Below the pieces are notes generated by a model. It had not been told where the DNA came from, made no database searches, and was given only the letters and a program-made list of their open reading frames with translations. This document shows, piece after piece, positions 1 to 64,000 of a stretch of DNA of 64,000 nt (within the stretch, counting starts at the first letter, position 1; every line of letters starts with the position of its first letter). The stretch comes from Yuukianura sp. NJ FZ-2021 (taxonomy: Eukaryota): positions 992,001 through 1,056,000 of the forward strand of contig CM102283.1 of the NCBI GenBank assembly GCA_046563655.1, read 5' to 3'. The position numbers were made by a program, and so were the translations under genes.

Positions 1-3000
1 CCTCCAGGAAGAAATAAGTTCCTCACAAGACACATTCCAGATTCTGATCAGGCGACAACAGCGGAAGCAACTCCAAACTCCCCCGCGAGTCTCAGTCTTC
101 AACTCTAAACACTTTCACTTTAACACAAAAAGGAGTGAAAGTGTAGAAAAAACAAAAGTTAAAGATTTTTCGACATAGTCTAGTGAAAAAACAATGTTAG
201 GGTTAGGCTAACCTAACCTTAATCTTTCCTAACTTCACCTTTACCTATACTCATGAATAGCCTAACAAAGACGAGTTTTCTTTCTAGATTTATGAAAAGG
301 TAAAATTAACGCTTGAATTTTGAAAAAAAAAATCTAATCCAAGTTTAGTTTTGCTTTTTGAATGAAAGTTTTGGTTCTGTAAAACTTGAAATCAAAGTTT
401 TAGTTTTAAAAACAACTCTGAGTTGACCAGGACGGGCGAAGAATTTAAATGAGAAGCGAGGGCGGTTTTAATTCATGTTTTTGCGGGTGTCCTTCTATGG
501 TCGTTCCATTCATCTTCATTTGAACTGTCTTAAGGTTTCATTTATGAAACACAATGAGAAGTTTTAGAGTTTCTCTTGTTCTTTGGAAACTTTTCAACGA
601 CAAATTCTGTCCTGAGTTTGAACTTGTTTTAAATTTTAAAATGAGGCGGGAGTGTGGGGTGGGGGTTGGAATTGGAGAAATGAGAAAGTTTAGTGTGTGG
701 GGGGAAAAGTTGGTTAAAAGGTGACTTTCCTCCAAAGTCCAACTTAATCTCAAACAATTACTTTTCCAGCACCATCCAGCATCCAGCATTCCACAATCTT
801 CAGGCAGAATAAATTACAGTGAGACAAAGTACGGCTGGACGATTTTTCTTTTAATTCTCCCGCCTCTAAATCAACACTCTCTTCAAACTTTTCAATTCAG
901 AACAAGGCACAACTTGAGAACTTTCGTCTTATCGCTCCCAGGATTCCATCTCTTTCTTTTACTTTATTTTTTTTATATAATATTACATATTTTGGCAGTT
1001 TTTGACCTACTATAGATATTTTTTGAATTCCTATTGATTCCATCTTAGGCCAGTTTTAAATTCGCGCTTCTTCAACGATCTTTGTATATATCTAAGCATT
1101 TCATATTTTTTTTTGATCTGTTAATTTTATTTATTTTGCTCGGCGTTTTTGCTGCTACCTTTTGAATTTTCGTCCGTTTAATTCATTGGTCATTTTGTTA
1201 TTATATTTTCCCAATTTTTGCTATACTATGTTATACGATGTTATTTGGAATTGTTTGCTGCGTTTTTGTTGTTATTGAATTTCTTCGCTGTTTTAATTTT
1301 TTGCTTCTTTTGATTTTTTGTTTTTGCTGTATTAGAATTTTTTCCTGCAATGCAGATTCCGTGGCACACAGGGTTGAACCTGAGGGGTAGTTTGGTGGCG
1401 GGAAAATTCAAACATTTTTACGGTCATTTTTTACGACTGTGATATCATCGGAAAAGATCATATTTGTCATCGTTTTGCAGGAAAAGGAAAACGGGATTTT
1501 TTCTTTAAAAAAATGAGTTTATGCTTTTTCAAGAAAATACGAAGGTATTTTTTAAAGAAAATCTCGGGAGAAAGATATGAAATTTCCCCTTGGGGGCGCT
1601 GGGGTGTTGAGTTTTTGGCGGGAAATGAAGTTTGAGTTTAATTTAAATTGAAGAGAGTCATAAATTGGACTTTATCTTGAGGATATCGAAGCACCTAATG
1701 AGATTTTGTGGGATCCGGACAAAAGTGGAGGTGAATCTCCTTATCCCACTGTTAGGTTCAAAGAAGAAGAACAAGATCAAATGAACAAGATCCCAATTGA
1801 GTCTTGTGGGCTCAAACACTTTGGAGAAAGGAGGGAGATTACCTCATTTTCCATTTTGAATTTCCCACAAAAATTTATGTTTCCACACCGTAGCTCAGCT
1901 GTAACTTATCTTACAGCCTTAATTAAGTTTCCCATATTTCCTACTGCGGGTTCATGAAAATAACAAATTTAAAATTTTCAAAATCCTCCAAATTTTTTGG
2001 AATTTCGACGTTCAACGTTACTCAAATGTGTGTGGTGAATTCAAATTTAACTTGCATATGTTATGGTGAAAGGAGAAGATGAATTTTCAATTGGCACTTT
2101 GCTCTATTTACCGCCTCATAAATTCCAAATGCCCTCAGGGGAAATCACTTCACCCCCAAATCCGAATATCAATTTTTTTTAAATTTAAACCTAAGTGCAT
2201 TTTAATTTTTAAATAATTTTCTTTTTACAAAAAAAAGAGTTTTTTTAAATAAAAGTGTTAGATGCTCGTAAAAATTTAGAAAAAAAAAAACAACTTTATC
2301 CTACATTCTTAGCAAAGGACGCTTCGAACTGACAGAAAAAATTTCAAAAAGTTTTTTTGTGTGCTAGATTATGAAACTCCGGGGTACCGTCAGGGTCAGA
2401 AGACAAAGTTCGACAGGAGTAAGATTCATGGCGGCATGTTTTGAATTTTGGCAAATGTCGTTGAGTTGTACGTGTGTGTCGGAAGTCATTGGAGCATGAA
2501 ACAAAGCCCTCTCTTCCATTTTCCAAACACAGATTTCAAAAAAATCACAACTTCATTTTTAAAAGCAAAACCAATATTTTCTTCAACATAAGAAAAATTA
2601 TAAACGAGAAAAAGAAAGGAAATTAAAACAAATTCTGTAAACCCCAGGAACACATTTTAACAACTTTTTTTCTCAAGAAACAAAGTTCAAGACAATTTTA
2701 TGAACCTGTTTTTTTTTTTCAAAAAGTAGCAATTTTAGTGATTTGTGACTTACCGATTCGAATGACTGCAGGAAGTGGGAGAACGGTTATGGGAATGAAA
2801 ATGGCCGAGAGAAAGTAGAGGCGAAACTGAAGAAAGTTGTGCATTCTCTCATACACATTCCAGTGGCAGTGACCACAAGCCCACTCAATTAGGTTATGGT
2901 TAGGTCAGTTCCGCATTAGGTTAGTTTTAGGTTAGCCATTTGGTTAGTTAGGTTATGTTTTAGTGGCAGTGGTAGAAATTGACTTCTCTTGCAACACTAA

Positions 3001-4412
3001 ACCACCCTCACTTCCTGCTGGCACTCTGCCTAAAGGACTGCTTCAAGACTAACAACCTCCTTTGCCTGCTTTCCTCTGACGACTCAAGCTTTCTCCGCTG
3101 CCTCACTTTCTTTTTGTGTCTTCACTCTGTGCAAAGTTTGTGCCTGAATGTGGGGTTGGTTAGCAACTGCTTAAAAATGTTCATTAAAACGTAAACACAA
3201 AATGAAAATTCACAAAATCGGAAAAATATTTGAAGCAAAATGTCGACTAAATATTCATGTTTTTTTATTATTACTGAAAATGAAAATCTCCTTCAAATCA
3301 AACCAAATCTGCAAATCATTTAAAAAGTGATTTTGCTAAAACTGAATTCCAATGGAATAAGTCTCCCTGCCTGAAATTTTAATATTTTGGCTTCAAATTA
3401 TTTTCTTTTGCATTCGAAATTTTTCTTTTTTGGTGAGAACTAAAACTTTCAAAACTTCCTAGAAATCTTGAAAAACGAATCTGAGAACACTTATATTCGT
3501 TCTGAAAATTCCGGGAAATATGACTGATGTGCTGCTGATTTATGAGCGTAACTGGATCTTTGTTTGGTTAGATTCGTTGGCTTACTTTAGGTTGTGATAG
3601 GTTAACCTAACTAACCTAATGTTTGCTTGATGTTTAGTCTAACATCTTCTCACATAACATAAGGTTTCTGTTTCAAAAAGTTAGATTTTCTACTGAAAAG
3701 TTTCAGAGGAAGTTTCCGACATTCCGTGTGCCATAAATCCTTGGCTTTTAGCCACCGGAAACTCCCGGCCAGAACATGCCGTTCAAGACAGTTGAGGAAT
3801 TTGACATGAGCTTCACGCGAGGAATTACGACTTGTGCCTGTGGTCACTTTCAAATGAGGAGGAGTGGAAAAGTGTGGGAAATTTTGAATTCAGGAGACGA
3901 AGGTTGTTTAATTTCCAGGAGACATGGGGAATGCGTGTGATGTCACCTGAACTTACAGTTGGGCATCTCTCGATTTATGTCTCAAGTAGACATGGGCAAA
4001 TCCCCAAGAGACTCCTCATTGTCATACAGATACACACGAGATACAGATCCAGAGGGAGACTATGAAAGTCACTAGTCAAAGGCAACATGAAGTAATGTGA
4101 CATCCAAAAATAACTCCAATCTCCAACCTGAATTCACAATTTTGAGATTTTCGAAAATGAATCATTCAAAATTTTTGATTTTGAAAGCAGATGTACTCCG
4201 GGTCTGAAATAACTTCTTTTCTCAGGCGAAATAGAAAGTCAAACTTTTTTAAAAATAATTTCCATGCAACATTATATTCCGGGAAAACTTTTGGCGAAAT
4301 CTAGTTTCTAGAAATGAATAAAAATAAATAATATTCGTAGGTTGCAGTATTTATTTTATTTGTGTTAAAGTAAACCACGCAAAGCTTTTAGAATTCCGAA
4401 TTTGGTCCAGTT

Positions 4413-6828
4413 TTACTCCTCTTCCTCCTCCTCCTCTTCTTCTTCCTCTTCCTCTTCCTCCTCCTCCGCCTCTGGTTCAGGCTCCTCTGCCTCTGCTTCG
4501 AAGTTTGGTTCGTCCAGGACGTCAGGAATACCAGAGTCCTGCAATTTCAAAAAAATTCAAAATTTTGATTTTCTAAAAAAAATTCAAAATTTTGATTTTT
4601 TTTTAAAAAAAAATATATATTTTGGAAATTGCCGAATTTACCTTCACTTCCTCCTCCTCTGGAGTCTCGGGTTCACCCTTCTTCTTTCCAGGACGCTCAC
4701 CAAACCATTTGGAGAGTTTGGCTGAATAAAAAGGTCACACAGTTTCAAAATTTTATGAAATTTTATAAAAATGACCGAAAACTAAAATTTTCGAACGTGT
4801 TTTGATATTAGAACTTTACTTTTCTGGCGGTTGTCAAATGCCTTAATGGTTTCAGACCAGGTTTTCTCTGTGTACTCCTTGTTCAGAGCATCAAATCCCT
4901 AGTCAAAATTGAAAATTATAAATGAATCAAAAAAAGCTTTGAAGAAAGTTTTTCTTAAATTTTCAAATTTTAGAAATTTACGCCCTCGAACAACGTCTTC
5001 TTGTCTCCGTAAGTTCGGGTGTCAACTCTGCGTTCGTATTTTGAAGCGACTTGCATTTTGGGCTAAAAATAATTTTTTTTAAATATAAAAACTTTAGAAA
5101 ATCTGCGTGCCAAAAAATTTTTTTGATCGCAATATTTCGTTTGTCTTACTGGATATTTTCCGGTGAGAGCCCTGCGTTAAAACAACAAACATTGGGGCTT
5201 AATTTTTCAAAAATTTGAAAAAATTTGCGTAAGTAACTAAATCTTCCATTTTTTTTTTAAATTTTGACTCACTCTGGATCCAATCCTCGCTTCTTTGCTT
5301 TGGACCTCAACTGCATTTTTTGTCGTTCCTTCAACTCAATCAACTGCAACAAAAGTTACATTATTCGAAAAAAATCATAACAAAAGTGTTATTAAATAAT
5401 AATTAATATAATAGAAAATGACTCACGTCGTAGTCCTGTCGTTTCTGTCGCTCTTCCAGATCATACTTTTCCGTTTCCAGTCGTACGATCATTTCCCAGA
5501 GTTCGTGTGCCTTGCGCTTGAGCACTTCCACCGACAAACCAGTGACATCTAGCGGCTTGATTCTCACACTCAGCGAAATTCGCTTCTCCTCTTCCAGCTG
5601 CTCCTTGGTCTTGTTGAACTCTTGGCGGTTCGACCCCATGCCCGCGGCCTATTCCCATGTAAAAATTTCGTTTTTCAAAATTTCAATTTTATGAAAATTC
5701 AATTTCTTGTACCTGTCCGCCCTCCCCACTGTGCGATTGAAGCTTGAGCTTCCCAGCCAGCGTAGCCTTCTGCGCTTGGAGCATGAGCTGACGACGGCGT
5801 TCAGCTTCCTCGAGTCTGCGCATCTTCTCTTCCTGCTCCTTCTGCTTCTTCTCTTCAACTTCGCGCTGACGACGCTCTTCTTCTTTACGCTTCTTCTCCG
5901 CCAATCGACGCTCTTCCTCCTCGCGAAGTGTCTGTGTTAAAAAGGTAATACACATTAGGTTAATTCAGACTAACTCACTTTTGTCAACTTTTAACTTAAC
6001 ACTCTTAGTGAAAAAACTAGCCATCAATTTTTTTCTTGTTTTGCAAAGAAATTGCTTAAGTCACCTTTCGCTTTCCTTGCTTCTCCTTGAGTTTCTTGAG
6101 TTCCTCCTCTTCCTTGGCTCGCTGACGACGCCATTCTACAATGTACTCCTACCAAAAGATAAACATTGTTAAATTTTTCCGCTCTATTTTTCAGTTTTGA
6201 AATTGCGATAGTTTGGTTTTAGTAAATAAAACTTTTCATGTTAACATCAATCAACAAAAGTACCTTGAGTTGTTCGTCCAAGTCAGTACGCTTCTCAGCT
6301 TGTCTCTATTTAGCACATGAGTAAGCAGTATTTAAAAACTTTTCACTAAATTTAAAAAAAAATGTAATTTCGAAATTTGACTTTAAAAAAACTCACCTGG
6401 AGAAACTCAACTTCTCCTCCTTTGGGCGCTTCCCTTTGAATGTGAAGGAGAAGATTGATTAAGTTTAAAAGTTAATTTAAAGTAAACCAAAAACTAAAAC
6501 AATAACGTAAACCTTTTTTAAAATTTTGGTTTTAAAAAATGTAGGAAGTAGAATGAAATCTGAGAAGGGAGAAAACGTTGTGGCTGGTTAGCCGTGGACT
6601 TACTTCCTGCAAAGGAAACAGAACAGATCAGGTTGGATTTTTGCCAAAATCTATTTTTAGAAACAAATTCCACTGTTTCAGCATGCACTTACACTTCCTC
6701 GACCTCCTCCACTTCTTCTTCCCTACAAACACAATTTTTTTGAAAAAAGTTAAGGCTCAATCCAATTTAAAAATTTCGAAATTTCAGAAAAGTGGATAAT
6801 CTTACGAATAGACTTCGTCGTCTGACAT
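4413..6828 (-). CDS. TnT: Troponin T, multi-exon, with C-terminal poly-Glu tail
   Basis: ATG at 6828 (MSDDEVYS). Exons encode KTKEQLEEEKRISLSVRIKPL...KAHELW...LETEKYDLEERQKRQDYD and ALTGKYP/KMQVASKYERRVDTRTYGDKK, typical of arthropod TnT. Poly-E tail ends at TAA 4413-4415. Confidence 0.96.
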
Positions 6829-7358
6829 GATTGGTGTTGTCTAAAAAGTTTTTACAAACGAAATTATATAAGATCAAAATAACAAAATTTCCAGCTTTAG
6901 TTTTAGAATTCCTTTAAAAATTTTTAAAACAAACTTATTTTCAATTTAGTTTTACTTTTTAATTCAAAATAAGAAGGAAAAAGTCGCTGATTCCTTGCAC
7001 GCTGGAATGGAAGCTCCTTTGGGCACAGTGCGAAGAAGACTGAAATTTTTTAAACTCGTCTTTCCGAATTTTCTTATTCCAAAAAAATCTTGAAAATCTT
7101 GGTTCCCCTCCTCCACCTTCACTTTGGACAAAAATCAGATTTTTGTATCTAAAAATAAGCTTCATCTGTAACCAAATCCCTCCTCAAAATTGGCAAAGTT
7201 GCAACTTTGGGAGCAATCGACACTTTCGAGAGCATCACTTCCTCTGCACGTCTTTTTAAATCCAGATTGAACCGGTTCTTAACTATATTTATCTAATTGC
7301 TTTTATTTGATTTTAATCACATTTAATGAATTTAACGAAAGTTGAGTTTAGGTTAAAC

Positions 7359-8090
7359 TTAGGCTATGACACAGCTAGATTTAAGTTTTTCCGCTGCTTT
7401 TGCTTTTTCTTCTTCAGCTTTTGCCCGAGCTTCCTCTTCAGCCGCTTGTTTTGCAGCGTCTGCAGCGGCATCTGCAACTGCCGCTGCTACTGTAGCGATT
7501 GCCGCTGTTCCCGCGACTCCCCCAGCTGCCGCGCCCAATAGCAGCGCTGCTTTTTCAACCTGAGATTTTCGAAAAGATTTTAAATAAGAAATTGAGAACT
7601 TCAAAATGAAAAGTGGGTGCAACAGTTTAAAAATTGTACAAACCTGTTCGCTTTTTGAAACTCCATATTTCCATTTCATACACAAATGCTCGCAGTTGTT
7701 TGAAAGTAAGTTGTACTCCAATTGTTGCGCAGGATAGATCCACTTCCGAGCCTCTTCAATGATAAGCTCTGCTGACCTCGTGGGGTCAAATCCTTCTAGC
7801 GACTTCAACTCGTCAATTCTCGCAGTCTTATTGTTAATACGACATTTGCCGCCTTGGGCGACATCGACAAGCAGCTCTTCTTCGACCTTGCCTACTCCAT
7901 CACCCAGATTCATTAAGTGAATGACACTGTCGAACCCTACGTACATTCCCCAGTGAATGCACGTTTCACGCTTGAACTCTATGAGGTCAGTGACCTCTGC
8001 CAAGGTCAACACTTCCTCCGCAGTGGTGTAAGGGCCTACTCCTTTGTCGTGCGTACTACATTGAATCATCCTGCGAAGTAACTTCGACAT
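7359..8090 (-). CDS. LRAT/PLAAT (HRASLS-like) NlpC/P60 phospholipase-acyltransferase
   Basis: HWGMYVG, VIHL and YNLLSNNCEH catalytic motifs. One in-frame intron at about 7560-7643. Ala-rich helix, then C-terminal CVIA*. Confidence 0.85.
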   Translation of the reverse strand: MSKLLRRMIQCSTHDKGVGPYTTAEEVLTLAEVTDLIEFKRETCIHWGMYVGFDSVIHLMNLGDGVGKVEEELLVDVAQGGKCRINNKTARIDELKSLEGFDPTRSAELIIEEARKWIYPAQQLEYNLLSNNCEHLCMKWKYGVSKSEQVCTIFKLLHPLFILKFSISYLKSFRKSQVEKAALLLGAAAGGVAGTAAIATVAAAVADAAADAAKQAAEEEARAKAEEEKAKAAEKLKSSCVIA

Positions 8091-10439
8091 TTCAAAAAAA
8101 AAATGGTCTAAAAACTTTTTTTTTAACTTTTTAATATGCTTGAAAGCTAATTTAAAAAAAAATTCGTTGCGTAGAAGCGTTCTTTTTTGAAAGTTTTTTT
8201 CGGCAACGGTAGTTTTGTACTAGTGCGGCTACTAGTTTGTTCGTCGGCTACTTCTTATTAAAGTAAAATCAGCGGAAATGGAATTTGTCGGTAAAATTTG
8301 GAAATTGTTTGCCGGAAGAAGATCACTCAATAGTCATTACACATACACTGCCAATACATTTGAGCTTTTTAGATTAAAAATGTAAAAAAAGCGTTGATTG
8401 GGACACCTCCCGTTTAATTGAAAACCGACTGATTACGTTGTTGATTTACGTCAAACTTTGAGATTATGCTAATTAAAATGAAAAAAGAATGATTCAAAAC
8501 TTGTCGTTTGACACCTTCCGCTCAAAACAAAAAGAAGCATGTATACTTTTTTTTGAGAATTTCCATAATTGGAGACAATTTTGTTTTGTTGACTTTTTTT
8601 GACTTTTGTTGTTGACTGCTTTCGTAGTTTTAGTTCGTTTTTGTTGAGTCACAATTTTTTGTGTTTCAAGTAGAAAGTTTTCCAAATGTGTGACAATTTT
8701 GAGACAAATTTTGAAGTGGAAATTGAGTTGAAGAGCATGCAGCCAAAGTGTCTGTCAGTTGGCAAAGTCATTTCAGACGCTTTGACTCCATGCTCTCGTT
8801 TCATCTCTGGTATTGCGTGTATGTCTGTCCACTTTCTTTTGCAAGATCCTCTGCCAATTTGTTCTTATAAAGACGCTACCTCACTTCACCACCTGAGTCT
8901 CACATTCTATTTTGCACACAACCAAAACACAACTAACTTTTAAAAAAGTTCTCAATTTATTTTCAAATTACAAACAAGTAGAATTAAGAAAAATAAAAAG
9001 AAATCCTTATTACAAATTAAGAAAAGTGCCAAGTTTTCTACCAAAGTTGTTTTTTTTAATGCCGGATTTTGAAGTTGCTGTTTGGTCAGCAAACTTCGAG
9101 TGGCATTCTCAAAATTTTGAAAGTAATTTTTGAAATCCCGGTTTTCAAAATTTCGGAAACCTCTTAAAACCGGCTATGGCTGTTGTTCCATCTCCGCTTG
9201 ATCCTCACATGATAGTTCCGGTACGTACAGTTCCTTTTTACTTTGAATTTTTTAATGCTTATTAGAATGTTATTTTTAAATTTTAATTCCAATTTATACC
9301 TGCAAAGAATCAAAGAATTAAAAGAAGCAAAGCTGAAATTCATTTCAGTACATGCGTTTATTTTTCGAAAAGTTTGTTTAAACAATTTTATTTGGTAGAT
9401 TTTCAGCATTGTACTCCTTGGTCTTATTCACTGCGGCGATCCATGTCACAAAAAAGTTGGTAAGGCACTTGCACAACCTAATTGATTTCTATCTTAACCT
9501 AGTCTTCTTTTTCGGTCGTGCTCAAGTTGTTTTCTGCTCTAAATTGTTCTAATGCACTTTTAAAGTCAGAATTCCTCTAAAAACAAAAATTTAAAACAAT
9601 TTGTATTAAGCGTCAGGAAAACAGTACACCCAAAAATCGTCAATTTGTTTAATTTCACATCTGTGAAGAGAAAATGAGTGAAATAACGTGATTTGCAAGA
9701 ATTCCATCATAATAACAAAGTCATGAGTTAACTAACGTTTTAAATTTCAAGTTAGCTTTTCCCGCATGTTTCTACTCGTCACTATGAACAAGAAATATGC
9801 GTGTATACTCTTTTCATTGGTGCTCAGTTGAAACAAATCTTTAAAAAAGTACTAGCGTTGCTACAGATTAAGTGCGTGTTTAATTGTAAACGATGGAGGG
9901 TGAGTTATGGTTCAATTAGAAATTGCTACTCACGGTTTAAGTTTTTACAAATTGAGGTTCCCAGTGGTTGCTCAAGCGTGAGCTGCTTATCTTTGGTTAA
10001 GGAAAGCGTGTGGAATTGATGAGAAGAAGCCTTTTTCAAAAGTCACTTTGTCAAACAACTTTAAATTATAAACTTTTCAAAAATTGAAAGAAACAACATG
10101 CAACTTTTGTCAGAATTTGGAGCACGGGAACCATACCATTTGGCACCAAATTCTGTCTGCCATTCTGTTCTTTCCGCCTTTTGACTTTTTCTGATTCTTT
10201 TTGGTAAACAAATGAGAAGTTTACGCTCTAATTGACTCTCCGTTTCTTCCAGAAGTTCACCACGTCTACGTTCCGTCCAAAGGTAAAACACTATGTTAAT
10301 TTGAAATTAATTAGATTCATATAATTAATAGTTGTGTATAAATAACGGTAAAAAGTTAATTATTAAGTTTTAAGTAAGGTTTTGAGAATTTAAGTTAGTA
10401 GAATTCTGATTTCCAAAAACTTGAGAAAAACTTGTGTAA

Positions 10440-11573
10440 ATGATGTCAGGATATGGCGGGTATGGGGCACAGGACTATGGACACAGTCCTGGATATGGAC
10501 ATGGTGGCTACGGTCATGGACATGGACATGGACATGGACATGGTGGCTACGGTCACGGTGGTGGTGGCTACGGCCATGGCGGAGGTGGCTACGGTGGAGG
10601 TCACAAGAAGGGCCACAAAAGCTTACTATCCAAACTGAAATATAAGCACAAAGGGAAAAAAGGCGGAAGGGGTACAATTTTCACTCATAAACGCGTCAAA
10701 AACTGCGTCAAGCAAAAAATTCACGTTGCACGCCAAACATCACCCAAAATGTTTTCTATCTAGCTGTTCTCCTTTTCCAAAATTTAATGATTGATTATTT
10801 TTTGGACACTCTGTTTAGGACATGTAAGCTATCCGCAGTACCATCACAAATATGTTCACAGTCACTACCATGGCGGCGGTCACGGACACGGGGGTGGATA
10901 CGGGCATGGAGGAGGTCATGGACACGGCGGCGGATATGGCCATGGGGGAGGTCATGGACATGGGCATGGAGGTGGCCACGGACACGGAGGCGGACATGGG
11001 CACGGCGGAGGTCTTGGTCATGGCCACGGCGGAGGTCATGGACATGGCCACGGCGGAGGTCATGGACATGGCCACGGTCACGGACATTCTAGTGGATACA
11101 GTCATACAGAACCAGGTCACGGGCATGGTTTGTCACAACAAAAACTTCAAAATTATTCCCCTTTTCAGTTTTTTTTTTGAATTTCGACTGTATAAAATGT
11201 ATTTCCTTTAGCTCACGGAGGTCACGGGGGTCACAGCGGGAAAGGTGAAACTTGAATTACAAAATTGGATGATCTTTCTTAAAAACTATCTGTTTTTGTA
11301 GCCTACGGATACAGCGAACCTTACCCAAATACGGAGTACACCAACAAGATCGAAGTCGTAGAGGAGCCACCCGTACCACTGCCGGAGTCGTCAGATGGCG
11401 CTACGGTTCCGAAGTTTCCGAAAAAGCGGCGCGTAAAACCAAAACTGGAATTTGAAGTGTCACAAAACCATTCTTTTCCAGAACTTTTGCAACAATCGTT
11501 TAAACAAGCAAACTCTGATTTTAGCAGGGACGAAAATCTTCCACCACAAAGAAACAGCAGCTACGATTATTAA
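10440..11573 (+). CDS. Glycine/histidine-rich low-complexity protein, about 4 exons
   Basis: GGHGHG/GGYGHG repeats in exons at about 10440-10670 and 10819-11127, short exon at about 11211-11244, last exon 11302-11573 ending SSYDY*. Confidence 0.75.
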
Positions 11574-11714
11574 GTCCATCACGAGGGTCGATGGCATTAT
11601 TTTATTTTTCTAAGCATTTTGGAAAACTTTATGAAACGAGTAAAAGAAGAATTTCTAAACCACATTTTTTTTTCATGGTGGGAAAAATCTGCTTTGGTTT
11701 TCGATTTTGAAAAC

Positions 11715-12957
11715 TTAATTTTTCTTGGCTTTTGAAGGCGGTGGTCGAGTCATCGGCCCGTCTTCTTCTTCCGAAGAGTCTTCTTTGTTACGAATCTCCA
11801 AGTTGTGAGCATCGTAGCCGCATGCCTACAGTTTAGAAAAAAAGTTTCAAAATTTTGAAAGTTCAGTATTAAAGTTAAAACGAAATCAACTCAAATGACT
11901 TACGTCAAGAACTTCTTCGAATGCACACAGGAAGAATGGTGCTGCAGAAGTACAATTTCCTGGTTTCAAGGCAATGGCATTTTCTAAAATTTTGAGAGAA
12001 GAGCTTTAAGAGAATGAAATTTTCAAACATTCATTAGTTTTTAGAAATCTGAAAAGTAATATGAGAGGTCACCGTGCTCATCAGCACAAGAGTAGACGAG
12101 GTCAAGGATTTCTTGTGTTTTAGACGAGGGAACTGGTGTTGCCACTTCCAAAAAGCTGCGAACTTTTGCTCTGTCAACTTTTCCATTTTCTTTCATCTAA
12201 AAATGTCAACATGAATTACAAGACCAAAATGAAATTACTTTCAAAATTGTCAACTTCTTCGAAAAAAAAAATATTTTGAACAAAATATGAAATCTTATTG
12301 CTCACCATTCCTAGCCCTTGTGCCATGCATACAAACGGACACTTTAGATTAAAAAACATTTTCAATAAATAATTTTTGTGAAAACTTATTTTGAATTTGT
12401 AGTCTTTCAAATTCAGTTTAACAATTTTTTTTACTAACCAGTTTCTGTTCTTTGGGAACTTCATTCCTTGTTGTATTGTTCACAACGTACGTCTTTCGGT
12501 AGCAACTTTTCAAAATTCGAAGAGTGTTAGGGGTCATGACCATTTGATTCTCACCACATTTAAGATACTTCTGCTGTCCATCGAGGAAGTATTTGCGCAT
12601 GGAATTGTCAGAAGTATTTCCTCTACCTGCGCTGTTCGACTCGTTGCTATGCAACCATTTCCACGTAACCGCAGTAACCTTGGTGCCATTAGCAGCAACG
12701 GAGCTCACTCTTGAGCCTGAGCCACTTACGTCATACGTTTTTGAAGTATGCGATTGTGACTCAACCGCTTTCGAAGAACACGAACTATTATTGGCCGGAA
12801 GAGCCTGTGAATCAAAATTCAATTTCAAAAAAAAAGTTCAGCAATTTCAGTCAAATATTTTAAAATTTACTTAAAAAATTTGTTTTAAAATTATTTTTTA
12901 ACTTACATTCGCAGAAATGGAAGCAAGGAAGAGAATAACAATTGATGCGGTTCCCAT
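11715..12957 (-). CDS. Secreted protein, possibly a divergent C-type lectin-like protein
   Basis: Signal peptide MGTASIVILFLASISA, GT-AG exons, motif GNCTSAAPFFLCAFEE resembling the end of a CTL domain, stop at 11715. Confidence 0.5.
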
Positions 12958-13641
12958 CTCCGTTTTCAGCAAAATCTACAAGCTGAAGGTATGAGTTGGT
13001 TGCATCACATTCGGCGCGACTTTTTAAACCTGTTTGAACAATGGCATTGTTGGTATACGAAAAGTGAAAATTTCATGTAATTTGACATTTGACCTTACAA
13101 TTTAGGGCAAAGTATCTAACAAAGTAATTGGAGTTTTTTATTTTCCGTTTATTTGTATGTAAACATCACTCATCATAAATTACAGCCAAACACTATGATT
13201 TGTCATTTCCGTCAAAAATTGAATCGAATCGCAAAAACTTCGTTTTGTAACATGCTAGACTCATTCTTACAAAAATAAAAAACAGATACTTGATTGAGGT
13301 CGCTCGGTTTCACAATTTCTTTGAAATCCGAAATCCAAAATTATGTCTTGCGTGACATAGGCAGTTAATTTTTTTTTAACTTCTATGAACAACAATTTGC
13401 CCTATTATTCTATTTACCTTGCAATTTGCCATGTTTAGAAAAAATCCAATAAGATAATTCAAATAAGTAAGAATAAAATTTCTCCGGAGCTTTACAACAC
13501 ACGTTTAGTCATCAATCAATGTCATACTTACATCAATGTGATCACATCAATTGGTCGTGTGTGATGATTACAATTTATTTCGTTACAAAAAACGCTTCGT
13601 GGTTGGCCAAATACGATTGGGTGCCTATTTTTAAAACAATT

Positions 13642-14419
13642 TTAAAGTTCTCTTATCATACAAGCTACAAATTGATCAGTTGCTGTTGGGAAACGTTTGT
13701 TTCCTTGTTCGTCCAGTGCTTCTGCGTAGTACGCTCGATCGATCTCTCTAAATCCGTTCTTGATTGCTGCCAAACGAGTGTATGGACTTGAAAAGTAGCT
13801 TTCAACCAATCGGAATCCACGACTCTTAATCAATTTTATACTTCTAGAGTACATCTCTGACACAAGTCCCCTCCGTCGAAACTCTGGGTCAACTGAGGTC
13901 ATGAGTAAATCTGCATACGACTCGACTCCAAATTCTTCCAGAACGTCATGTCTTCCTCCAAAACATTTGAGAAATCCCAGAACGTTTTTGTGCGAATCTA
14001 GCGTCACGGGAGCATCCGGTCGAGTGGAATCCTTGTCACGTTTTACCGTTATGCGCACGCCTGCCACCTATTTGAATGACGAAGCACAAAAAGTTGAAAT
14101 GGGGTCACATAACAATTATTGAATTTACGCAGTGTCATGCGTTCTTCCGCTTTTAAATGGCGCTTTTTTTAATTTTGAAACCAACCTTGCCAGACTCTTT
14201 GTGAATGGCCATAAAGCTGAGTCGGTCGTTTTGGCGGATGTAGCAATCTACGACTTGGTTGACCTCGTCTCCAAGGTCATCTGTGTACCCTGCGAGGCTA
14301 AACATAGTTTCGTCGGGGTAAAAACACCGTTTGAGATGATCCTGCACTCTGGGAATGTCTTCGAATTCAATCATCTTGAATTCAAAATCTCCCCAACTTC
14401 CCTCCACTATTTCACTCAT
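13642..14419 (-). CDS. Arylalkylamine N-acetyltransferase-like GNAT, copy 1 (2 exons)
   Basis: MSEIVEG...HLKRCFYPDE...SVDPEFRRRGL (acetyl-CoA motif)...SSPYT. Intron at about 14068-14185. Confidence 0.85.
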
Positions 14420-15099
14420 GATGAAACACACTCAACTATTTAGTGACAATCTAACTTTAGTTGATAACAATTAAAAATTCTCAATCCAACTTGTCAAGCG
14501 TTGGAAACTTACATTAGTACAGAATTTTGTGTATCCTTGTGTCTACTAAGGATCTGTTACAACTGAATTGTAAATTGTTAGGCGCATATTGCATGAAGAT
14601 GAAGAATATCTTTTTAGTGGTGTGTAACACATCAATCATGGTTAACTCGTCTACACTAGCTGTCTGTGTGTAAAGAATCAAGGTCATTGGTCCATCTTAG
14701 TAAGACGGTCTTACCACAATCCTATAGCAGCACACGACTCTTTTGTCAATGGAACGAAATATTAAAAAAAAACAGGATTTTAACAGTGTTGTTGTAAGTA
14801 CTATCAATCAACTCCTCGAGTAAACATATAGGAACGTGTTCATGGGAGCACGCCATTGTTTCGAATGAAATGTTTCAAATTTGACATTAGAATCTCGAGT
14901 CTTAAAAGTAACAACGAAATTATATGTTGTACGAAGTTAGATAAATCCTGTTGAATAATTAAAACTTTCTTTTATTTAACGAAAAAACCAAGAGAAAATT
15001 TACTTTTACATTTCTTACGGTACAAGCCAATCGGTAATTTATTGAAAGTTTTTCGAACGGTATTTTTGGTATTAGATATTCTGCAAGTTGCAAATAAAG

Positions 15100-15650
15100 C
15101 TGTCCCTCTTAAGATACGGCTCTCCAATGTAGGCTCTTAATTTAACCTGGAAATAAATTTTAAGTTATTTCACTCGTCAATTAAAGTTATAATAAATGTT
15201 CTTAATTTACATATCCGTTGCTCTGTTCTGCTTGAAAATTGACACAAAATCTTGAAGTCTTTGTCTTTTTTTTCCTGTCATCGTCAACACAAGTATAAGT
15301 AATAACTGAAGAAGCAGGAAAAGCTTTGTTCTTCTTGTCCATGAATTCAAAGTTCACTTGAGCTGTTCCGGTTTTAATGGGGTCAAAATCGTTTGTATAA
15401 GAATAAACAAATACAAAACAGTATTGGGATTTAGTTCCGTCCATGATGATCTTCGAAGGAGTCATTGTGAAAGTTGCCTTGTTACATTGGAATTTTGCTG
15501 AAAGATAAATTTTTTTTTCAAAAACATACAACAAGACAAACTTAGAAACGTTAAGTACAGACAAGAATCTTGGCTGGCCTTTGGCCAGCCAAAGATTCTT
15601 GACTGTTGCGTACGTACCAGTTTGACGGATTAATTTAAAAAAAACCATAT
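15100..15650 (-). CDS. Uncharacterised small protein, structure uncertain
   Basis: 148-aa ORF with plausible splice sites and a further exon near 15148; no recognisable family. Confidence 0.35.
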
Positions 15651-16540
15651 CCCAATCGTTAAATTAACAAAAAGATCGACCAACCAAAATTGGGTACAAT
15701 TGGTTAGTGTTTAGTTTACTTCAACCCTTGTGTTATATAAAAGGAGTAAATTGTCATGCGCACAGAGGGTGGATAGAAATCCGAGGAATCCGATATCCGA
15801 CTTTTAGCCAGACCCTGAGAAAGAGGACAGGAACACACGCAGACGGGTCTCTCCTTTTAAGAGTATGATGTGCGTGCACCCGTGCACCCCTCATACAAAT
15901 GCGAGGAGTCAGACAAATCCGACCTTTAGCCAGCCCCGGACAAACATCTCTCCTTATTACTTAGATTGGGTGATACATGCCAAAAATATTTACTAAAAAC
16001 CCGCGAAATATTTACATATTAAATATTTTTCATCAAAAATCTCAAAATATTTACTTAATCAACATGAAGGGCATGGGAAAATCAATAAATATTTAGTAAT
16101 AAAAAAGCCCAAAATATTGATTTTGTTAACATTACAGGCATGGGGACTAAATATTTTTAGCATGTCTAGATAATGAACTAAGGATTGGTACACCAATTCA
16201 CATTTGTTTGCAAATGAAAAACCGCTGTACAGTCAAGCGTAGATGGCAAAATTTATTTAAATTGTAACTAAACCAGCACAAGAGATAGAAGCTCAAACTG
16301 TGTATTGCTCAAAAAACTTTTTTTTTCAAATTATTGCGGCCATACTTCGTTGGTTATTGAAAATAAATATTTTATAATTTTCCAATTTGAACGTCAATCC
16401 TGTATTCTAAAAAAAATTATAATCTTGTAACTTAATTGTTCTAAAAATTTAATAATTTAACTTATATTTTTTTAAATTAAAAATATTATCAATTTTTTTT
16501 TAAATTTCTATCTTAACCTTTTGTGGCCATTTCCTGTTTT

Positions 16541-17080
16541 AGTCTTCTGGAGAAGCATGTCTATGACATGCTGAAGAAGACTATTGATACGACTTTGTCC
16601 GTCACGTTTTTTAGGACCCTCTCCACTGAAATACAAGCCCCATCGCAGTCGTGTACAAAAACGCCCCTATGTCCGCACTGAAAGTTTTGAGCGACACTTC
16701 TGGTTCAAGGTTCGTAAACAAACAAATCTACCCAGGTTGTCTAATAACTCGACGTTTTTAATTTTCTCAAATAATTTGCAAAACTTGCGTCGCCCTGCCT
16801 TTCCATGGTAATGATTTAGATGTAATTTAATAGGAATTGGGGGGAAATTGGGGGGGGGGGGGAAGGGGGAAATTGTTTGCAGGAAGATTTCTGCAAACCC
16901 CGAGTTACTACACAACCTGTTGTAAGCGAATACAGTTTGTTACTATAGCAACCTTGCTTCTAGTTAATGACTCGTGAAAATGATTTTGTTTTGTTCAAGG
17001 GCTTGGCGACTGACTGATGCAAGTCATATCAATTGTCAACTCTCTCCAGAAGACTCAACCCTTGAGCATCGCCCTACCTC
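16541..17080 (+). mobile_element. Non-autonomous Helentron/HINE-like element, copy A
   Basis: 5' subterminal IR AGTCTTCTGGAG...GAAGAAGACT, 3' CTCCAGAAGACT plus a degenerate stem-loop, T-rich flanks. Ends are shared with copies B and C. Confidence 0.65.
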
Positions 17081-18529
17081 TTTTTGATCGGCTAATACGC
17101 GCTTTATGTTCACTTTAAGACTTTAATTCCTAGTTTTTATTAGAAAACTCGATTCATGCTAGATTAGTTCTTACCAACATCAGCAGGTGGAGCTGGAGCT
17201 GCTCTAGTACAAGAGCCCTGTTCCAAGCAGTCTTGGCCAGAAGATTGGTGTGTTTTTAAGCCCAATACGAGGATGATACTCATTGAAATTAAGTACGTTG
17301 GCTTAAGCATTTTTCAAGAAAGAAAGTTAGATAATATTTTTCTACTTATTTTGTATTCTTTAAAATGTACATTGATTTTGTTCAACGACGCTTGTCTGAA
17401 TTAAAGTTTTCTGTGGTGGATAAATAGCCTACACAATTCTCTGAACCTTGTAAGAATCTAGATTACTTTAACCATGTCACGTCAAAAGAATCATGTTAAG
17501 GTTCCGTCAAAAAGAAATTGAATTGATTCAAATCTGGATTCTGGAAGGTTTTTATACTGCCCTAGATTTGTCGGTGTATTAGTTTAACTAAAACAAAAGG
17601 TAAACTTGTGGTTTAAAATGAACGTTTGGACGACTTGTGTAATGCTTATAAAATGTCCAAATTCAGACGTTGTTTATTTGATTTCTTTTTTATTTTACAG
17701 GTTTTAGGGTTTTAATAATTTGTGACATCTACGATAGACTTCTGTCAGGAATTCATTTGACTCGGCTTCTCCATAGTTGATTTCACTTAAATTTAAATAA
17801 GTAATATTAAAAGATACACTATATTTTGAAATTAATAAATTTCAATTCAAAGGTTATGTTGGAGCCAATAATTTAACTGTGGTCGCTATGCACTTCGTTT
17901 CTGTACATATTTAATTTTCAGTTTTCGCTTCAACAAAGTATGGCACAGATAACAAGTGACTCAATTAGACATCTCCGTTCAACTGGTCGTAGGTCATGTG
18001 GTCACTCTTCATTCGTATAAAACCTTTCCATTTTTATTTTCACAAGGACTGCCTAAGAAATCATCCGTCAGAACGAATGTCCAATTTAATCGAATCAACC
18101 TTATTTCCAGCACCTCTCCTTTTGTCAATCAGTTAAAATCACAAATTCTACAACCTTATTCCAAGCATTTGTGTTTTTAAGTAACACAAGGTGGAATACA
18201 AGGTTGAAAATTTATTGAGGACAGCAAAGTTAAATTACGTGTTTTCTTTGAAGGAGAAAATTATTTGAAATAATTCACATCGTCAAAACGCCACGAAACA
18301 CACGTCATCTGAAACCTAAAAACCCAGTTTAAGGATTTAATTAATTCCTAACTAAGGATTATGGTCTTATAAGTATACAGAACATTTCCTAAAAAAATCA
18401 GTACTACGAAAAATTCCAAACTAGTTTTTCCATACTAATGTTTTCCTAAAAAATTTAAAACCCTGCTGGCATTAAATTTTAAATATTAAATTGAAATAAT
18501 CCCTGTTAGCTTAGGTTAAGGCAACTGAA

Positions 18530-21500
18530 ATGAAATCAGCATTAGTTCTGATTTTTCTGTTGGGTCCTTATTTCCTTTTATTTTTCAACGCATATGTATA
18601 CGCTCAAGGTGGAGGTAATCGTGATGCTATTAAATAATGCTATAAATTCATTTTTTTTTACATATTTGTGATAATCTAGAAATCCAGAACTGTGTTTGAC
18701 TCATTTTAGATAAAGGTCCAGGCCATGCGTTGCTTCCAACTAGTAAACCAAATCTACCTGGAGGTAATGGAATTATAGGTGATTCCTTACCTGGCACATT
18801 CTTTGCAGACTTCAAACCACCTTATCCTACAAACAGATGTAAGCCAGCATTAAACAAGGTAGCGCGATGCTCAAGGGTTGAGCATAGGTCTTCTGGAGGT
18901 AGTTGACAATTAATATAACTTGTATCAGTCGCAAAGCCGTTGAAACGATTAAAAACCATTTTCACGAGATTCATGCAACGAAATGTCGCTCATAATGTTC
19001 AGTGCGGAACGGGGGCTTCTTGTGCACGAATTGCGCCAAGATGGTAAAGAACCGTTTGAAAACGTTTTTAACGCAAATATGTTGAAAAAACCCTTGCATC
19101 AAAATGTTGTTCAAATTGAGCTCTGAACAGTTTTCATCCGCTTCAAAATTACAGTGATGAACAACAAATTATTGTTCTCAAGTTTGTACAAATTTTGAAA
19201 TAACAACGTCCATTAACCCCAAGGTTCCTTGACAAGTAGATGCAAATAAACGTCGAATTATTACTCAGTTATTTTGACGCTGGGTAATGCAAGGTTCCTT
19301 GACAACGAAAAGGTGTTTGTTTTGTTTGTTTTCCGTTAACGGAAAATAAACAAAACAAACAACCTTGCATTACCCAGCGTCAAAATAACTGAGTAATTCG
19401 ACGTTTATTTGCATCTACTTGTATACGTGCACAAAATTGAACGTTGAAAGGTGTAAAATATGATTTACTTTAAAATCAAAATCGGTTCAAATAAATGCAC
19501 CAGGTGATAAATTAAGTGCATAAGCACAAATGTTGAAATAACAACGTCAACTACCGAGCGTCAACATAACTGCACTATTTGTGTTACGTTTGCAACAGCT
19601 TGGAAGTGTGCATCATGCACAAAATTGAACGCAGTGGGGGAGGGATCAAATATCGCTTGCTTAAAATCAAAATTATAAAAATTTCTAGTGAATGCAAATT
19701 TGAAACCTGTAAGCACTATTCACATATTAAACATTTAAGCCGGATTTTCTACCCTCTAATCAGTTTTAATTTAACAACGTAACTAAACATACTACCGGAA
19801 AATCATCATATGAAAACTCCGTTGTTTAAAAATAGTATTTTGAGTATAATGCAGACCTAGCACAAAAGTTTTGAGGACTTGAGAAACAGTAGCGCGAAGC
19901 AGCCGCAAACTTTGGCGCTGTTAATGTAAGACTTTAACAGTGCAATGTAGACCTAATGAAAACACTTGAGCCATGCATAACACCCCGTCTGCGATGGGGC
20001 GTATGTTTCAGTGGAAACGGTCCTAAAATACAGGACAGACGGACAGACAGACAGAAAAGTCGTATCAATAGTCTTCTTCAGCATGTCGTAGACATGCGTC
20101 TCCAGAAGATTAAAAGTAGCATAAAAATACAAAAATCTATTTTCAAAAGTATAATTTTTAGGGTGGCAAGGATTGACATTGAAGAAACAAGAAAAGTAAA
20201 AATAAATTATAAATTGAATTTAAAAAAATATTTCATAGAGATACTTAATAATAAATTATATTGTATTTAGTACTCTTGCTGGTCCTTTTCCATATCAATC
20301 GAGGACCAGAGACACTGGATTTGAATTTGGGATTGGAACTAACCGGAAGTTTGAAAGTAAAACTTCACTAGTAGTTCCAGAACAGTTGGACCTTCGTGTG
20401 ACCATTGATGGTCTTGAAGTCAAAGTGACCAACCGCAAAGCTTTGACATGGGACACCCAAACTGTAAGTTTAAGATACATGGGTCCAGATGGAGCTACGA
20501 TGGATACAACCCTCACACATGGATCTCCTTACATGACTTTTAAGTTTAACAAAGCCAAGGTGGTTATAAAAGCCATCAATAATGGATACAATGCAGTGGT
20601 GCAAAACTTTACTTGGCTACAGAAAGGTAATCTATAAGAGGGAAATTCTTTTGTAATAGAAGCAGAGGTGGTAAGCCTGAAGTAAACCTGTGCAGGCTGC
20701 ATCCGTGCGAAATAGCTAAAGCTGCAGGCCGCAGGCGTACCGCCTGCCGTTTTTGGACTGGCTTGCAGGCTTCAGGCGTGCGGACTTGGGCGGCAGCAAT
20801 GCAGACCAGAACAAATGTTGCTGGCTGACACCTCTGAAGATTCGAAGAAAATTATATTTTGCTTATTTTCTGTTTTCTAGGAAAGCTTGGAACATTGGTT
20901 AGTGGAAACACAAACGTGGAGCATAGACTGTACGTAGTTGAGGGCACAGTTAATGACTTCGTCATAAGCAAAGATAATATAACATCAACACAGCCAACTA
21001 CAGCCACGATTCGAATAGCAAGAGTTCTCCAATCAAAAGACAAATCTCTCTTGGATGCGCATGCGCGAACATATCCCACTGGTCTGACAATGAGATACAG
21101 CGTAACAGGAAACGAGAGCACACAGACATGGACATGGGATGTGGTAGGGGATCCAAAGAATTTGCTTGTAATGAGTTGGCCACATCATCGGTATGTAAAA
21201 TAATTTTAGATACAATTTTAGAATAAGGTACATGAAGAAATTTTTTTCGTGGGATTTCAGGAGAGTCTTGCAGAAACCGATCTATAAAGACATTGTCTAC
21301 TCGACGATAAAAGGTGAAATGCGTGGAGTAGCTGGAAACGTTTGGGTTCAAAAACACCGTCTTACAACAACTACTTGGTATCCCGCCTTCAAACCACAGG
21401 CATCATGCCTTCCGGAGCTCATAAAGCTACTGGAGTATGAAGTCAACCATCTTTACGTGAACCCACCAGGCGAATTGTATCATTGGGGAGGAAATTTTGC

Positions 21501-23462
21501 CGCAAGAGCTCAATTGGCGCTAATTGCCGAAAAGTTGGATCGAATGGACCTTGTCGCCAAAGTACTGGATGTGATAAAGCAAAGTGTGGAATACTTCCAT
21601 GTTGATACGTATAGGATACGTGTTGCATATGAAACGGGCTGGGGCGGATTTGTTAGTCCATATGGCTGCAACAACGTAAGGAATTTTTTCCCTCAGAATA
21701 TTGCGTTGTTAATTATTTTCATTCTAGATGCATTACAATGACCACCATCTTATCTTTGGCTACTTGCTTTATGGCATTTCTGTGATTGCTAAATTCGATC
21801 CCGAGTGGTTTAAGACTCACAACGAGGTGGCAACTAAGTAAGCTAATAATCTTACATTTGTTTGCACAATTCTTTTCAATTTAATTTAAATTAATAATAA
21901 TAATTAAAATTTAATTCTGCTTTTTTAGCATTGCTCGAGACATCGGAAATCCATCGCCGGCGGATCCTTACTACCCGTCGGCCCGTCACATGGATTTCTT
22001 CCATGGCCACTCTTGGGCAAGTGGAATTGGTCAAAGTGGGGGTCCCAGGAACCAGGAAAGTGTTAGTGAAGCAATCAATGGATACTACGCACTACAATTG
22101 TATGGAATCATTAGTAACAACCCTGAGTTCACGGATTGGGCTCGTATGCTTCTTGCAATGGAAATTGCAGGAGCACAAGAATACTGGCACTTGTATCCGA
22201 AAAGAAAAGGGAATTTGACACCATACCCTGAACAAGATGTTCGAGATTTGACGACATTTGCAAACATATTCGCTGGAAAAGCAGGATCATTTCCTCTTTT
22301 TGGAAGTCCTCAAAACAAAATTCAAGTGATTTCCATTGTCACCCTTCCAGTGACTCCAATGGGCGAAAATTTATATGATAAAGAATGGATGGAGGGAGTT
22401 TTGCCTTACGTTCTACCATATATAAAAGCGTTGCCCGATGGAGATGACTTCTATTGTGGTAAGTGTAAAACTTTTACTGTCGTATATCCCAAGAGGCTAA
22501 ACTTTCTAAAAAAAAATCCAGTTATATACGACGCTTACGCAAGCGTGAATCCACGAGAGGCGTACAAGTATTCTCTTTTGGTTGCTGATTGGGGTGGTGG
22601 CCACACAGCGACAAATCAGCTGTATTTCATTTCGACACAACCGAGTGCTGAACAAATCTGTACGGGAGATATGACGAATTCACCGGTGGGCTTCTTTTAC
22701 ATTCAAGATGTTGCTACTGGAAGATACGTCACCGGTTTATCTGTTTTGCTGGCAAAATTTAAAATTGTAGAACTGGGTTCAAAATTTGAACTGAATTTTA
22801 AGCCTGGTGGCGGAAGTATCAAATCCCTTCAAAATGGCCAATACGTCAATGCAGGCTCAAGTAAATCTAGCTTAAATGCAAACAAGGATATTGCTAGTAC
22901 ACAAGAAACGTTTCGTTGGATTGATAACAAAGATGGAACATATGCACTTATGGCAATGTATACAAAAACTACTGTTCAAACCCAACCTACTGGACAGCTT
23001 GTCAACAATGGCCAACTTTCAAAGTATAAATTAATACCAACAGATGACGCACCACAGGCGCCTGAACCAGACGTTCCAGCTTCTGGGAAACTTCTCAACG
23101 TGGGGTCAAACAAATACGTGACCGTTCTAAGTACCACTAAGGAACTGATGGCCAACGAAAACGCTGCAGGACAGGCAACAACTTTTAAATTTGAAAACAT
23201 TGTGGGCAACAACCCGTTCCAGTACTACGCTATCAGGAATGAAGCAACTTCTCTGGTTGTTACTGCAAATCCAACTCCCGTGAACTTGAAAGCTTCGAAT
23301 AAAAATGCACTTGGCTACGAGTATTTTCGTTTTGTGGAATATAAAACGGCCTTCATTATCATCCATGTGGCTAGTGGTAATGCAGTTAAAGCAGACGGAA
23401 ATACAACCCTTCGCAATGATGATGTTGACATCGGTAACAATGCTTTGTGGAAAATTGTTTAA
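18530..23462 (+). CDS. Secreted GH81 endo-1,3-beta-glucanase with C-terminal fascin-like beta-trefoil repeats, about 9 exons
   Basis: Signal peptide MKSALVLIFLLG...; GH81 motifs PYPTNRWW, GSPYMT, YNDHH..FGY, FFHGHSWASG, RNQESVSEA. Introns at about 18615-18709, 18839-20161, 20196-20270, 20627-20880, 21191-21260, 21676-21728, 21837-21928 and 22459-22521. Confidence 0.9.
18852..20112 (-). mobile_element. Helentron/HINE-like element, copy B, inside GH81 intron 2
   Basis: Reverse-complement of the copy A ends, (CTGT)n-like microsatellite at about 20030-20053, perfect 3' hairpin ATGCTCAA-GGG-TTGAGCAT at 18867-18885. Confidence 0.7.
19232..19422. repeat. Near-perfect palindrome of about 190 bp
   Basis: ACAAGTAGATGCAAATAAACGTCGAATTA... 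is mirrored by ...TAATTCGACGTTTATTTGCATCTACTTGT; centre TTCCGTTAACGGAA. Confidence 0.9.
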
Positions 23463-24188
23463 ACATAATCGACTGGGAAAACTTCCTGGATTTTAGAGAT
23501 TTAGACTAAATTTAGAAATTCAATTTTAAGCGTTTGGAAATAAAGATTTGGTTCATAATTGGAAATAAAGATTGACAATTGAGATTTAAAAAGGATCCGG
23601 ATTTTGTATTTTATCAGTTAGTTTGACTAAAGCAATATGTTGTGAATTCCAAAAAATGTTTGACTAGGTGGTTTAAGTCTGTTCTAAAGTATAATTCGAT
23701 TAAAAGTTCGTAAACAATACACACGAGCGAATACATTTAATACATTTTTAAAGAATGGATTCGTACATATTTTTACAAAAGAAAATATAAATACAAATAC
23801 AAAAAAAAAGCACACAGAATAAAATGTTTGTAGGATGTAGCTAAAATATACGTTACCACAGTAGCTAATCTATAGTAGTTAGAATGCCCGATTTTGTTTT
23901 TGTTTAATAAAGATGTGTTTGTCGAATTGCCTAGTTTTCAATTCTACTTTTCAACAATTCACATCCATAAATAAAAGTGAGAAAAAACAACGAAAAAAAA
24001 GAACGAAAAAAAAAATCAAAGAACAAAAAAAAAAACCGCAGTCGTGTTTTTGATTTTCTGCAAATCTTTACTTGCTAAAATTTTCGTCCCGCTGGCACCG
24101 TTTACTCGACAAGAAATAAAGTGGAATCGGCGGTCAATGTGCTGAACTAGCAATACTGTCGCTTTTAATTTTAATTTTTAAAATGATG

Positions 24189-24966
24189 TTAAAGTTCTCT
24201 TATCATACAAGCTACAAATTGATCAGTTGCTGTTGGAAAACGTTTGTTACCTTGTTCGTGCAGTGCTTCTGCGTAGTACGCTCGATCGATCTCTCTAAAT
24301 CCGTTCTTGATTGCCGCCAGACGAGTATATGGACTTGAAAAATAACTTTCAACCAATCGGAATCCACGACTCTTAATCAATGTTATACTTCTAGAGTACA
24401 TCTCTGACGCAAGTCCCCTTCGTCGAAACTCTGGATCAACTGAGGTCATGAGCAAATCTGCATACGACTCGACTCCAAATTCTTCCAGAACGTCATGTCT
24501 TCCTCCAAAACATTTGAGAAATCCCAGAACGTTTTTGTGCGAATCGAGTGTCACGGGAGCATCCGGTCGACTGGAATCCTTGTCACGTTTTACCGTTATA
24601 CGCACGCCTGCCACCTATTTGAATGACGAAGCACAAAAATTTTAAATGGGGTCACATGACAATTGAATTTACGCAGTGTCATTCACTCTTCTGGTTTTAA
24701 ATGGCGCTTCTTTTTTTAATTTTGAAACCAACCTTGCCAGACTCTATGTGAATGGCCATGAAGCTGAGCCGGTCGTTGTGGCGGATGTAGCAATCCACGA
24801 CTTGGTTGACCTCGTTTCCAAGGTCATCTGTGTACCCTGCGAGGCTGAACGTGGTTTCGTCGGGGTAAAAGCACCGTTTCAGATGATCCTGCACTCTGGG
24901 AATGTCTTCGAATTCTATCATTTTGAATTCAAAATCTCCCCAAGTTCCCTCCACAATTTCACTCAT
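24189..24966 (-). CDS. Arylalkylamine N-acetyltransferase-like GNAT, copy 2 (2 exons)
   Basis: Near-identical to 13642-14419, same intron position, intact ORF. Confidence 0.85.
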
Positions 24967-25695
24967 GGTGAAACACGCGCCACTATTTAGTGACAATCTA
25001 ACTTTCTTTGATAACAATTAAAATTTCTTAATTATACTTGCCTAGCGTTGGAAACTTAAACTTTACTACAAAAATTTTTCTATGCTTGTGCTAGTAGACC
25101 CTCCGTCTACTAAGGATCTGTTTCAACTGAATTGTAAATTGTTAGACGCATATTGCATGAAGATGAAGAATATTTTTTTAGTGGTGTGTAACACATCAAT
25201 CATGGTTAACTTGTCTACAAAAGCTGTGTAAAGAATCAAGGTCATAGGCCCGTCTTACCATAATCCTATAGCACACAACGGTTTTGTCAATGGAACGAAA
25301 TACTAAAAAACAGGATTTTAGCAGTGTTGTTATAAGTATCAACTCCTCGAGTAAACATCTAGCAACTTGTTTATGACTCACATTCATAACTTAACATATC
25401 TTGTCAAAGGTCAAGGCAAGTTGGCTATTTCATGAATGAAAGCAACCGACAAAAAATTGGACGCGAAAATCGTAGCTGATCATTGCGATGATTCCGAGGA
25501 AGAGTCAGACCACGCAGAATGCTCTGCTGAGTCTCCTTGCCGACATCTGGGAGATATTTGGTTTTGTTTGAGACATCTTTTTTGAGGGTTTGTTTTGCTT
25601 TCATAAAATTAAAGTAAATCGTTTGACGGTAGTTAATCTTGTCAAAGTAGAGACAAAGTGTGAATTCAGTTTCTATAATATTACCAATCACCAGC

Positions 25696-28666
25696 ATGTG
25701 GCAGGAGGCAAGGAAGCAAGAGAAGAAGGTCCGTAGCATGATTGTCGATTACCGGAAACGAGCTGAACGACGTCGTGAGTTCTACGAAAAATTCAAAGCT
25801 GATCCTACACAATGTATCCAACTTCATGGAAGGCCATGCAAGATCTATATGGATCCTGCAATTACAACTGCAGCAGATGATAGCCTGTACAACCAACTTA
25901 ATCATTTTTGCTAGTTTCAGCAATTTTGAATAACTTGTTGCTTCCATTCAGGACCAGGAGTTTTATTGATTTAAGTTTAACTTGAAAAGCGATGATGCTG
26001 GTTTAAACATTTGGTAGGATTGGGCTTTATGTAATACCGTCCAACTGAGATGTTATATTTATTGCAAATAGTATGCAGTGGCCGGGGAATAAGGAGATCG
26101 TCATTGATCGGTTTGATGTCAGAGCTCACTTGGACTTCATCCCAGACGGAGGTTCCCGTTCCGGATCTGTAGCATTGGACAGTGACGCAGAAAACACGGG
26201 CGAATTGAACTATGAAAGATATCGAATTCTCGTCCAGAATGAACTCACAAGTGGTATTTACACAATCCGAATGACTTTTAAGGAAGTGTCAATTATGTTT
26301 GTTATACCTACAGTTATCTTTGCTAGTGTCGGAAGACAAGTTTCTGCATCAGATCCATATCGAGGAGCTGTATGGGTCAAATACTAAAGATGTAAAATCT
26401 TCGAAACATTCTGGACCACCAAAAGCGGCAATTGGCTACAACTACGACACTCCAGTAGCACCCGATCCGTCGTATGGTTATGGTGACAAGCCAGAAATTA
26501 GAAACGAAGATGAGTCAGATGATGACCTGGATTTCGGTTAGTTAGAGTCGGTTGTGTGTTTTCCCGTGGTTTATTAAGTTGATCTTTTTCTATTGTTTAG
26601 ATTTACTTGTGAATCTGAATGATCTGAACACTCTTCAGAAGATGGAACTGAACTCGTCTGGAACTAAATATGGAATGAAGGACTCGGATTTTATGACATA
26701 CCTAACAAAGGATGTCAAAGAACGAGAACATTTAAAGCTGCTTAAAATCCAGGAACAGGAGAAGCAGCATATGAGCGTAAGTAGATGCGTTATATTACTA
26801 GTATCTCCGTTAGATTACATTAAAACCACAAACAATTACGGTTAGAAATAGAATGATCATCTCAGAATATCTGTGTTCACTTATGTCATGTTCATCTTGC
26901 AGGGTCGGAAGGCGCGGAGGGAGCGACGAGCGTATAAAGAGCGACAGTTGTCTCATCGTGGAGATAACCTTAGTCCGCCAAGTTATGCTACAACCAAGTA
27001 CGACACAGACATAGTTTCTGGACTTACAAGAAGATCTTCCAGCAGAAGTCGTTCGTCAGAGTCTCCCGAACGAGTTACTTACATTACATCCTTCGGAACC
27101 AAGTAACATTTTCACTTTTTGATTCAACAATGGACGACATGAAGCAAATCGAGAAATATCCACGAAAATGAACACACTTGATTTGCAATGCAACATCAGG
27201 AGATTAGAGCTTCGGTTAATAATAGTATTTAGTACTATGTGATCAACTCTCAGAAGAGGACAGAAGAAGAATACACATTTATTCATTGTTTTCTTGTCTT
27301 TTGAACAGATCTGACGGTAACACCATTTTTGGCCCGAACTTACCAAACTCTTACAAGCGAGCTAGAGCAGAGAGTCCGCGGAAAAGAAATAGTCGCATTT
27401 CTAGGTCAAGGACGAAATCCAAGTCACCTAGACGCCAACGTCACAGACGGAGTAGAAAATCAAGATCATCTTCATCTGACAGACCTAAAAGGTACAGCAG
27501 GTCTTCTCGACGGTGTCGTCGGACTAGCTCATCATCGTCCAGCAGATCATCATCATCTCGGCGCAGGTATAAAAGAATAAAAGAAACAAGTTTAAATTGC
27601 AATTGTATTTATTAAACGATTTTTTCTTTGAAACTGCGGCAGAATTCATTTTCTCCGTCAAAGTTTCACCGTTGTTTTCATATTTAATTGAAGGAAAACC
27701 ATGCAAATTCAAATTCAGTTTATAAATTTTTTGAATTTTTTTTGCTTACTGCAGGAATTTGAATAAAAAAAAACCTGAAGTCCGTTTTGTTTTTTGCAGG
27801 AGGCGTTCAAGCTCTAGCAGGCGACGATCGTCCCCTGACTCCAGAAGGAAATCATATAGGGGGCGGAGACAACATCGTTCCAGCAGCAGCTCATCCTCCA
27901 GAGGTCGCTCGAAATATCAGTCTCGAAGGTACGAATCGTCCCGTTTGTTTTGCAAAAAGTCGTGTTTCTTGCTGTGAATTTAAGTTTTTTGTGTTTATTT
28001 TTAGATCCAGTTCCTCAGATTTTGAATCACGTGGTGGTAGTGAAAATGTGACAACAAAGTCTTCGTCCAAAGTCAGTAAGCTCATTATTTCGCCCAGGCA
28101 AATCATGCAAAGTGTTACTGTAGTGCTATAGTTTGGGATGGGAAAAGAGAAAATTGGAGCGCGAGGGCATAGTTCTGTCTTTTTCTTTATTATGGAAAAT
28201 CTCTATGGGCGGTTGAGTACTTTGCTAATACTTCTTTCTCCGTAATTCAACTTTTTAAAATTGAGCTTAAATATTTTCCAGGATTCCGCTTCATGTTCTC
28301 GGAAGAGCTCCTCTGGTATTGGGACTGGAGTGGATTCGAAGACGCTCACACCTCAAGAGAGACTTAAGCGTCGAATGCAAATGGCACTAAACAAGCAGTT
28401 GAAGACGGACAAGGACGCAGAGAAACAGCGACTCGAGAGGCTGGAACAAGAAAGACTGGATCGAGAGGAAACATTAAGGGAAATTGCAATCCGACACAGA
28501 AGAAGGTTAGTTTTGCTAAGAGAAAAAGTAGAAGTACTTACTTATTTTGACATTCAAACATACTTCCAGGGAGCGTGAGAAAAGACATGGACACTCCGAA
28601 CATACGTCTGATGATAGCAGGTCATCCAGGTCAAGGTCACGTTCAATGTCTCCCGACGAAAAATAA
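25696..28666 (+). CDS. CLASRP: CLK4-associating serine/arginine-rich splicing factor (SFRS16)
   Basis: N-terminus MWQEARKQEKKVRSMIVDYRKRAERRREFYEK, IDRFDVRAHLD, LNYERYRILVQN, an RS domain, and LTPQERLKRRMQMALNKQ. Confidence 0.93.
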
Positions 28667-29384
28667 ATAAGCGAGTTGTTTGGAAAAGCAATGGATGGAT
28701 GCAAGTGATACATTTTAAAGGTATCAAAAAGTGCAAAAAAATGTGTCTCATAAAAAAGAACGCTGAAATCCTCTTTTTCATCCATCCACATTGTCTCGTA
28801 CTATGTTCATCATTTTAATTGCACGTTTTCTGTACCACGTACGTTAGTAGAATCCAATTTTTTGGAGATCCGTTATAATTTTTTGTGATGACCTTTAATA
28901 AATATGCATGACGCGTGCGCTAGTAAGAGTTTTTAAGCGGTGGGAACTAAATTATGTTACTGCGGATGTAGATGATTGAGCCTATTCAGCGTCAAGTGTG
29001 TCTGATCTGTGTCACGTCCATTTCACACAACCTGCCAACTGCCAAGTTACAACATTAGCTACACATTGCAGTTTATCAAAGTTAATGTGCTAACTTGGAA
29101 TTCAAAACACTTTCAGTTTTAATTTACTAAACGTTTATTTTAAAACTTATTCAATATCACAATGGATTTCAAAATTTCAAATCGTTTCGAAGTGGGTAGT
29201 CGGAGACCTGCGATGGACTCGGACGGGTTCAGGGCCCCTCCGAATACAAATGAAATCAGTTCCAGGAAGACTCATCTTCAAGCATACAAGGTACAACACG
29301 GCTGTTTTTGGTCAAAGTCAAGCCAGGTCAAAGGTCATTCTTTTTGTTTTGTTTTTTAAGTTTCTGCAACTGTGTGGCCTGTGT

Positions 29385-30744
29385 ATGCTACTTATATTCC
29401 TCAATACTTGTGCCTGGGTCACTGAGAAGAAAGTACACGGAGAAGAATGCTTGGATTCGGAAGAGTGTAACGAGAGGGCGCTGCTTTCTTGCGGAAGTAA
29501 TGGCAAGTGCAGTTGCTCCAATTCCTTCCTGTTCGATAAAGAGCTTGATCGCTGCGTGGCTCGTGTGGGTGAGAAATGTGGGTCAATCGCTGGACGGAGT
29601 GACTTGACCTTTCCAGTCAGTTGTGTCGATGGAGCCATTTGTGACGAGAGTTCTGGAGGCTGTGTGTGTACCGACGACTATTTCCGACTCATCAACCGAA
29701 CTTGTCTCCGGAAACGACGGTACAATGAAGCCTGTGAGTCGGATACCGAGTGCTCCAAGGATATCGTCAATGCCAAACCGCTCGTATGCCTCGAAGGCCT
29801 CTGTACTTGTGATCCCAGTACACAGTTCTACGACCTTGAACGGAAACACTGTGTTACCCTGGTAGGTCACCAGTGCAGTATGGACTTGGCCAAGTACAGG
29901 AACGAGTGTGCTCAGAACGCCGTTTGCTCTGGAGGGGTTTGCTCATGTGCAGAAGGGTTTGCGCAGACTGTGGGTGGAGGATGTGGATCTGGTTATGGTG
30001 CTCAGTGCAACACTACTGAATGCAGCGATTTGTTCTATCAGTGCCTGGAGGGGAAGTGCGAGTGTCGGTATCCGTTGCACCAGCGATTTGATCCAAGGAT
30101 GGGTGAGTGCTTGAGCCTGGTCGGTGGACCGTGCACGATCAACGTCACGGAGCGCTTGCCCAATGCCGTTGTGATCCGATGTACCCGGAACGCAATTTGT
30201 ACTGACCTGGGGTTCTACAGTAGTTGTGAATGCATCGATGGTTTTGTTCAACGAACAGCCTCAGGGTAAAATTTATGCTAAAAAATCATCCTACATTTCT
30301 AATGAAAAAGTTTTTTCTTTCATTTTTTAACCTTGTTTGTGCATTTGTTTGGAGATGATTTTAAAATTTTGTTCCATGTTAGCGAATGTGCACCAAGTTT
30401 TGGCGAAACCTGCGAAGCTTTCGAATGTGACCCCACAACGCCGCTGTTTTGTAAAAACGGACGTTGCGGTTGTCAAGATGAGCTTCAATTCTACGACGCC
30501 AGTCGGAGACAGTGAGGCGCCTAGTATATATAAAACAATGACTCCCTGGCTAGATACGTGATCTTTGACCTTTGACCTTAGGTGTTTGGGGCTGGTGGGT
30601 TCACGGTGCAACCCGCAGGAAATGAATCAGTGCGTTCAGTTCTCCAGTTGCATTCAAGTTGGAGCGGAGCTGGAAGGAAGATGTTTTTGTGATCGATATG
30701 CCCAGGAAGTAGAGAATCGTACATGCGTTTACAACGAAGGTTGA
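29385..30744 (+). CDS. Cysteine-rich EB/EGF-like repeat extracellular protein
   Basis: Repeated C-x-C-x(4)-F/YD...C modules. Introns at about 30266-30381 and 30512-30580. The start may lie in an upstream exon (acceptor at 29360). Confidence 0.75.
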
Positions 30745-31329
30745 CAATGTCAACTTGGCATTATGATCTTATTATGTGGCGTCTACATCAATTTTCTCAA
30801 TCAACGTACACCCTACCCCGACCAACCATTTCCCACCACGAAGTAACATTTATAAGTATAAGGAAGTATTCAAACATTTTGTCCCAAATTCAGGGGCCTT
30901 TAACAAGTTGACCTTTGACCTATTTTAACACTCGAACCGCCTAGGGAGTCTTTTAGTCTTCATTTGACAAACGCTTCCTAAATGTTTCCGGGGCGTTTAG
31001 AAATAAAGGGAGAAGAAATCCCCTCGTTTAGCGCCGCAATTCAGAGGATTAGTCAGACCCAGTCTTCAGAACAAACTTGGAATCACATGTTATTGTGGAG
31101 TTATGGAATCAGTCTAATAAATAAATAAGTTTTACCACCGCTCGCTGTTAATCTGACAATTTTCCATTAATTTATTAATCGAATAATTGATTGCGATTGT
31201 GAGTTTTCCCACCAAAGGAATTAGCTGGCTGAACTGAGGTAAGTTTGGCTAAATCGGCTTTTGATTTGTTAACTTTTTTTTGACTTTTTTTTTCAGGACG
31301 CGTTCACGCAGCTAATCTTCCAGGGAGGC

Positions 31330-34300
31330 ATGGTTGTATGGCCATGTTCGAGAGGCATTGTAGCCGTTTATCATCGATTAACATGGAGCCGAACTTCCGC
31401 CCACCCGCTTGTGAGGACTCCAGCGCCACTACACAAGGCACCCCTCCGTAGAGCCCTGCATGCAAGCACATGGAGTACAGTTCAAAGCGGGACTGGTGGA
31501 TGTCACCGGAACGTTAGTGTAAGCAGAGCAATGTTGAAGGCGAGAAGACATGACATGGGAAAAGGGTCAAATGTCACAGCCACGCAACATCCAACTGAAG
31601 AACAACCTTCATCCTCAGCTCAAACGACAACGTCTCACCTCTTCATTCCGGTTCCTATTCGTCCTGCAGTTGATCAAACACAAGTTGGATCTGAATTAGC
31701 AGGCAAACTAAGCAAACAAGACCTTCTCAAGATTCTGAACAAGTTTTTTCGAAGAAGCGAAATGAAGTTACTCAGTGCTGAACATGGCCTTGACAGTATG
31801 AACTCAAACTTCTCAATCCAACAGTATTTCACAGTTTGTAATCATGCTTAAGATTAACCTTCTGAGACACTTAATACAAATAAGTAGCATTGGCTAACAG
31901 TCGAAGTGCTACTTATTTGTTTCATCTTAAGGATAAACTCTTTTTGCCATTTTTCCAGATTACCTCTTCCACCAAGCCTTCATCAGCTTCCGTCGATTTT
32001 GTTTAGAGTCAGACACTCTACCGGTAGATCTCCATATCATATTTAGTGACATCATACAAGACGCAGGGCACGTAGACGACGTCTTTCCTTACTTTCTTCG
32101 TCATGCGAAACAGATATTTCCACATCTGGATTGTATGGACGATCTTAAAAAAATCAGCGATTTACGATCACCCGCTAATTGGTATGGTTATTATTACAAA
32201 TCTATCAAAAACCACTTCACTATAGTTTATGTTGTCAAAATGAACTAGGTATCCAGAAGCCAGAGATCTCATTCGCCGAGTTGTCTTCCATGCCGGACCA
32301 ACAAACTCTGGAAAAACATTTCAAGCTTTAGAGAAGTTCATGAACGCCAAATCAGGAGTATATTGCGGACCGTTGAAATTATTGGCATCCGAAGTTTATC
32401 ATAAAGCCAATGCCAAGGTTAGTCGATGGGTGAAGACTTCAATGAACATTGTCAAGTTATTATTCGTTTGATGTTCATTATTTTTTCAGGGTACTCCATG
32501 TGATCTAATTACCGGTGAGGAGCGACTAATGGCCAATCCGGATGGTGAAACTCCCTCGGCTCATGTCGCATGTACTGTGGAAATGACCTCAGTCATCAAT
32601 CCTTGTGAGTTCGAATGTAGAATCACTAATTTGCAAAAGTTATATCTTTACTGTTCCTCCCAAGCTATAATGAGACTCTGGAATTGAGGAATATGGTGGT
32701 TTTCGAGTACACGAAAAACCAAATCGACGATTTCTTAAATAAAACCATTTTTTTCATCCAGCATGATTCATCCATGTACTACTTCAAAATTTTGAACTTT
32801 TTCCAAAATTTTGGAAAAAGTTCAAAATTTTGGAAAAAGTTCAAAATTTTGGAAAAAGTTCAAAATTTTGAAAAAAGTTCAAAATTTTGGAAAAAGTTCA
32901 AAATTTTGAAAAAAGTTCAAAATTTTGAAAAAAGTTCAAAATTTTGAAAAAAGTTCAAAATTTTGGAAAAAGTTCCAAATTTTGAAAAAAGTTCCAAATT
33001 TTGAAAAAAGTTCCAAATTTTGGAAAAAGTTCAAAATTTTGAAAAAAGTTCCAAATTTTGAAAAAAGTTCCAAATTTTGGAAAAAGTTCAAAATTTTGAA
33101 AAAAGTTCAAAATTTTGAAAAAAAGTTCAAAATTTTGGAAAAAGTTCAAAATTTTGAAAAAAAGTTCAAAATTTTGGAAAAAGTTCAGAATTTTGAAGTA
33201 GTACATGGATGGATGAATCATGCTGGATGAAAACAATGGTTTTATTTAAGAAATCGTCGATTTGGTTTTTCGTGTACTCGAAAACCACCATATTCCTCAA
33301 TTCCAGAGTCTCATTATAGCTTTGCTTGGGAGGAACAGTACATCCAATGCTTATCTCGTCGTTATGATTTTGTTAAGACTTTTTTTTTTCGTTTTTGTTC
33401 AGATGAAGTTGGTGTGATTGATGAAATTCAGATGCTGCGTGATACTCAAAGAGGTTGGGCTTGGACTAGAGCACTACTTGGACTTTGTGCCGAGGAAATA
33501 CATCTATGTGGCGAGATTGCTGCTATTGAATTGGTCAAGAGTATCCTGGTCACAACTGGAGAAGAAGTCGAGGTACGTTGCTTTACAAAAACGAGTGACA
33601 TACAGCGTGAATGAGGAAGGAAATTACAGGATTTCATTGCATAGTAATAACTAATATGAAATTAATTTGACACAGGTTTACAAGTACAAGAGACTGACTG
33701 ATTTGGATATCGAAAAACGCGCCTTAGGCTCGCTGGATCGCGTCAAGCCTGGAGACTGTATTGTTTGTTTTAGTAAAAATGACATTTACTCGGTATCAAG
33801 ACAGGTAAATTATAATAGTTACTAGGTTTAAATGATTATATTTTGCAATAAATTAAACTTTTCTTTTTGCATATAACCTTTTCAGCTCGAGAAGAAGGGG
33901 AGGGAAGTAGCAGTTATATACGGTGGATTGCCTCCAAATACCAAACTGGCACAAGCTCAGAAGTTCAATGATCCCGATCATCCATGCAAAGTCATGGTTG
34001 CCACAGATGCAATTGGAATGGGCATAAATCTGTACGCAAAATACAAGCATCCGTAGCAATTTTAAAGAACATTTCTTACTACCTAATTGTTTCGTTTTGA
34101 ATTTCAGGAGTATTCGAAGAGTAATTTTTTTCTCCCTAATCAAGCCTGTGCTAAATGAAAAGGGAGAACGAGAGATGGCTACAATCTCAACTTCTCAGGC
34201 GTTGCAAATTGGTGGTCGGGCGGGTCGGTTCGGAACACAGTATGAAAAGGTGAAAGAAATATAAAACTGACTTTTGTAATTTAACTAATAATTTTAATTA

Positions 34301-35202
34301 TGTATAATAATTTCTGTCAAAGGGCTTAGTGACAACGTTTCGTGCCGAAGATTTACCAACACTCGTAGAGTTGCTGAGTGACTCTCCTGAAGATCTAGTG
34401 CAAGCTGGTCTCCATCCCACGGCAGATCAAATTGAAATGTATGCCTACCAACTTCCGAATGCAACTCTATCTAATCTCATGGTTAGTCTCACCAATTTTG
34501 CACAAGTTTTGGGTTTCAATTTTCGAATGAAACTCGGTTTTTTAACTTGGAACGTTGTGTGCAGGATATATTTGTCAATTTATGTACCGTGGATGACTCG
34601 CTGTACTTTATGTGCAACGTGGATGACTTTAAGTTTTTGGCAGATATGATTCAACATGTACCACTTCCTCTTCGAGCCAGATACGTTTTCTGCTGTGCTC
34701 CAATCAATAAGAAGATGCCTTTCGTGTGTGCCATGTTCCTCAAGGTAAAAGTAACTTCCACTTACAAAACTTACCTATAATGTAATACCTTATTGATAAA
34801 TTCTTAATTAAAATAATCTGTCCATCTTTTTGTTATAGTTTGCCAGACAGTACAGCAAAAACGAAGCGATCAGTTCCGATTGGCTGTGCAATCAAGTCGG
34901 GTGGCCTCCAAAACCGCCTCATACAATCCTCGATTTGGTCCAACTCGAATCCGTCTTTGATGTTTTTGATTTATATCTCTGGCTAAGGTGAGCATAATTC
35001 TTCTACATTCTGGAAAAAATGTAATTATGGCAAGGGATTTCATTTTTTTTGTTCCAGTTATCGGTTCCAGGATTTATTTCCGGATGCCATAGTGGTGCGG
35101 GAGTCGCAGAAGAGCCTAGACAAAGTCATTCAACAAGGTGTATTTAACATCACAAGATTACTCAAGAATACAGAATCAAGTGGCGGGTCGGGGGATAGTT
35201 AA
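31330..35202 (+). CDS. SUPV3L1: Mitochondrial ATP-dependent RNA helicase SUV3
   Basis: [11 protein letters not shown] (Walker A), [44 protein letters not shown]. Stop TAA at 35200-35202. Start approximate. Confidence 0.95.
32651..33338. mobile_element. TA-flanked MITE with long TIRs and an internal 19-20-bp satellite, in a SUV3 intron
   Basis: TA|CTGTTCCTCCCAAGC...GCTTGGGAGGAACAG|TA, inverted arms of about 160 bp, core of (AAAAAGTTCAAAATTTTGR)n. Confidence 0.85.
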
Positions 35203-35570
35203 TGAATTCGGATTATTTAAGATTTTGAGTAAGATAGTTTGGACTGATGATGAGCAATGGACGGAAGTATATTTTACAATGGACTCAGTTTTGCAATAAA
35301 ACTTACAACAGACTTCATGGTAGTCTTTTCACCTTTATTCAGAATCAGAAGAACGCAAGGCAAACCAAGGCGATTGGTACGTTTATTGTTTTTTAATGCT
35401 GAATAACAATGATTTTAACGACATTTTGTTTATTTGTAGGCGAAGGAAAGCTACTAACCCAGTTTTCTGTTTTGTTTCGCTCCACAATACTGGAGAGTAC
35501 AAACTACAAACTTTTTCTTTCTTTTGGTTGATTGGCCTCTCTTCTGAGAAAAAACAGCTTTGGATTCAAA

Positions 35571-36500
35571 ATGTCGCCACTGCATAACATTTCCGAAGAC
35601 TTCTAAAGAAGTCGCCTAAGGAACAAGAAGAGTCACTTACGCTGAAATTTGACTTGGTAACCTATCAACTGCACAACTCCGATGCTGAAGCGTCTGAGAT
35701 CTCACTGACTGGAGCCTTGGAATTCAGGGTCAATGGCGGAACATTGAATAGAGGAACTGATGAAGTGAAAGTCGTTGGATCATTTCCACTGTTTCTTCAA
35801 CCGGGTCAAATGAAACCACAAGACATGGATCCCTTGGCTCGCGGGCATGCGCAGGAGAAACTCAATCACTGGCTCAGCGAATCGGGAGTATCCGAAGGAT
35901 CCCGAATCTGGAACAAGACGCAGAATGCTCAAATTCCACTCAAAACGGCGTTTCTCTTGCCTGGGATCAAATTGGTGCAAGGAAAAGAGCTGCTCTTGAT
36001 ACATCTTTTGCAACTTGTTCTTGGTAAGATCAAGATAATTAGTTTAATTTAATTAAAGTAGCTAATTAAAACCGCTACGACATTAAAATTTTATTTTTGT
36101 ATAACAATAGAGGACGCTTTTGAGCAGTACAGAGCAGTCGGCGTTGACTTTGATGAATTTATGGATATCAGCAACACCATCGTTTCCAATTGTCTTGGAG
36201 AAAACTACGACCAAGATTTTGGCGCCAAAACGACATTTCCACACTTCGCCATTGTCAGTTCGTTGAGTCAAAAGTTGCGCGGGATAAGTTAGGCGCGATC
36301 CGCCCTTCGAACTTGTTAATCGGCAACTAGTGAAGATTTTTGTTACAGTCGAAGCAGTTTTGTCACTGCGCAGGGCTATTGAAGTCAACGTCGTGGACAA
36401 CTGCGTGCTCACCTCACCATTCAACTCACCTGATCATAAAATTTGAGGGGAAAAAGTGACTTGAAGGATTTCAAAAATTTTGTTTCAATGGAAAAGCGTT
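35571..36500 (+). pseudogene. Decayed paralogue of the 43174-44509 gene
   Basis: Alignable to 43174-44415. TAA at codon 12 after a deletion, a further stop, and large internal deletions in exon 2. Confidence 0.8.
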
Positions 36501-38690
36501 GGTTCTTATTTAGTTTCACTTTTCGGATATATATGTAGGGGCAACAACAACAACGACTTTCACTGTTAATTATTTTTATCTCATATTTAAATATTTTTTT
36601 CCTTAAAATAAAAAAAAAAGTTTACAAAAAGGATAAATTGGTTTAAAAAATTTTTCTTTTGTATTTAAAAAAATAATTTTTGGTCTTAAAAGTATTTTTT
36701 CTAAATTAGAAATATCTTTATATTAAAAAGAAGTTTTTTAAAAAAAAATATTTTTTAGCTATAGAGTTTTTTTTCCGTACAAAAAAAAAATACCTTTTTT
36801 GACCTACAATCTTTTTCTTAACATTTTGTTTGTCAATTTTATCAATTTTTTGGCTAAAATCGACAAACATTTTCGGCAAATTTGCAAATTCGGTTCCTAT
36901 TCTTCCCCAAACTTGTAACTAAAGTGTTTTTGTATGGTGTCTCTAGTTTTGAATCCAGGCACCAGGGAAATATTATTACGTACCTCACAAATTACCGTAA
37001 TATTTTCGTTCTTTTGAGTTTATTTCAGACTTACTTTGTTTTATTTTATTCATATTATAATTCTGGTGATACATGTAGAAGTTATATTAGTCTGGCACGA
37101 ACTTACATTAGCACATTACTATTTATATTATGCCGAAAACAACAACCGACCTATCAACTTGAATTACTGCATGCCTTAAGGGGTTTAACCAACAATACCT
37201 CCGTCAAGAAAAAGAAAAAGAGACGCTATTTTGTGAGGTAACTGAATAGTATTCCGGAACTACATTGTAGGCGAACTAGAGTTAATACTCTCGTCGTTAT
37301 TCATTTTAACCTTGGGAAAACTTCCAATCTAATTAAGTTTAAACAGAAAGGCGGGCGACATTAGCAGAATTAAGCTGCAAAACTTTGACCCCGGTGAATT
37401 AATTGCTTCATATGCCACCATTGACGTCGGTTCGTGCTGAACGTTAATTCCTTATGAGCAAGGACATCGTAGGTAACCGTTGACAGTGTATTACCATGGA
37501 AAACATTGAAATGTCTTTGGTCTCGCATTTTGAGCTTGTCATATTAAATATGTGAATTAAAGAACAATAAATTACTGGTATTTCTTAATGTTTGGGACTT
37601 TTTTTCAAATTTTGTTTTTGGAACAAACTTTATTGGAACTGTTTTAACCAATTTTTAAGGACTTTTTAAGTGCTTGACACGACTTTTTTTGAAACGTACT
37701 TTTTCAATCTTTGATCATCATGCTTGAAGTGCTTGGCTTAGGCCTCGTTATCACCATAACATATACAAACCCACTGTAGGCCCGTAACATAGCCAGAATT
37801 TAAAGGAATTGAGGTTAAATATGTTATTTGAGGTCATTGAGGTTCTTTTTTTTTTGTTTTTTTTCTTTTTTTCCTTAGCCTTTCCACTATTGGTATTTTC
37901 AATTTTGTGCCAAATTACATGGAACCCTGTAGCTTACTAGGTATGTGAACGTACAGAATCATATTTCGGGTTTACAGGGTAACAGCAATTAAACAATGTT
38001 AAACTATACTACCTATGCTTTGTGGTTATTTAGAAAAAAATTATTTTATTTTATTTACATGTAAGTTAAATATTTTTTTTTGATACACTCCTTGCGTGTA
38101 TTGATTCGAGACAAATCTGCAAAGATTTTGGTTTTCTTGGCTTTTGACGCAAAAAAAAAACGAAAAGAAAATCCAATTTCGGGTTAGCAGCAGGGTTTGC
38201 TCAATATTTCTGCCAACAATTTCATTATGTGTTGGAGGGAGGTCACATTGTCACAACCTTCTAGATGCGGATGATATCACCTAGGAGGGGAGCATGAAAA
38301 GTTCAATTACGCATTGCAAATGTAACAAACCAAAGTTGAAAGTCAGAAAGTTAGGGAAATCCATAACCGAAGATAAAATGGTCGTAACAGTTTGTTTTGA
38401 ATGCTATTAAAAATGAGAAGTCTGACCCTATTCTTTCTACCTTTTGTGCGCATGCCCAAAAACTCATCATTTCCTAAGCTATAATGTACCTACACTAGTG
38501 ACCCGATCTAATAAGTAACAAGCTGTGATTGGAGGATGGAAAGTACACAACTCCCTCAGTACCGCCAGGTTTCTTGTAGTGGGCATCTTTTGAATTAGGG
38601 TGTGGAGGACAATTTTATTCAATATCTTATATTTAATATAATAATATATAATATATATTATTTATATATATATATTATATTTATATTGTT

Positions 38691-38860
38691 AGTCTTCTGG
38701 AGACGCATGGCTAACGACATGCTGAAGAAGACTATTGATACGACTTTGTCCGTTTGCCTGTAACGTTTTTAGTACCCTTTCCACTAAAGCATAAGCCGCG
38801 TCAATTCAAACTTAATTCAAAGCATGTGCGTTTACTTGAACCGGTTTTAAAAAAAATTTT
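38691..38860 (+). mobile_element. Helentron/HINE-like element, copy C (5' part)
   Basis: AGTCTTCTGGAGACGCATG...GACATGCTGAAGAAGACTATTGATACGACTTTGTCCGT matches copies A and B and follows an AT microsatellite. 3' end not found. Confidence 0.6.
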
Positions 38861-39481
38861 ATGTCATTTTAAAGAAATGACATTTGACACCTCCCCCTCA
38901 CCGTTCACTTTTGTGCATGGTGCACACCTACAAGAAGGTAATTTGACGCTGGGGATGGATTGGGCGTTGTTGTTTCAAAATTTGTGCGTACTTGCATTAG
39001 CTGCAACCTGTTTTACTTGCAGCAGAGTTGCCGAAGCGTAAAAATTCTTCGTTTTTAACTGGCTCTGGTACCCTTGCAGTGAAAGTGTGGCTTTGGAGAA
39101 AGTCATAATGTGAGCTACCACTTTGGAGGCCATTTTGGACGTCATTTTGAACTAATTAATGTAATTGCAAGTTAAATTTTGCTTATCTTCGTCCCATTGA
39201 TGAGATAAAAACGAAATACCGCCAGAAACTTTATTACGCGCGTCGGTATGCGACAAAGAGAAAGTGATTGTTCGAAGTAGGACCCCCCTTATAAGTTAAG
39301 TTGCAAACAGGGTTTATTTACAATTAGACAGAAATGTTCCCTCCAAAATTGAAACCTTACGGAAACTCGCCATCGGGGGAAAATACGAAAGAGGAGGACC
39401 GCGTTGTTCCTTAAATCGGGCCAATAGTGTAATTTCTTCACCATTTTTGACTTCATTTTCATTGTAACATCGGACACTTAC

Positions 39482-40004
39482 CTTTGGCGGAACGTGCCCA
39501 TACCTTTCCGCTTTACGCATGAAGAAATCGACATGTCTGTAGGCTGAAATAAACACAATAATTAATATTCTTGTGATTTGGTTGACAATAATTACAATTA
39601 ATCTTCATTTACTCGCTGCACTCAGGAAAATGACGATTTCATTGTATGGCCCACCAGCAGAATTACGGTTCCAGACCACCAACCGGCATTTCTGTTCATC
39701 TCTCGCCACTTGATCAGTGAAGAAGGTCACATTATCCACAACGGTGGAGATTGTAAACGAAATGCTGGCACCTACGAGTCATAAAATGAGGTCAACGTTA
39801 AAGAATTTTAGTTTTAACTTAAACGTATATTTTAGCCTTACATTGCCAATCAAAAGACTTGGATTGCTGCTGGCGATCTTCCACGATTACTTTTATCTGT
39901 TTATCGGATTCAAGCGTCAACGTTATTCTGTTTCCGCTTGTGCCCATCCCTTGAAGGGGAAGCAACCACCGAGTGTCTATCGCTAAGAATGTGGTACTCG
40001 CCAT
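39482..40004 (-). CDS. Orphan protein, paralogue A (first three exons; 3' end not resolved)
   Basis: MASTTF...KSFDWQ / ...RLVVWNRNSAGGPYNEIVIFLSAA / YRHVDFFMRKAERYGHVPPK; exon-by-exon similarity to 54632-55185. Confidence 0.6.
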
Positions 40005-40620
40005 CTTGATAATTCAAAGTACCCGGGGCAAAGTTGCACTTTACGAAGAAGAAACGTTAGCACTCACAGGCGCGTTTTTATTTTAGCTGCGTACGAAAGA
40101 ATGCAGTGTATCCAACGGAAGCAGGGGAGCAAAACAGGGTTCAAAGTAGCTCAAAGTAACAAAAGAATGGAAAATGTCGATGGAAATTGTACTATTTCTG
40201 GCCTACATGTCCCAAAGGAACACAATCGTACACAAATAAGGTCGCCAACTTTGACCGTTTTCTTTTCTTTTCATTTAGGCGTTTTAACATGCATGGTTTA
40301 ACAAATACTGTGTTCCAAACTCCTCCGCTTATCCCCAAAGATGCAGGGATTTATTAAATAGCGAAAGCTATTTTATAATAGGATTAATGTCTGTCTCTCT
40401 GCTGTCTGTCTATCTGTCTGTATGTGACGAACAATTATCTCGGAAACTACTGAACCGACTTCATCCGGGTTTTCACCAATCGACATCTCATGCCTGCCGG
40501 CAATTCAAGTTTATCATGTTATCCCGACCTTTGACCTTTTCTGGATCAAAGGTCAAGGCCATTGACCTTTTCAATACAAAACCGGGAAAATGACCCTAAC
40601 AAAAGTTGCTCCTCTAATTG

Positions 40621-42363
40621 GATTCCATGTGAAATGGCCAAAACAATTTGGCCAAAAGTGAAAAGGTCAGAGGTGAAAACGCCAGAAGTGAAATGGCCAA
40701 AAAGTGAAATGGCCAGAAATGAAATGGCCAAAAAGTGAAAAGGCCAAAATATTTTTTTTTTTTTGGAGAGTTAATTGACATTAGCATTTAGCTTTATCAA
40801 CAGGGGTAGGGAATTTCTGGGTTGGGTTGAGGTCCTATGAGGTGGGGCGGTGGTACAGTCAGATAGTTGGCGAGAAGTTCTGAGGGAAGGACGAAAGGCT
40901 TTCTGCTAGAGCTGAACGGGCTAGGGCCCTACCACATATCACAGCTCCAGGCAAGTGACAGGAACAGCATCGTACGCATACCGGCCCACGACCCCCCTTC
41001 ACAACAGCAACTACTGACCTCTTCACACGCACCCATAACCCCCCCAAACTGACCTATCATCCGAACACCCCATCTGGGCTAGGAAAGTGGAAAAACCATT
41101 TCTGGAAAACGACTTTCGTGTCGGCGACGCCGGGACTCGAACCCGCGCCCGTCCAAGGTGTTAGTAGGATAGAGCCGGAGCTCTAGTCCCCCCGGCCTAC
41201 GGGCCTTGGACTAAAAGGCCAAAATATAAAAACGCCAAAAAGAAAATGGCCAAAAAGTGAAGTGGCCAGAAAGTGAAAACGCCAAAAAGTGAAAAGGCCA
41301 AAATGGCAAAAGGCCAAAAAAGTGAAAAGGCCAGAACATGAAATGGCCAAAAAGTGAAAAGGCCAGAATTTAAAAACCCCAAAATTTTTGCAGTTAAAAT
41401 TTTTATGAGAGATTTTTTTTTTCACAAATATTTCAAATGTCTTATTATTATCACTGGAATTCTGTGCTCTCAGGAAGAGACAAAAATTTCAGGAAAAAAA
41501 AAACAACCGCTAATGCTTCAGTTTCAAAGCAAAAAAAAAACTTTTTGGAGTAAAATCAGTACATAAACAACCAGAACGTTAGTGAAAATGTAAAAACGTC
41601 TAAATCTGGTAGACTGCGACTGTTTTAAATTTGGTTTAATCTTTTTCGGACATATCCTAAGTTCATCCAGAACGATTGCATCGTATTCATCATAAGTGTA
41701 ATAAACAAATACATATTTATATTTTTTTAATGTTTAAAGTTTCATTGCAAGTTAAGTTCTAATTTTCAGTAACAATGCCGCTCGAATTCTTGGAATCACA
41801 AAAAGGGAAGCAGTTGTTACTACACAACGGACACACTTTTTATACCAGAGTTAGACGTTTTCAAATTTACACTAAAGTTCTGTTTGTTTATGTACTGATT
41901 TTCCTTCAAAAAGTTTTTTTTCTTTTTTTTTCTTTAAAACTGAAGCATTAGCGGTTGTTTTTTTTTCTGAAATTTTTGTCTCTTCCTGAAAGCACAGAAT
42001 TCCAGTGATAATAATAAGACATTTGAAATATTTGTGGAAAAAAAATCCCTCATAAAAATTTTAACTGCAAAATTTTTGGGTTTTTTTTTAATTCTGGCCT
42101 TTTCACTTTTTGGCCATTTCACATTCTGGCCTTTTCACTTTTTCGGCCTTTTGCCATTTTGGCCTTTTCACTTTTTGGCGTTTTCACTTTCTGGCCATTT
42201 CACTTTTTGGCCATTTTCTTTTTGGCCATTTTCTTTTTGGCGTTTTCATATTTTGGCCTTTTCACTTTTTGGCCATTTTATTTCTGGCCATTTCACTTCT
42301 GGCGTTTTCACCTCTGACCTTTTCGCTTTTGGCCAAATTGTTTTGGCCAATTCACCTGCTACG
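40621..42363. mobile_element. Foldback (MULE-like) non-autonomous element with modular TIRs
   Basis: Arms at about 40621-41610 and 41842-42363 are inverted and built of ~15-bp AAATGGCCAAAAAGTG subrepeats. Flanked by 8-bp direct repeat TCTAATTG (40613-40620 and 42364-42371). Confidence 0.85.
40753..41212 (-). mobile_element. tRNA-derived SINE with poly(A) tail
   Basis: Minus-strand head with A-box-like TAGGCCGGGGGG and B-box GGTTCGAGTCCC (41132-41143), poly(A) at 40752-40764, 15-bp TSD AAAAGGCCAAAATAT (40738-40752 and 41213-41227). Confidence 0.85.
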
Positions 42364-42607
42364 TCTAATTGAGGGGATCAACATTGATATATAACCATAT
42401 GGGTCTGTGACCCCTCCAAGGGGGTCAAAGCTGGGATAAAACGTAAACATCCCAACATACAGTGCATTGTTTGGAAGCCGTCTATCCAATGCTAAGACCA
42501 TGACATGGAGGCTAAGCCAGTTGACTTGACACTTGGGGGGGGGGGGCGGAAAAGTGGGGGAACCCACGCCCCGTTCAGTATGCTTTAGAAAACTGCCCTA
42601 TTGCTTC

Positions 42608-42800
42608 GGTTCCATGCCATTAGGCCCTAACTCTTTAGGCCCTCAGTACCGAAGTAGCAAAACTAGCCTAATCTTTTCAAAAAACCTAACCTAACCTAAC
42701 ATTAACTAGAATCAACAAGAAAATTCAAAAAAAAAAATCTTGAAATATATCAAAATAGTGAGTGAGGGCCTAAAGATTTAGGGCCTAATGGCGTGCTTCG
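42608..42800. mobile_element. Small MITE (about 190 bp) with CCTAA repeats
   Basis: TIR GCCATTAGGCCCTAA...TTAGGGCCTAATGGC, 8-9-bp TSD ATTGCTTC(G) at 42600 and 42801. Confidence 0.8.
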
Positions 42801-43173
42801 ATTGCTTCGCTATTATCATTATGGGCGGTACAACCGGTATATTTAGGATTGCAGTGGCCGGAAGTATATTTTACAACAAACTCAGTTTTGCAATAAAAAC
42901 ATACAACAAATTTCTGGTCTTTTCGCCTTTATTCAGAAGTTAGTGAAAGCCAAACCAAGGCTATGGGTTAAGTGTATTGTTTTTTGTAATGCTGGATAAC
43001 AATGATTTTAACGACATTTTGTTTATTTTTAGGCGAAGGAAAGCTACTAACCCAGTTTCAAAACTTCCGCGGTGTTATGCCGCTCCATATAATACTGGAG
43101 TACAACAGTCACTGCAAACTTTTGCTTTTTGGTTCACTGGCCTTTCTTTAAAAAAAACAGCATTCGATTCAAA

Positions 43174-44509
43174 ATGGCGCCACTTCCAAACGTTTTCGAA
43201 GACTTGAGACCCTTACGACTGAAAAAGTCGTCTACGGAACAAGAAGAGTCACCGACGCTGAAATTTGACTTAGTGACTTATCAACTGCGCAACTCTGATT
43301 CCGAAGTTTCTGAGCTTTCAGTGACAAGCGCCATGGAATTCTGTTTCAACGGCGGAACAGTGAGTAGAGGAACTGATGAAGCGACTATTGTCGGATCATT
43401 TCCACTGTTTCTTCAACCGGGTCAGATGAAGGCACAGGACATGGATTGCTTGGCCCATGCGCGTTCCGAGGAGGAACTCGATCATTGGCTCAACAAATCG
43501 GGAGTAGCCGAAGGATCCCGAATCTGGAACAAGGCCCACAATGCTCAAATTCCACTCAAAACGGCGTTTCTACTGCCAGGAATGAACTTGGAAGATGGAA
43601 AGGAGCTGCTCGTGATACATCTTTTACAACTTGTTCTTGGTAAGATCTGAATAATTAATTATAGTACATTATAATAAATTGAAACTAATCAAAATTACAG
43701 CTAATACATTAAAATTTTGGGAAACAACAGAGGACGCTTTTGAGCAGTACAAAGCAGGCGGCGTTAACTTTGATGAATTTATGGATGTAAGCAATACGAT
43801 CGTTTCGATTTGCCTGGGGGAAAACTACGACCAAGACTTTGGCGCCAAAACGACATTTCCCAACTTCGCCGTTGTAAATATGTTGTGTCAAAAGTTACGC
43901 GGGATGTTTGAAATTCGTGGACTGGAAGCCGCGAAGTACGTTATCTTCGATTTCATTGAATTCATCGAAACAAGCTTCTGGGAATTGGATGAATGGTGGG
44001 CCGACTGTCCATCGTACAAGGCTCGTCCTAAGACGTTCTACTTTATGCGCAAAGAAAAGACGCATGGACTCAAAACTGTGATTGAACTTGTGTGTTTTCT
44101 AGAAGGAGTGACCATTCTACCCAAAGTCAGGCGAGATCCGCTTTTCGAACTTATGAAACGACTGTTGACCAAGGTTGTTGTCTCAGTCGAAGCAGTTTTG
44201 TCTCTGCGCAAGGCTATTGAAGACAACGTCACGGACAACTGTGTATTGCTACGCACACGGAAAAAGACGTTGCACGAAGCTCTTAAACGCACTCTTGTCC
44301 AAATTCGTGAAACGATTCAAGATTTTGCTGCTTTCGAAACCCAGCTGAACATAAAATTTGAAGGAACGAAGTGCCTGGAAGGGTTTCAAAAATTTTGTTT
44401 CATTGGAAAGGCGCTGGTTGATGCTCAAATTCAGTATTTACTGGTATCAAAAATTCATGGAGATTTTGATGTTGTGGTTGAGCTAAATTTGGAAAAACTC
44501 GACGGCTAA
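43174..44509 (+). CDS. Uncharacterised protein of about 425 aa, 2 coding exons
   Basis: MAPLPNVFEDL...; intron at about 43640-43700 joins the two long ORFs in frame; no family recognised. Confidence 0.75.
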
Positions 44510-44953
44510 ACCCTATATATGTAAAACAAGATGAAAATTCAAGTCTAAGGTTCATTTTTCAGTGTCAATTGATATCAAAATTTTCAGAATAGACATGAAA
44601 TTCAGACAATGCGCAATTGAGATAAAGAGAGATTCGATTAATGCAGAACGTTAGTTAGAATTAAGATAAGATAAATTTTTATTGGCCAAAAACCACTGGA
44701 ACGCGTGGCACACTTCAACAGCATCAGAATCCAAAATGGCCGCCAAAAATTGTCAATGAAAGTGAAATTGTTCAATGTTGAACTTGCAATGTATTTTTGA
44801 AAATTTTGATGAAAATTTGAAAAGGAAACGAAATAAATCAGCTCGGCATGTAGTCAAATGTCACGATTTATCTGATTTATTGAGTACGTTTCTGGTTAGA
44901 TCATTTTTTTTAGTACAATTTAGAATTTTAAAAACATGTTCAAATTTTGAGAA

Positions 44954-45346
44954 TTATTGACCAAGGAGAGCGTATGTCTTGGTTGCCAGAGCAACGACGA
45001 CGGTCATGTTTTCGTCCAACCTGGCTCGGATCTTGGCTCGGACGGCTTCCGGAAGCTTCTCAACCGTTGGTTTCAAGTGTTCACGCGTCTTTTGCTGGTT
45101 GGCCTTCAACTTCTCAACGTGAGCCTTGGCTCCATCGACTGTCAGCGTCTTGGCTTCGATCTCCTTGGCAACAGCAGCCAAGATCTCCAGAGAGTGCGGT
45201 ACATTGGCAGCGATGTACTCGGCAATTTCGGTTCCGATCTTCTCGTCAGCATTGCTGGCTTCCTCGATGACGAAATCCAGAGTCTCCTTGACCTTTGGTC
45301 GGATTTGACTAACTTCGTTGTTAACGGCAACCCAGTCAATAGCCAT
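44954..45346 (-). CDS. Intronless 130-aa amphipathic alpha-helical protein
   Basis: Clean ORF with GCCATGG start context, GC-richer codons than its surroundings, TATAAAA at about 45431-45437. Confidence 0.8.
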   Translation of the reverse strand: MAIDWVAVNNEVSQIRPKVKETLDFVIEEASNADEKIGTEIAEYIAANVPHSLEILAAVAKEIEAKTLTVDGAKAHVEKLKANQQKTREHLKPTVEKLPEAVRAKIRARLDENMTVVVALATKTYALLGQ

Positions 45347-46744
45347 GGCGAGAAGAGGAGGTGAAGTTGGCGGGAATTTTCAAAATTGAACAGAAAGTTG
45401 AAAGTGACGGACACAACCTTCCGGAGCCCATTTTATATCCAGCGGAGTGCAGCCTCTAGTGAACTGCTGCGTTGGTAATCGCATGACAATGTCACACGGA
45501 GAGACAGAGGCCACTTTCCAAAGTCTTATCATGTGACGATAGGCGATCAACCGATGTGTTTAACACTAGGTGTGAGTTGTGAAAGAGGATGTTGCACCGG
45601 ACTCTTGACCTCTGACCTCACAGTCCAATAGAGAAAATGCACATGACAACATGACTTATTCCAAGAAGAAACTTGTTGACTCATGCGTCGCCGTGTCAGA
45701 AACAACAAAGTTCTTCAGTGAACAAAGAAGCGTCTGTTCAATGTTTTCAGTTTCAATGACTTTTGGAGAGTTTGTTGTCTGCCCTAAACAAATAGAAAAC
45801 GATGGGATTTCAAAAAAAGAAAAGAATTTTGAAAATAACAAAGAATCATCGGTTTTATCTTTTCATTCATTTGGATTTTGATTCATCAAACATGAATTTT
45901 GAATCTCAAAAATAACGGAAACTTGTTTTCTGAGTTAAAAAAAGTAAATGCGCAGATGAGTAATTAGTAATAAATCATCATTACAATTGAACAAAACATG
46001 AAAAGTTTGAGAATTTCTGGAAAAGTTAAAAAACGAAAAAGTTGGAACATTTGGAACCATGAAATTGCTAAAAGGGAAAGCCTGATATGTTGCAACATTT
46101 CTTAGAACAACTCAAAATTAAGAATCTGAAAATGTTACGACATTACTGAACAATTTATAAAATGTCGTAAGTGTTGAATTTTGATTGTTTCTGCCATACG
46201 GGCAAATTAGCCAACGGATAAAACCCAGCTTTTTTTTAAATAATGACTAGACATGACAAACAATTTTTAGCACACTTTTAGCGTTACCTGACTTGTTCTC
46301 GTCATGTGATTGAATTTGGACCACGTAGGCTGGAAAAGATAAGATAATTAGCCAAAAATTATCTGTCTATGACGCACTGCAATTTGCAATTTCGCAAACA
46401 TGCAGTAAATTCGCGAAACTGATTTCGGGTAATGTATTTCCAGGAAATAGCAAAATTAGTCAAGGTGCTTGTTTGCAATTGCAATCTACCCAGTCATTTT
46501 AAATTAGAAAAGTGAACAATTTCTGTTGATATCGCCGATTCTGTCGATGAGTCAAGCCTTTTTAGTAACTATCTAACTACGGTGTTTCCGCTTGCACAAA
46601 AGCCAAAGTGCGTGTGACCCCAGCGTACATTCAAGCAAAAATAAGACAAATCAGTGCCAACTTTGTCAAAAGTGTGACCTTTTAACCTCGACCTGAAAGT
46701 GATTTCTTCGTTTGAAAAATTTCTACGAACAACTTTTTGCAAAA

Positions 46745-48692
46745 ATGGCAACGCGTCTATTTTGTTTTATATTACTCGTTTTTGTAATTTTCGAATCTTT
46801 CCAAAATTTTGGAACTGTGGCGTCGGAAATTGATTCTCAGCCGAATACAAACCAACCAGTTTCACTGGACACAAAACTGATTTACGTTTTGGAAGGAACA
46901 AGTGTGAATATTGTGGCAAAAGCAGGAGAAGGAAGAGCAATTCAGTTTTGTCGGTGGGACGCCGTTAACAACTCAAAAGTGGGAACAAGCGGATTGATTT
47001 TTGTGAATGAAGATGACGACGTGCCCGGATTATCTGTAATGAAAATGCAGCAACCCGAAGAAAAAAGTTCAGAGGTCAAGGGCTACAACTCCTTTGGAGC
47101 AGGACTTAGCAATGGAGAGTGTGGCATCACTATTCAAAACATAACACAGGAGGATATCACTACTTGGAAGTATTTGTTGATTGAATTTAGCAAAACTGAT
47201 GGTGATCCAGTAGCCGTTACGAGAGATATTCGGTTGGAAACTGCTAGTAAGTTTAAATATTTAAGTAAAAACATTACTAAAAGTTTTATGTGTATATAGT
47301 TATAATTTAGCACAGAATTCATAATTTTTTGTTTTTAGTTGAGCCAACAAAGCCTCAAATTGAAAATAAAGAGCTTTTGAAAAAAATCAGCGAGTCATGG
47401 ACGAATGAAAATCCGTTAGCAATTTCGTGCTGTTCACAAAACGGAGTTCCGGCGCCACAACTTCAATTTATGTTAGGTAAGCTTTCGATAGACAAAATTT
47501 TTAGAAGCATGTTAGTCAAACATTCTCGATTTTTTTTTTAATTTCATCGTTTGAAAATTTGTAGATGAATCAAAACTGCCAATCGTGTCAGAACAGCTCC
47601 AAGATGGAAATAGTACAAAACAGTGCATTTCCACTGAAGTGAACTTGAACCGTCGTGACAATGGAAAAAGGCTGAAGTGCGTTTTGGAACATTTAACATT
47701 CAGTGGACAAGCGGAGGACTCGGCAGATGTAGAAGTCACTTGTGAGTTTTACCATGAGTTACATATTATATGAAAACAGAATTTCCTAAAATATGGTTAT
47801 TACCATGTACATAAATATTTTCTAGATAATAAATCGTGTTATTCTGTTTACAGTTGTTCCAGAAGTTGTCTCTGCTTTGACTTATCCAGGAAATGGAACA
47901 ATTGAAATACAGCTTCCGGCAGAGGAGAGTTCGGTAACGATTCGCTTTACGGGAAACCCTCAGCCAATTATCAGTTGGGAGCTGCAAAATCCAGTTTCTC
48001 AAAGCTTCGAGCCGGTTTTACCAAAACAGTTTTCCGTGAGGACGCTGAGCAACACGGAAGAAGTGAGTGATATTTTATAATTTTCTCCAGCATTCAGTTT
48101 TTTTTTCAATTTCACCTAACATTGCATTCACCTTTGACCTTTGACGTTTAGATGTTTGCATGGGACTCAATTTTGAGTTTTACTCCAGATGGAAGTTTAA
48201 ATTCCAGTAAAAGTTACACTTTCAAAATTGTTGCTACAAATGAAGTTGGGAGCGTCGAGATCTTTGTAGTGGCAAACCAAATCTTTACTCCTACGATCAT
48301 ACACATCCAAGGTAAGATATCCACACACACACACACATATTTTTAAATGCGCAATTTAAATAACTTGTTTAACTAATTTTCTCTTTAACCTTTTTTTACG
48401 GATTATTTATCATTTTTACACAATGTGCAAATTCATGTTGAAACTATATAAAACTACTTCAGTGGATTACTAAATGTACTTTTTTTTAATTTCAGAAGCG
48501 TTTAACTTGACGTGGGTGTTGATTCCACTAATTACGGCGTTAATTTTAATTATTTTGGTTATAATCTTCTTAATCTTGGCGAGAGCCAATGGATGGGCGT
48601 GTTGGAGGCAGCATGTAGCAGTTTACTACACGCAGGAGAAAGGTAAGGATCTCGTATACAATCCTGTCATGACCACAACAGACTACGCGTGA
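46745..48692 (+). CDS. Fasciclin-3-like Ig-superfamily type I membrane protein
   Basis: Signal peptide, Ig motifs (GLSNGECGITI, CCSQNGVPAPQL, LKCVLEH, FTGNPQP), TM segment LIPLITALILIILVIIFLIL, short tail ending TDYA. Confidence 0.75.
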
Positions 48693-48895
48693 ACGTAAAA
48701 CACCGCTTAAAAATTTTCAAAAACATTTTTTTTTAGTTTTTATAAAATTAGTTTCTCTGTACGCCATTCCATAAACATTAGTGTTTTATTTAACTTGTGT
48801 TGTATTTTATTTTAAGTTTCCAGCAACTTATAATTATTTTTCTAATATATTATAGATTATGAACGAAACATAGTTTCTAAAAAAATATTATTAAT

Positions 48896-49360
48896 ATTGT
48901 AGTGAAAATGGCCTTTTAGGCCTAAAAGAAAAAGAAACAACACACTACAAGTTTTAGGTTCTCCGCTTGGTGCGGAGTTGAATGAACTTTTTTTATTCAA
49001 AGTTAAAATGAAAATGTGAAAAGCACAGTTTGACCTCGCAGAGGTCAAACTGGCGAGTTGTAGAAAAGTCTTCTGTCCAAGCGGAGCAGAAGGTAGAAGT
49101 TGAATGAATCTTTGTACAGACAGGGCTGGGTCCTTTTATAGGGCCCCAGCCGGAAACCACAGGGAGTTACAAGTTACTCCTAATTATCATATTTGTCAAG
49201 TAAAGTCTATTTTTACACACAATGTCAGTGACCTAACTAGTACAATCCGGTTTCTAGTTTACATTTTTACAAAAAGACAAAAGATACTAATTAGAAGATT
49301 TGCATGTTTCGATTATGTGAAGTTGGAGTCGCGCTGAGTTGGAACGGTCATTTCATGACA
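48896..49360 (-). repeat. Duplicated TATA-containing hairpin unit, copy 1 (candidate ncRNA gene)
   Basis: Direct repeat of 51191-51644; minus-strand TATAAAAG, TCATTC Inr-like motif, hairpins, AATAAA. Confidence 0.85.
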
Positions 49361-51190
49361 TTCCTCCCTCCTGAGAGTAAGAACTCTCCTGAGTTCGTTC
49401 GGAGTTTGACATGGAGGGAGTCCAGTGCATCAGCGGGCTCCAAGTTCACCTAAAAATAAAAATAAAATTAAGTAAAATTTAAAAATTATGAAAAGAAAAA
49501 TGCATAAAAGAAATTTTGTATTATGGGGTCAAAGGTCAAGGGACAGCCTTTTGCAAATTGCAAAAGGTCAAAGGACAACTTACCGGACATACCGTGGTGT
49601 AGTCACCCATTGTCAACTTTTGTCCCAAGACTGTTCCGAAGGTTCGATGACCTTGTTTTTGGTGAGGTGAAGGAAACGTTTTTAAGCTTTTCAGCTTGGT
49701 CTTTTATAGGTAGTTTCTGTTTCCTTTTTGGAATTTTAAATTTTTGACATGATTTTGAATTTTGGAGTTAAAAATGAATCTTTTTGCAACTTTTTGTAAA
49801 ACAAATTTATTTTTCATGAAAACAACATGTCGCACCATTTAACTCTGCAGTTCGATCGCTTTCGCCGACTGCTTTTTGAGCAATTTCAATGGTTGCGCAT
49901 AAGGAGATCATGATTTTAGTTTTTGTTTTAAACAATCAGATGCAATTAGGATGACAATTATTACTTGAATTTGAGCAACTTTTGAAGTTCCTGCAGTTTC
50001 AACAAATCTCAGAGGTTAATTTTCGCACTGAAAATCTTTCTTTAACATGTACTTGTGAAACTGGGATTGACTTACTAAAAGTTAACAACAAATTTCAGCG
50101 GTAATTCGGTTCCAAATGTGTAATTTTAATTGATTTACACTGTTTTGTTTACCCAAGTCAGTTCGAATCAGCATTTTGACTTCATGTCCCTCCATATTTA
50201 GAACCCTACATATTGAGTCCATTGATGGATTTTGGGCTTTGAGCCATTTGCTTGATTTTTAGGAAACATGACTGGGCAAACTTACCAGTTTTGTTTTAAT
50301 CAGTTTGAAATCAAGGGAATTGCGACAAATCTCGGTAAGATTTTGAAGTAAGAATGCAAATTTTAGAAATCATTTCATCTTCTGAATTTGGTTTTTGAAT
50401 TTGACTTCTGTTTCTGTGTTTATTCTGAAATTACAGAATATTCAAGATAAAGGGCATTTTGCCCATGAAAGTTTTTCTCAATTTTTACAGTCAAATGTTT
50501 TTGTACTTGAAATTTTCTAATTTCAGATAATTTGCATGATTATCTGACTTGAGAATTCTGTTTTGGATTTAAAAGCTACTTTTGTTTTCTGACTTTTGAG
50601 TTTTAACAAACTCAAAAAGAATGTTTTTTTTTGTATGGGGTCAATCAAGGTCACTGCAATGCTGAACGCATTGCATACCTTCCCTTCCTTTGTTTTTGTT
50701 TTTGTTTTGTTTTTTTTATAAATTTTGAAATTTGACCTCATCGGGGTCAAAAGGAATTATTTTGATTTGACCTTCATCAAGGTCGACGTGATTTTTCAAA
50801 ATTTTCTCGTATTTGACCTCTTAGGGGTCAAACAAATTTGTTTTTTCGACTTGACCTTTCAAGGTCAATACAATTTTTGTAAAAAATAAAAATTTGACCT
50901 TACGTGACCTCAGGGTCAACGTAATTCCTTCAGGAATTTTGTTCATGATTAGTGACCTTTGGTCACTAATTCAGTATTTTCTCCCTCCATCACAAGATGA
51001 AGGTTTGGAACAGCAATGTGCTGTCCAAAGCACTTGATGCACACGCATCCAACCTCAGGTCAACAGGTCAACGTTCTTTTGCCCTGCCTCACGAAGAGGC
51101 ACAGAACGGACCACCGCCACGAGGTTTTTCCTCTCTGGGTCAACACAAGTGTTGGCCCAGAGGTCATGGGTTCGCATATCTCGTCCACCA

Positions 51191-51644
51191 ATTGTAGTGA
51201 AAATGGCCTTTTAGGCCTAAAAGAAAAAGAGTCAACACTACAAAGTTTGTTTTGCCTTCCGTGGTGGAAGGTAGAAATGAACTTTTTATTTTCAAAAGTT
51301 AAATGTGAAATTCAGTTTGACCTCGCAGAGGTCAAACTGACGAGTAGTAAAGTCTCCTGCTCCAAGCAGAGCAGAAGGAAGAAGTGTAATGAATGTTTGT
51401 ACAGACAGGGCTGGGTCCTTTTATAGGGCCCCAGCCGGAAACCACAGGAGTTACAAGTTACTCCTAATTAGAATATTTGTCAAGTAAAGTCTATTTTTAC
51501 ACACAATGTCAGTGACCTAACTAGTACAATCCGGTTTCTAGTTTACATTTTTACAAAAAGACAAAAGATACTAATTAGAAGATTTGCATGTTTCGATTAT
51601 GTGAAGTTGGAGTCGCGCTGAGTTGGAACGGTCATTTCATGACA
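51191..51644 (-). repeat. Duplicated TATA-containing hairpin unit, copy 2 (candidate ncRNA gene)
   Basis: Direct repeat of 48896-49360; right half nearly identical, left half diverged. Confidence 0.85.
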
Positions 51645-52043
51645 ATATATTACGCTGTTGAATAAATTTAAAAAAAAAAGGAGCAAGTGCTATAGTGTAA
51701 GTGGTTTTGTGCCACCTAATCAGCATCAGAATCGAACTGATTAGCATGGGAATAACCTTAATCTTCCTTATTCAACCATCCACCACTGAAACCAGTACCA
51801 AAAGATTCATTTGGAAGGTGATGTAGCATTCACACCTTTTAACTCTACTTTCTAAGGTTCTAGGGATGTGATTTTTTTTGAAAAAGGTTTTTCAAACATA
51901 GTCAATTTTCAAAATCTATTTTAAAACTTATTTTATTTTGGGATACAACACGAGGTAAGTTGTTTTTTCGGAGGGTCGGGACTAAATGCGTAAGTTTTAT
52001 GGATTCATGTGACTGTACTCGTCAGCATTCGAGAGTAGATCTT

Positions 52044-54204
52044 ATGGCAAATCCGGAACAAAACCTTGAATGTGTCTCCAATGAACAACTTCATCTGAAT
52101 CCTCTGAGTACAAAGTAAGTTATAGTAAATATGACTTATGAAAGAGTATAATAAAATTGATACCAATCATATTTTTATTAAACTTTGGACTTATTTTTTC
52201 AATTTCATGTTAGTTTAGATTCACCAAAGACATGCGGACCTGTTAGAAACGAGGCACCGGGAGGGTTGTCCATTTCCCAATGGGTTATGAAACTGTCATA
52301 CGCACGACTCCCGCCATTTTGGTTCAAATTTATCTTGTTCATTATTTTGCCACTTGGGATTTGGCTGACTTCATACGTCATAGTGGGAAAAGATGCACTG
52401 CCTGGTGGTTCTATCTTTGTACTTGTTCTACTTGGATGTGGTGGAAGAATTATTGGTAAGAAATAAGAAATTTTTCAAAAAATAATTTTTGAAAAGCAAA
52501 CTTTTGAAATCCAAAATCGTTTTATTTCAGGTTTCGGTTTTGCTCTTATTTCTTTGCCACCAATGCTCGGAATGCTCGGACTGGGTTTAGTTATACGAAA
52601 CGTGCCTTACGTCGATTATGGAAAGCACTTGGATCCTGCATGGTCTCCTCCAATTCGGTACATCTTGTGCTAATACAATGATAAGGCTGTAAAATTTTTC
52701 AAAATTTTGAGTTTATAAAACAAAATTTGTATTTATATAGACAAATAGCCCTAACGGTAATCCTAACCCGAGGAGGACTGGGTCTGGATTTGGAAATTCT
52801 GCGCAAACTCAAGAGTCTGATTTTCAGATTTGCAATTCTCCCAACAGGAATTGAAGCTATGACAGTCGCTGTTATTGGGCACTTTCTTTTGGATTTTCCA
52901 TGGACATGGGCTGTCCTTTTGGGGTAAATTAAAAAAAAAGTTTTCGAAAAAAGTGACAATTTTTCAAAATTTTGAATTTGAAACTTAGCTTCGTGTTGGC
53001 CCCAGTGTCTCCAGCCGTCGTAGTGCCCAGACTCCTGCACCTCAAAGCAGAAGGATTTGGAGTAGACAAGGGAATTCCTGTTTTCATCATTGCAGCAGCG
53101 TGTTTGGACAATGTTTTTGCCATTTCCTGTTTTGGCGTTTGTCTCAATTTTGTATTTCCCACGTCAAGTCTCACTTATTCAATTTTGCAAGGACCGCTCC
53201 AAGTTGTTATTGGAGTGGGTTATGGACTCATATGGGGCTTCTTCCTAGGAACGCTGTTTAATCAAACACAAAACGTAAGTTTTTTAATTTTTTACATTTT
53301 TGATACATTTTTGAATTTTGCTTTTGGAATTATTTTTTAGGCAGATTCAACCATAACCTTCGTTCGGCTAGTTTTGACGTTTGCCGGTGGCGCCATTTCG
53401 GTTTTGGGATTTTCAAAACTGGGGTATTCTGGAGCGGGGGCGTTGGGATGCTTATTGTCGTCGCTTACAGCGTCATGTCTCTGGAGAATACGCAAGGTTA
53501 TCACTATCGGGCAAGTACGGAATTTGAAATGGCGCGGGAAATTTTGAATTCAAATGTACAAAATTTTGGTTTTCGTGGTTTTAGGATCCCGTTGCTTGGG
53601 GCTTATACATTCTCTGGTTCATTTTTGAGCCTCTGCTCTTTGGAATAATTGGGACACAAATTGACATTTTGTCACTGGATCTCCAGTTAGTTCAAATGGG
53701 CGTGGTCACAATCGTCATTGGTGTTGGTGTAAGTCTTAAATTTTCGGAGAAAAACTCAATTTTTAATGAATTTATTTTAGATTTTCTAAAATTATTGTTC
53801 ACTTCTTTGCAATGCTTTGAACGCAGGTTCGGCTTACTGTTGCATTCTTGTCTGTAACGAAAGCTCGGTTTACTCTTAAAGAGAAACTGTTCGCTGCCAT
53901 TGCATGGGTTCCAAAGGCCACTGTCCAGGTACAGCTAACTTTGCAAAACTCCTGCGCAGAAGATCATTTTGTGCCTGCTTCTGCGCATATGTAACAATCT
54001 CATTGAACGTAGGCAGCTATTGGACCTATTGCACTGGACATGGCCGTTTCCCAAGGCACTCCGGAAGAAGACAAAATTTTAGGTGAAAAGATATTGACGC
54101 TTGCGGTTCTCAGCATTCTGTTGACGTCGGCTGTCGGGGAACTCGGAGTAATGCTCAGTGGGCCCAGATTTCTCACCAAGACTCAACAAACGCAACGAAA
54201 CTAA
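52044..54204 (+). CDS. Na+/H+ antiporter, NHA/SLC9B family
   Basis: LPPMLGML, IALTVILTRGGLGLD, LAPVSPAVVVP, GIPVFIIAAACLDN, AWVPKATVQAAIGP. Stop at 54202-54204. Confidence 0.92.
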
Positions 54205-54631
54205 GAAACGGCGTTTTTCAAAAACAAATGCAAATGTTGTGGAGTTTTAGCAAATATGATGGGATGCATAAATACTAGCAACTTTGGAGGAAATTGCAAG
54301 CAATGCACCCGAGTTTGGAATGCAGCATTTGTTCTTGCATGTTGAAAATCCTCATTTCAAAAGAAACGGTCGGCAATTTCGACTTTATTTGTGTACAATT
54401 GTAAACCTATGGGTTTTGTAGATCAGAAATAAACCAATTTCCTTTGACATTTTCCATTCCTTTTTTACTTAGCGCTTTACTTGAATCCTATTTTTTTTTC
54501 ATGCTTCAGTTGGATACGCAGCATCTTTTCGGACGCACTAAACTACAAACGCTCCCGTGAGTACCAAAGTCTCCTACCTCTGCCCTATTTGTAAAGTCCA
54601 ACTTTTTGCCCGGAAAGGTCAACACTTTTTT

Positions 54632-55185
54632 CATGGCTAACAACTTGAACCCCACTATTAGCTTTCCGGGTAACATGGAGTCAGTGAATCCCCTTCCAGG
54701 GATAGGTTCAATTGCTAGCGGAATACAGTTAACCATTTCACAACTGATTGCTACGAAAAAAGTTAAGGTCGAGGTGAAGTCGGCTCAAGGTAAGGCTTTT
54801 GATTGGAAGTTGTAGAAACGTTTCAGTCGAAACTAGCTAACTAACGAAATTCTATATCGTTAACCTCCGTTCATATCTCTTAGGCTCTTCCATTTCATGG
54901 GAAATGTCAAACATACTGGAAGGTGTCTCATTCTTTTCCGCAGAAGTGGCAAGAGCTGGAGCTGACAAGAAATTTAGGTTGGTCATCTTGAACCGCAATT
55001 CTGCTGGTGATCCATCCAATGAAATCATCATTTTTCTGGACGCAACGGGTAAATGAAGATTGACTCTATTAATTGCCAGTCAAATCATAATATAAATAAT
55101 TGACATTATGGTGTTCGTTTCAGCCTATAACATTGTCGAATTGTTCCTGAGTGGAGCAGAAGTTGACGGAATCATTCCACCACTG
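54632..55185 (+). CDS. Orphan protein, paralogue B (first three exons; 3' end not resolved)
   Basis: MANNLNP...KAFDWK / ...RLVILNRNSAGDPSNEIIIFLDAT / YNIVELFLSGAEVDGIIPPL. Confidence 0.6.
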
Positions 55186-56522
55186 GTAAGTTGTTGCATA
55201 TGTGACAATCAAAACGAAATCAGAAAAAGAAATGAATTACCAATAGGTGCATTATAGGGTAAGAAATAATGCATTTTTGGCATGTGCAAAAAGATAGAAA
55301 GAATAGCGTCCGAGTTCTTGTTTCAAATACCATCCGAAACAGACTGTTGTAATTGCAAACATTTCATCTTCTGTTGTGGATTCCACAAGCTTTGGGACTT
55401 TCAACTTTAGTTTGTCATATTTGCATGGCGTAATTGAACTTTTTATGGTCGTAGGTGAGATCATCCGCATCTAGAAGGTTATGACTTCCCTCCAACGCAT
55501 ACTGAAATTTGTTGGCACAAATATTGACCATAGCATGCTAATTTTGGTTTCAGTTACAGATTTTAATTATTTTAACTAAATTTTTAACTTTTCAAATGAC
55601 ATTGACATCAACATTATTAAGTTAGGTTCAGTAGATTAGTGAAAACTAGTGATGTTATTAGTAGAACTTCATCTGCATCACGAACCAATACAGAGTTTCT
55701 GTCATGTCAACATATGCAAATGATGAATAAATCAACAGTTTTTACTCTACAGGCATCACTTATGTTCAGAAAACAAACTTTAAAACTCAAAGTGCGTGTT
55801 TTTAATTTACAGCAAATGCGGATCCAATATGGCTTTCAGAATGTGCAACAAGATCCACCTCTTCACCGCCGCCAGTGAACACTGATTTCTGTTTGTACAA
55901 ACACAGAGTGTCAACAAAACGTTAATTCACACAATACTTTTTGATCAACACTTTTCCTTTAATTTTTCCTTTCCGTCTCAAACGTTAAACTCATGAATTG
56001 CAAAATAGTTAACGTCAAAGCTGTCAAGAATTATTGTTTTTAAGGCATGTTGAAAACAGGCAAAAGTTCCTTTCTTGTTTAATACAGCTAAGAATCAAAA
56101 TTGTAACGCCACTCAGACGTTAAACTCACCCTAAACTAAATAATAATACTAACTAATTCTGGATATGTCAAAAATGGAATTATTGCTGGTAATTTTTACT
56201 ATTATCATTCTACTTTCGGACAATTTTTGCTTTCAATTTTGCCCGCAAGGGACCTACAGTAGGTTTGGGCACTTTATGGTGATAGAGAGGCCAAGCCAAG
56301 CACTTCAAGCACGATAATACATCATCTACCTAACCCATCGTTTGTTTACACTATGGAGTGGCGTAACTTTCAGTTTTTTGCTTCTATTCAAATCCCAAGA
56401 GTTGAATTCTGAAACCGAAACAGTCGAACAGTAGACACTTTGCACTACCTAAACATTACCAACAGTATCCACGTCCTGCTGTAAATCAAAAATTTCGTTT
56501 CTTGTCTTCAAACTTGTCCAAT

Positions 56523-57999
<1,477 letters not shown>

Positions 58000-58933
58000 A
58001 CTTTTTCAGTATATCAGTATCTGGGCATTCGCATGCATTCATTTGTACAGCTCCTAGTAAAAGAAGAAAAAATACAAAAATAATTTTTTTGGCAATTACA
58101 CACGTTTAGCAAGCTTCTTTCTCCATTTTTAATTAATTTTACTTAATTTTACTTAACTTTACAAAAATCAAAGAAAAATCATCTTCTAAATTATGAAATC
58201 GACTTTGTAGGTGCTTGAGGTCTTCAATTTCACTTCCAGTTTAGAAATCACTGGAATTTCGAAACAATAGTTTGTTTTTTGAAGAACAGGCACGTGGGAG
58301 TACTTCAAATCCCAAGGCTATTTGATTGATTTATCAGTTTGGTCTTGGTGTAGCTGTCTACTGTCTAATGAATATTTGGATTTTCGTGCTCGTATGAACA
58401 GCGTTCTAGAACAGAAGCGTTGAAGTTTCAACATAAGTTTGGCTTTTTAGTTAAAAGAAAGGGAAGTGCAAAGCTCGCTGTGTATACAACGCCTATGTCG
58501 AGTTTATTGGTTAAAAATAAGAAAATCAAGCTTAAAAAGAACTAATTTTGAAAAAAGAAGTAATAAAACTTAAATTTTGAGAGATCCACCAAAGCACTTG
58601 TACTTTGATCCGGAGTAATTTTTGTTAACCAAAACATAGCTCTTGACTACGGTGATCGTTGAACAGCCTCTCATCATAGTTAGGGTCAAAGGTCACAACG
58701 AAGACACAATTCCGCATTAAATGTCGTCATGCGATGTACCTGGAACAATGTGCTACTCACATGTCACACACTTGACGATATACTAGATGGATTTTCAAAA
58801 ATGGAACTGAAGATAAACCTAAGTTATTCTTTTAGATAAAAGAGCGCGCATTTTGAGATTTAGACTCAAGTTGTCGATTTGGTTTCCAAATTTTGAAGAA
58901 CGATCGCTGTATTTAAAAAAATAGTTTTAGGTT

Positions 58934-61462
58934 ATGGACGTGGCTAAAGTATTTTCAAAACTCCTTTCTTTTCTTAAACTTTTGTACATAAGTCTTTGGA
59001 CGTTTAAGAGGGATGTAGTGTAAGTTGCTCAATTTTTTACTGTTTCAAAAAATGAAATGCGTTTTTAAAAAAAGCATATTGCTAACAAAAAAAAATTTTT
59101 TTTTATAGTGGAGGTTATAGGTATTTGTTGTCCAGCATCTTGATTTGGATTGCACAGAAACGGAATCTTACAGGACATAAAGTTTTTGACAAAGCAGCAG
59201 CCAAAAACCCAAACAAAGTTTGTCTGTACTTTCAAGATGAAAAATGGACATTCAAAGAGGTGACAACAAAATTTCAAAAAAAAATCATTTTTCAAAATTT
59301 AAATTTTGAAATTGTTTTTAGATTCAAGATCTTTCATACCAAGTGGCAAATTATTTTGCAAATCTGGGGTACGTCAAGGGAGAAAGTGTTGCTCTTTTTA
59401 TGGAAAACAAACCTGAGTATGTCGCCATTTGGTTGGGCTTGTCCAGGGTAAGAGTTATTTACATATTCGTAATTAATTATATTATAATTAATTAATATCA
59501 CTATGACTAATTAATTATACATAATTAATTAATACTTAAATATAATTACATATAATTCAAAGATTGGAGTCGTGTCGGCACTCATCAATACCAATCTAAA
59601 GAACAACGCGCTTGAGCACTGCATTGAAACAGCTTCTTGTCGTGCAATTATTTTTGGCCAAGAGCTGTCTGAAGGTATGTAAAAATTTTAAATTGGACAT
59701 TAGTATGCGCAGAAGTTAATTTTTGAGTCTTTGCGCAGCCGTGAAAGAAATCGTGGACAATGCAAAACTGAAACATTTGTCATTATTTTGTTGGGCATGT
59801 GATGACGCCCAGAAAATCCAAATGGAGAACACTGTTGACATGCGCAGAGAAGTCAACGACGCTTCCAAAAAAGAACCAATAGCGAAGCAGCCTGTTAACT
59901 TTAGAGATGGAATGCTGTACATTTACACTTCCGGTACTACTGGACTTCCCAAGGCGGCAATTATCAAACACTCCAGGTTAGTTATATATTTTTGTTTAAA
60001 AAGTGTCCAAACATTTGTTTTTAAAAAAAAATTCAATTTTTTAAATTTTAGGTTCCAATTTATGACCATAGTCAGTGAAATTATGCACTGGATAACTAAA
60101 GATGACGTTGTCTACACTCCATTGCCTTTGTATCATGCTGCCGGCGGAGTTACTGCAGTTGGCGTAGCTTTTCGCTCAGGATGTAGCATAGTTTTTCGAA
60201 AAAAATTTTCAGCATCTCAGTTTTGGTCTGACTGTGTCAAATACGACGTGACCGTAAGAAAAAATTCTTAAAAAAAAAATCAAAATCAAAATCCAACTTT
60301 TTTTTATTTTAGAATTTTATTTTTGGTTTTTTTTTTTTGCTTAGGTGATTCAGTACATTGGTGATCTTTGTCGATTTCTATTGGCACAACCAGTCAAACC
60401 AGAAGAAAAGCTTCACCAAATCCGATTCGCTTATGGAAATGGTCTTCGTCCAGAAATTTGGGAAAGTTTTACAAGTCGATTTAGCATTCCAAGTATTCAT
60501 GAAATTTACGGGTCAACTGAAGGAAACACAAATTTGGGCAACTTGGACAGTACTGTTGGAGCAGTTGGATTCATTCCACCGCTGTTCAAAAGTTTTTTCC
60601 CCAACATTCTTGTCAAGGTGGACAGAGAGGGTGACATTGTCAGAGATCCTGACACCGGATTGGCTGTGCAGTGCGAGGTCAATGAACCTGGGGAATTGGT
60701 GGGGATAATTAACCCGGGCAGGGTTATGACCCACTTTGAAGGGTAAGCTTATGTTAAACTTCAAAAATCCCAACAATATAAAAAAAATTAGAAAAATTCA
60801 AATTTTTGTGAATTTTGGATTTCAGATATACCGATGACAAAGCAAAACAGAAGAAGATTGCTTCAGATGTTTTGAAAAAAGGCGACGCTGCGTTTCGGTC
60901 TGGCGACATTCTGCGTATGGATGAATACGGTTATCTCTACTTCATGGACAGACAAGGCGACACTTTTCGCTGGAGAGGAGAAAATGTGTCGACGGCTGAA
61001 GTTGAAAATGTGATGAGTCGTGCGGTTGGACTGAAAGATGTTGCGGTTTACGGCGTTTCCGTTCCGGGAAACGATGGAAAGGCTGGAATGGCAAGTATTG
61101 TTGATCCGAACAACGAAGTGAATTTGAAAGAGTTGGCGGGAACTTTGAAAAAGGAGTTGCCGATGTACGCTCGTCCAGTTTTCATTAGAATGCTCAAAGA
61201 AATGCCAATGACAGGTTAGTCAAAAACGTGCAAATAACTTTTGATGAGAAAAAGGTAACGTTTTCAACTAAAAAATTTTAACTTTTGATTTTTTGTGTTT
61301 TTAGGAACTTTCAAACTGAAAAAAGTGGATTTGCAGTTAGAGGGTTACGACATTAACAAATTTTCAGAGAAAACATACATTTTCTCAAACAGCGAACAAA
61401 CCTATGTGCCACTCACAAAAGAAATTCATGCTCAAATAGCTTCAGCCCAGCACAAAATTTAG
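58934..61462 (+). CDS. Fatp: Long-chain fatty acid transport protein (FATP/SLC27A)
   Basis: [51 protein letters not shown]. Stop at 61460-61462. Confidence 0.95.
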
Positions 61463-62840
61463 CTTTAAAAATATTTTAAAATAAGTTGTTTAAATAATTT
61501 GTTCAGTAAAGTTTAAAAGTTTTGTTGTTATTTTGTAATGTTGATGACATGTTACTTAAAATTGTATTCAAAATCGTCACACTACGTCACACAATATGCG
61601 TGTTGCAAACGTACCTGTTGAAACAACTTTCAAAATGAATTGCTCGAGTCCTGAATTGCGTTGGAAGGAAGCAACAATTTGGTTGTGAGGGCGGGAATTT
61701 ATTATTTCGCAACAAGCAAACCCTCAAAATAAAATTTCAAAAAATGGCATTGACTCTGACTGACATTGTAAAATTAAAATGAAGTAAGAAATTGTTTGCA
61801 ACATGCTAGTTTGCCTTTTGAAATTCGTCGCAGCTAAACTCCATTTCGGTGCTTCAAACGCTTTTACAAGGTTTTTTTAAATCAATTATTACAAATTTTT
61901 ACATATTTTGTTATTAGTAAATCTAATTTTATGAATTTTATGAATTTTAGGTAAACAAATCGAACAATACTCATATCACTTCACATCAATTCCGTTTGGT
62001 TTAAAACGCTAAAGTACAAGGTGACATCTTAAGTTAGGATAGATGTTAATCTATCCTAAATTTAAGTTAAATAGAAGTTAAATAATAAAGTTAATAGATA
62101 GAAGTTAAGTAAGATGTTAAGTTAAGATTCTTAACTATAATTATTGTTTAGTATTATGTTTATAATACTAAATTTATGTTCGTGAACAGGTAAATAGTGC
62201 CGGACTTCACTTGGATGTTATAATGGGGGGAAACTACTCGGTGGAACTTGAACATGCCGCTAAAGAACCGATTCTCGTTAAACATTTCTTCCAATTCGAA
62301 GTCATCAGTCACTGGACCATGCAAGCTTTTTTCCTCAGTGCCTGTATTTACTTGCTCACTCTGGCTATCAACCAGATCGTCCTGCTGCTCTCCGTTATAC
62401 TGGCTTCTCCTATTCTAACTACTGCTGTCATGGTTACAGTCCTTCCAGGAAGCGGGGTACTCCTCTTCCAACTGTTCAAGTGGGTCAACGACAATCGCTG
62501 ATCGCAAGTAACTACAGCTGTGAAACTCTATGGAGTGAATTAATCTCTTCTCAAGTTTACAGTAAACTACCACTGCTTCTCCTAACTTAGTTTCACTTTA
62601 ATTAAACCATAATCATAAACTAACTAATCATTGAAGATAATATTAATATTGCAACCTACCAGAAATATTGTGCTTTTGTCGCAAATTAGTAACTACTATA
62701 GAGTGGTAGACTTATCAGATTTATCACTATCAAAGCCAATTACTGAAGTAAAATGAAACTTTTTTTTCCAACTATTGCCAGTTGCGCTTGAAAGTTACAA
62801 AAAGCGCAGATAGCACTTACTTTTTAAAGCTGTTTTTTTA

Positions 62841-63560
62841 ACCCTTCAAAAGCGGATACTTACAAAAGCGGATCCCTACAAAAGCGGATTCCTACAAAAG
62901 CGGACCCTTACAAAATCGTATCCCTACAAAAGAGGATGCCGGGCTATCCTTGTTTTTGTTAAGTTTCTCATACGTGGTTGTATGATTGGTGTTTAAAAGA
63001 AAATTTTATGCGAATCGAGTAGTTTCCACCCATTTCAAATAACCCGACTGATCACTTTTAGGTAAACGGAGTGATGATGCAAGCTTTCCTGTTTCCATAC
63101 AATTTAGTTTAAAGTAATATAGTAATTATAATGAAATATAACGTGAAATGTCAAAAAACTAGACCTTGCGAAATGATTGGTTTAAACAAACAATTCGATT
63201 TTACGGTGCTGTATGATGAGGATGAAGTAATATTTCACACTTTAACACTCCGTTTACCTAAAAGTGATCAGTCGGGTTATTTGAAATGGGTGGAAACTAC
63301 TCGATTCGCATAAAATTTTCTTTTAAACACCAATCATACAACCACGTATGAGAAACTTAACAAAAACAAGGATAGCCCGGCATCCTCTTTTGTAGGGATA
63401 CGATTTTGTAAGGGTCCGCTTTTGTAGGAATCCGCTTTTGTAGGGATCCGCTTTTGTAAGTATCCGCTTTTGAAGGGTACGATTTTGTAAAGTAGCTTTT
63501 GTAAATTATACGCTTTTGTAAGAGTACGATTTTGTATATACGCTTTTGTCGGCGGACCCT
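62841..63560. mobile_element. Foldback-type element with long perfect inverted arms and ~17-bp subrepeats
   Basis: 62841-63073 is the reverse complement of 63246-63478, with a 172-bp spacer. TACAAAAGCGGATCCC-like subrepeats continue to about 63550 on the right only. Confidence 0.85.
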
Positions 63561-64000
63561 GCGTACATCAGACTAAGAGTACCCTGGTCCATCTGTACGC
63601 TTACACCTAGTTTTTAGCGTACATTTGTTTAAGCGTGCGGGTTTTTTGCACATACGATCAATTGCCTGTACGCTTAGGCGATTTCACGCGTTCAAAACTT
63701 TTCTGAAATAAGTTATTGCAATTTTTAAAAAAATTCTCGGATTAAAGTCATGAGTGAAAGGGTAATTTTTAATCACAGCAACTGCATTAGAAGTGGGAAA
63801 TTATAAAATAATTTTGCCACCCATATCCCTCCATACTATGTAATGCTGATTACGGGAAGACTTACGTAAAACACCTCGACATTGGTCTTTTCAATCGCCG
63901 ATAGGGGCAAAATTGGCTTGAAATGTCAGAAAATTGTCAAAAATTCGCTAAAAATACCTCCTTTTTGTCAAATTCTGAGAATATTTTGCTAAATATTTTT

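Follow-up and report, generated by a model that had tools for sequence, protein, structure and literature searches.

An intact GH81 gene for a putative secreted, two-trefoil endo-beta-1,3-glucanase, probably of soil-fungal origin, in the springtail Yuukianura sp.

Gene structure and chromosomal setting

The window, a stretch of 64,000 nucleotides of contig CM102283.1 (positions 992,001 to 1,056,000, assembly GCA_046563655.1 of Yuukianura sp. NJ FZ-2021), carries a GH81 gene on its plus strand at 18530-23462, with nine exons, eight GT-AG introns and a 969-aa product that joins GH81 to two beta-trefoils. The gene opens with an ATG at 18530 and closes with a TAA ending at 23462, exactly where the earlier note had placed it, and the nine-exon model reads through 969 codons with no internal stop. 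Introns measure 52-1323 nt, with phases 1, 1, 2, 1, 2, 0, 2 and 1; all exons and introns described below lie on the plus strand.

Exon 1 (18530-18614) encodes a predicted signal peptide of about 25 residues, as judged by hydropathy and pattern only: the sequence starts with charge, turns hydrophobic (Kyte-Doolittle values of 2.1-2.4 in the first nine windows) and has V-x-A at residues 23-25. Exon 2 (18710-18838), recognised by tblastn to the paralogues and to Orchesella and Allacma proteins, covers the Pro/Gly-rich start of the GH81 N-terminal region. Intron 2 (18839-20161, 1323 nt) is taken up by high-copy repeats, among them an inverted one that self-BLAST places at 19232-19422; its read depth is 20,000-65,000 against about 250 in the exons (run X1), and its counterpart in the copy on contig C3 is 548 nt long. 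Exon 3 (20162-20195) is a 34-nt micro-exon that keeps the frame and has 37-nt counterparts in both copies on contig C7. Exon 4 (20271-20626) encodes the GH81 N-terminal beta domain, and we take its donor at 20627 to be correct because both distant C7 paralogues are interrupted at this codon in the same phase; a later donor at 20671 was discarded, as it shifts the frame, brings in 35 stops and is absent from the paralogues. A 2-nt difference from the C3 copy at about 20634 falls within this intron and leaves the gene unbroken.

Exon 5 (20881-21190) continues the N-terminal domain (PF03639, E 9.5e-11), and exon 6 (21261-21675) begins the (alpha/alpha)6 barrel, ending where the DFG loop of the orthologues would sit, a loop absent here. 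Exon 7 (21728-21837; PF17652, E 2.4e-8) carries YNDHH, with D448 at 21740-21742 and Ile452 in place of the HHFH histidine. Exon 8 (21929-22458; PF17652, E 1.6e-26; E 1.4e-13 against PDB 4K35) carries HSWASG and NQESVSE, with E523 at 22056-22058 and E527 at 22068-22070. Intron 8 (22459-22521, 63 nt), at the same position in the paralogues, is in frame and free of stops and is thus concealed inside a 515-aa open reading frame. Exon 9 (22522-23462) encodes both trefoils and matches the ricin-type trefoil family PF14200 (E 2.6e-7). When eight pieces of the gene were scanned against Pfam, the GH81 domains PF03639 and PF17652 scored 41.9, 93.9 and 34.1 bits against a curated cut-off of 25.6, and three of the eight pieces had no relevant family.

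Among the runs listed for this stretch none was RNA; splicing was observed in run X5, a run labelled 'DNA?' that comes from the same sample as the best-matching DNA run and was recognised solely through its spliced contig. Record 23 of this run links 21675 to 21929 across exactly 110 letters, the length of exon 7, and another of its contigs ceases to match at 21189, at the end of exon 5. The spliced contig shows 2 and 5 mismatches to the window and 4 and 6 to the C3 copy; the window copy or the C3 copy is spliced. A micro-exon supplying the missing DFG loop was considered and rejected: intron 6 is only 52 nt long in two copies, and the spliced contig leaves exactly the letters of exon 7. The earlier description of an intact gene with a signal peptide, YNDHH and NQESxSE motifs and about eight introns thus holds, the signal peptide as a prediction, while it had missed the two C-terminal trefoils, three further copies and the altered groove motifs near YNDHH.

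The neighbouring genes are of animal type and belong to the families that had been proposed. A troponin family region lies at about 5424-5624, and DRY_EERY/CLASRP is found from 26049 onward. Two aaNAT-like GNAT copies (PF00583) on the minus strand, at 13627-14844 and 24174-25375, form the arms of a 1.2-kb direct repeat that flanks the GH81 gene and is 89% identical by self-BLAST; the nearest Atlas clusters of their family regions (13645-14067 and 24192-24614) are mostly arthropod or nematode. A homologue search with the GNAT neighbour passed 0 of 25 candidates and gave the neighbours no springtail match by name. Two marginal 7tm_6 matches and three odorant-binding-protein matches agree with a non-insect hexapod, though as host markers they are weak. 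Among the read contigs listed, none joins the GH81 coding sequence to a neighbouring gene, and linkage rests on the assembly.

Copy number, selection and rearrangement

Four intact GH81 copies lie on three large contigs of this 22-contig assembly: the window copy, one on C3 (15.3 Mb), and C7a and C7b, both on C7 (10.2 Mb). Intron phases are identical at eight of eight positions and intron columns at seven of eight, the first intron agreeing within one column. With four copies on three contigs, eight common host-type introns and animal neighbours, the gene is integrated in host chromosomes, and the earlier view that contamination is unlikely stands, with the linkage to neighbours taken from the assembly. 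Purifying selection acts on the copies: dN/dS is 0.35 between the window and C3 copies (Fisher p 5.5e-5; dS 0.047), 0.29 between C7a and C7b, and 0.24-0.25 between the window and C7 copies.

Exact junction mapping puts a permutation point at 17785-17787 of the window, where the C3 copy begins at 17787 and ends at 17785. By this arrangement the C3 copy is circularly permuted, apparently a clean case of gene duplication through a circle. We rejected its being an uncollapsed allele, as its neighbours differ and its order is permuted.

Catalytic residues, sugar-binding groove and trefoils

The catalytic residues are all kept, namely D448 in YNDHH and E523 and E527 in NQESVSE. Neither glutamate varies in any of the 85 clade rows, and the first aligns with the residue mutated in PDB 6FOP (E515A) and with that of barley GBP1, whose E500A variant is reported to have lost activity. 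RmLam81A (4K35, 5XBZ), CtLam81A (6FOP) and BhGH81 (5T4G) share the catalytic D/E/E motifs and the fold (the Orchesella model gives Foldseek E 8.5e-32), but they belong to other subfamilies, are 18-23% identical and have no fascin-like trefoils; BhGH81 is described as bearing CBM6 and CBM56. The AlphaFold model of the Orchesella orthologue, not of the window protein itself, shows beta-sandwich domains and an (alpha/alpha)6 barrel, with active-site loops at pLDDT below 50 that make it unfit for reading sugar contacts.

Around these residues the groove departs from its relatives. Of 197 columns conserved in the clade, the window protein has changed 45 (none of the 85 reference rows has as many), and the four copies have changed 45, 44, 38 and 36, against 3-9 in Orchesella, Allacma, Umbelopsis and two sister proteins. 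The DFG loop is absent, and the HHFHYGY and GN plus FWG motifs are altered by H452I (a histidine kept in 82 of 85 clade rows), G591A, W604F and Q617V; the changed columns also include W588 and W591 of the model and Q602, and residues 591-617, in exon 8, form the most altered stretch. About 22 changes are common to the window copy, C7a and C7b, many adjoining YNDHH, HSWASG-QES and the GNV..W.FWG loop, and the changes are clustered (p 0.002 for the window copy, 0.023 for C7a and 0.013 for C7b, against 0.04-0.33 in five other divergent rows). These motifs are common rather than diagnostic, and their alteration lowers the standing of the protein as a typical member, not as a GH81. From the alignment, the sugar-binding groove appears to be remodelled in the four copies of this lineage, and therefore their chain-length or branch preference probably differs from that of the orthologues.

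The first trefoil (22686-23042, plus strand; model pLDDT 92.6) and the second (23067-23459, plus strand) are fascin/CBM92-like in fold searches, matching 7ZOH with E 0.0063 and with Z 17.7 (rmsd 1.8, 119 aligned), respectively. The fascin-like beta-trefoil fold is present, the 7ZOH match being tied with fascin, lectins and other trefoils, and the CBM92 profile reaches E 2e-7 where fascin scores equally well. CpCBM92A/B (7ZOI, 7ZOH; PMC11039641) share this fold and an ExF motif with the window protein; unlike CBM92, with a WExF motif in each of three subdomains, the window protein has a single xExF per trefoil, QETF and YEYF, in which Q784 and Y922 stand in place of tryptophan. The available text of PMC11039641 describes CBM92 members that have no tryptophan at some sites and names a termite as the sole animal with CBM92. 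The second trefoil of Orchesella and Allacma retains the WExF tryptophan where present, whereas the window protein has tyrosine.

On balance this is probably an intact host gene whose product would be a secreted, multidomain GH81 endo-beta-1,3-glucanase; the gene would have come with its trefoils from a Mucoromycota-side soil fungus and then been duplicated to four. For GH81, the available text of PMC9609564 reports no activity other than endo-beta-1,3-glucanase. By analogy with the family, the protein would be secreted, its trefoils would anchor it on insoluble glucan, and the (alpha/alpha)6 barrel would hydrolyse beta-1,3 linkages within the chain through an inverting mechanism that relies on D448 and E523/E527, with beta-glucan of the fungal walls in food as the likely substrate. 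Glucanase activity and gut expression would be expected, and digestion of fungal glucan for feeding or defence, as the earlier note had it, is plausible.

A changed job after the same fungal origin is possible and rather unlikely. The catalytic acids would have persisted in a groove reshaped either to take a different glucan (branched, mixed-linkage or beta-1,6-rich chains, or short oligomers) or to bind tightly and cut slowly, as the number of altered conserved columns, the shared changes near the active-site motifs and the persistence of purifying selection would allow. However, loops are no richer in changes than helices (18 of 70 against 15 of 62, p 1.0), just 8 of 67 family-wide conserved columns are altered, HHFH varies in Gongronella and Bifiguratus too, BhGH81 is active although the alignment shows no DFG loop in it, and the low-confidence parts of the Orchesella model are exactly these loops. 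We likewise hold as doubtful the broader proposal of a GH81 family with a rebuilt groove, altered trefoil sites and an unreported specificity, spread partly through circular DNA; examples would be a preference for fungal glucan that is branched or rich in beta-1,6 links, or a protein that binds but cuts little.

Improbable, too, is an ordinary beta-1,3-glucanase placed in haemolymph, cuticle or egg coat, where it would act against fungal pathogens or release glucan fragments for immune sensing. Plant GH81 is reported to act at the fungal interface and to release elicitors, and a signal peptide does not indicate the tissue; but mollusc GH81 is listed with hepatopancreas expression (PMC7560691), enchytraeid GH81 is counted among digestive enzymes (PMC11083476), and fungi are described as a major part of what springtails eat (PMC13084967).

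Origin of the gene and its meaning for springtails

We regard transfer of GH81 from fungus to springtail as likely. The best matches of exon 8 are Gongronella (56%), Orchesella (54%), Allacma (51%) and Umbelopsis (50-52%), with the crinoid Antedon at 31%. A bacterial donor was set aside, as the best prokaryote loci are 27-34% identical (A1 query; best 80 of 255), and a phage search gave no GH81 match. In a careful tree of 46 hand-picked rows (29 of 191 homologue rows having been removed for short coverage), springtails and Mucoromycota, represented by Umbelopsis (nana, isabellina and others), Gongronella butleri KAI8075031.1 and Bifiguratus adelaidae, form one clade with 100/100 support, Dikarya (100/97) are its sister, these fungi and the springtails together are united at 100/100, and amoebozoans branch outside.

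Hypotheses for AU tests were chosen after the first tree had been seen. Monophyly of fungi was rejected (p-AU 1.7e-10), which agrees with the domesticated horizontal transfer first proposed and makes the fungal side the most likely donor. The pattern that the earlier note had named as fatal to transfer, broad presence in Metazoa, was examined with Antedon XP_071940914.1, the sole non-springtail animal GH81 in the tree (branch length 3.0), and over 30 of the 46 rows its union with springtails was rejected (p-AU 1.9e-5). Over the same 30 rows, monophyly of Mucoromycota gave p-AU 0.017 but SH p 0.51 in a fast search, a weak test, and grouping the copies of this genome with Gongronella was not rejected (p-AU 0.21). 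Support for springtail monophyly is only 77/97, and the window copy is the longest branch of the clade. Inside Dikarya the GH81 tree departs from the species tree and the distribution is patchy, and therefore an unsampled donor is possible; we infer the direction to be from fungus to springtail.

The layout agrees with the tree. Umbelopsis, Orchesella, Allacma and the window gene have in common a 950-980-aa GH81 plus two-trefoil arrangement, whereas the Gongronella protein (694 aa, 43% identical to the window protein) has no trefoils. Orchesella cincta (Ocin01_05085 and Ocin01_19372, which we infer to be ODN01575.1 and ODM87310.1), O. dallaii CAL8124059.1 and Allacma fusca CAG7831711.1 belong to the same subfamily; the Orchesella and Allacma proteins are 44-46% identical to the window protein over their full length and keep the canonical groove, with 6-8 of the 197 conserved columns changed. 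Among 120 listed profile-search matches, the only named animals are three springtail rows, and the Antedon protein matched no animal cluster in the Atlas. For Folsomia candida, the listed homologue results hold no named GH81 match and none of three supplement files contains GH81 terms, a hint of loss.

The statement that GH81 is not typical of animals does not survive in its general form: the family is reported in four of seven mollusc table columns (PMC7560691), in Enchytraeus and earthworms (PMC11083476) and, as a bacterial transfer, in the copepod Eurytemora (PMC12198962), and is encoded in a crinoid. These animal-encoded proteins are thought to be digestive, and they do not refute transfer because Antedon is not the sister of springtails. 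An origin without transfer from fungus to animal, through an ancient opisthokont gene that springtails alone retained or passage from a springtail or an unsampled protist to Mucoromycota, is very improbable. It would fit the outside position of amoebozoans, the patchiness of the subfamily in fungi, the presence of GH81 in other animals and the branching order of Gongronella, Umbelopsis and springtails, which the tree does not settle; but vertical descent requires the rejected fungal monophyly as well as loss in all other sampled animals, and the 55-60% full-length identity of Orchesella to Gongronella and Umbelopsis is high for an animal-fungus split. Decay of the window copy, or an assembly artefact or contaminant, would suit its long branch, a first WExF-type site with no aromatic residue and reads that failed to bridge gene and neighbours, but is hardly credible against an open frame, consensus splice sites, the selection since the window/C3 split, the host-type introns of four copies and pieces of the gene in run X3 of a second study (7 differences in 1094 letters).

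We thus return to a springtail ancestor that would have acquired the gene from a Mucoromycota-side soil fungus with two glucan-binding-type trefoils already attached, later duplication giving the four copies of this genome. The transfer itself is not new, as one of the same kind is already listed for Orchesella cincta: Ocin01_05085, with the same domain pair, stands in a table of horizontally acquired genes, where its best match is a Schizophyllum GH81 (PMC4987106, Table S7). The Table S7 rows listed name no Mucoromycota donor and that source, as covered, gives no assay, its donor-per-gene Table S6 lying outside this coverage. It reports 253 transferred genes in O. cincta, 30.4% of them fungal, and fungal GH45 cellulases are likewise reported in springtails by transfer (PMC13084967); these too are secreted cell-wall enzymes from soil fungi that became domesticated, but of different families and substrates. 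Our literature search found no dedicated study of springtail GH81, no characterised enzyme among these Mucoromycota GH81s, and no passage that describes the subsite residues of GH81 or any member of the subfamily from Mucoromycota. In the literature searched we also found no report of the Mucoromycota-side donor, the change of 45 of 197 clade-conserved columns, clustered near the active-site motifs, or the circularly permuted copy, which are what is new here.

Springtails are major eaters of soil fungi, and with a GH81 encoded in their own genome they would be able to breach fungal walls independently of gut microbes, by means of an enzyme acquired from what they eat. Both the theme and the transfer itself have been reported before, and what is added is modest but concrete, namely the donor group and an architecture that travelled whole. 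The canonical Orchesella and Umbelopsis enzymes, set beside four remodelled copies, form a natural series with which the roles of the GH81 groove loops may be probed.

Gene structure and host residence

The GH81 gene (18530-23462, + strand) has nine exons and eight GT-AG introns and an open frame of 969 codons, in agreement with the intact gene and the approximately eight introns claimed in the earlier note. The intron 4 donor lies at 20627, which keeps the frame and agrees with the paralogues, and the in-frame stop at 20635 is within this intron; a donor at 20671 yields 35 stops and was rejected. Intron 8 (63 nt, without a stop) is concealed within a 515-aa ORF. In Pfam, the two GH81 domains and one ricin-type trefoil scored above the cut-off, and the N-terminus is signal-peptide-like on hydropathy only. 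Judged from the sequence, D448, E523, and E527 are the predicted catalytic positions of the family; E523, the first Glu, aligned with the residue mutated in 6FOP, and mutating the equivalent Glu of barley GBP1 is described as abolishing activity (bioRxiv 10.1101/2023.04.12.536646).

The gene belongs to the host genome. The window sits on contig C1 of a 98.7-Mb assembly with 22 contigs, and GH81 is surrounded by ordinary genes, among them troponin, GNAT, CLASRP-type, Suv3, and LDH. The position of GH81 in the tree, together with weak host markers, makes a springtail host probable. Exon 8 matched four places, namely the window, contig C3 (98%), and two tandemly arranged copies on contig C7 (53-54%). 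All four copies have open frames and eight introns each with identical phases, seven of the eight positions falling in one alignment column and the first within one column. The dN/dS was 0.35 for window and C3 (dS 0.047) and 0.29 within the C7 pair; comparisons across these two groups, where dS is near saturation, gave 0.24-0.25. One contig of X5, a sequencing run labelled 'DNA?', aligned to 21414-21675 and 21929-22457 with 110 letters in between, and because this gap equals the length of exon 7, introns 6 and 7 must be removed by splicing in some transcript. This contig fits the window or the C3 copy alike, and X5 comes from the same sample as the best-matching DNA run. Gene pieces were also present in a run of a second study, and none of the contigs listed bridged the GH81 coding sequence and a neighbour gene.

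Elsewhere in the window, we observed an LRAT-domain protein with an Ala/Glu-rich tail (7362-8219, - strand, Pfam E 5.3e-18), a cuticle-like protein of secreted type with His/Gly repeats (10791-11180, + strand), and two related gene copies to which no family was assigned (35588-36052 and 43093-44509, + strand). The GH81 pair on C7 adjoins an array of long single-exon ORFs of up to 734 codons (L015 1-9998, L012 2-1450) that resemble divergent ionotropic receptors by eye.

Probable fungal-side origin

Of 540 candidates from the exon 8 search, 31 were relatives; identity was highest (42-56%) for Orchesella, Allacma, Gongronella, Umbelopsis, agaricomycetes, and Planoprotostelium, and the crinoid match reached 31%. 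A profile built from 15 relatives had 140 matches among 8000 scored; among the 120 matches listed, the close group comprised Mucoromycota, Basidiomycota, and Ascomycota along with a single amoeba, and no animals were named apart from three springtail rows. Identity to prokaryotic loci was 27-34% (best 80 of 255 loci). The subfamily is patchily distributed in fungi. Four of its members come from the amoeba Planoprotostelium fungivorum and one from Physarum, all of them branching outside the fungal proteins.

A first tree (162/191 proteins) and a careful tree of 46 chosen rows, with a single, long-branched animal outgroup, were concordant. The four Yuukianura copies formed one clade (100/100), joined with modest support (77/97) by Orchesella, Allacma, and two further proteins; springtail proteins grouped with Mucoromycota (100/100), Dikarya were sister to both (100/97), and the amoebozoan GH81 branched outside fungi and springtails. 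Among alternatives named after a tree had been viewed, monophyly of the 20 fungi without springtails was rejected (p-AU 1.7e-10). In further tests with 30 rows and a simpler model, Yuukianura copies with Gongronella were compatible with the data (p-AU 0.21), Mucoromycota monophyly was weakly rejected (p-AU 0.017, SH 0.51), and springtails with the crinoid Antedon were rejected (p-AU 1.9e-5). Because of this placement and the rejected rival topologies, the donor was likely a fungus on the Mucoromycota side, and a single transfer probably predated the Orchesella/Allacma split. The domesticated horizontal transfer proposed earlier is supported by the fungal-side position, the four open copies, and a dN/dS of 0.24-0.35.

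According to the Orchesella cincta genome paper, 253 genes were transferred, 30.4% of them fungal and a beta-glucanase among them; its Table S7, headed as horizontally transferred genes, includes Ocin01_05085, for which the best match is a Schizophyllum GH81, and in Table S5 two genes of this type carry an actin cross-linking (fascin-like) domain (PMC4987106). GH81 has also been reported in molluscs (PMC7560691), in enchytraeids and earthworms (PMC11083476), and in a copepod (PMC12198962). Further background came from PMC9609564, PMC8949617, PMC7915573, and PMC13084967. A search of the PMC5490193 supplements gave no match, and our literature search, which covered few subscription papers, found no dedicated springtail GH81 study.

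Duplication to contig C3

The C3 copy (C3:2266550-2275410, matching window 14880-25358) is circularly permuted, opened at 17786: it runs from 17787 through the gene to 23684, continues with a GNAT-repeat bit and a CLASRP remnant (80%), and ends with 14880-17785. Because its start and end adjoin within one base in window coordinates, the copy appears to be a duplication via a circular DNA intermediate. Two GNAT (aaNAT-like) direct repeats flanking GH81 (13627-14844 and 24174-25375, 89% identical, 10.5 kb apart) could have closed the circle, and the 80% CLASRP fragment suggests that GNAT plus CLASRP was an older duplicated unit. No target-site duplication was evident at the C3 copy. Since the gene on C3 splits a series of repeated ORFs of ~470-500 codons, the copy there is the derived one, and its last exon extends 11 residues further. 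A short ORF without a Pfam match (15205-15663, - strand) moved along with GH81 at 96.6% identity. Both flanks of the insertion (L010 1233-5173, L011 3610-7656) carry alternating long single-exon ORFs of 467-506 codons, with an F-box-like start by eye.

Probable groove changes and C-terminal trefoils

Of 197 columns at least 90% conserved in 85 clade proteins, 45 were changed in the window protein, 44 in C3, and 38 and 36 in the C7 pair, against 22 in Gongronella and 3-9 in Orchesella, Allacma, Umbelopsis, and two further sister proteins; only 8 of 67 family-wide conserved columns were changed. The Yuukianura copies lack the DFG loop upstream of YNDHH, and the HHFH His, present in 82 of the 85, is Ile or Leu. 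In the window protein, 11 of 15 consecutive conserved columns were changed in one stretch (~residues 591-617, permutation p 0.002), with no excess of changes in loops over helices (p 1.0). From their location beside the catalytic residues, the changed motifs would line the substrate groove. Some of the same positions vary in active or intact relatives too, and because GH81 of Gongronella and Bifiguratus also lacks the HHFH His and has an altered loop before YND, such changes arose in fungi as well. The Orchesella model was of low quality in the active-site loops.

The last 267 residues form two beta-trefoils in a confident model (pLDDT 92.6). Their best sequence match was CBM92 (E 0.0063), which was level with fascin in profile comparison (E 2e-7) and tied with fascin and lectins in structure comparison. 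WExF motifs of CBM92 are described as mediating beta-glucan binding (PMC11039641); each trefoil has one WExF-type motif with the Trp replaced by Gln or Tyr. On sequence and model, the trefoils are best considered CBM92-like and not members of CBM92.

Taken together, this is a well-kept, real transferred gene of a kind already known from another springtail. A new GH81 specificity evolved after the transfer seems unlikely, and on balance we favor a predicted secreted beta-1,3-glucanase with an altered groove, which would act on fungal food.

Follow-up and report, generated by a model that had tools for sequence, protein, structure and literature searches.

A duplicated structured unit in the genome of Yuukianura sp. 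NJ FZ-2021 very probably represents the LTR pair of a non-autonomous, protein-less retrotransposon

The window analysed here is a stretch of 64,000 nucleotides from Yuukianura sp. NJ FZ-2021 (contig CM102283.1, positions 992,001 to 1,056,000). In protein comparisons, a GH81 from this host gave springtails at 43-44% and Umbelopsis fungi at 40-41% (the protein atlas yielded just "GH81, fungi"), an LRAT-like protein had a single unnamed hit, and an LDH exon reached no more than 66% identity, with matches distributed among nematodes and arthropods; the host is an invertebrate animal. An element of 2747 bp begins about 205 bp after a membrane-protein gene has ended with its stop codon and is itself followed, 11 bp on, by a plus-strand AATAAA; it may have disrupted or lengthened the 3' UTR of this gene. 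Its two ends are direct repeats with a spacing of 2285-2295 bp. They had been noticed before as two copies of about 460 bp and were taken, in a preliminary description, for a duplicated gene for a short structured RNA, or the 5' end of a lncRNA, on the minus strand. Both copies are real and show 89.5% identity over about 468 columns (blastn, MAFFT and repeat search). The features of the region, with the names used below, are as follows; where two positions are given, the first is in the 3' LTR and the second in the 5' LTR.

48898..51644, minus strand: whole element, 2747 bp, assigned to the non-autonomous LTR retrotransposons (direct LTRs, candidate PBS, PPT and target-site duplication in the expected order)
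51193..51644, minus strand: 5' LTR (copy 2 of the preliminary description), 452 bp, TGTCATG...CACTACA (MAFFT alignment; blastn; nhmmer E 1.4e-166)
48898..49360, minus strand: 3' LTR (copy 1), 463 bp, TGTCATG...CACTACA (MAFFT alignment; blastn; nhmmer E 2.6e-172)
51645..51648, no strand: target-site duplication ATAT beside the 5' LTR, read from sequence
48894..48897, no strand: target-site duplication ATAT beside the 3' LTR, the same four bases
51180..51190, minus strand: candidate primer-binding site (PBS) TGGTGGACGAG, 2 nt (AT) past the 5' LTR, beginning with TGG, the complement of tRNA CCA-3'
49361..49372, minus strand: polypurine tract (PPT) AGGAGGGAGGAA, 12/12 purines, abutting the 3' LTR directly before TGTCATG
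49361..51192, minus strand: internal region, non-coding, 1832 bp (frames without protein-family match)
50731..50967, minus strand: leader array of palindromes with TTGACC/GGTCAA arms, related to H2 (repeat search, 81-86% to H2; fold z)
49140->49133 and 51425->51418, minus strand: TATA box TATAAAAG in U3, identical in both LTRs (sequence reading)
49107->49102 and 51392->51387, minus strand: Inr-like TCATTC and TCATTA, respectively (sequence reading)
49070..49092 and 51354-51377, minus strand: hairpin H1, start of R (folding)
49026..49052 and 51313-51339, minus strand: hairpin H2 in R, 3-nt loop, perfect 12 bp and 13 bp, respectively (repeat search, folding)
48997->48992 and 51290->51285, minus strand: AATAAA, about 100-108 nt past the Inr-like start
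48985-49004 and 51280-51300, minus strand: hairpin H3, with AATAAA in loop and 3' arm (folding)
48961..48977 and 51255-51271, minus strand: hairpin H4, CTCCGC-ACCAA-GCGGAG and CCTTCC-ACCAC-GGAAGG, respectively (folding, re-alignment)
48910..48922 and 51205-51217, minus strand: hairpin H5, GGCCT-AAA-AGGCC, invariant U5 end (folding)

The two repeats have TG...CA termini, starting with TGTCATG and ending with CACTACA. Beyond the inner edge of one copy follows a candidate PBS, which is recognised by its generic TGG start only, and a literature text search with TGGTGGACGAG and its complement returned primer lists only. The PBS complement has T-C-C-A-C-C-A at its end; as a U at position 70 opposite G3 is a hallmark of tRNA-Ala, this tRNA may be the primer, although one with A3:U70 might fit as well. 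The inner edge of the other copy directly abuts the PPT. When the repeat pair is read in the opposite orientation, TGG start and purine tract are both missing. The outer edges are flanked by ATAT on both sides, while the flanks do not match in a 5-bp reading. This duplication is moderately informative only, as it comprises just 4 bp in an AT-rich flank, with a chance match of roughly 1-2% (rough estimate), and a family preference for ATAT targets, should there be one, would deprive the match of its value as proof of a single insertion. Termini, candidate PBS, PPT and 4-bp duplication are placed as an LTR element requires, and thus we assign the two units to the 5' and 3' LTRs of one non-autonomous, protein-less retrotransposon on the minus strand (48898-51644), at a probability of about 90%. 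The element is of an ordinary kind, and its family has no name. A transposon part was the outcome which, according to the preliminary description, would speak against a gene, and in kind this is what the ends, candidate PBS, PPT and duplication indicate. A transposon is usually proven by its repetitiveness, but within the 64-kb window blastn and nhmmer found no further copy, solo LTR or fragment. Exact-pattern scans of prokaryotic contigs for the R hairpin and for the U5 end gave 0 loci, as expected of a collection without animal DNA.

With the copies identified as LTRs, their promoter-like and poly(A) signals find a place in the standard LTR organization. The minus-strand TATA box is present in both copies, as had been stated, flanked by 7-bp inverted arms (GGCTGGG/CCCAGCC), and is followed by the Inr-like motif, whose A follows the TATA box at a distance of 35 nt, counted from its first T. 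No ATG occurs between this motif and AATAAA on the minus strand of either copy, and a GT/T-rich tract follows downstream of AATAAA in both. Thus, the U3/R junction is represented by TATA box and Inr-like motif, and the R/U5 poly(A) site by AATAAA plus GT tract; the Inr-like motif would be the transcription start as well as the U3/R border.

The interior is AT-rich, hairpin-rich and devoid of recognizable coding capacity. Among its 21 frames of at least 40 aa, four gave a total of five Pfam matches, all below curated cut-offs (best E 0.014) and none related to retroelements; 48 further frames of 20-39 aa had no protein-family match at E<=0.01. Remnants of gag, protease, RT, RNase H or integrase are seen in none of these 69 frames, so that the element, which lacks gag and pol coding capacity, is neither an autonomous LTR retrotransposon nor an endogenous retrovirus by definition. 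A candidate partner coding for gag, RT or integrase was not found in the 26 scanned frames from the 51 stop-to-stop frames of at least 110 aa in the window. The leader carries the array of H2-like palindromes, in which the motif of the 12-bp R hairpin has six pattern matches at five sites. It folds more stably than shuffled sequence (z = -8.2, 0/100 shuffles as good), and the corresponding values are z -5.1 for the 665 nt after the leader and z -2.1 for the last 664 nt of the interior. For the AGGTCA motifs a nuclear-receptor reading was considered; AGGTCA is enriched window-wide and not just in the element.

In either LTR, the R-U5 segment forms the same set of five hairpins, with z-scores of -6.3 and -7.0, and none of 200 shuffles reached an equally good value. 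H2 is the hairpin for which a perfect 12-bp stem (CAGTTTGACCTC/GAGGTCAAACTG) in both copies had been reported correctly. The third stem of the preliminary description is also real but is one helix, H1, which differs between the copies by two G-U changes and by an inserted G that fills a bulge. The plus-sense sequences fold as stably as the minus-sense ones (-65.9 and -63.6 versus -59.4 and -61.1 kcal/mol), and thus energy alone is no proof that the structure acts in a minus-sense RNA.

H4 is the hairpin which had been singled out for having different stem sequences with pairing preserved, and this is the case. It has a 6-bp stem and a 5-nt loop, all 12 cells (six pairs in two copies) can pair and four of the six pairs are changed on both sides, as counted after re-aligning the two 17-mers by themselves. 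RNAalifold on the MAFFT alignment missed it, as this alignment shifts one hairpin by one column against the other. H4 is located 14 nt past AATAAA, and its offset from AATAAA is the same in both copies (+20 and +19). A more parsimonious alignment replaces the four two-sided substitutions by one two-sided substitution plus a two-sided 1-nt deletion, which is still compensatory. Upon shuffling of the 45-nt diverged segment, a hairpin of at least 6 bp occurred anywhere in 747 and 721 of 20000 cases, and such a hairpin with a 5-nt loop in the matching position (+-2 nt) in only 27 and 21. The conserved match exceeds chance. A two-sequence covariation shuffle control has little power, with 33 of 500 shuffles reaching the observed value. 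H4 likely spans the poly(A) cleavage site.

The divergence between the LTRs is highly uneven (Fisher's test on mismatches among segments, p = 7e-15), in agreement with the earlier statement that the upstream half is nearly identical while the putatively transcribed half has diverged. Identity is 246/248 in U3, 75/83 (plus 4 gap columns) in the next 87 columns, 45/82 (plus 8 gap columns) in the following 90 columns, and 40/40 in the last 40 columns, the U5 end. The diverged block extends from the putative U3/R border to 40 nt before the U5 end. Compensatory hairpin changes cannot have arisen by drift in an inserted, unselected copy, and therefore one R-U5 block most likely stems from another family variant and was acquired by gene conversion or recombination. 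For plant LTR pairs, gene conversion was predicted in 25%, as given in an excerpt of PMC7251063, and parts of PMC13570524 describe chimeric non-autonomous elements with donated LTRs. The mosaic LTRs of the element illustrate how age estimates of insertions that are based on LTR divergence can fail.

We propose that the element works as follows. Each LTR would consist of a U3 of about 255 bp, ending with TATA box and Inr-like start, an R of about 135 nt, from this start to a poly(A) site some 20-25 nt past AATAAA, and a U5 of about 70 nt with the GT/T-rich downstream element and the integrase end ...CACTACA. Transcription by Pol II would begin in the 5' LTR and polyadenylation occur in the 3' LTR, yielding a non-coding RNA of about 2.4 kb; calling copy 2 the 5' end of a lncRNA was in this respect close to the truth. 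The RNA would be copied in trans by reverse transcriptase and integrase of an autonomous partner, which the 4-bp duplication suggests to be of the Ty3/Gypsy type. A tRNA annealed to TGGTGGACGAG would prime the first strand and AGGAGGGAGGAA the second. The five R-U5 hairpins and the hairpin-rich leader would be cis-acting RNA signals, not a separate gene, which may control the 5' poly(A) site, take part in strand transfer, and serve for packaging or dimerisation.

Other explanations of the locus have to be weighed against this. If each unit were a Pol II gene in its own right, coding for a short structured ncRNA, tandem-duplicated and kept by selection on structure, the occurrence of TATA box, Inr-like start, AATAAA and GT-rich tract all inside one unit would be accounted for, as would a strongly structured R-U5 with one compensatory hairpin, and with start and poly(A) site in a single LTR, an RNA of about 135 nt consisting of R only could be produced in principle. 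However, a pair of such genes leaves the TG...CA ends, the flanking 4-bp duplication and the position of PBS and PPT exactly at the inner edges unexplained. The best-conserved part is the 250 bp upstream of the TATA box, extending to the TG end, and Rfam is without a matching family. We consider such a gene pair extremely unlikely. What stands of the proposed Pol II short structured RNA is the promoter and poly(A) appearance, the structure and the compensatory hairpin, whereas the free-standing gene does not: since the units are LTRs, promoter, poly(A) signal and hairpins are ordinary parts of a mobile element and no new RNA gene needs to be assumed. Hardly any likelihood is left, either, for a plain local segmental duplication of the A-B-A' type without retrotransposition, in which the strings resembling PBS, PPT and target-site duplication are coincidences. 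Only one locus is seen in the window, the LTR pair is mosaic rather than near-identical overall, and there are other duplications in the window, e.g. the near-identical 141-aa frames at 13642-14067 and 24189-24614, all of which would fit. Against this, coincidence would have to bring together TG...CA ends, a TGG 2 nt from one repeat, 12/12 purines abutting the other, an identical ATAT on either side, and signals for promoter and poly(A) which have the correct order and are on the correct strand, with a combined chance far below 1e-6 (rough estimate).

A question of a different kind is whether the retrotransposon belongs to a dedicated non-coding family. Instead, an autonomous LTR retrotransposon or endogenous retrovirus could have given rise to it recently by internal deletion. 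Internal deletion is a common origin of non-autonomous elements, for which sections of PMC13570524 describe remnants of coding domains and a size continuum. As such remnants are found in none of the 69 internal frames, and as the AT-rich, hairpin-rich interior carries the H2-like palindrome array, we regard a recent derivative as improbable. A more far-reaching interpretation, which is as a whole rather unlikely, is that of an undescribed family of protein-less LTR retrotransposons in which the RNA, not a protein, is the unit of selection. The five-hairpin R-U5 would then be kept among variants by compensatory change, the leader would contain multiplied copies of the 12-bp R hairpin that act as a cis signal, and the U3/R border would be a recombination joint at which promoters and leaders are shuffled. 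In such a family the leader signal could serve in packaging or dimerisation, or could provide AGGTCA-type factor sites, and thereby allow a Gypsy-like partner to be hijacked. An R RNA of about 135 nt, with cap and poly(A) tail, might also be released from a single LTR and would correspond to the short structured RNA of the preliminary description.

The main value of the assignment to a non-autonomous LTR retrotransposon is for annotation: because a candidate new ncRNA gene is the LTR pair of a mobile element, it should be masked and not be pursued as a gene. With more copies, the R-U5 hairpins and the multiplied motif would become a tractable case for the RNA signals which a non-coding retroelement needs in order to be copied by its partner.

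The search for known RNA families had a negative outcome. Rfam 15 gave no match at gathering score in the whole window, and at E<=10 there were only chance-level matches (E 0.1-10) over 48000-52500, 51100-51400 and 51640-51830, so that the family search proposed earlier identified nothing credible; MIR396, bxd_5, pntA and SNORA7 surfaced at E<=10, all far below their thresholds. The sole ARAGORN call, a tRNA-Leu(aag) at 51717-51791, is outside the element, is without Rfam backing and is of no use for the PBS. Within the LTRs, neither ARAGORN nor Rfam revealed a tRNA or 5S sequence as required for TRIMp3 elements (Cassandra, Helenus, Ajax), and the terminal repeats have no Rfam match at E<=10 to a hammerhead ribozyme, as would be expected for a retrozyme.

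The anatomy is that of LTR elements, which portions of Kojima 2024 (PMC10886601) cover together with animal TRIM-like elements that have 4-bp duplications and Gypsy partners. According to passages of PMC10886601 and PMC13570524, TRIMs and LARDs resemble our element in that two LTRs enclose an interior without coding capacity, which is edged by a PBS (a candidate one in our element) and a PPT, in that the target is duplicated, and in that mobilisation is presumed to occur in trans. TRIMs are given there as below 1 kb, or up to 1.5 kb in an extended definition; with 2747 bp and LTRs of 452-463 bp our element is longer. It is too short for a LARD (above 4 kb in the relevant part of PMC13570524) and falls into the 1.5-4 kb size class of non-autonomous LTR elements, which that part of PMC13570524 leaves without a name. 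Animal Helenus elements, as outlined in sections of PMC10886601, are LTR elements which equally do not code for protein, and which have 4-bp duplications as well as partners of the Gypsy type. The LTRs of Helenus, Ajax and Cassandra (TRIMp3) have a tRNA- or 5S-derived Pol III promoter, whereas the promoter in the LTR of our element is of the TATA/Inr type.

HIV-1 carries R hairpins (TAR and polyA) at both RNA ends, one of which encloses AAUAAA and regulates polyadenylation, and pairing of R drives first-strand transfer, as summarized in parts of PMC2645353 and PMC13185573. In a comparable manner, H3 of our element contains AAUAAA, and H1 and H2 are located in R. This likeness is one of layout only, as the element has no sequence relation to HIV-1, no Tat/TAR system and no coding capacity. 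Drosophila gypsy has a tandem array of binding sites (Su(Hw) sites) in its 5' leader. Similarly, the short repeated motifs of our element are found a few hundred nt past the 5' LTR, before the would-be gag start. Unlike the Su(Hw) sites, the motif of our element has the form of a TTGACC/GGTCAA palindrome and resembles the R hairpin, to which it is related; it may act at the level of RNA and not of DNA.

The preliminary description proposed a duplicated, TATA-driven gene for a short structured non-coding RNA on the minus strand. The duplication itself is confirmed, as blastn, MAFFT and a repeat search agree on two copies: 48898-49360 (copy 1) and 51193-51644 (copy 2) are 89.5-89.6% identical over 468-470 columns in blastn, and the pair was also recovered in the MAFFT alignment and as repeat families D1, D2 and D7. 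The minus-strand motifs reported for the copies are all in place in both, and no ATG occurs downstream of the Inr-like A on that strand. No further copy or fragment was detected in the 64-kb window by blastn or by an nhmmer profile of both copies, three extra nhmmer rows being palindromes within copy 2 itself.

Read on the minus strand, both copies start with TGTCATG and finish with CACTACA, the TG...CA ends of LTRs. The features that accompany them are as follows.

Features of the two copies and their surroundings
48894-48897 and 51645-51648: target-site duplication ATAT, four bases outside each end (a five-base reading mismatches)
After AT, 3' of the upstream copy (51644 to 51193), minus strand: candidate primer-binding site (PBS) TGGTGGACGAG, whose first bases are complementary to tRNA CCA-3'
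Directly before the downstream copy (49360 to 48898), minus strand: polypurine tract AGGAGGGAGGAA, 12 of 12 purines
49140 to 49133 and 51425 to 51418, minus strand: TATA box TATAAAAG, read from sequence and alignment
A 35 nt past the TATA start, minus strand: Inr-like TCATTC / TCATTA
48997 to 48992 and 51290 to 51285, minus strand: AATAAA, read from sequence and alignment
Downstream of AATAAA, minus strand: GT/T-rich tract

Judged by its sequence, 48898-51644 constitutes a 2747-bp LTR retrotransposon that is non-autonomous, copy 2 being its 5' LTR and copy 1 its 3' LTR. We roughly estimate the chance co-occurrence of these features at far below 1e-6, and in the plus orientation the required places lack both a TGG start and a purine tract. 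The element is considered non-autonomous because its 1832-bp interior codes for nothing recognisable. Pfam revealed no retroelement domain in the 21 interior stop-to-stop frames of at least 40 aa, the weak matches in four of them (best E 0.014) all lying under the curated cut-offs, and none of the 48 interior frames of 20-39 aa had a match at E<=0.01. The longest frame touching the element (141 aa) is on the antisense strand. Two pattern scans of prokaryotic contigs, one for a hairpin in R and one for the U5 end, gave 0 matches.

In the LTR layout outlined in the pertinent part of Kojima 2024 (PMC10886601), the promoter is in U3, R begins where transcription does and ends at the poly(A) site, and U5 comes after it. 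In this element, U3 has a length of about 255 bp and carries the TATA box at its end, flanked by the 7-bp inverted arms GGCTGGG and CCCAGCC; R comprises about 135 nt and U5 about 70 nt, with borders inferred from motif spacing. AATAAA is followed after 14 nt by H4, a hairpin with a 6-bp stem and a 5-nt loop, and then by the GT/T-rich tract, and because of this order the poly(A) cleavage site is probably in or near H4. The supposed unit of promoter, ATG-free stretch and poly(A) signal is thus best read as one LTR, and a minus-strand transcript would run from about 51390, in the 5' LTR, to about 48968, in the 3' LTR. The Pol II signals and the structured non-coding 5' end of the proposed RNA gene are retained in this interpretation, but not the free-standing gene, as its two units are the LTRs of one element.

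The same set of five hairpins, H1-H5, forms in R-U5 of each LTR (z -6.3 and -7.0; 0 of 200 shuffles as good). H3 holds AAUAAA within its loop and 3' arm, a layout that recalls the HIV-1 polyA hairpin, described in the relevant section of PMC2645353 as a regulator of polyadenylation. The 503 nt following the 5' LTR fold with z -8.2, the next 665 nt with -5.1 and the final 664 nt with -2.1 (only 20 shuffles each for the latter two). The element is genuinely structured, above all towards its 5' end. Folds of the plus-sense strand are no weaker than those of the minus-sense strand, and folding therefore does not tell minus-sense RNA, plus-sense RNA and DNA-level palindromes apart. One fold of the leader, the start of the interior, pairs the terminal U5 bases UUCACUA with the first PBS bases UGGUGGA (51131-51199, minus strand), possibly as a U5-PBS occlusion stem, and has a strong 12-bp hairpin downstream of the PBS.

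RNAalifold on the MAFFT alignment gave 36 pairs, of which five persist through one-sided changes to G-U and one through a two-sided change, and missed H4 because of a one-column offset in the alignment. Aligned alone, H4 has 12 of 12 cells paired with four of six pairs changed on both sides, which bears out the earlier observation that pairing persists despite divergence; under an alternative alignment, a single two-sided substitution and a two-sided deletion suffice. The two-sequence shuffle control (33 of 500 shuffles) has little power. Relative to AATAAA, H4 takes the same position in the two copies (+20 and +19), and a hairpin at its place arose in just 27 and 21 of 20000 shuffles.

The LTRs of one element are identical at insertion. 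Here, differences are distributed very unevenly (Fisher p = 7e-15): 246 of 248 columns are identical in U3, 75 of 83 in the first 87 columns of R (plus 4 gap columns), 45 of 82 in the next 90 columns (plus 8 gap columns) and 40 of 40 in the last 40 columns, in U5. Divergence begins at the inferred U3/R border. Most likely, the R-U5 blocks represent two variants of the family, each under selection while active, because an unselected single inserted copy cannot accumulate compensatory changes. A mosaic of this kind would most simply result if another copy donated sequence by gene conversion, or if elements recombined with each other. Should the family always target ATAT, the matching ATAT at both ends may be compatible with recombination. 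The U3/R joint may be the point where an inter-molecular first-strand transfer would link two parents; an ordinary reverse-transcription cycle would still leave both LTRs alike. Gene conversion is predicted for 25% of plant LTR pairs (PMC7251063), and chimeric non-autonomous elements carrying LTRs from other families have been described (PMC13570524).

The window has 14 matches to the motif TGACC-N(1-16)-GGTCA versus 0.45 expected. Eight of them belong to the element: two are its R hairpins (H2, with the 12-bp stem), and six fall at five leader sites (50733-50965). A sixth leader site, at 50768, is imperfect. Two leader sites share 81% and 86% identity with the R hairpin (repeat family D6). 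AGGTCA is found 88 times in the window versus 25 expected (3.5-fold excess), 21 of them in the element, and RGKTCA sites number about ten per kb in the element versus three elsewhere in the window. The leader motifs may serve as RNA hairpins through which the Gag of a partner packages or dimerises the RNA, or as DNA sites for a factor. Window-wide (e.g. at 29325-29337, 30566-30578, 30909-30921, 45606-45618 and 7984-7996), AGGTCA forms several perfect direct repeats with 1-nt spacing and one perfect inverted repeat with the same spacing; these are nuclear-receptor-type half-site arrangements, some within coding frames. Near the 3' end of the interior, GGGTCA-A-AGGTCA (49526-49538) and AGGTCA-A-AGGACA (49565-49577) enclose a perfect 10-bp palindrome, CCTTTTGCAA-A-TTGCAAAAGG.

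The element is surrounded by ordinary genes in animal DNA with introns (about 37% G+C). Among the 51 window frames of at least 110 aa, 26 were scanned with Pfam, and 10 of these contain LRAT, GH81, Suv3, LDH or AMP-binding domains. A plus-strand gene has its final exon, which codes for a transmembrane tail, at 48474-48692 (stop at 48690-48692). By eye, neither AATAAA nor ATTAAA occurs on the plus strand between this stop and the element, and AATAAA is found 11 bp past it (51656-51661); the element may therefore sit within the 3' UTR of this gene, antisense to it. Beyond the 5' LTR, in 51671-51791, a tRNA-Leu(aag)-like sequence (51717-51791, minus strand; ARAGORN) has box-A- and box-B-like motifs and, about 35 nt after it, a run of 10 T that ends 27 bp before the LTR. 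This could represent a pseudogene of a tRNA or the head of a SINE; when 191 nt were searched with the Rfam tRNA model, no match appeared even at E<=10.

Further afield, a GH81 endo-1,3-beta-glucanase gene with a ricin-type lectin tail (20239-23462, plus strand) has its closest named relatives in springtails (43-44%), then in Umbelopsis fungi (40-41%), an unusual distribution for an animal gene; horizontal transfer is possible. Two 141-aa frames 10.5 kb apart (13642-14067 and 24189-24614, minus strand), without a Pfam family at E<=1e-5, differ in only 4 residues and are each followed by an identical palindrome, TGACCTCGT.TCCAAGGTCA (14260 and 24807); they form a recent segmental duplication. 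Clearly paralogous plus-strand frames without a Pfam family, 7.5 kb apart (35588-36052 and 43093-43650), suggest a lineage-specific gene pair. A frame at 10791-11180 (plus strand) consists nearly entirely of His-Gly repeats (HGHGGG...), and all three frames are open across this stretch.

The object as a whole is a mobile element of an ordinary kind, the mosaic LTR pair and the multiplied hairpin being of minor interest. Insertion of the Drosophila elements 17.6 and 297 occurs at ATAT, which agrees with the 4-bp duplication seen here. A 4-bp duplication is also described, in the part of Kojima 2024 (PMC10886601) concerned, for animal Helenus elements with Gypsy partners. The LTRs lack tRNA and 5S sequences (ARAGORN, Rfam), which rules out a Cassandra, Helenus or Ajax type, and the absence of a ribozyme match (Rfam) rules out a retrozyme. 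The element would work like TRIMs and LARDs, but its 2747 bp are too long for a TRIM (<1 kb or <=1.5 kb) and too short for a LARD (>4 kb) by their published size definitions. It falls within the 1.5-4 kb class of non-autonomous LTR elements, which is without a term of its own in the corresponding section of PMC13570524.
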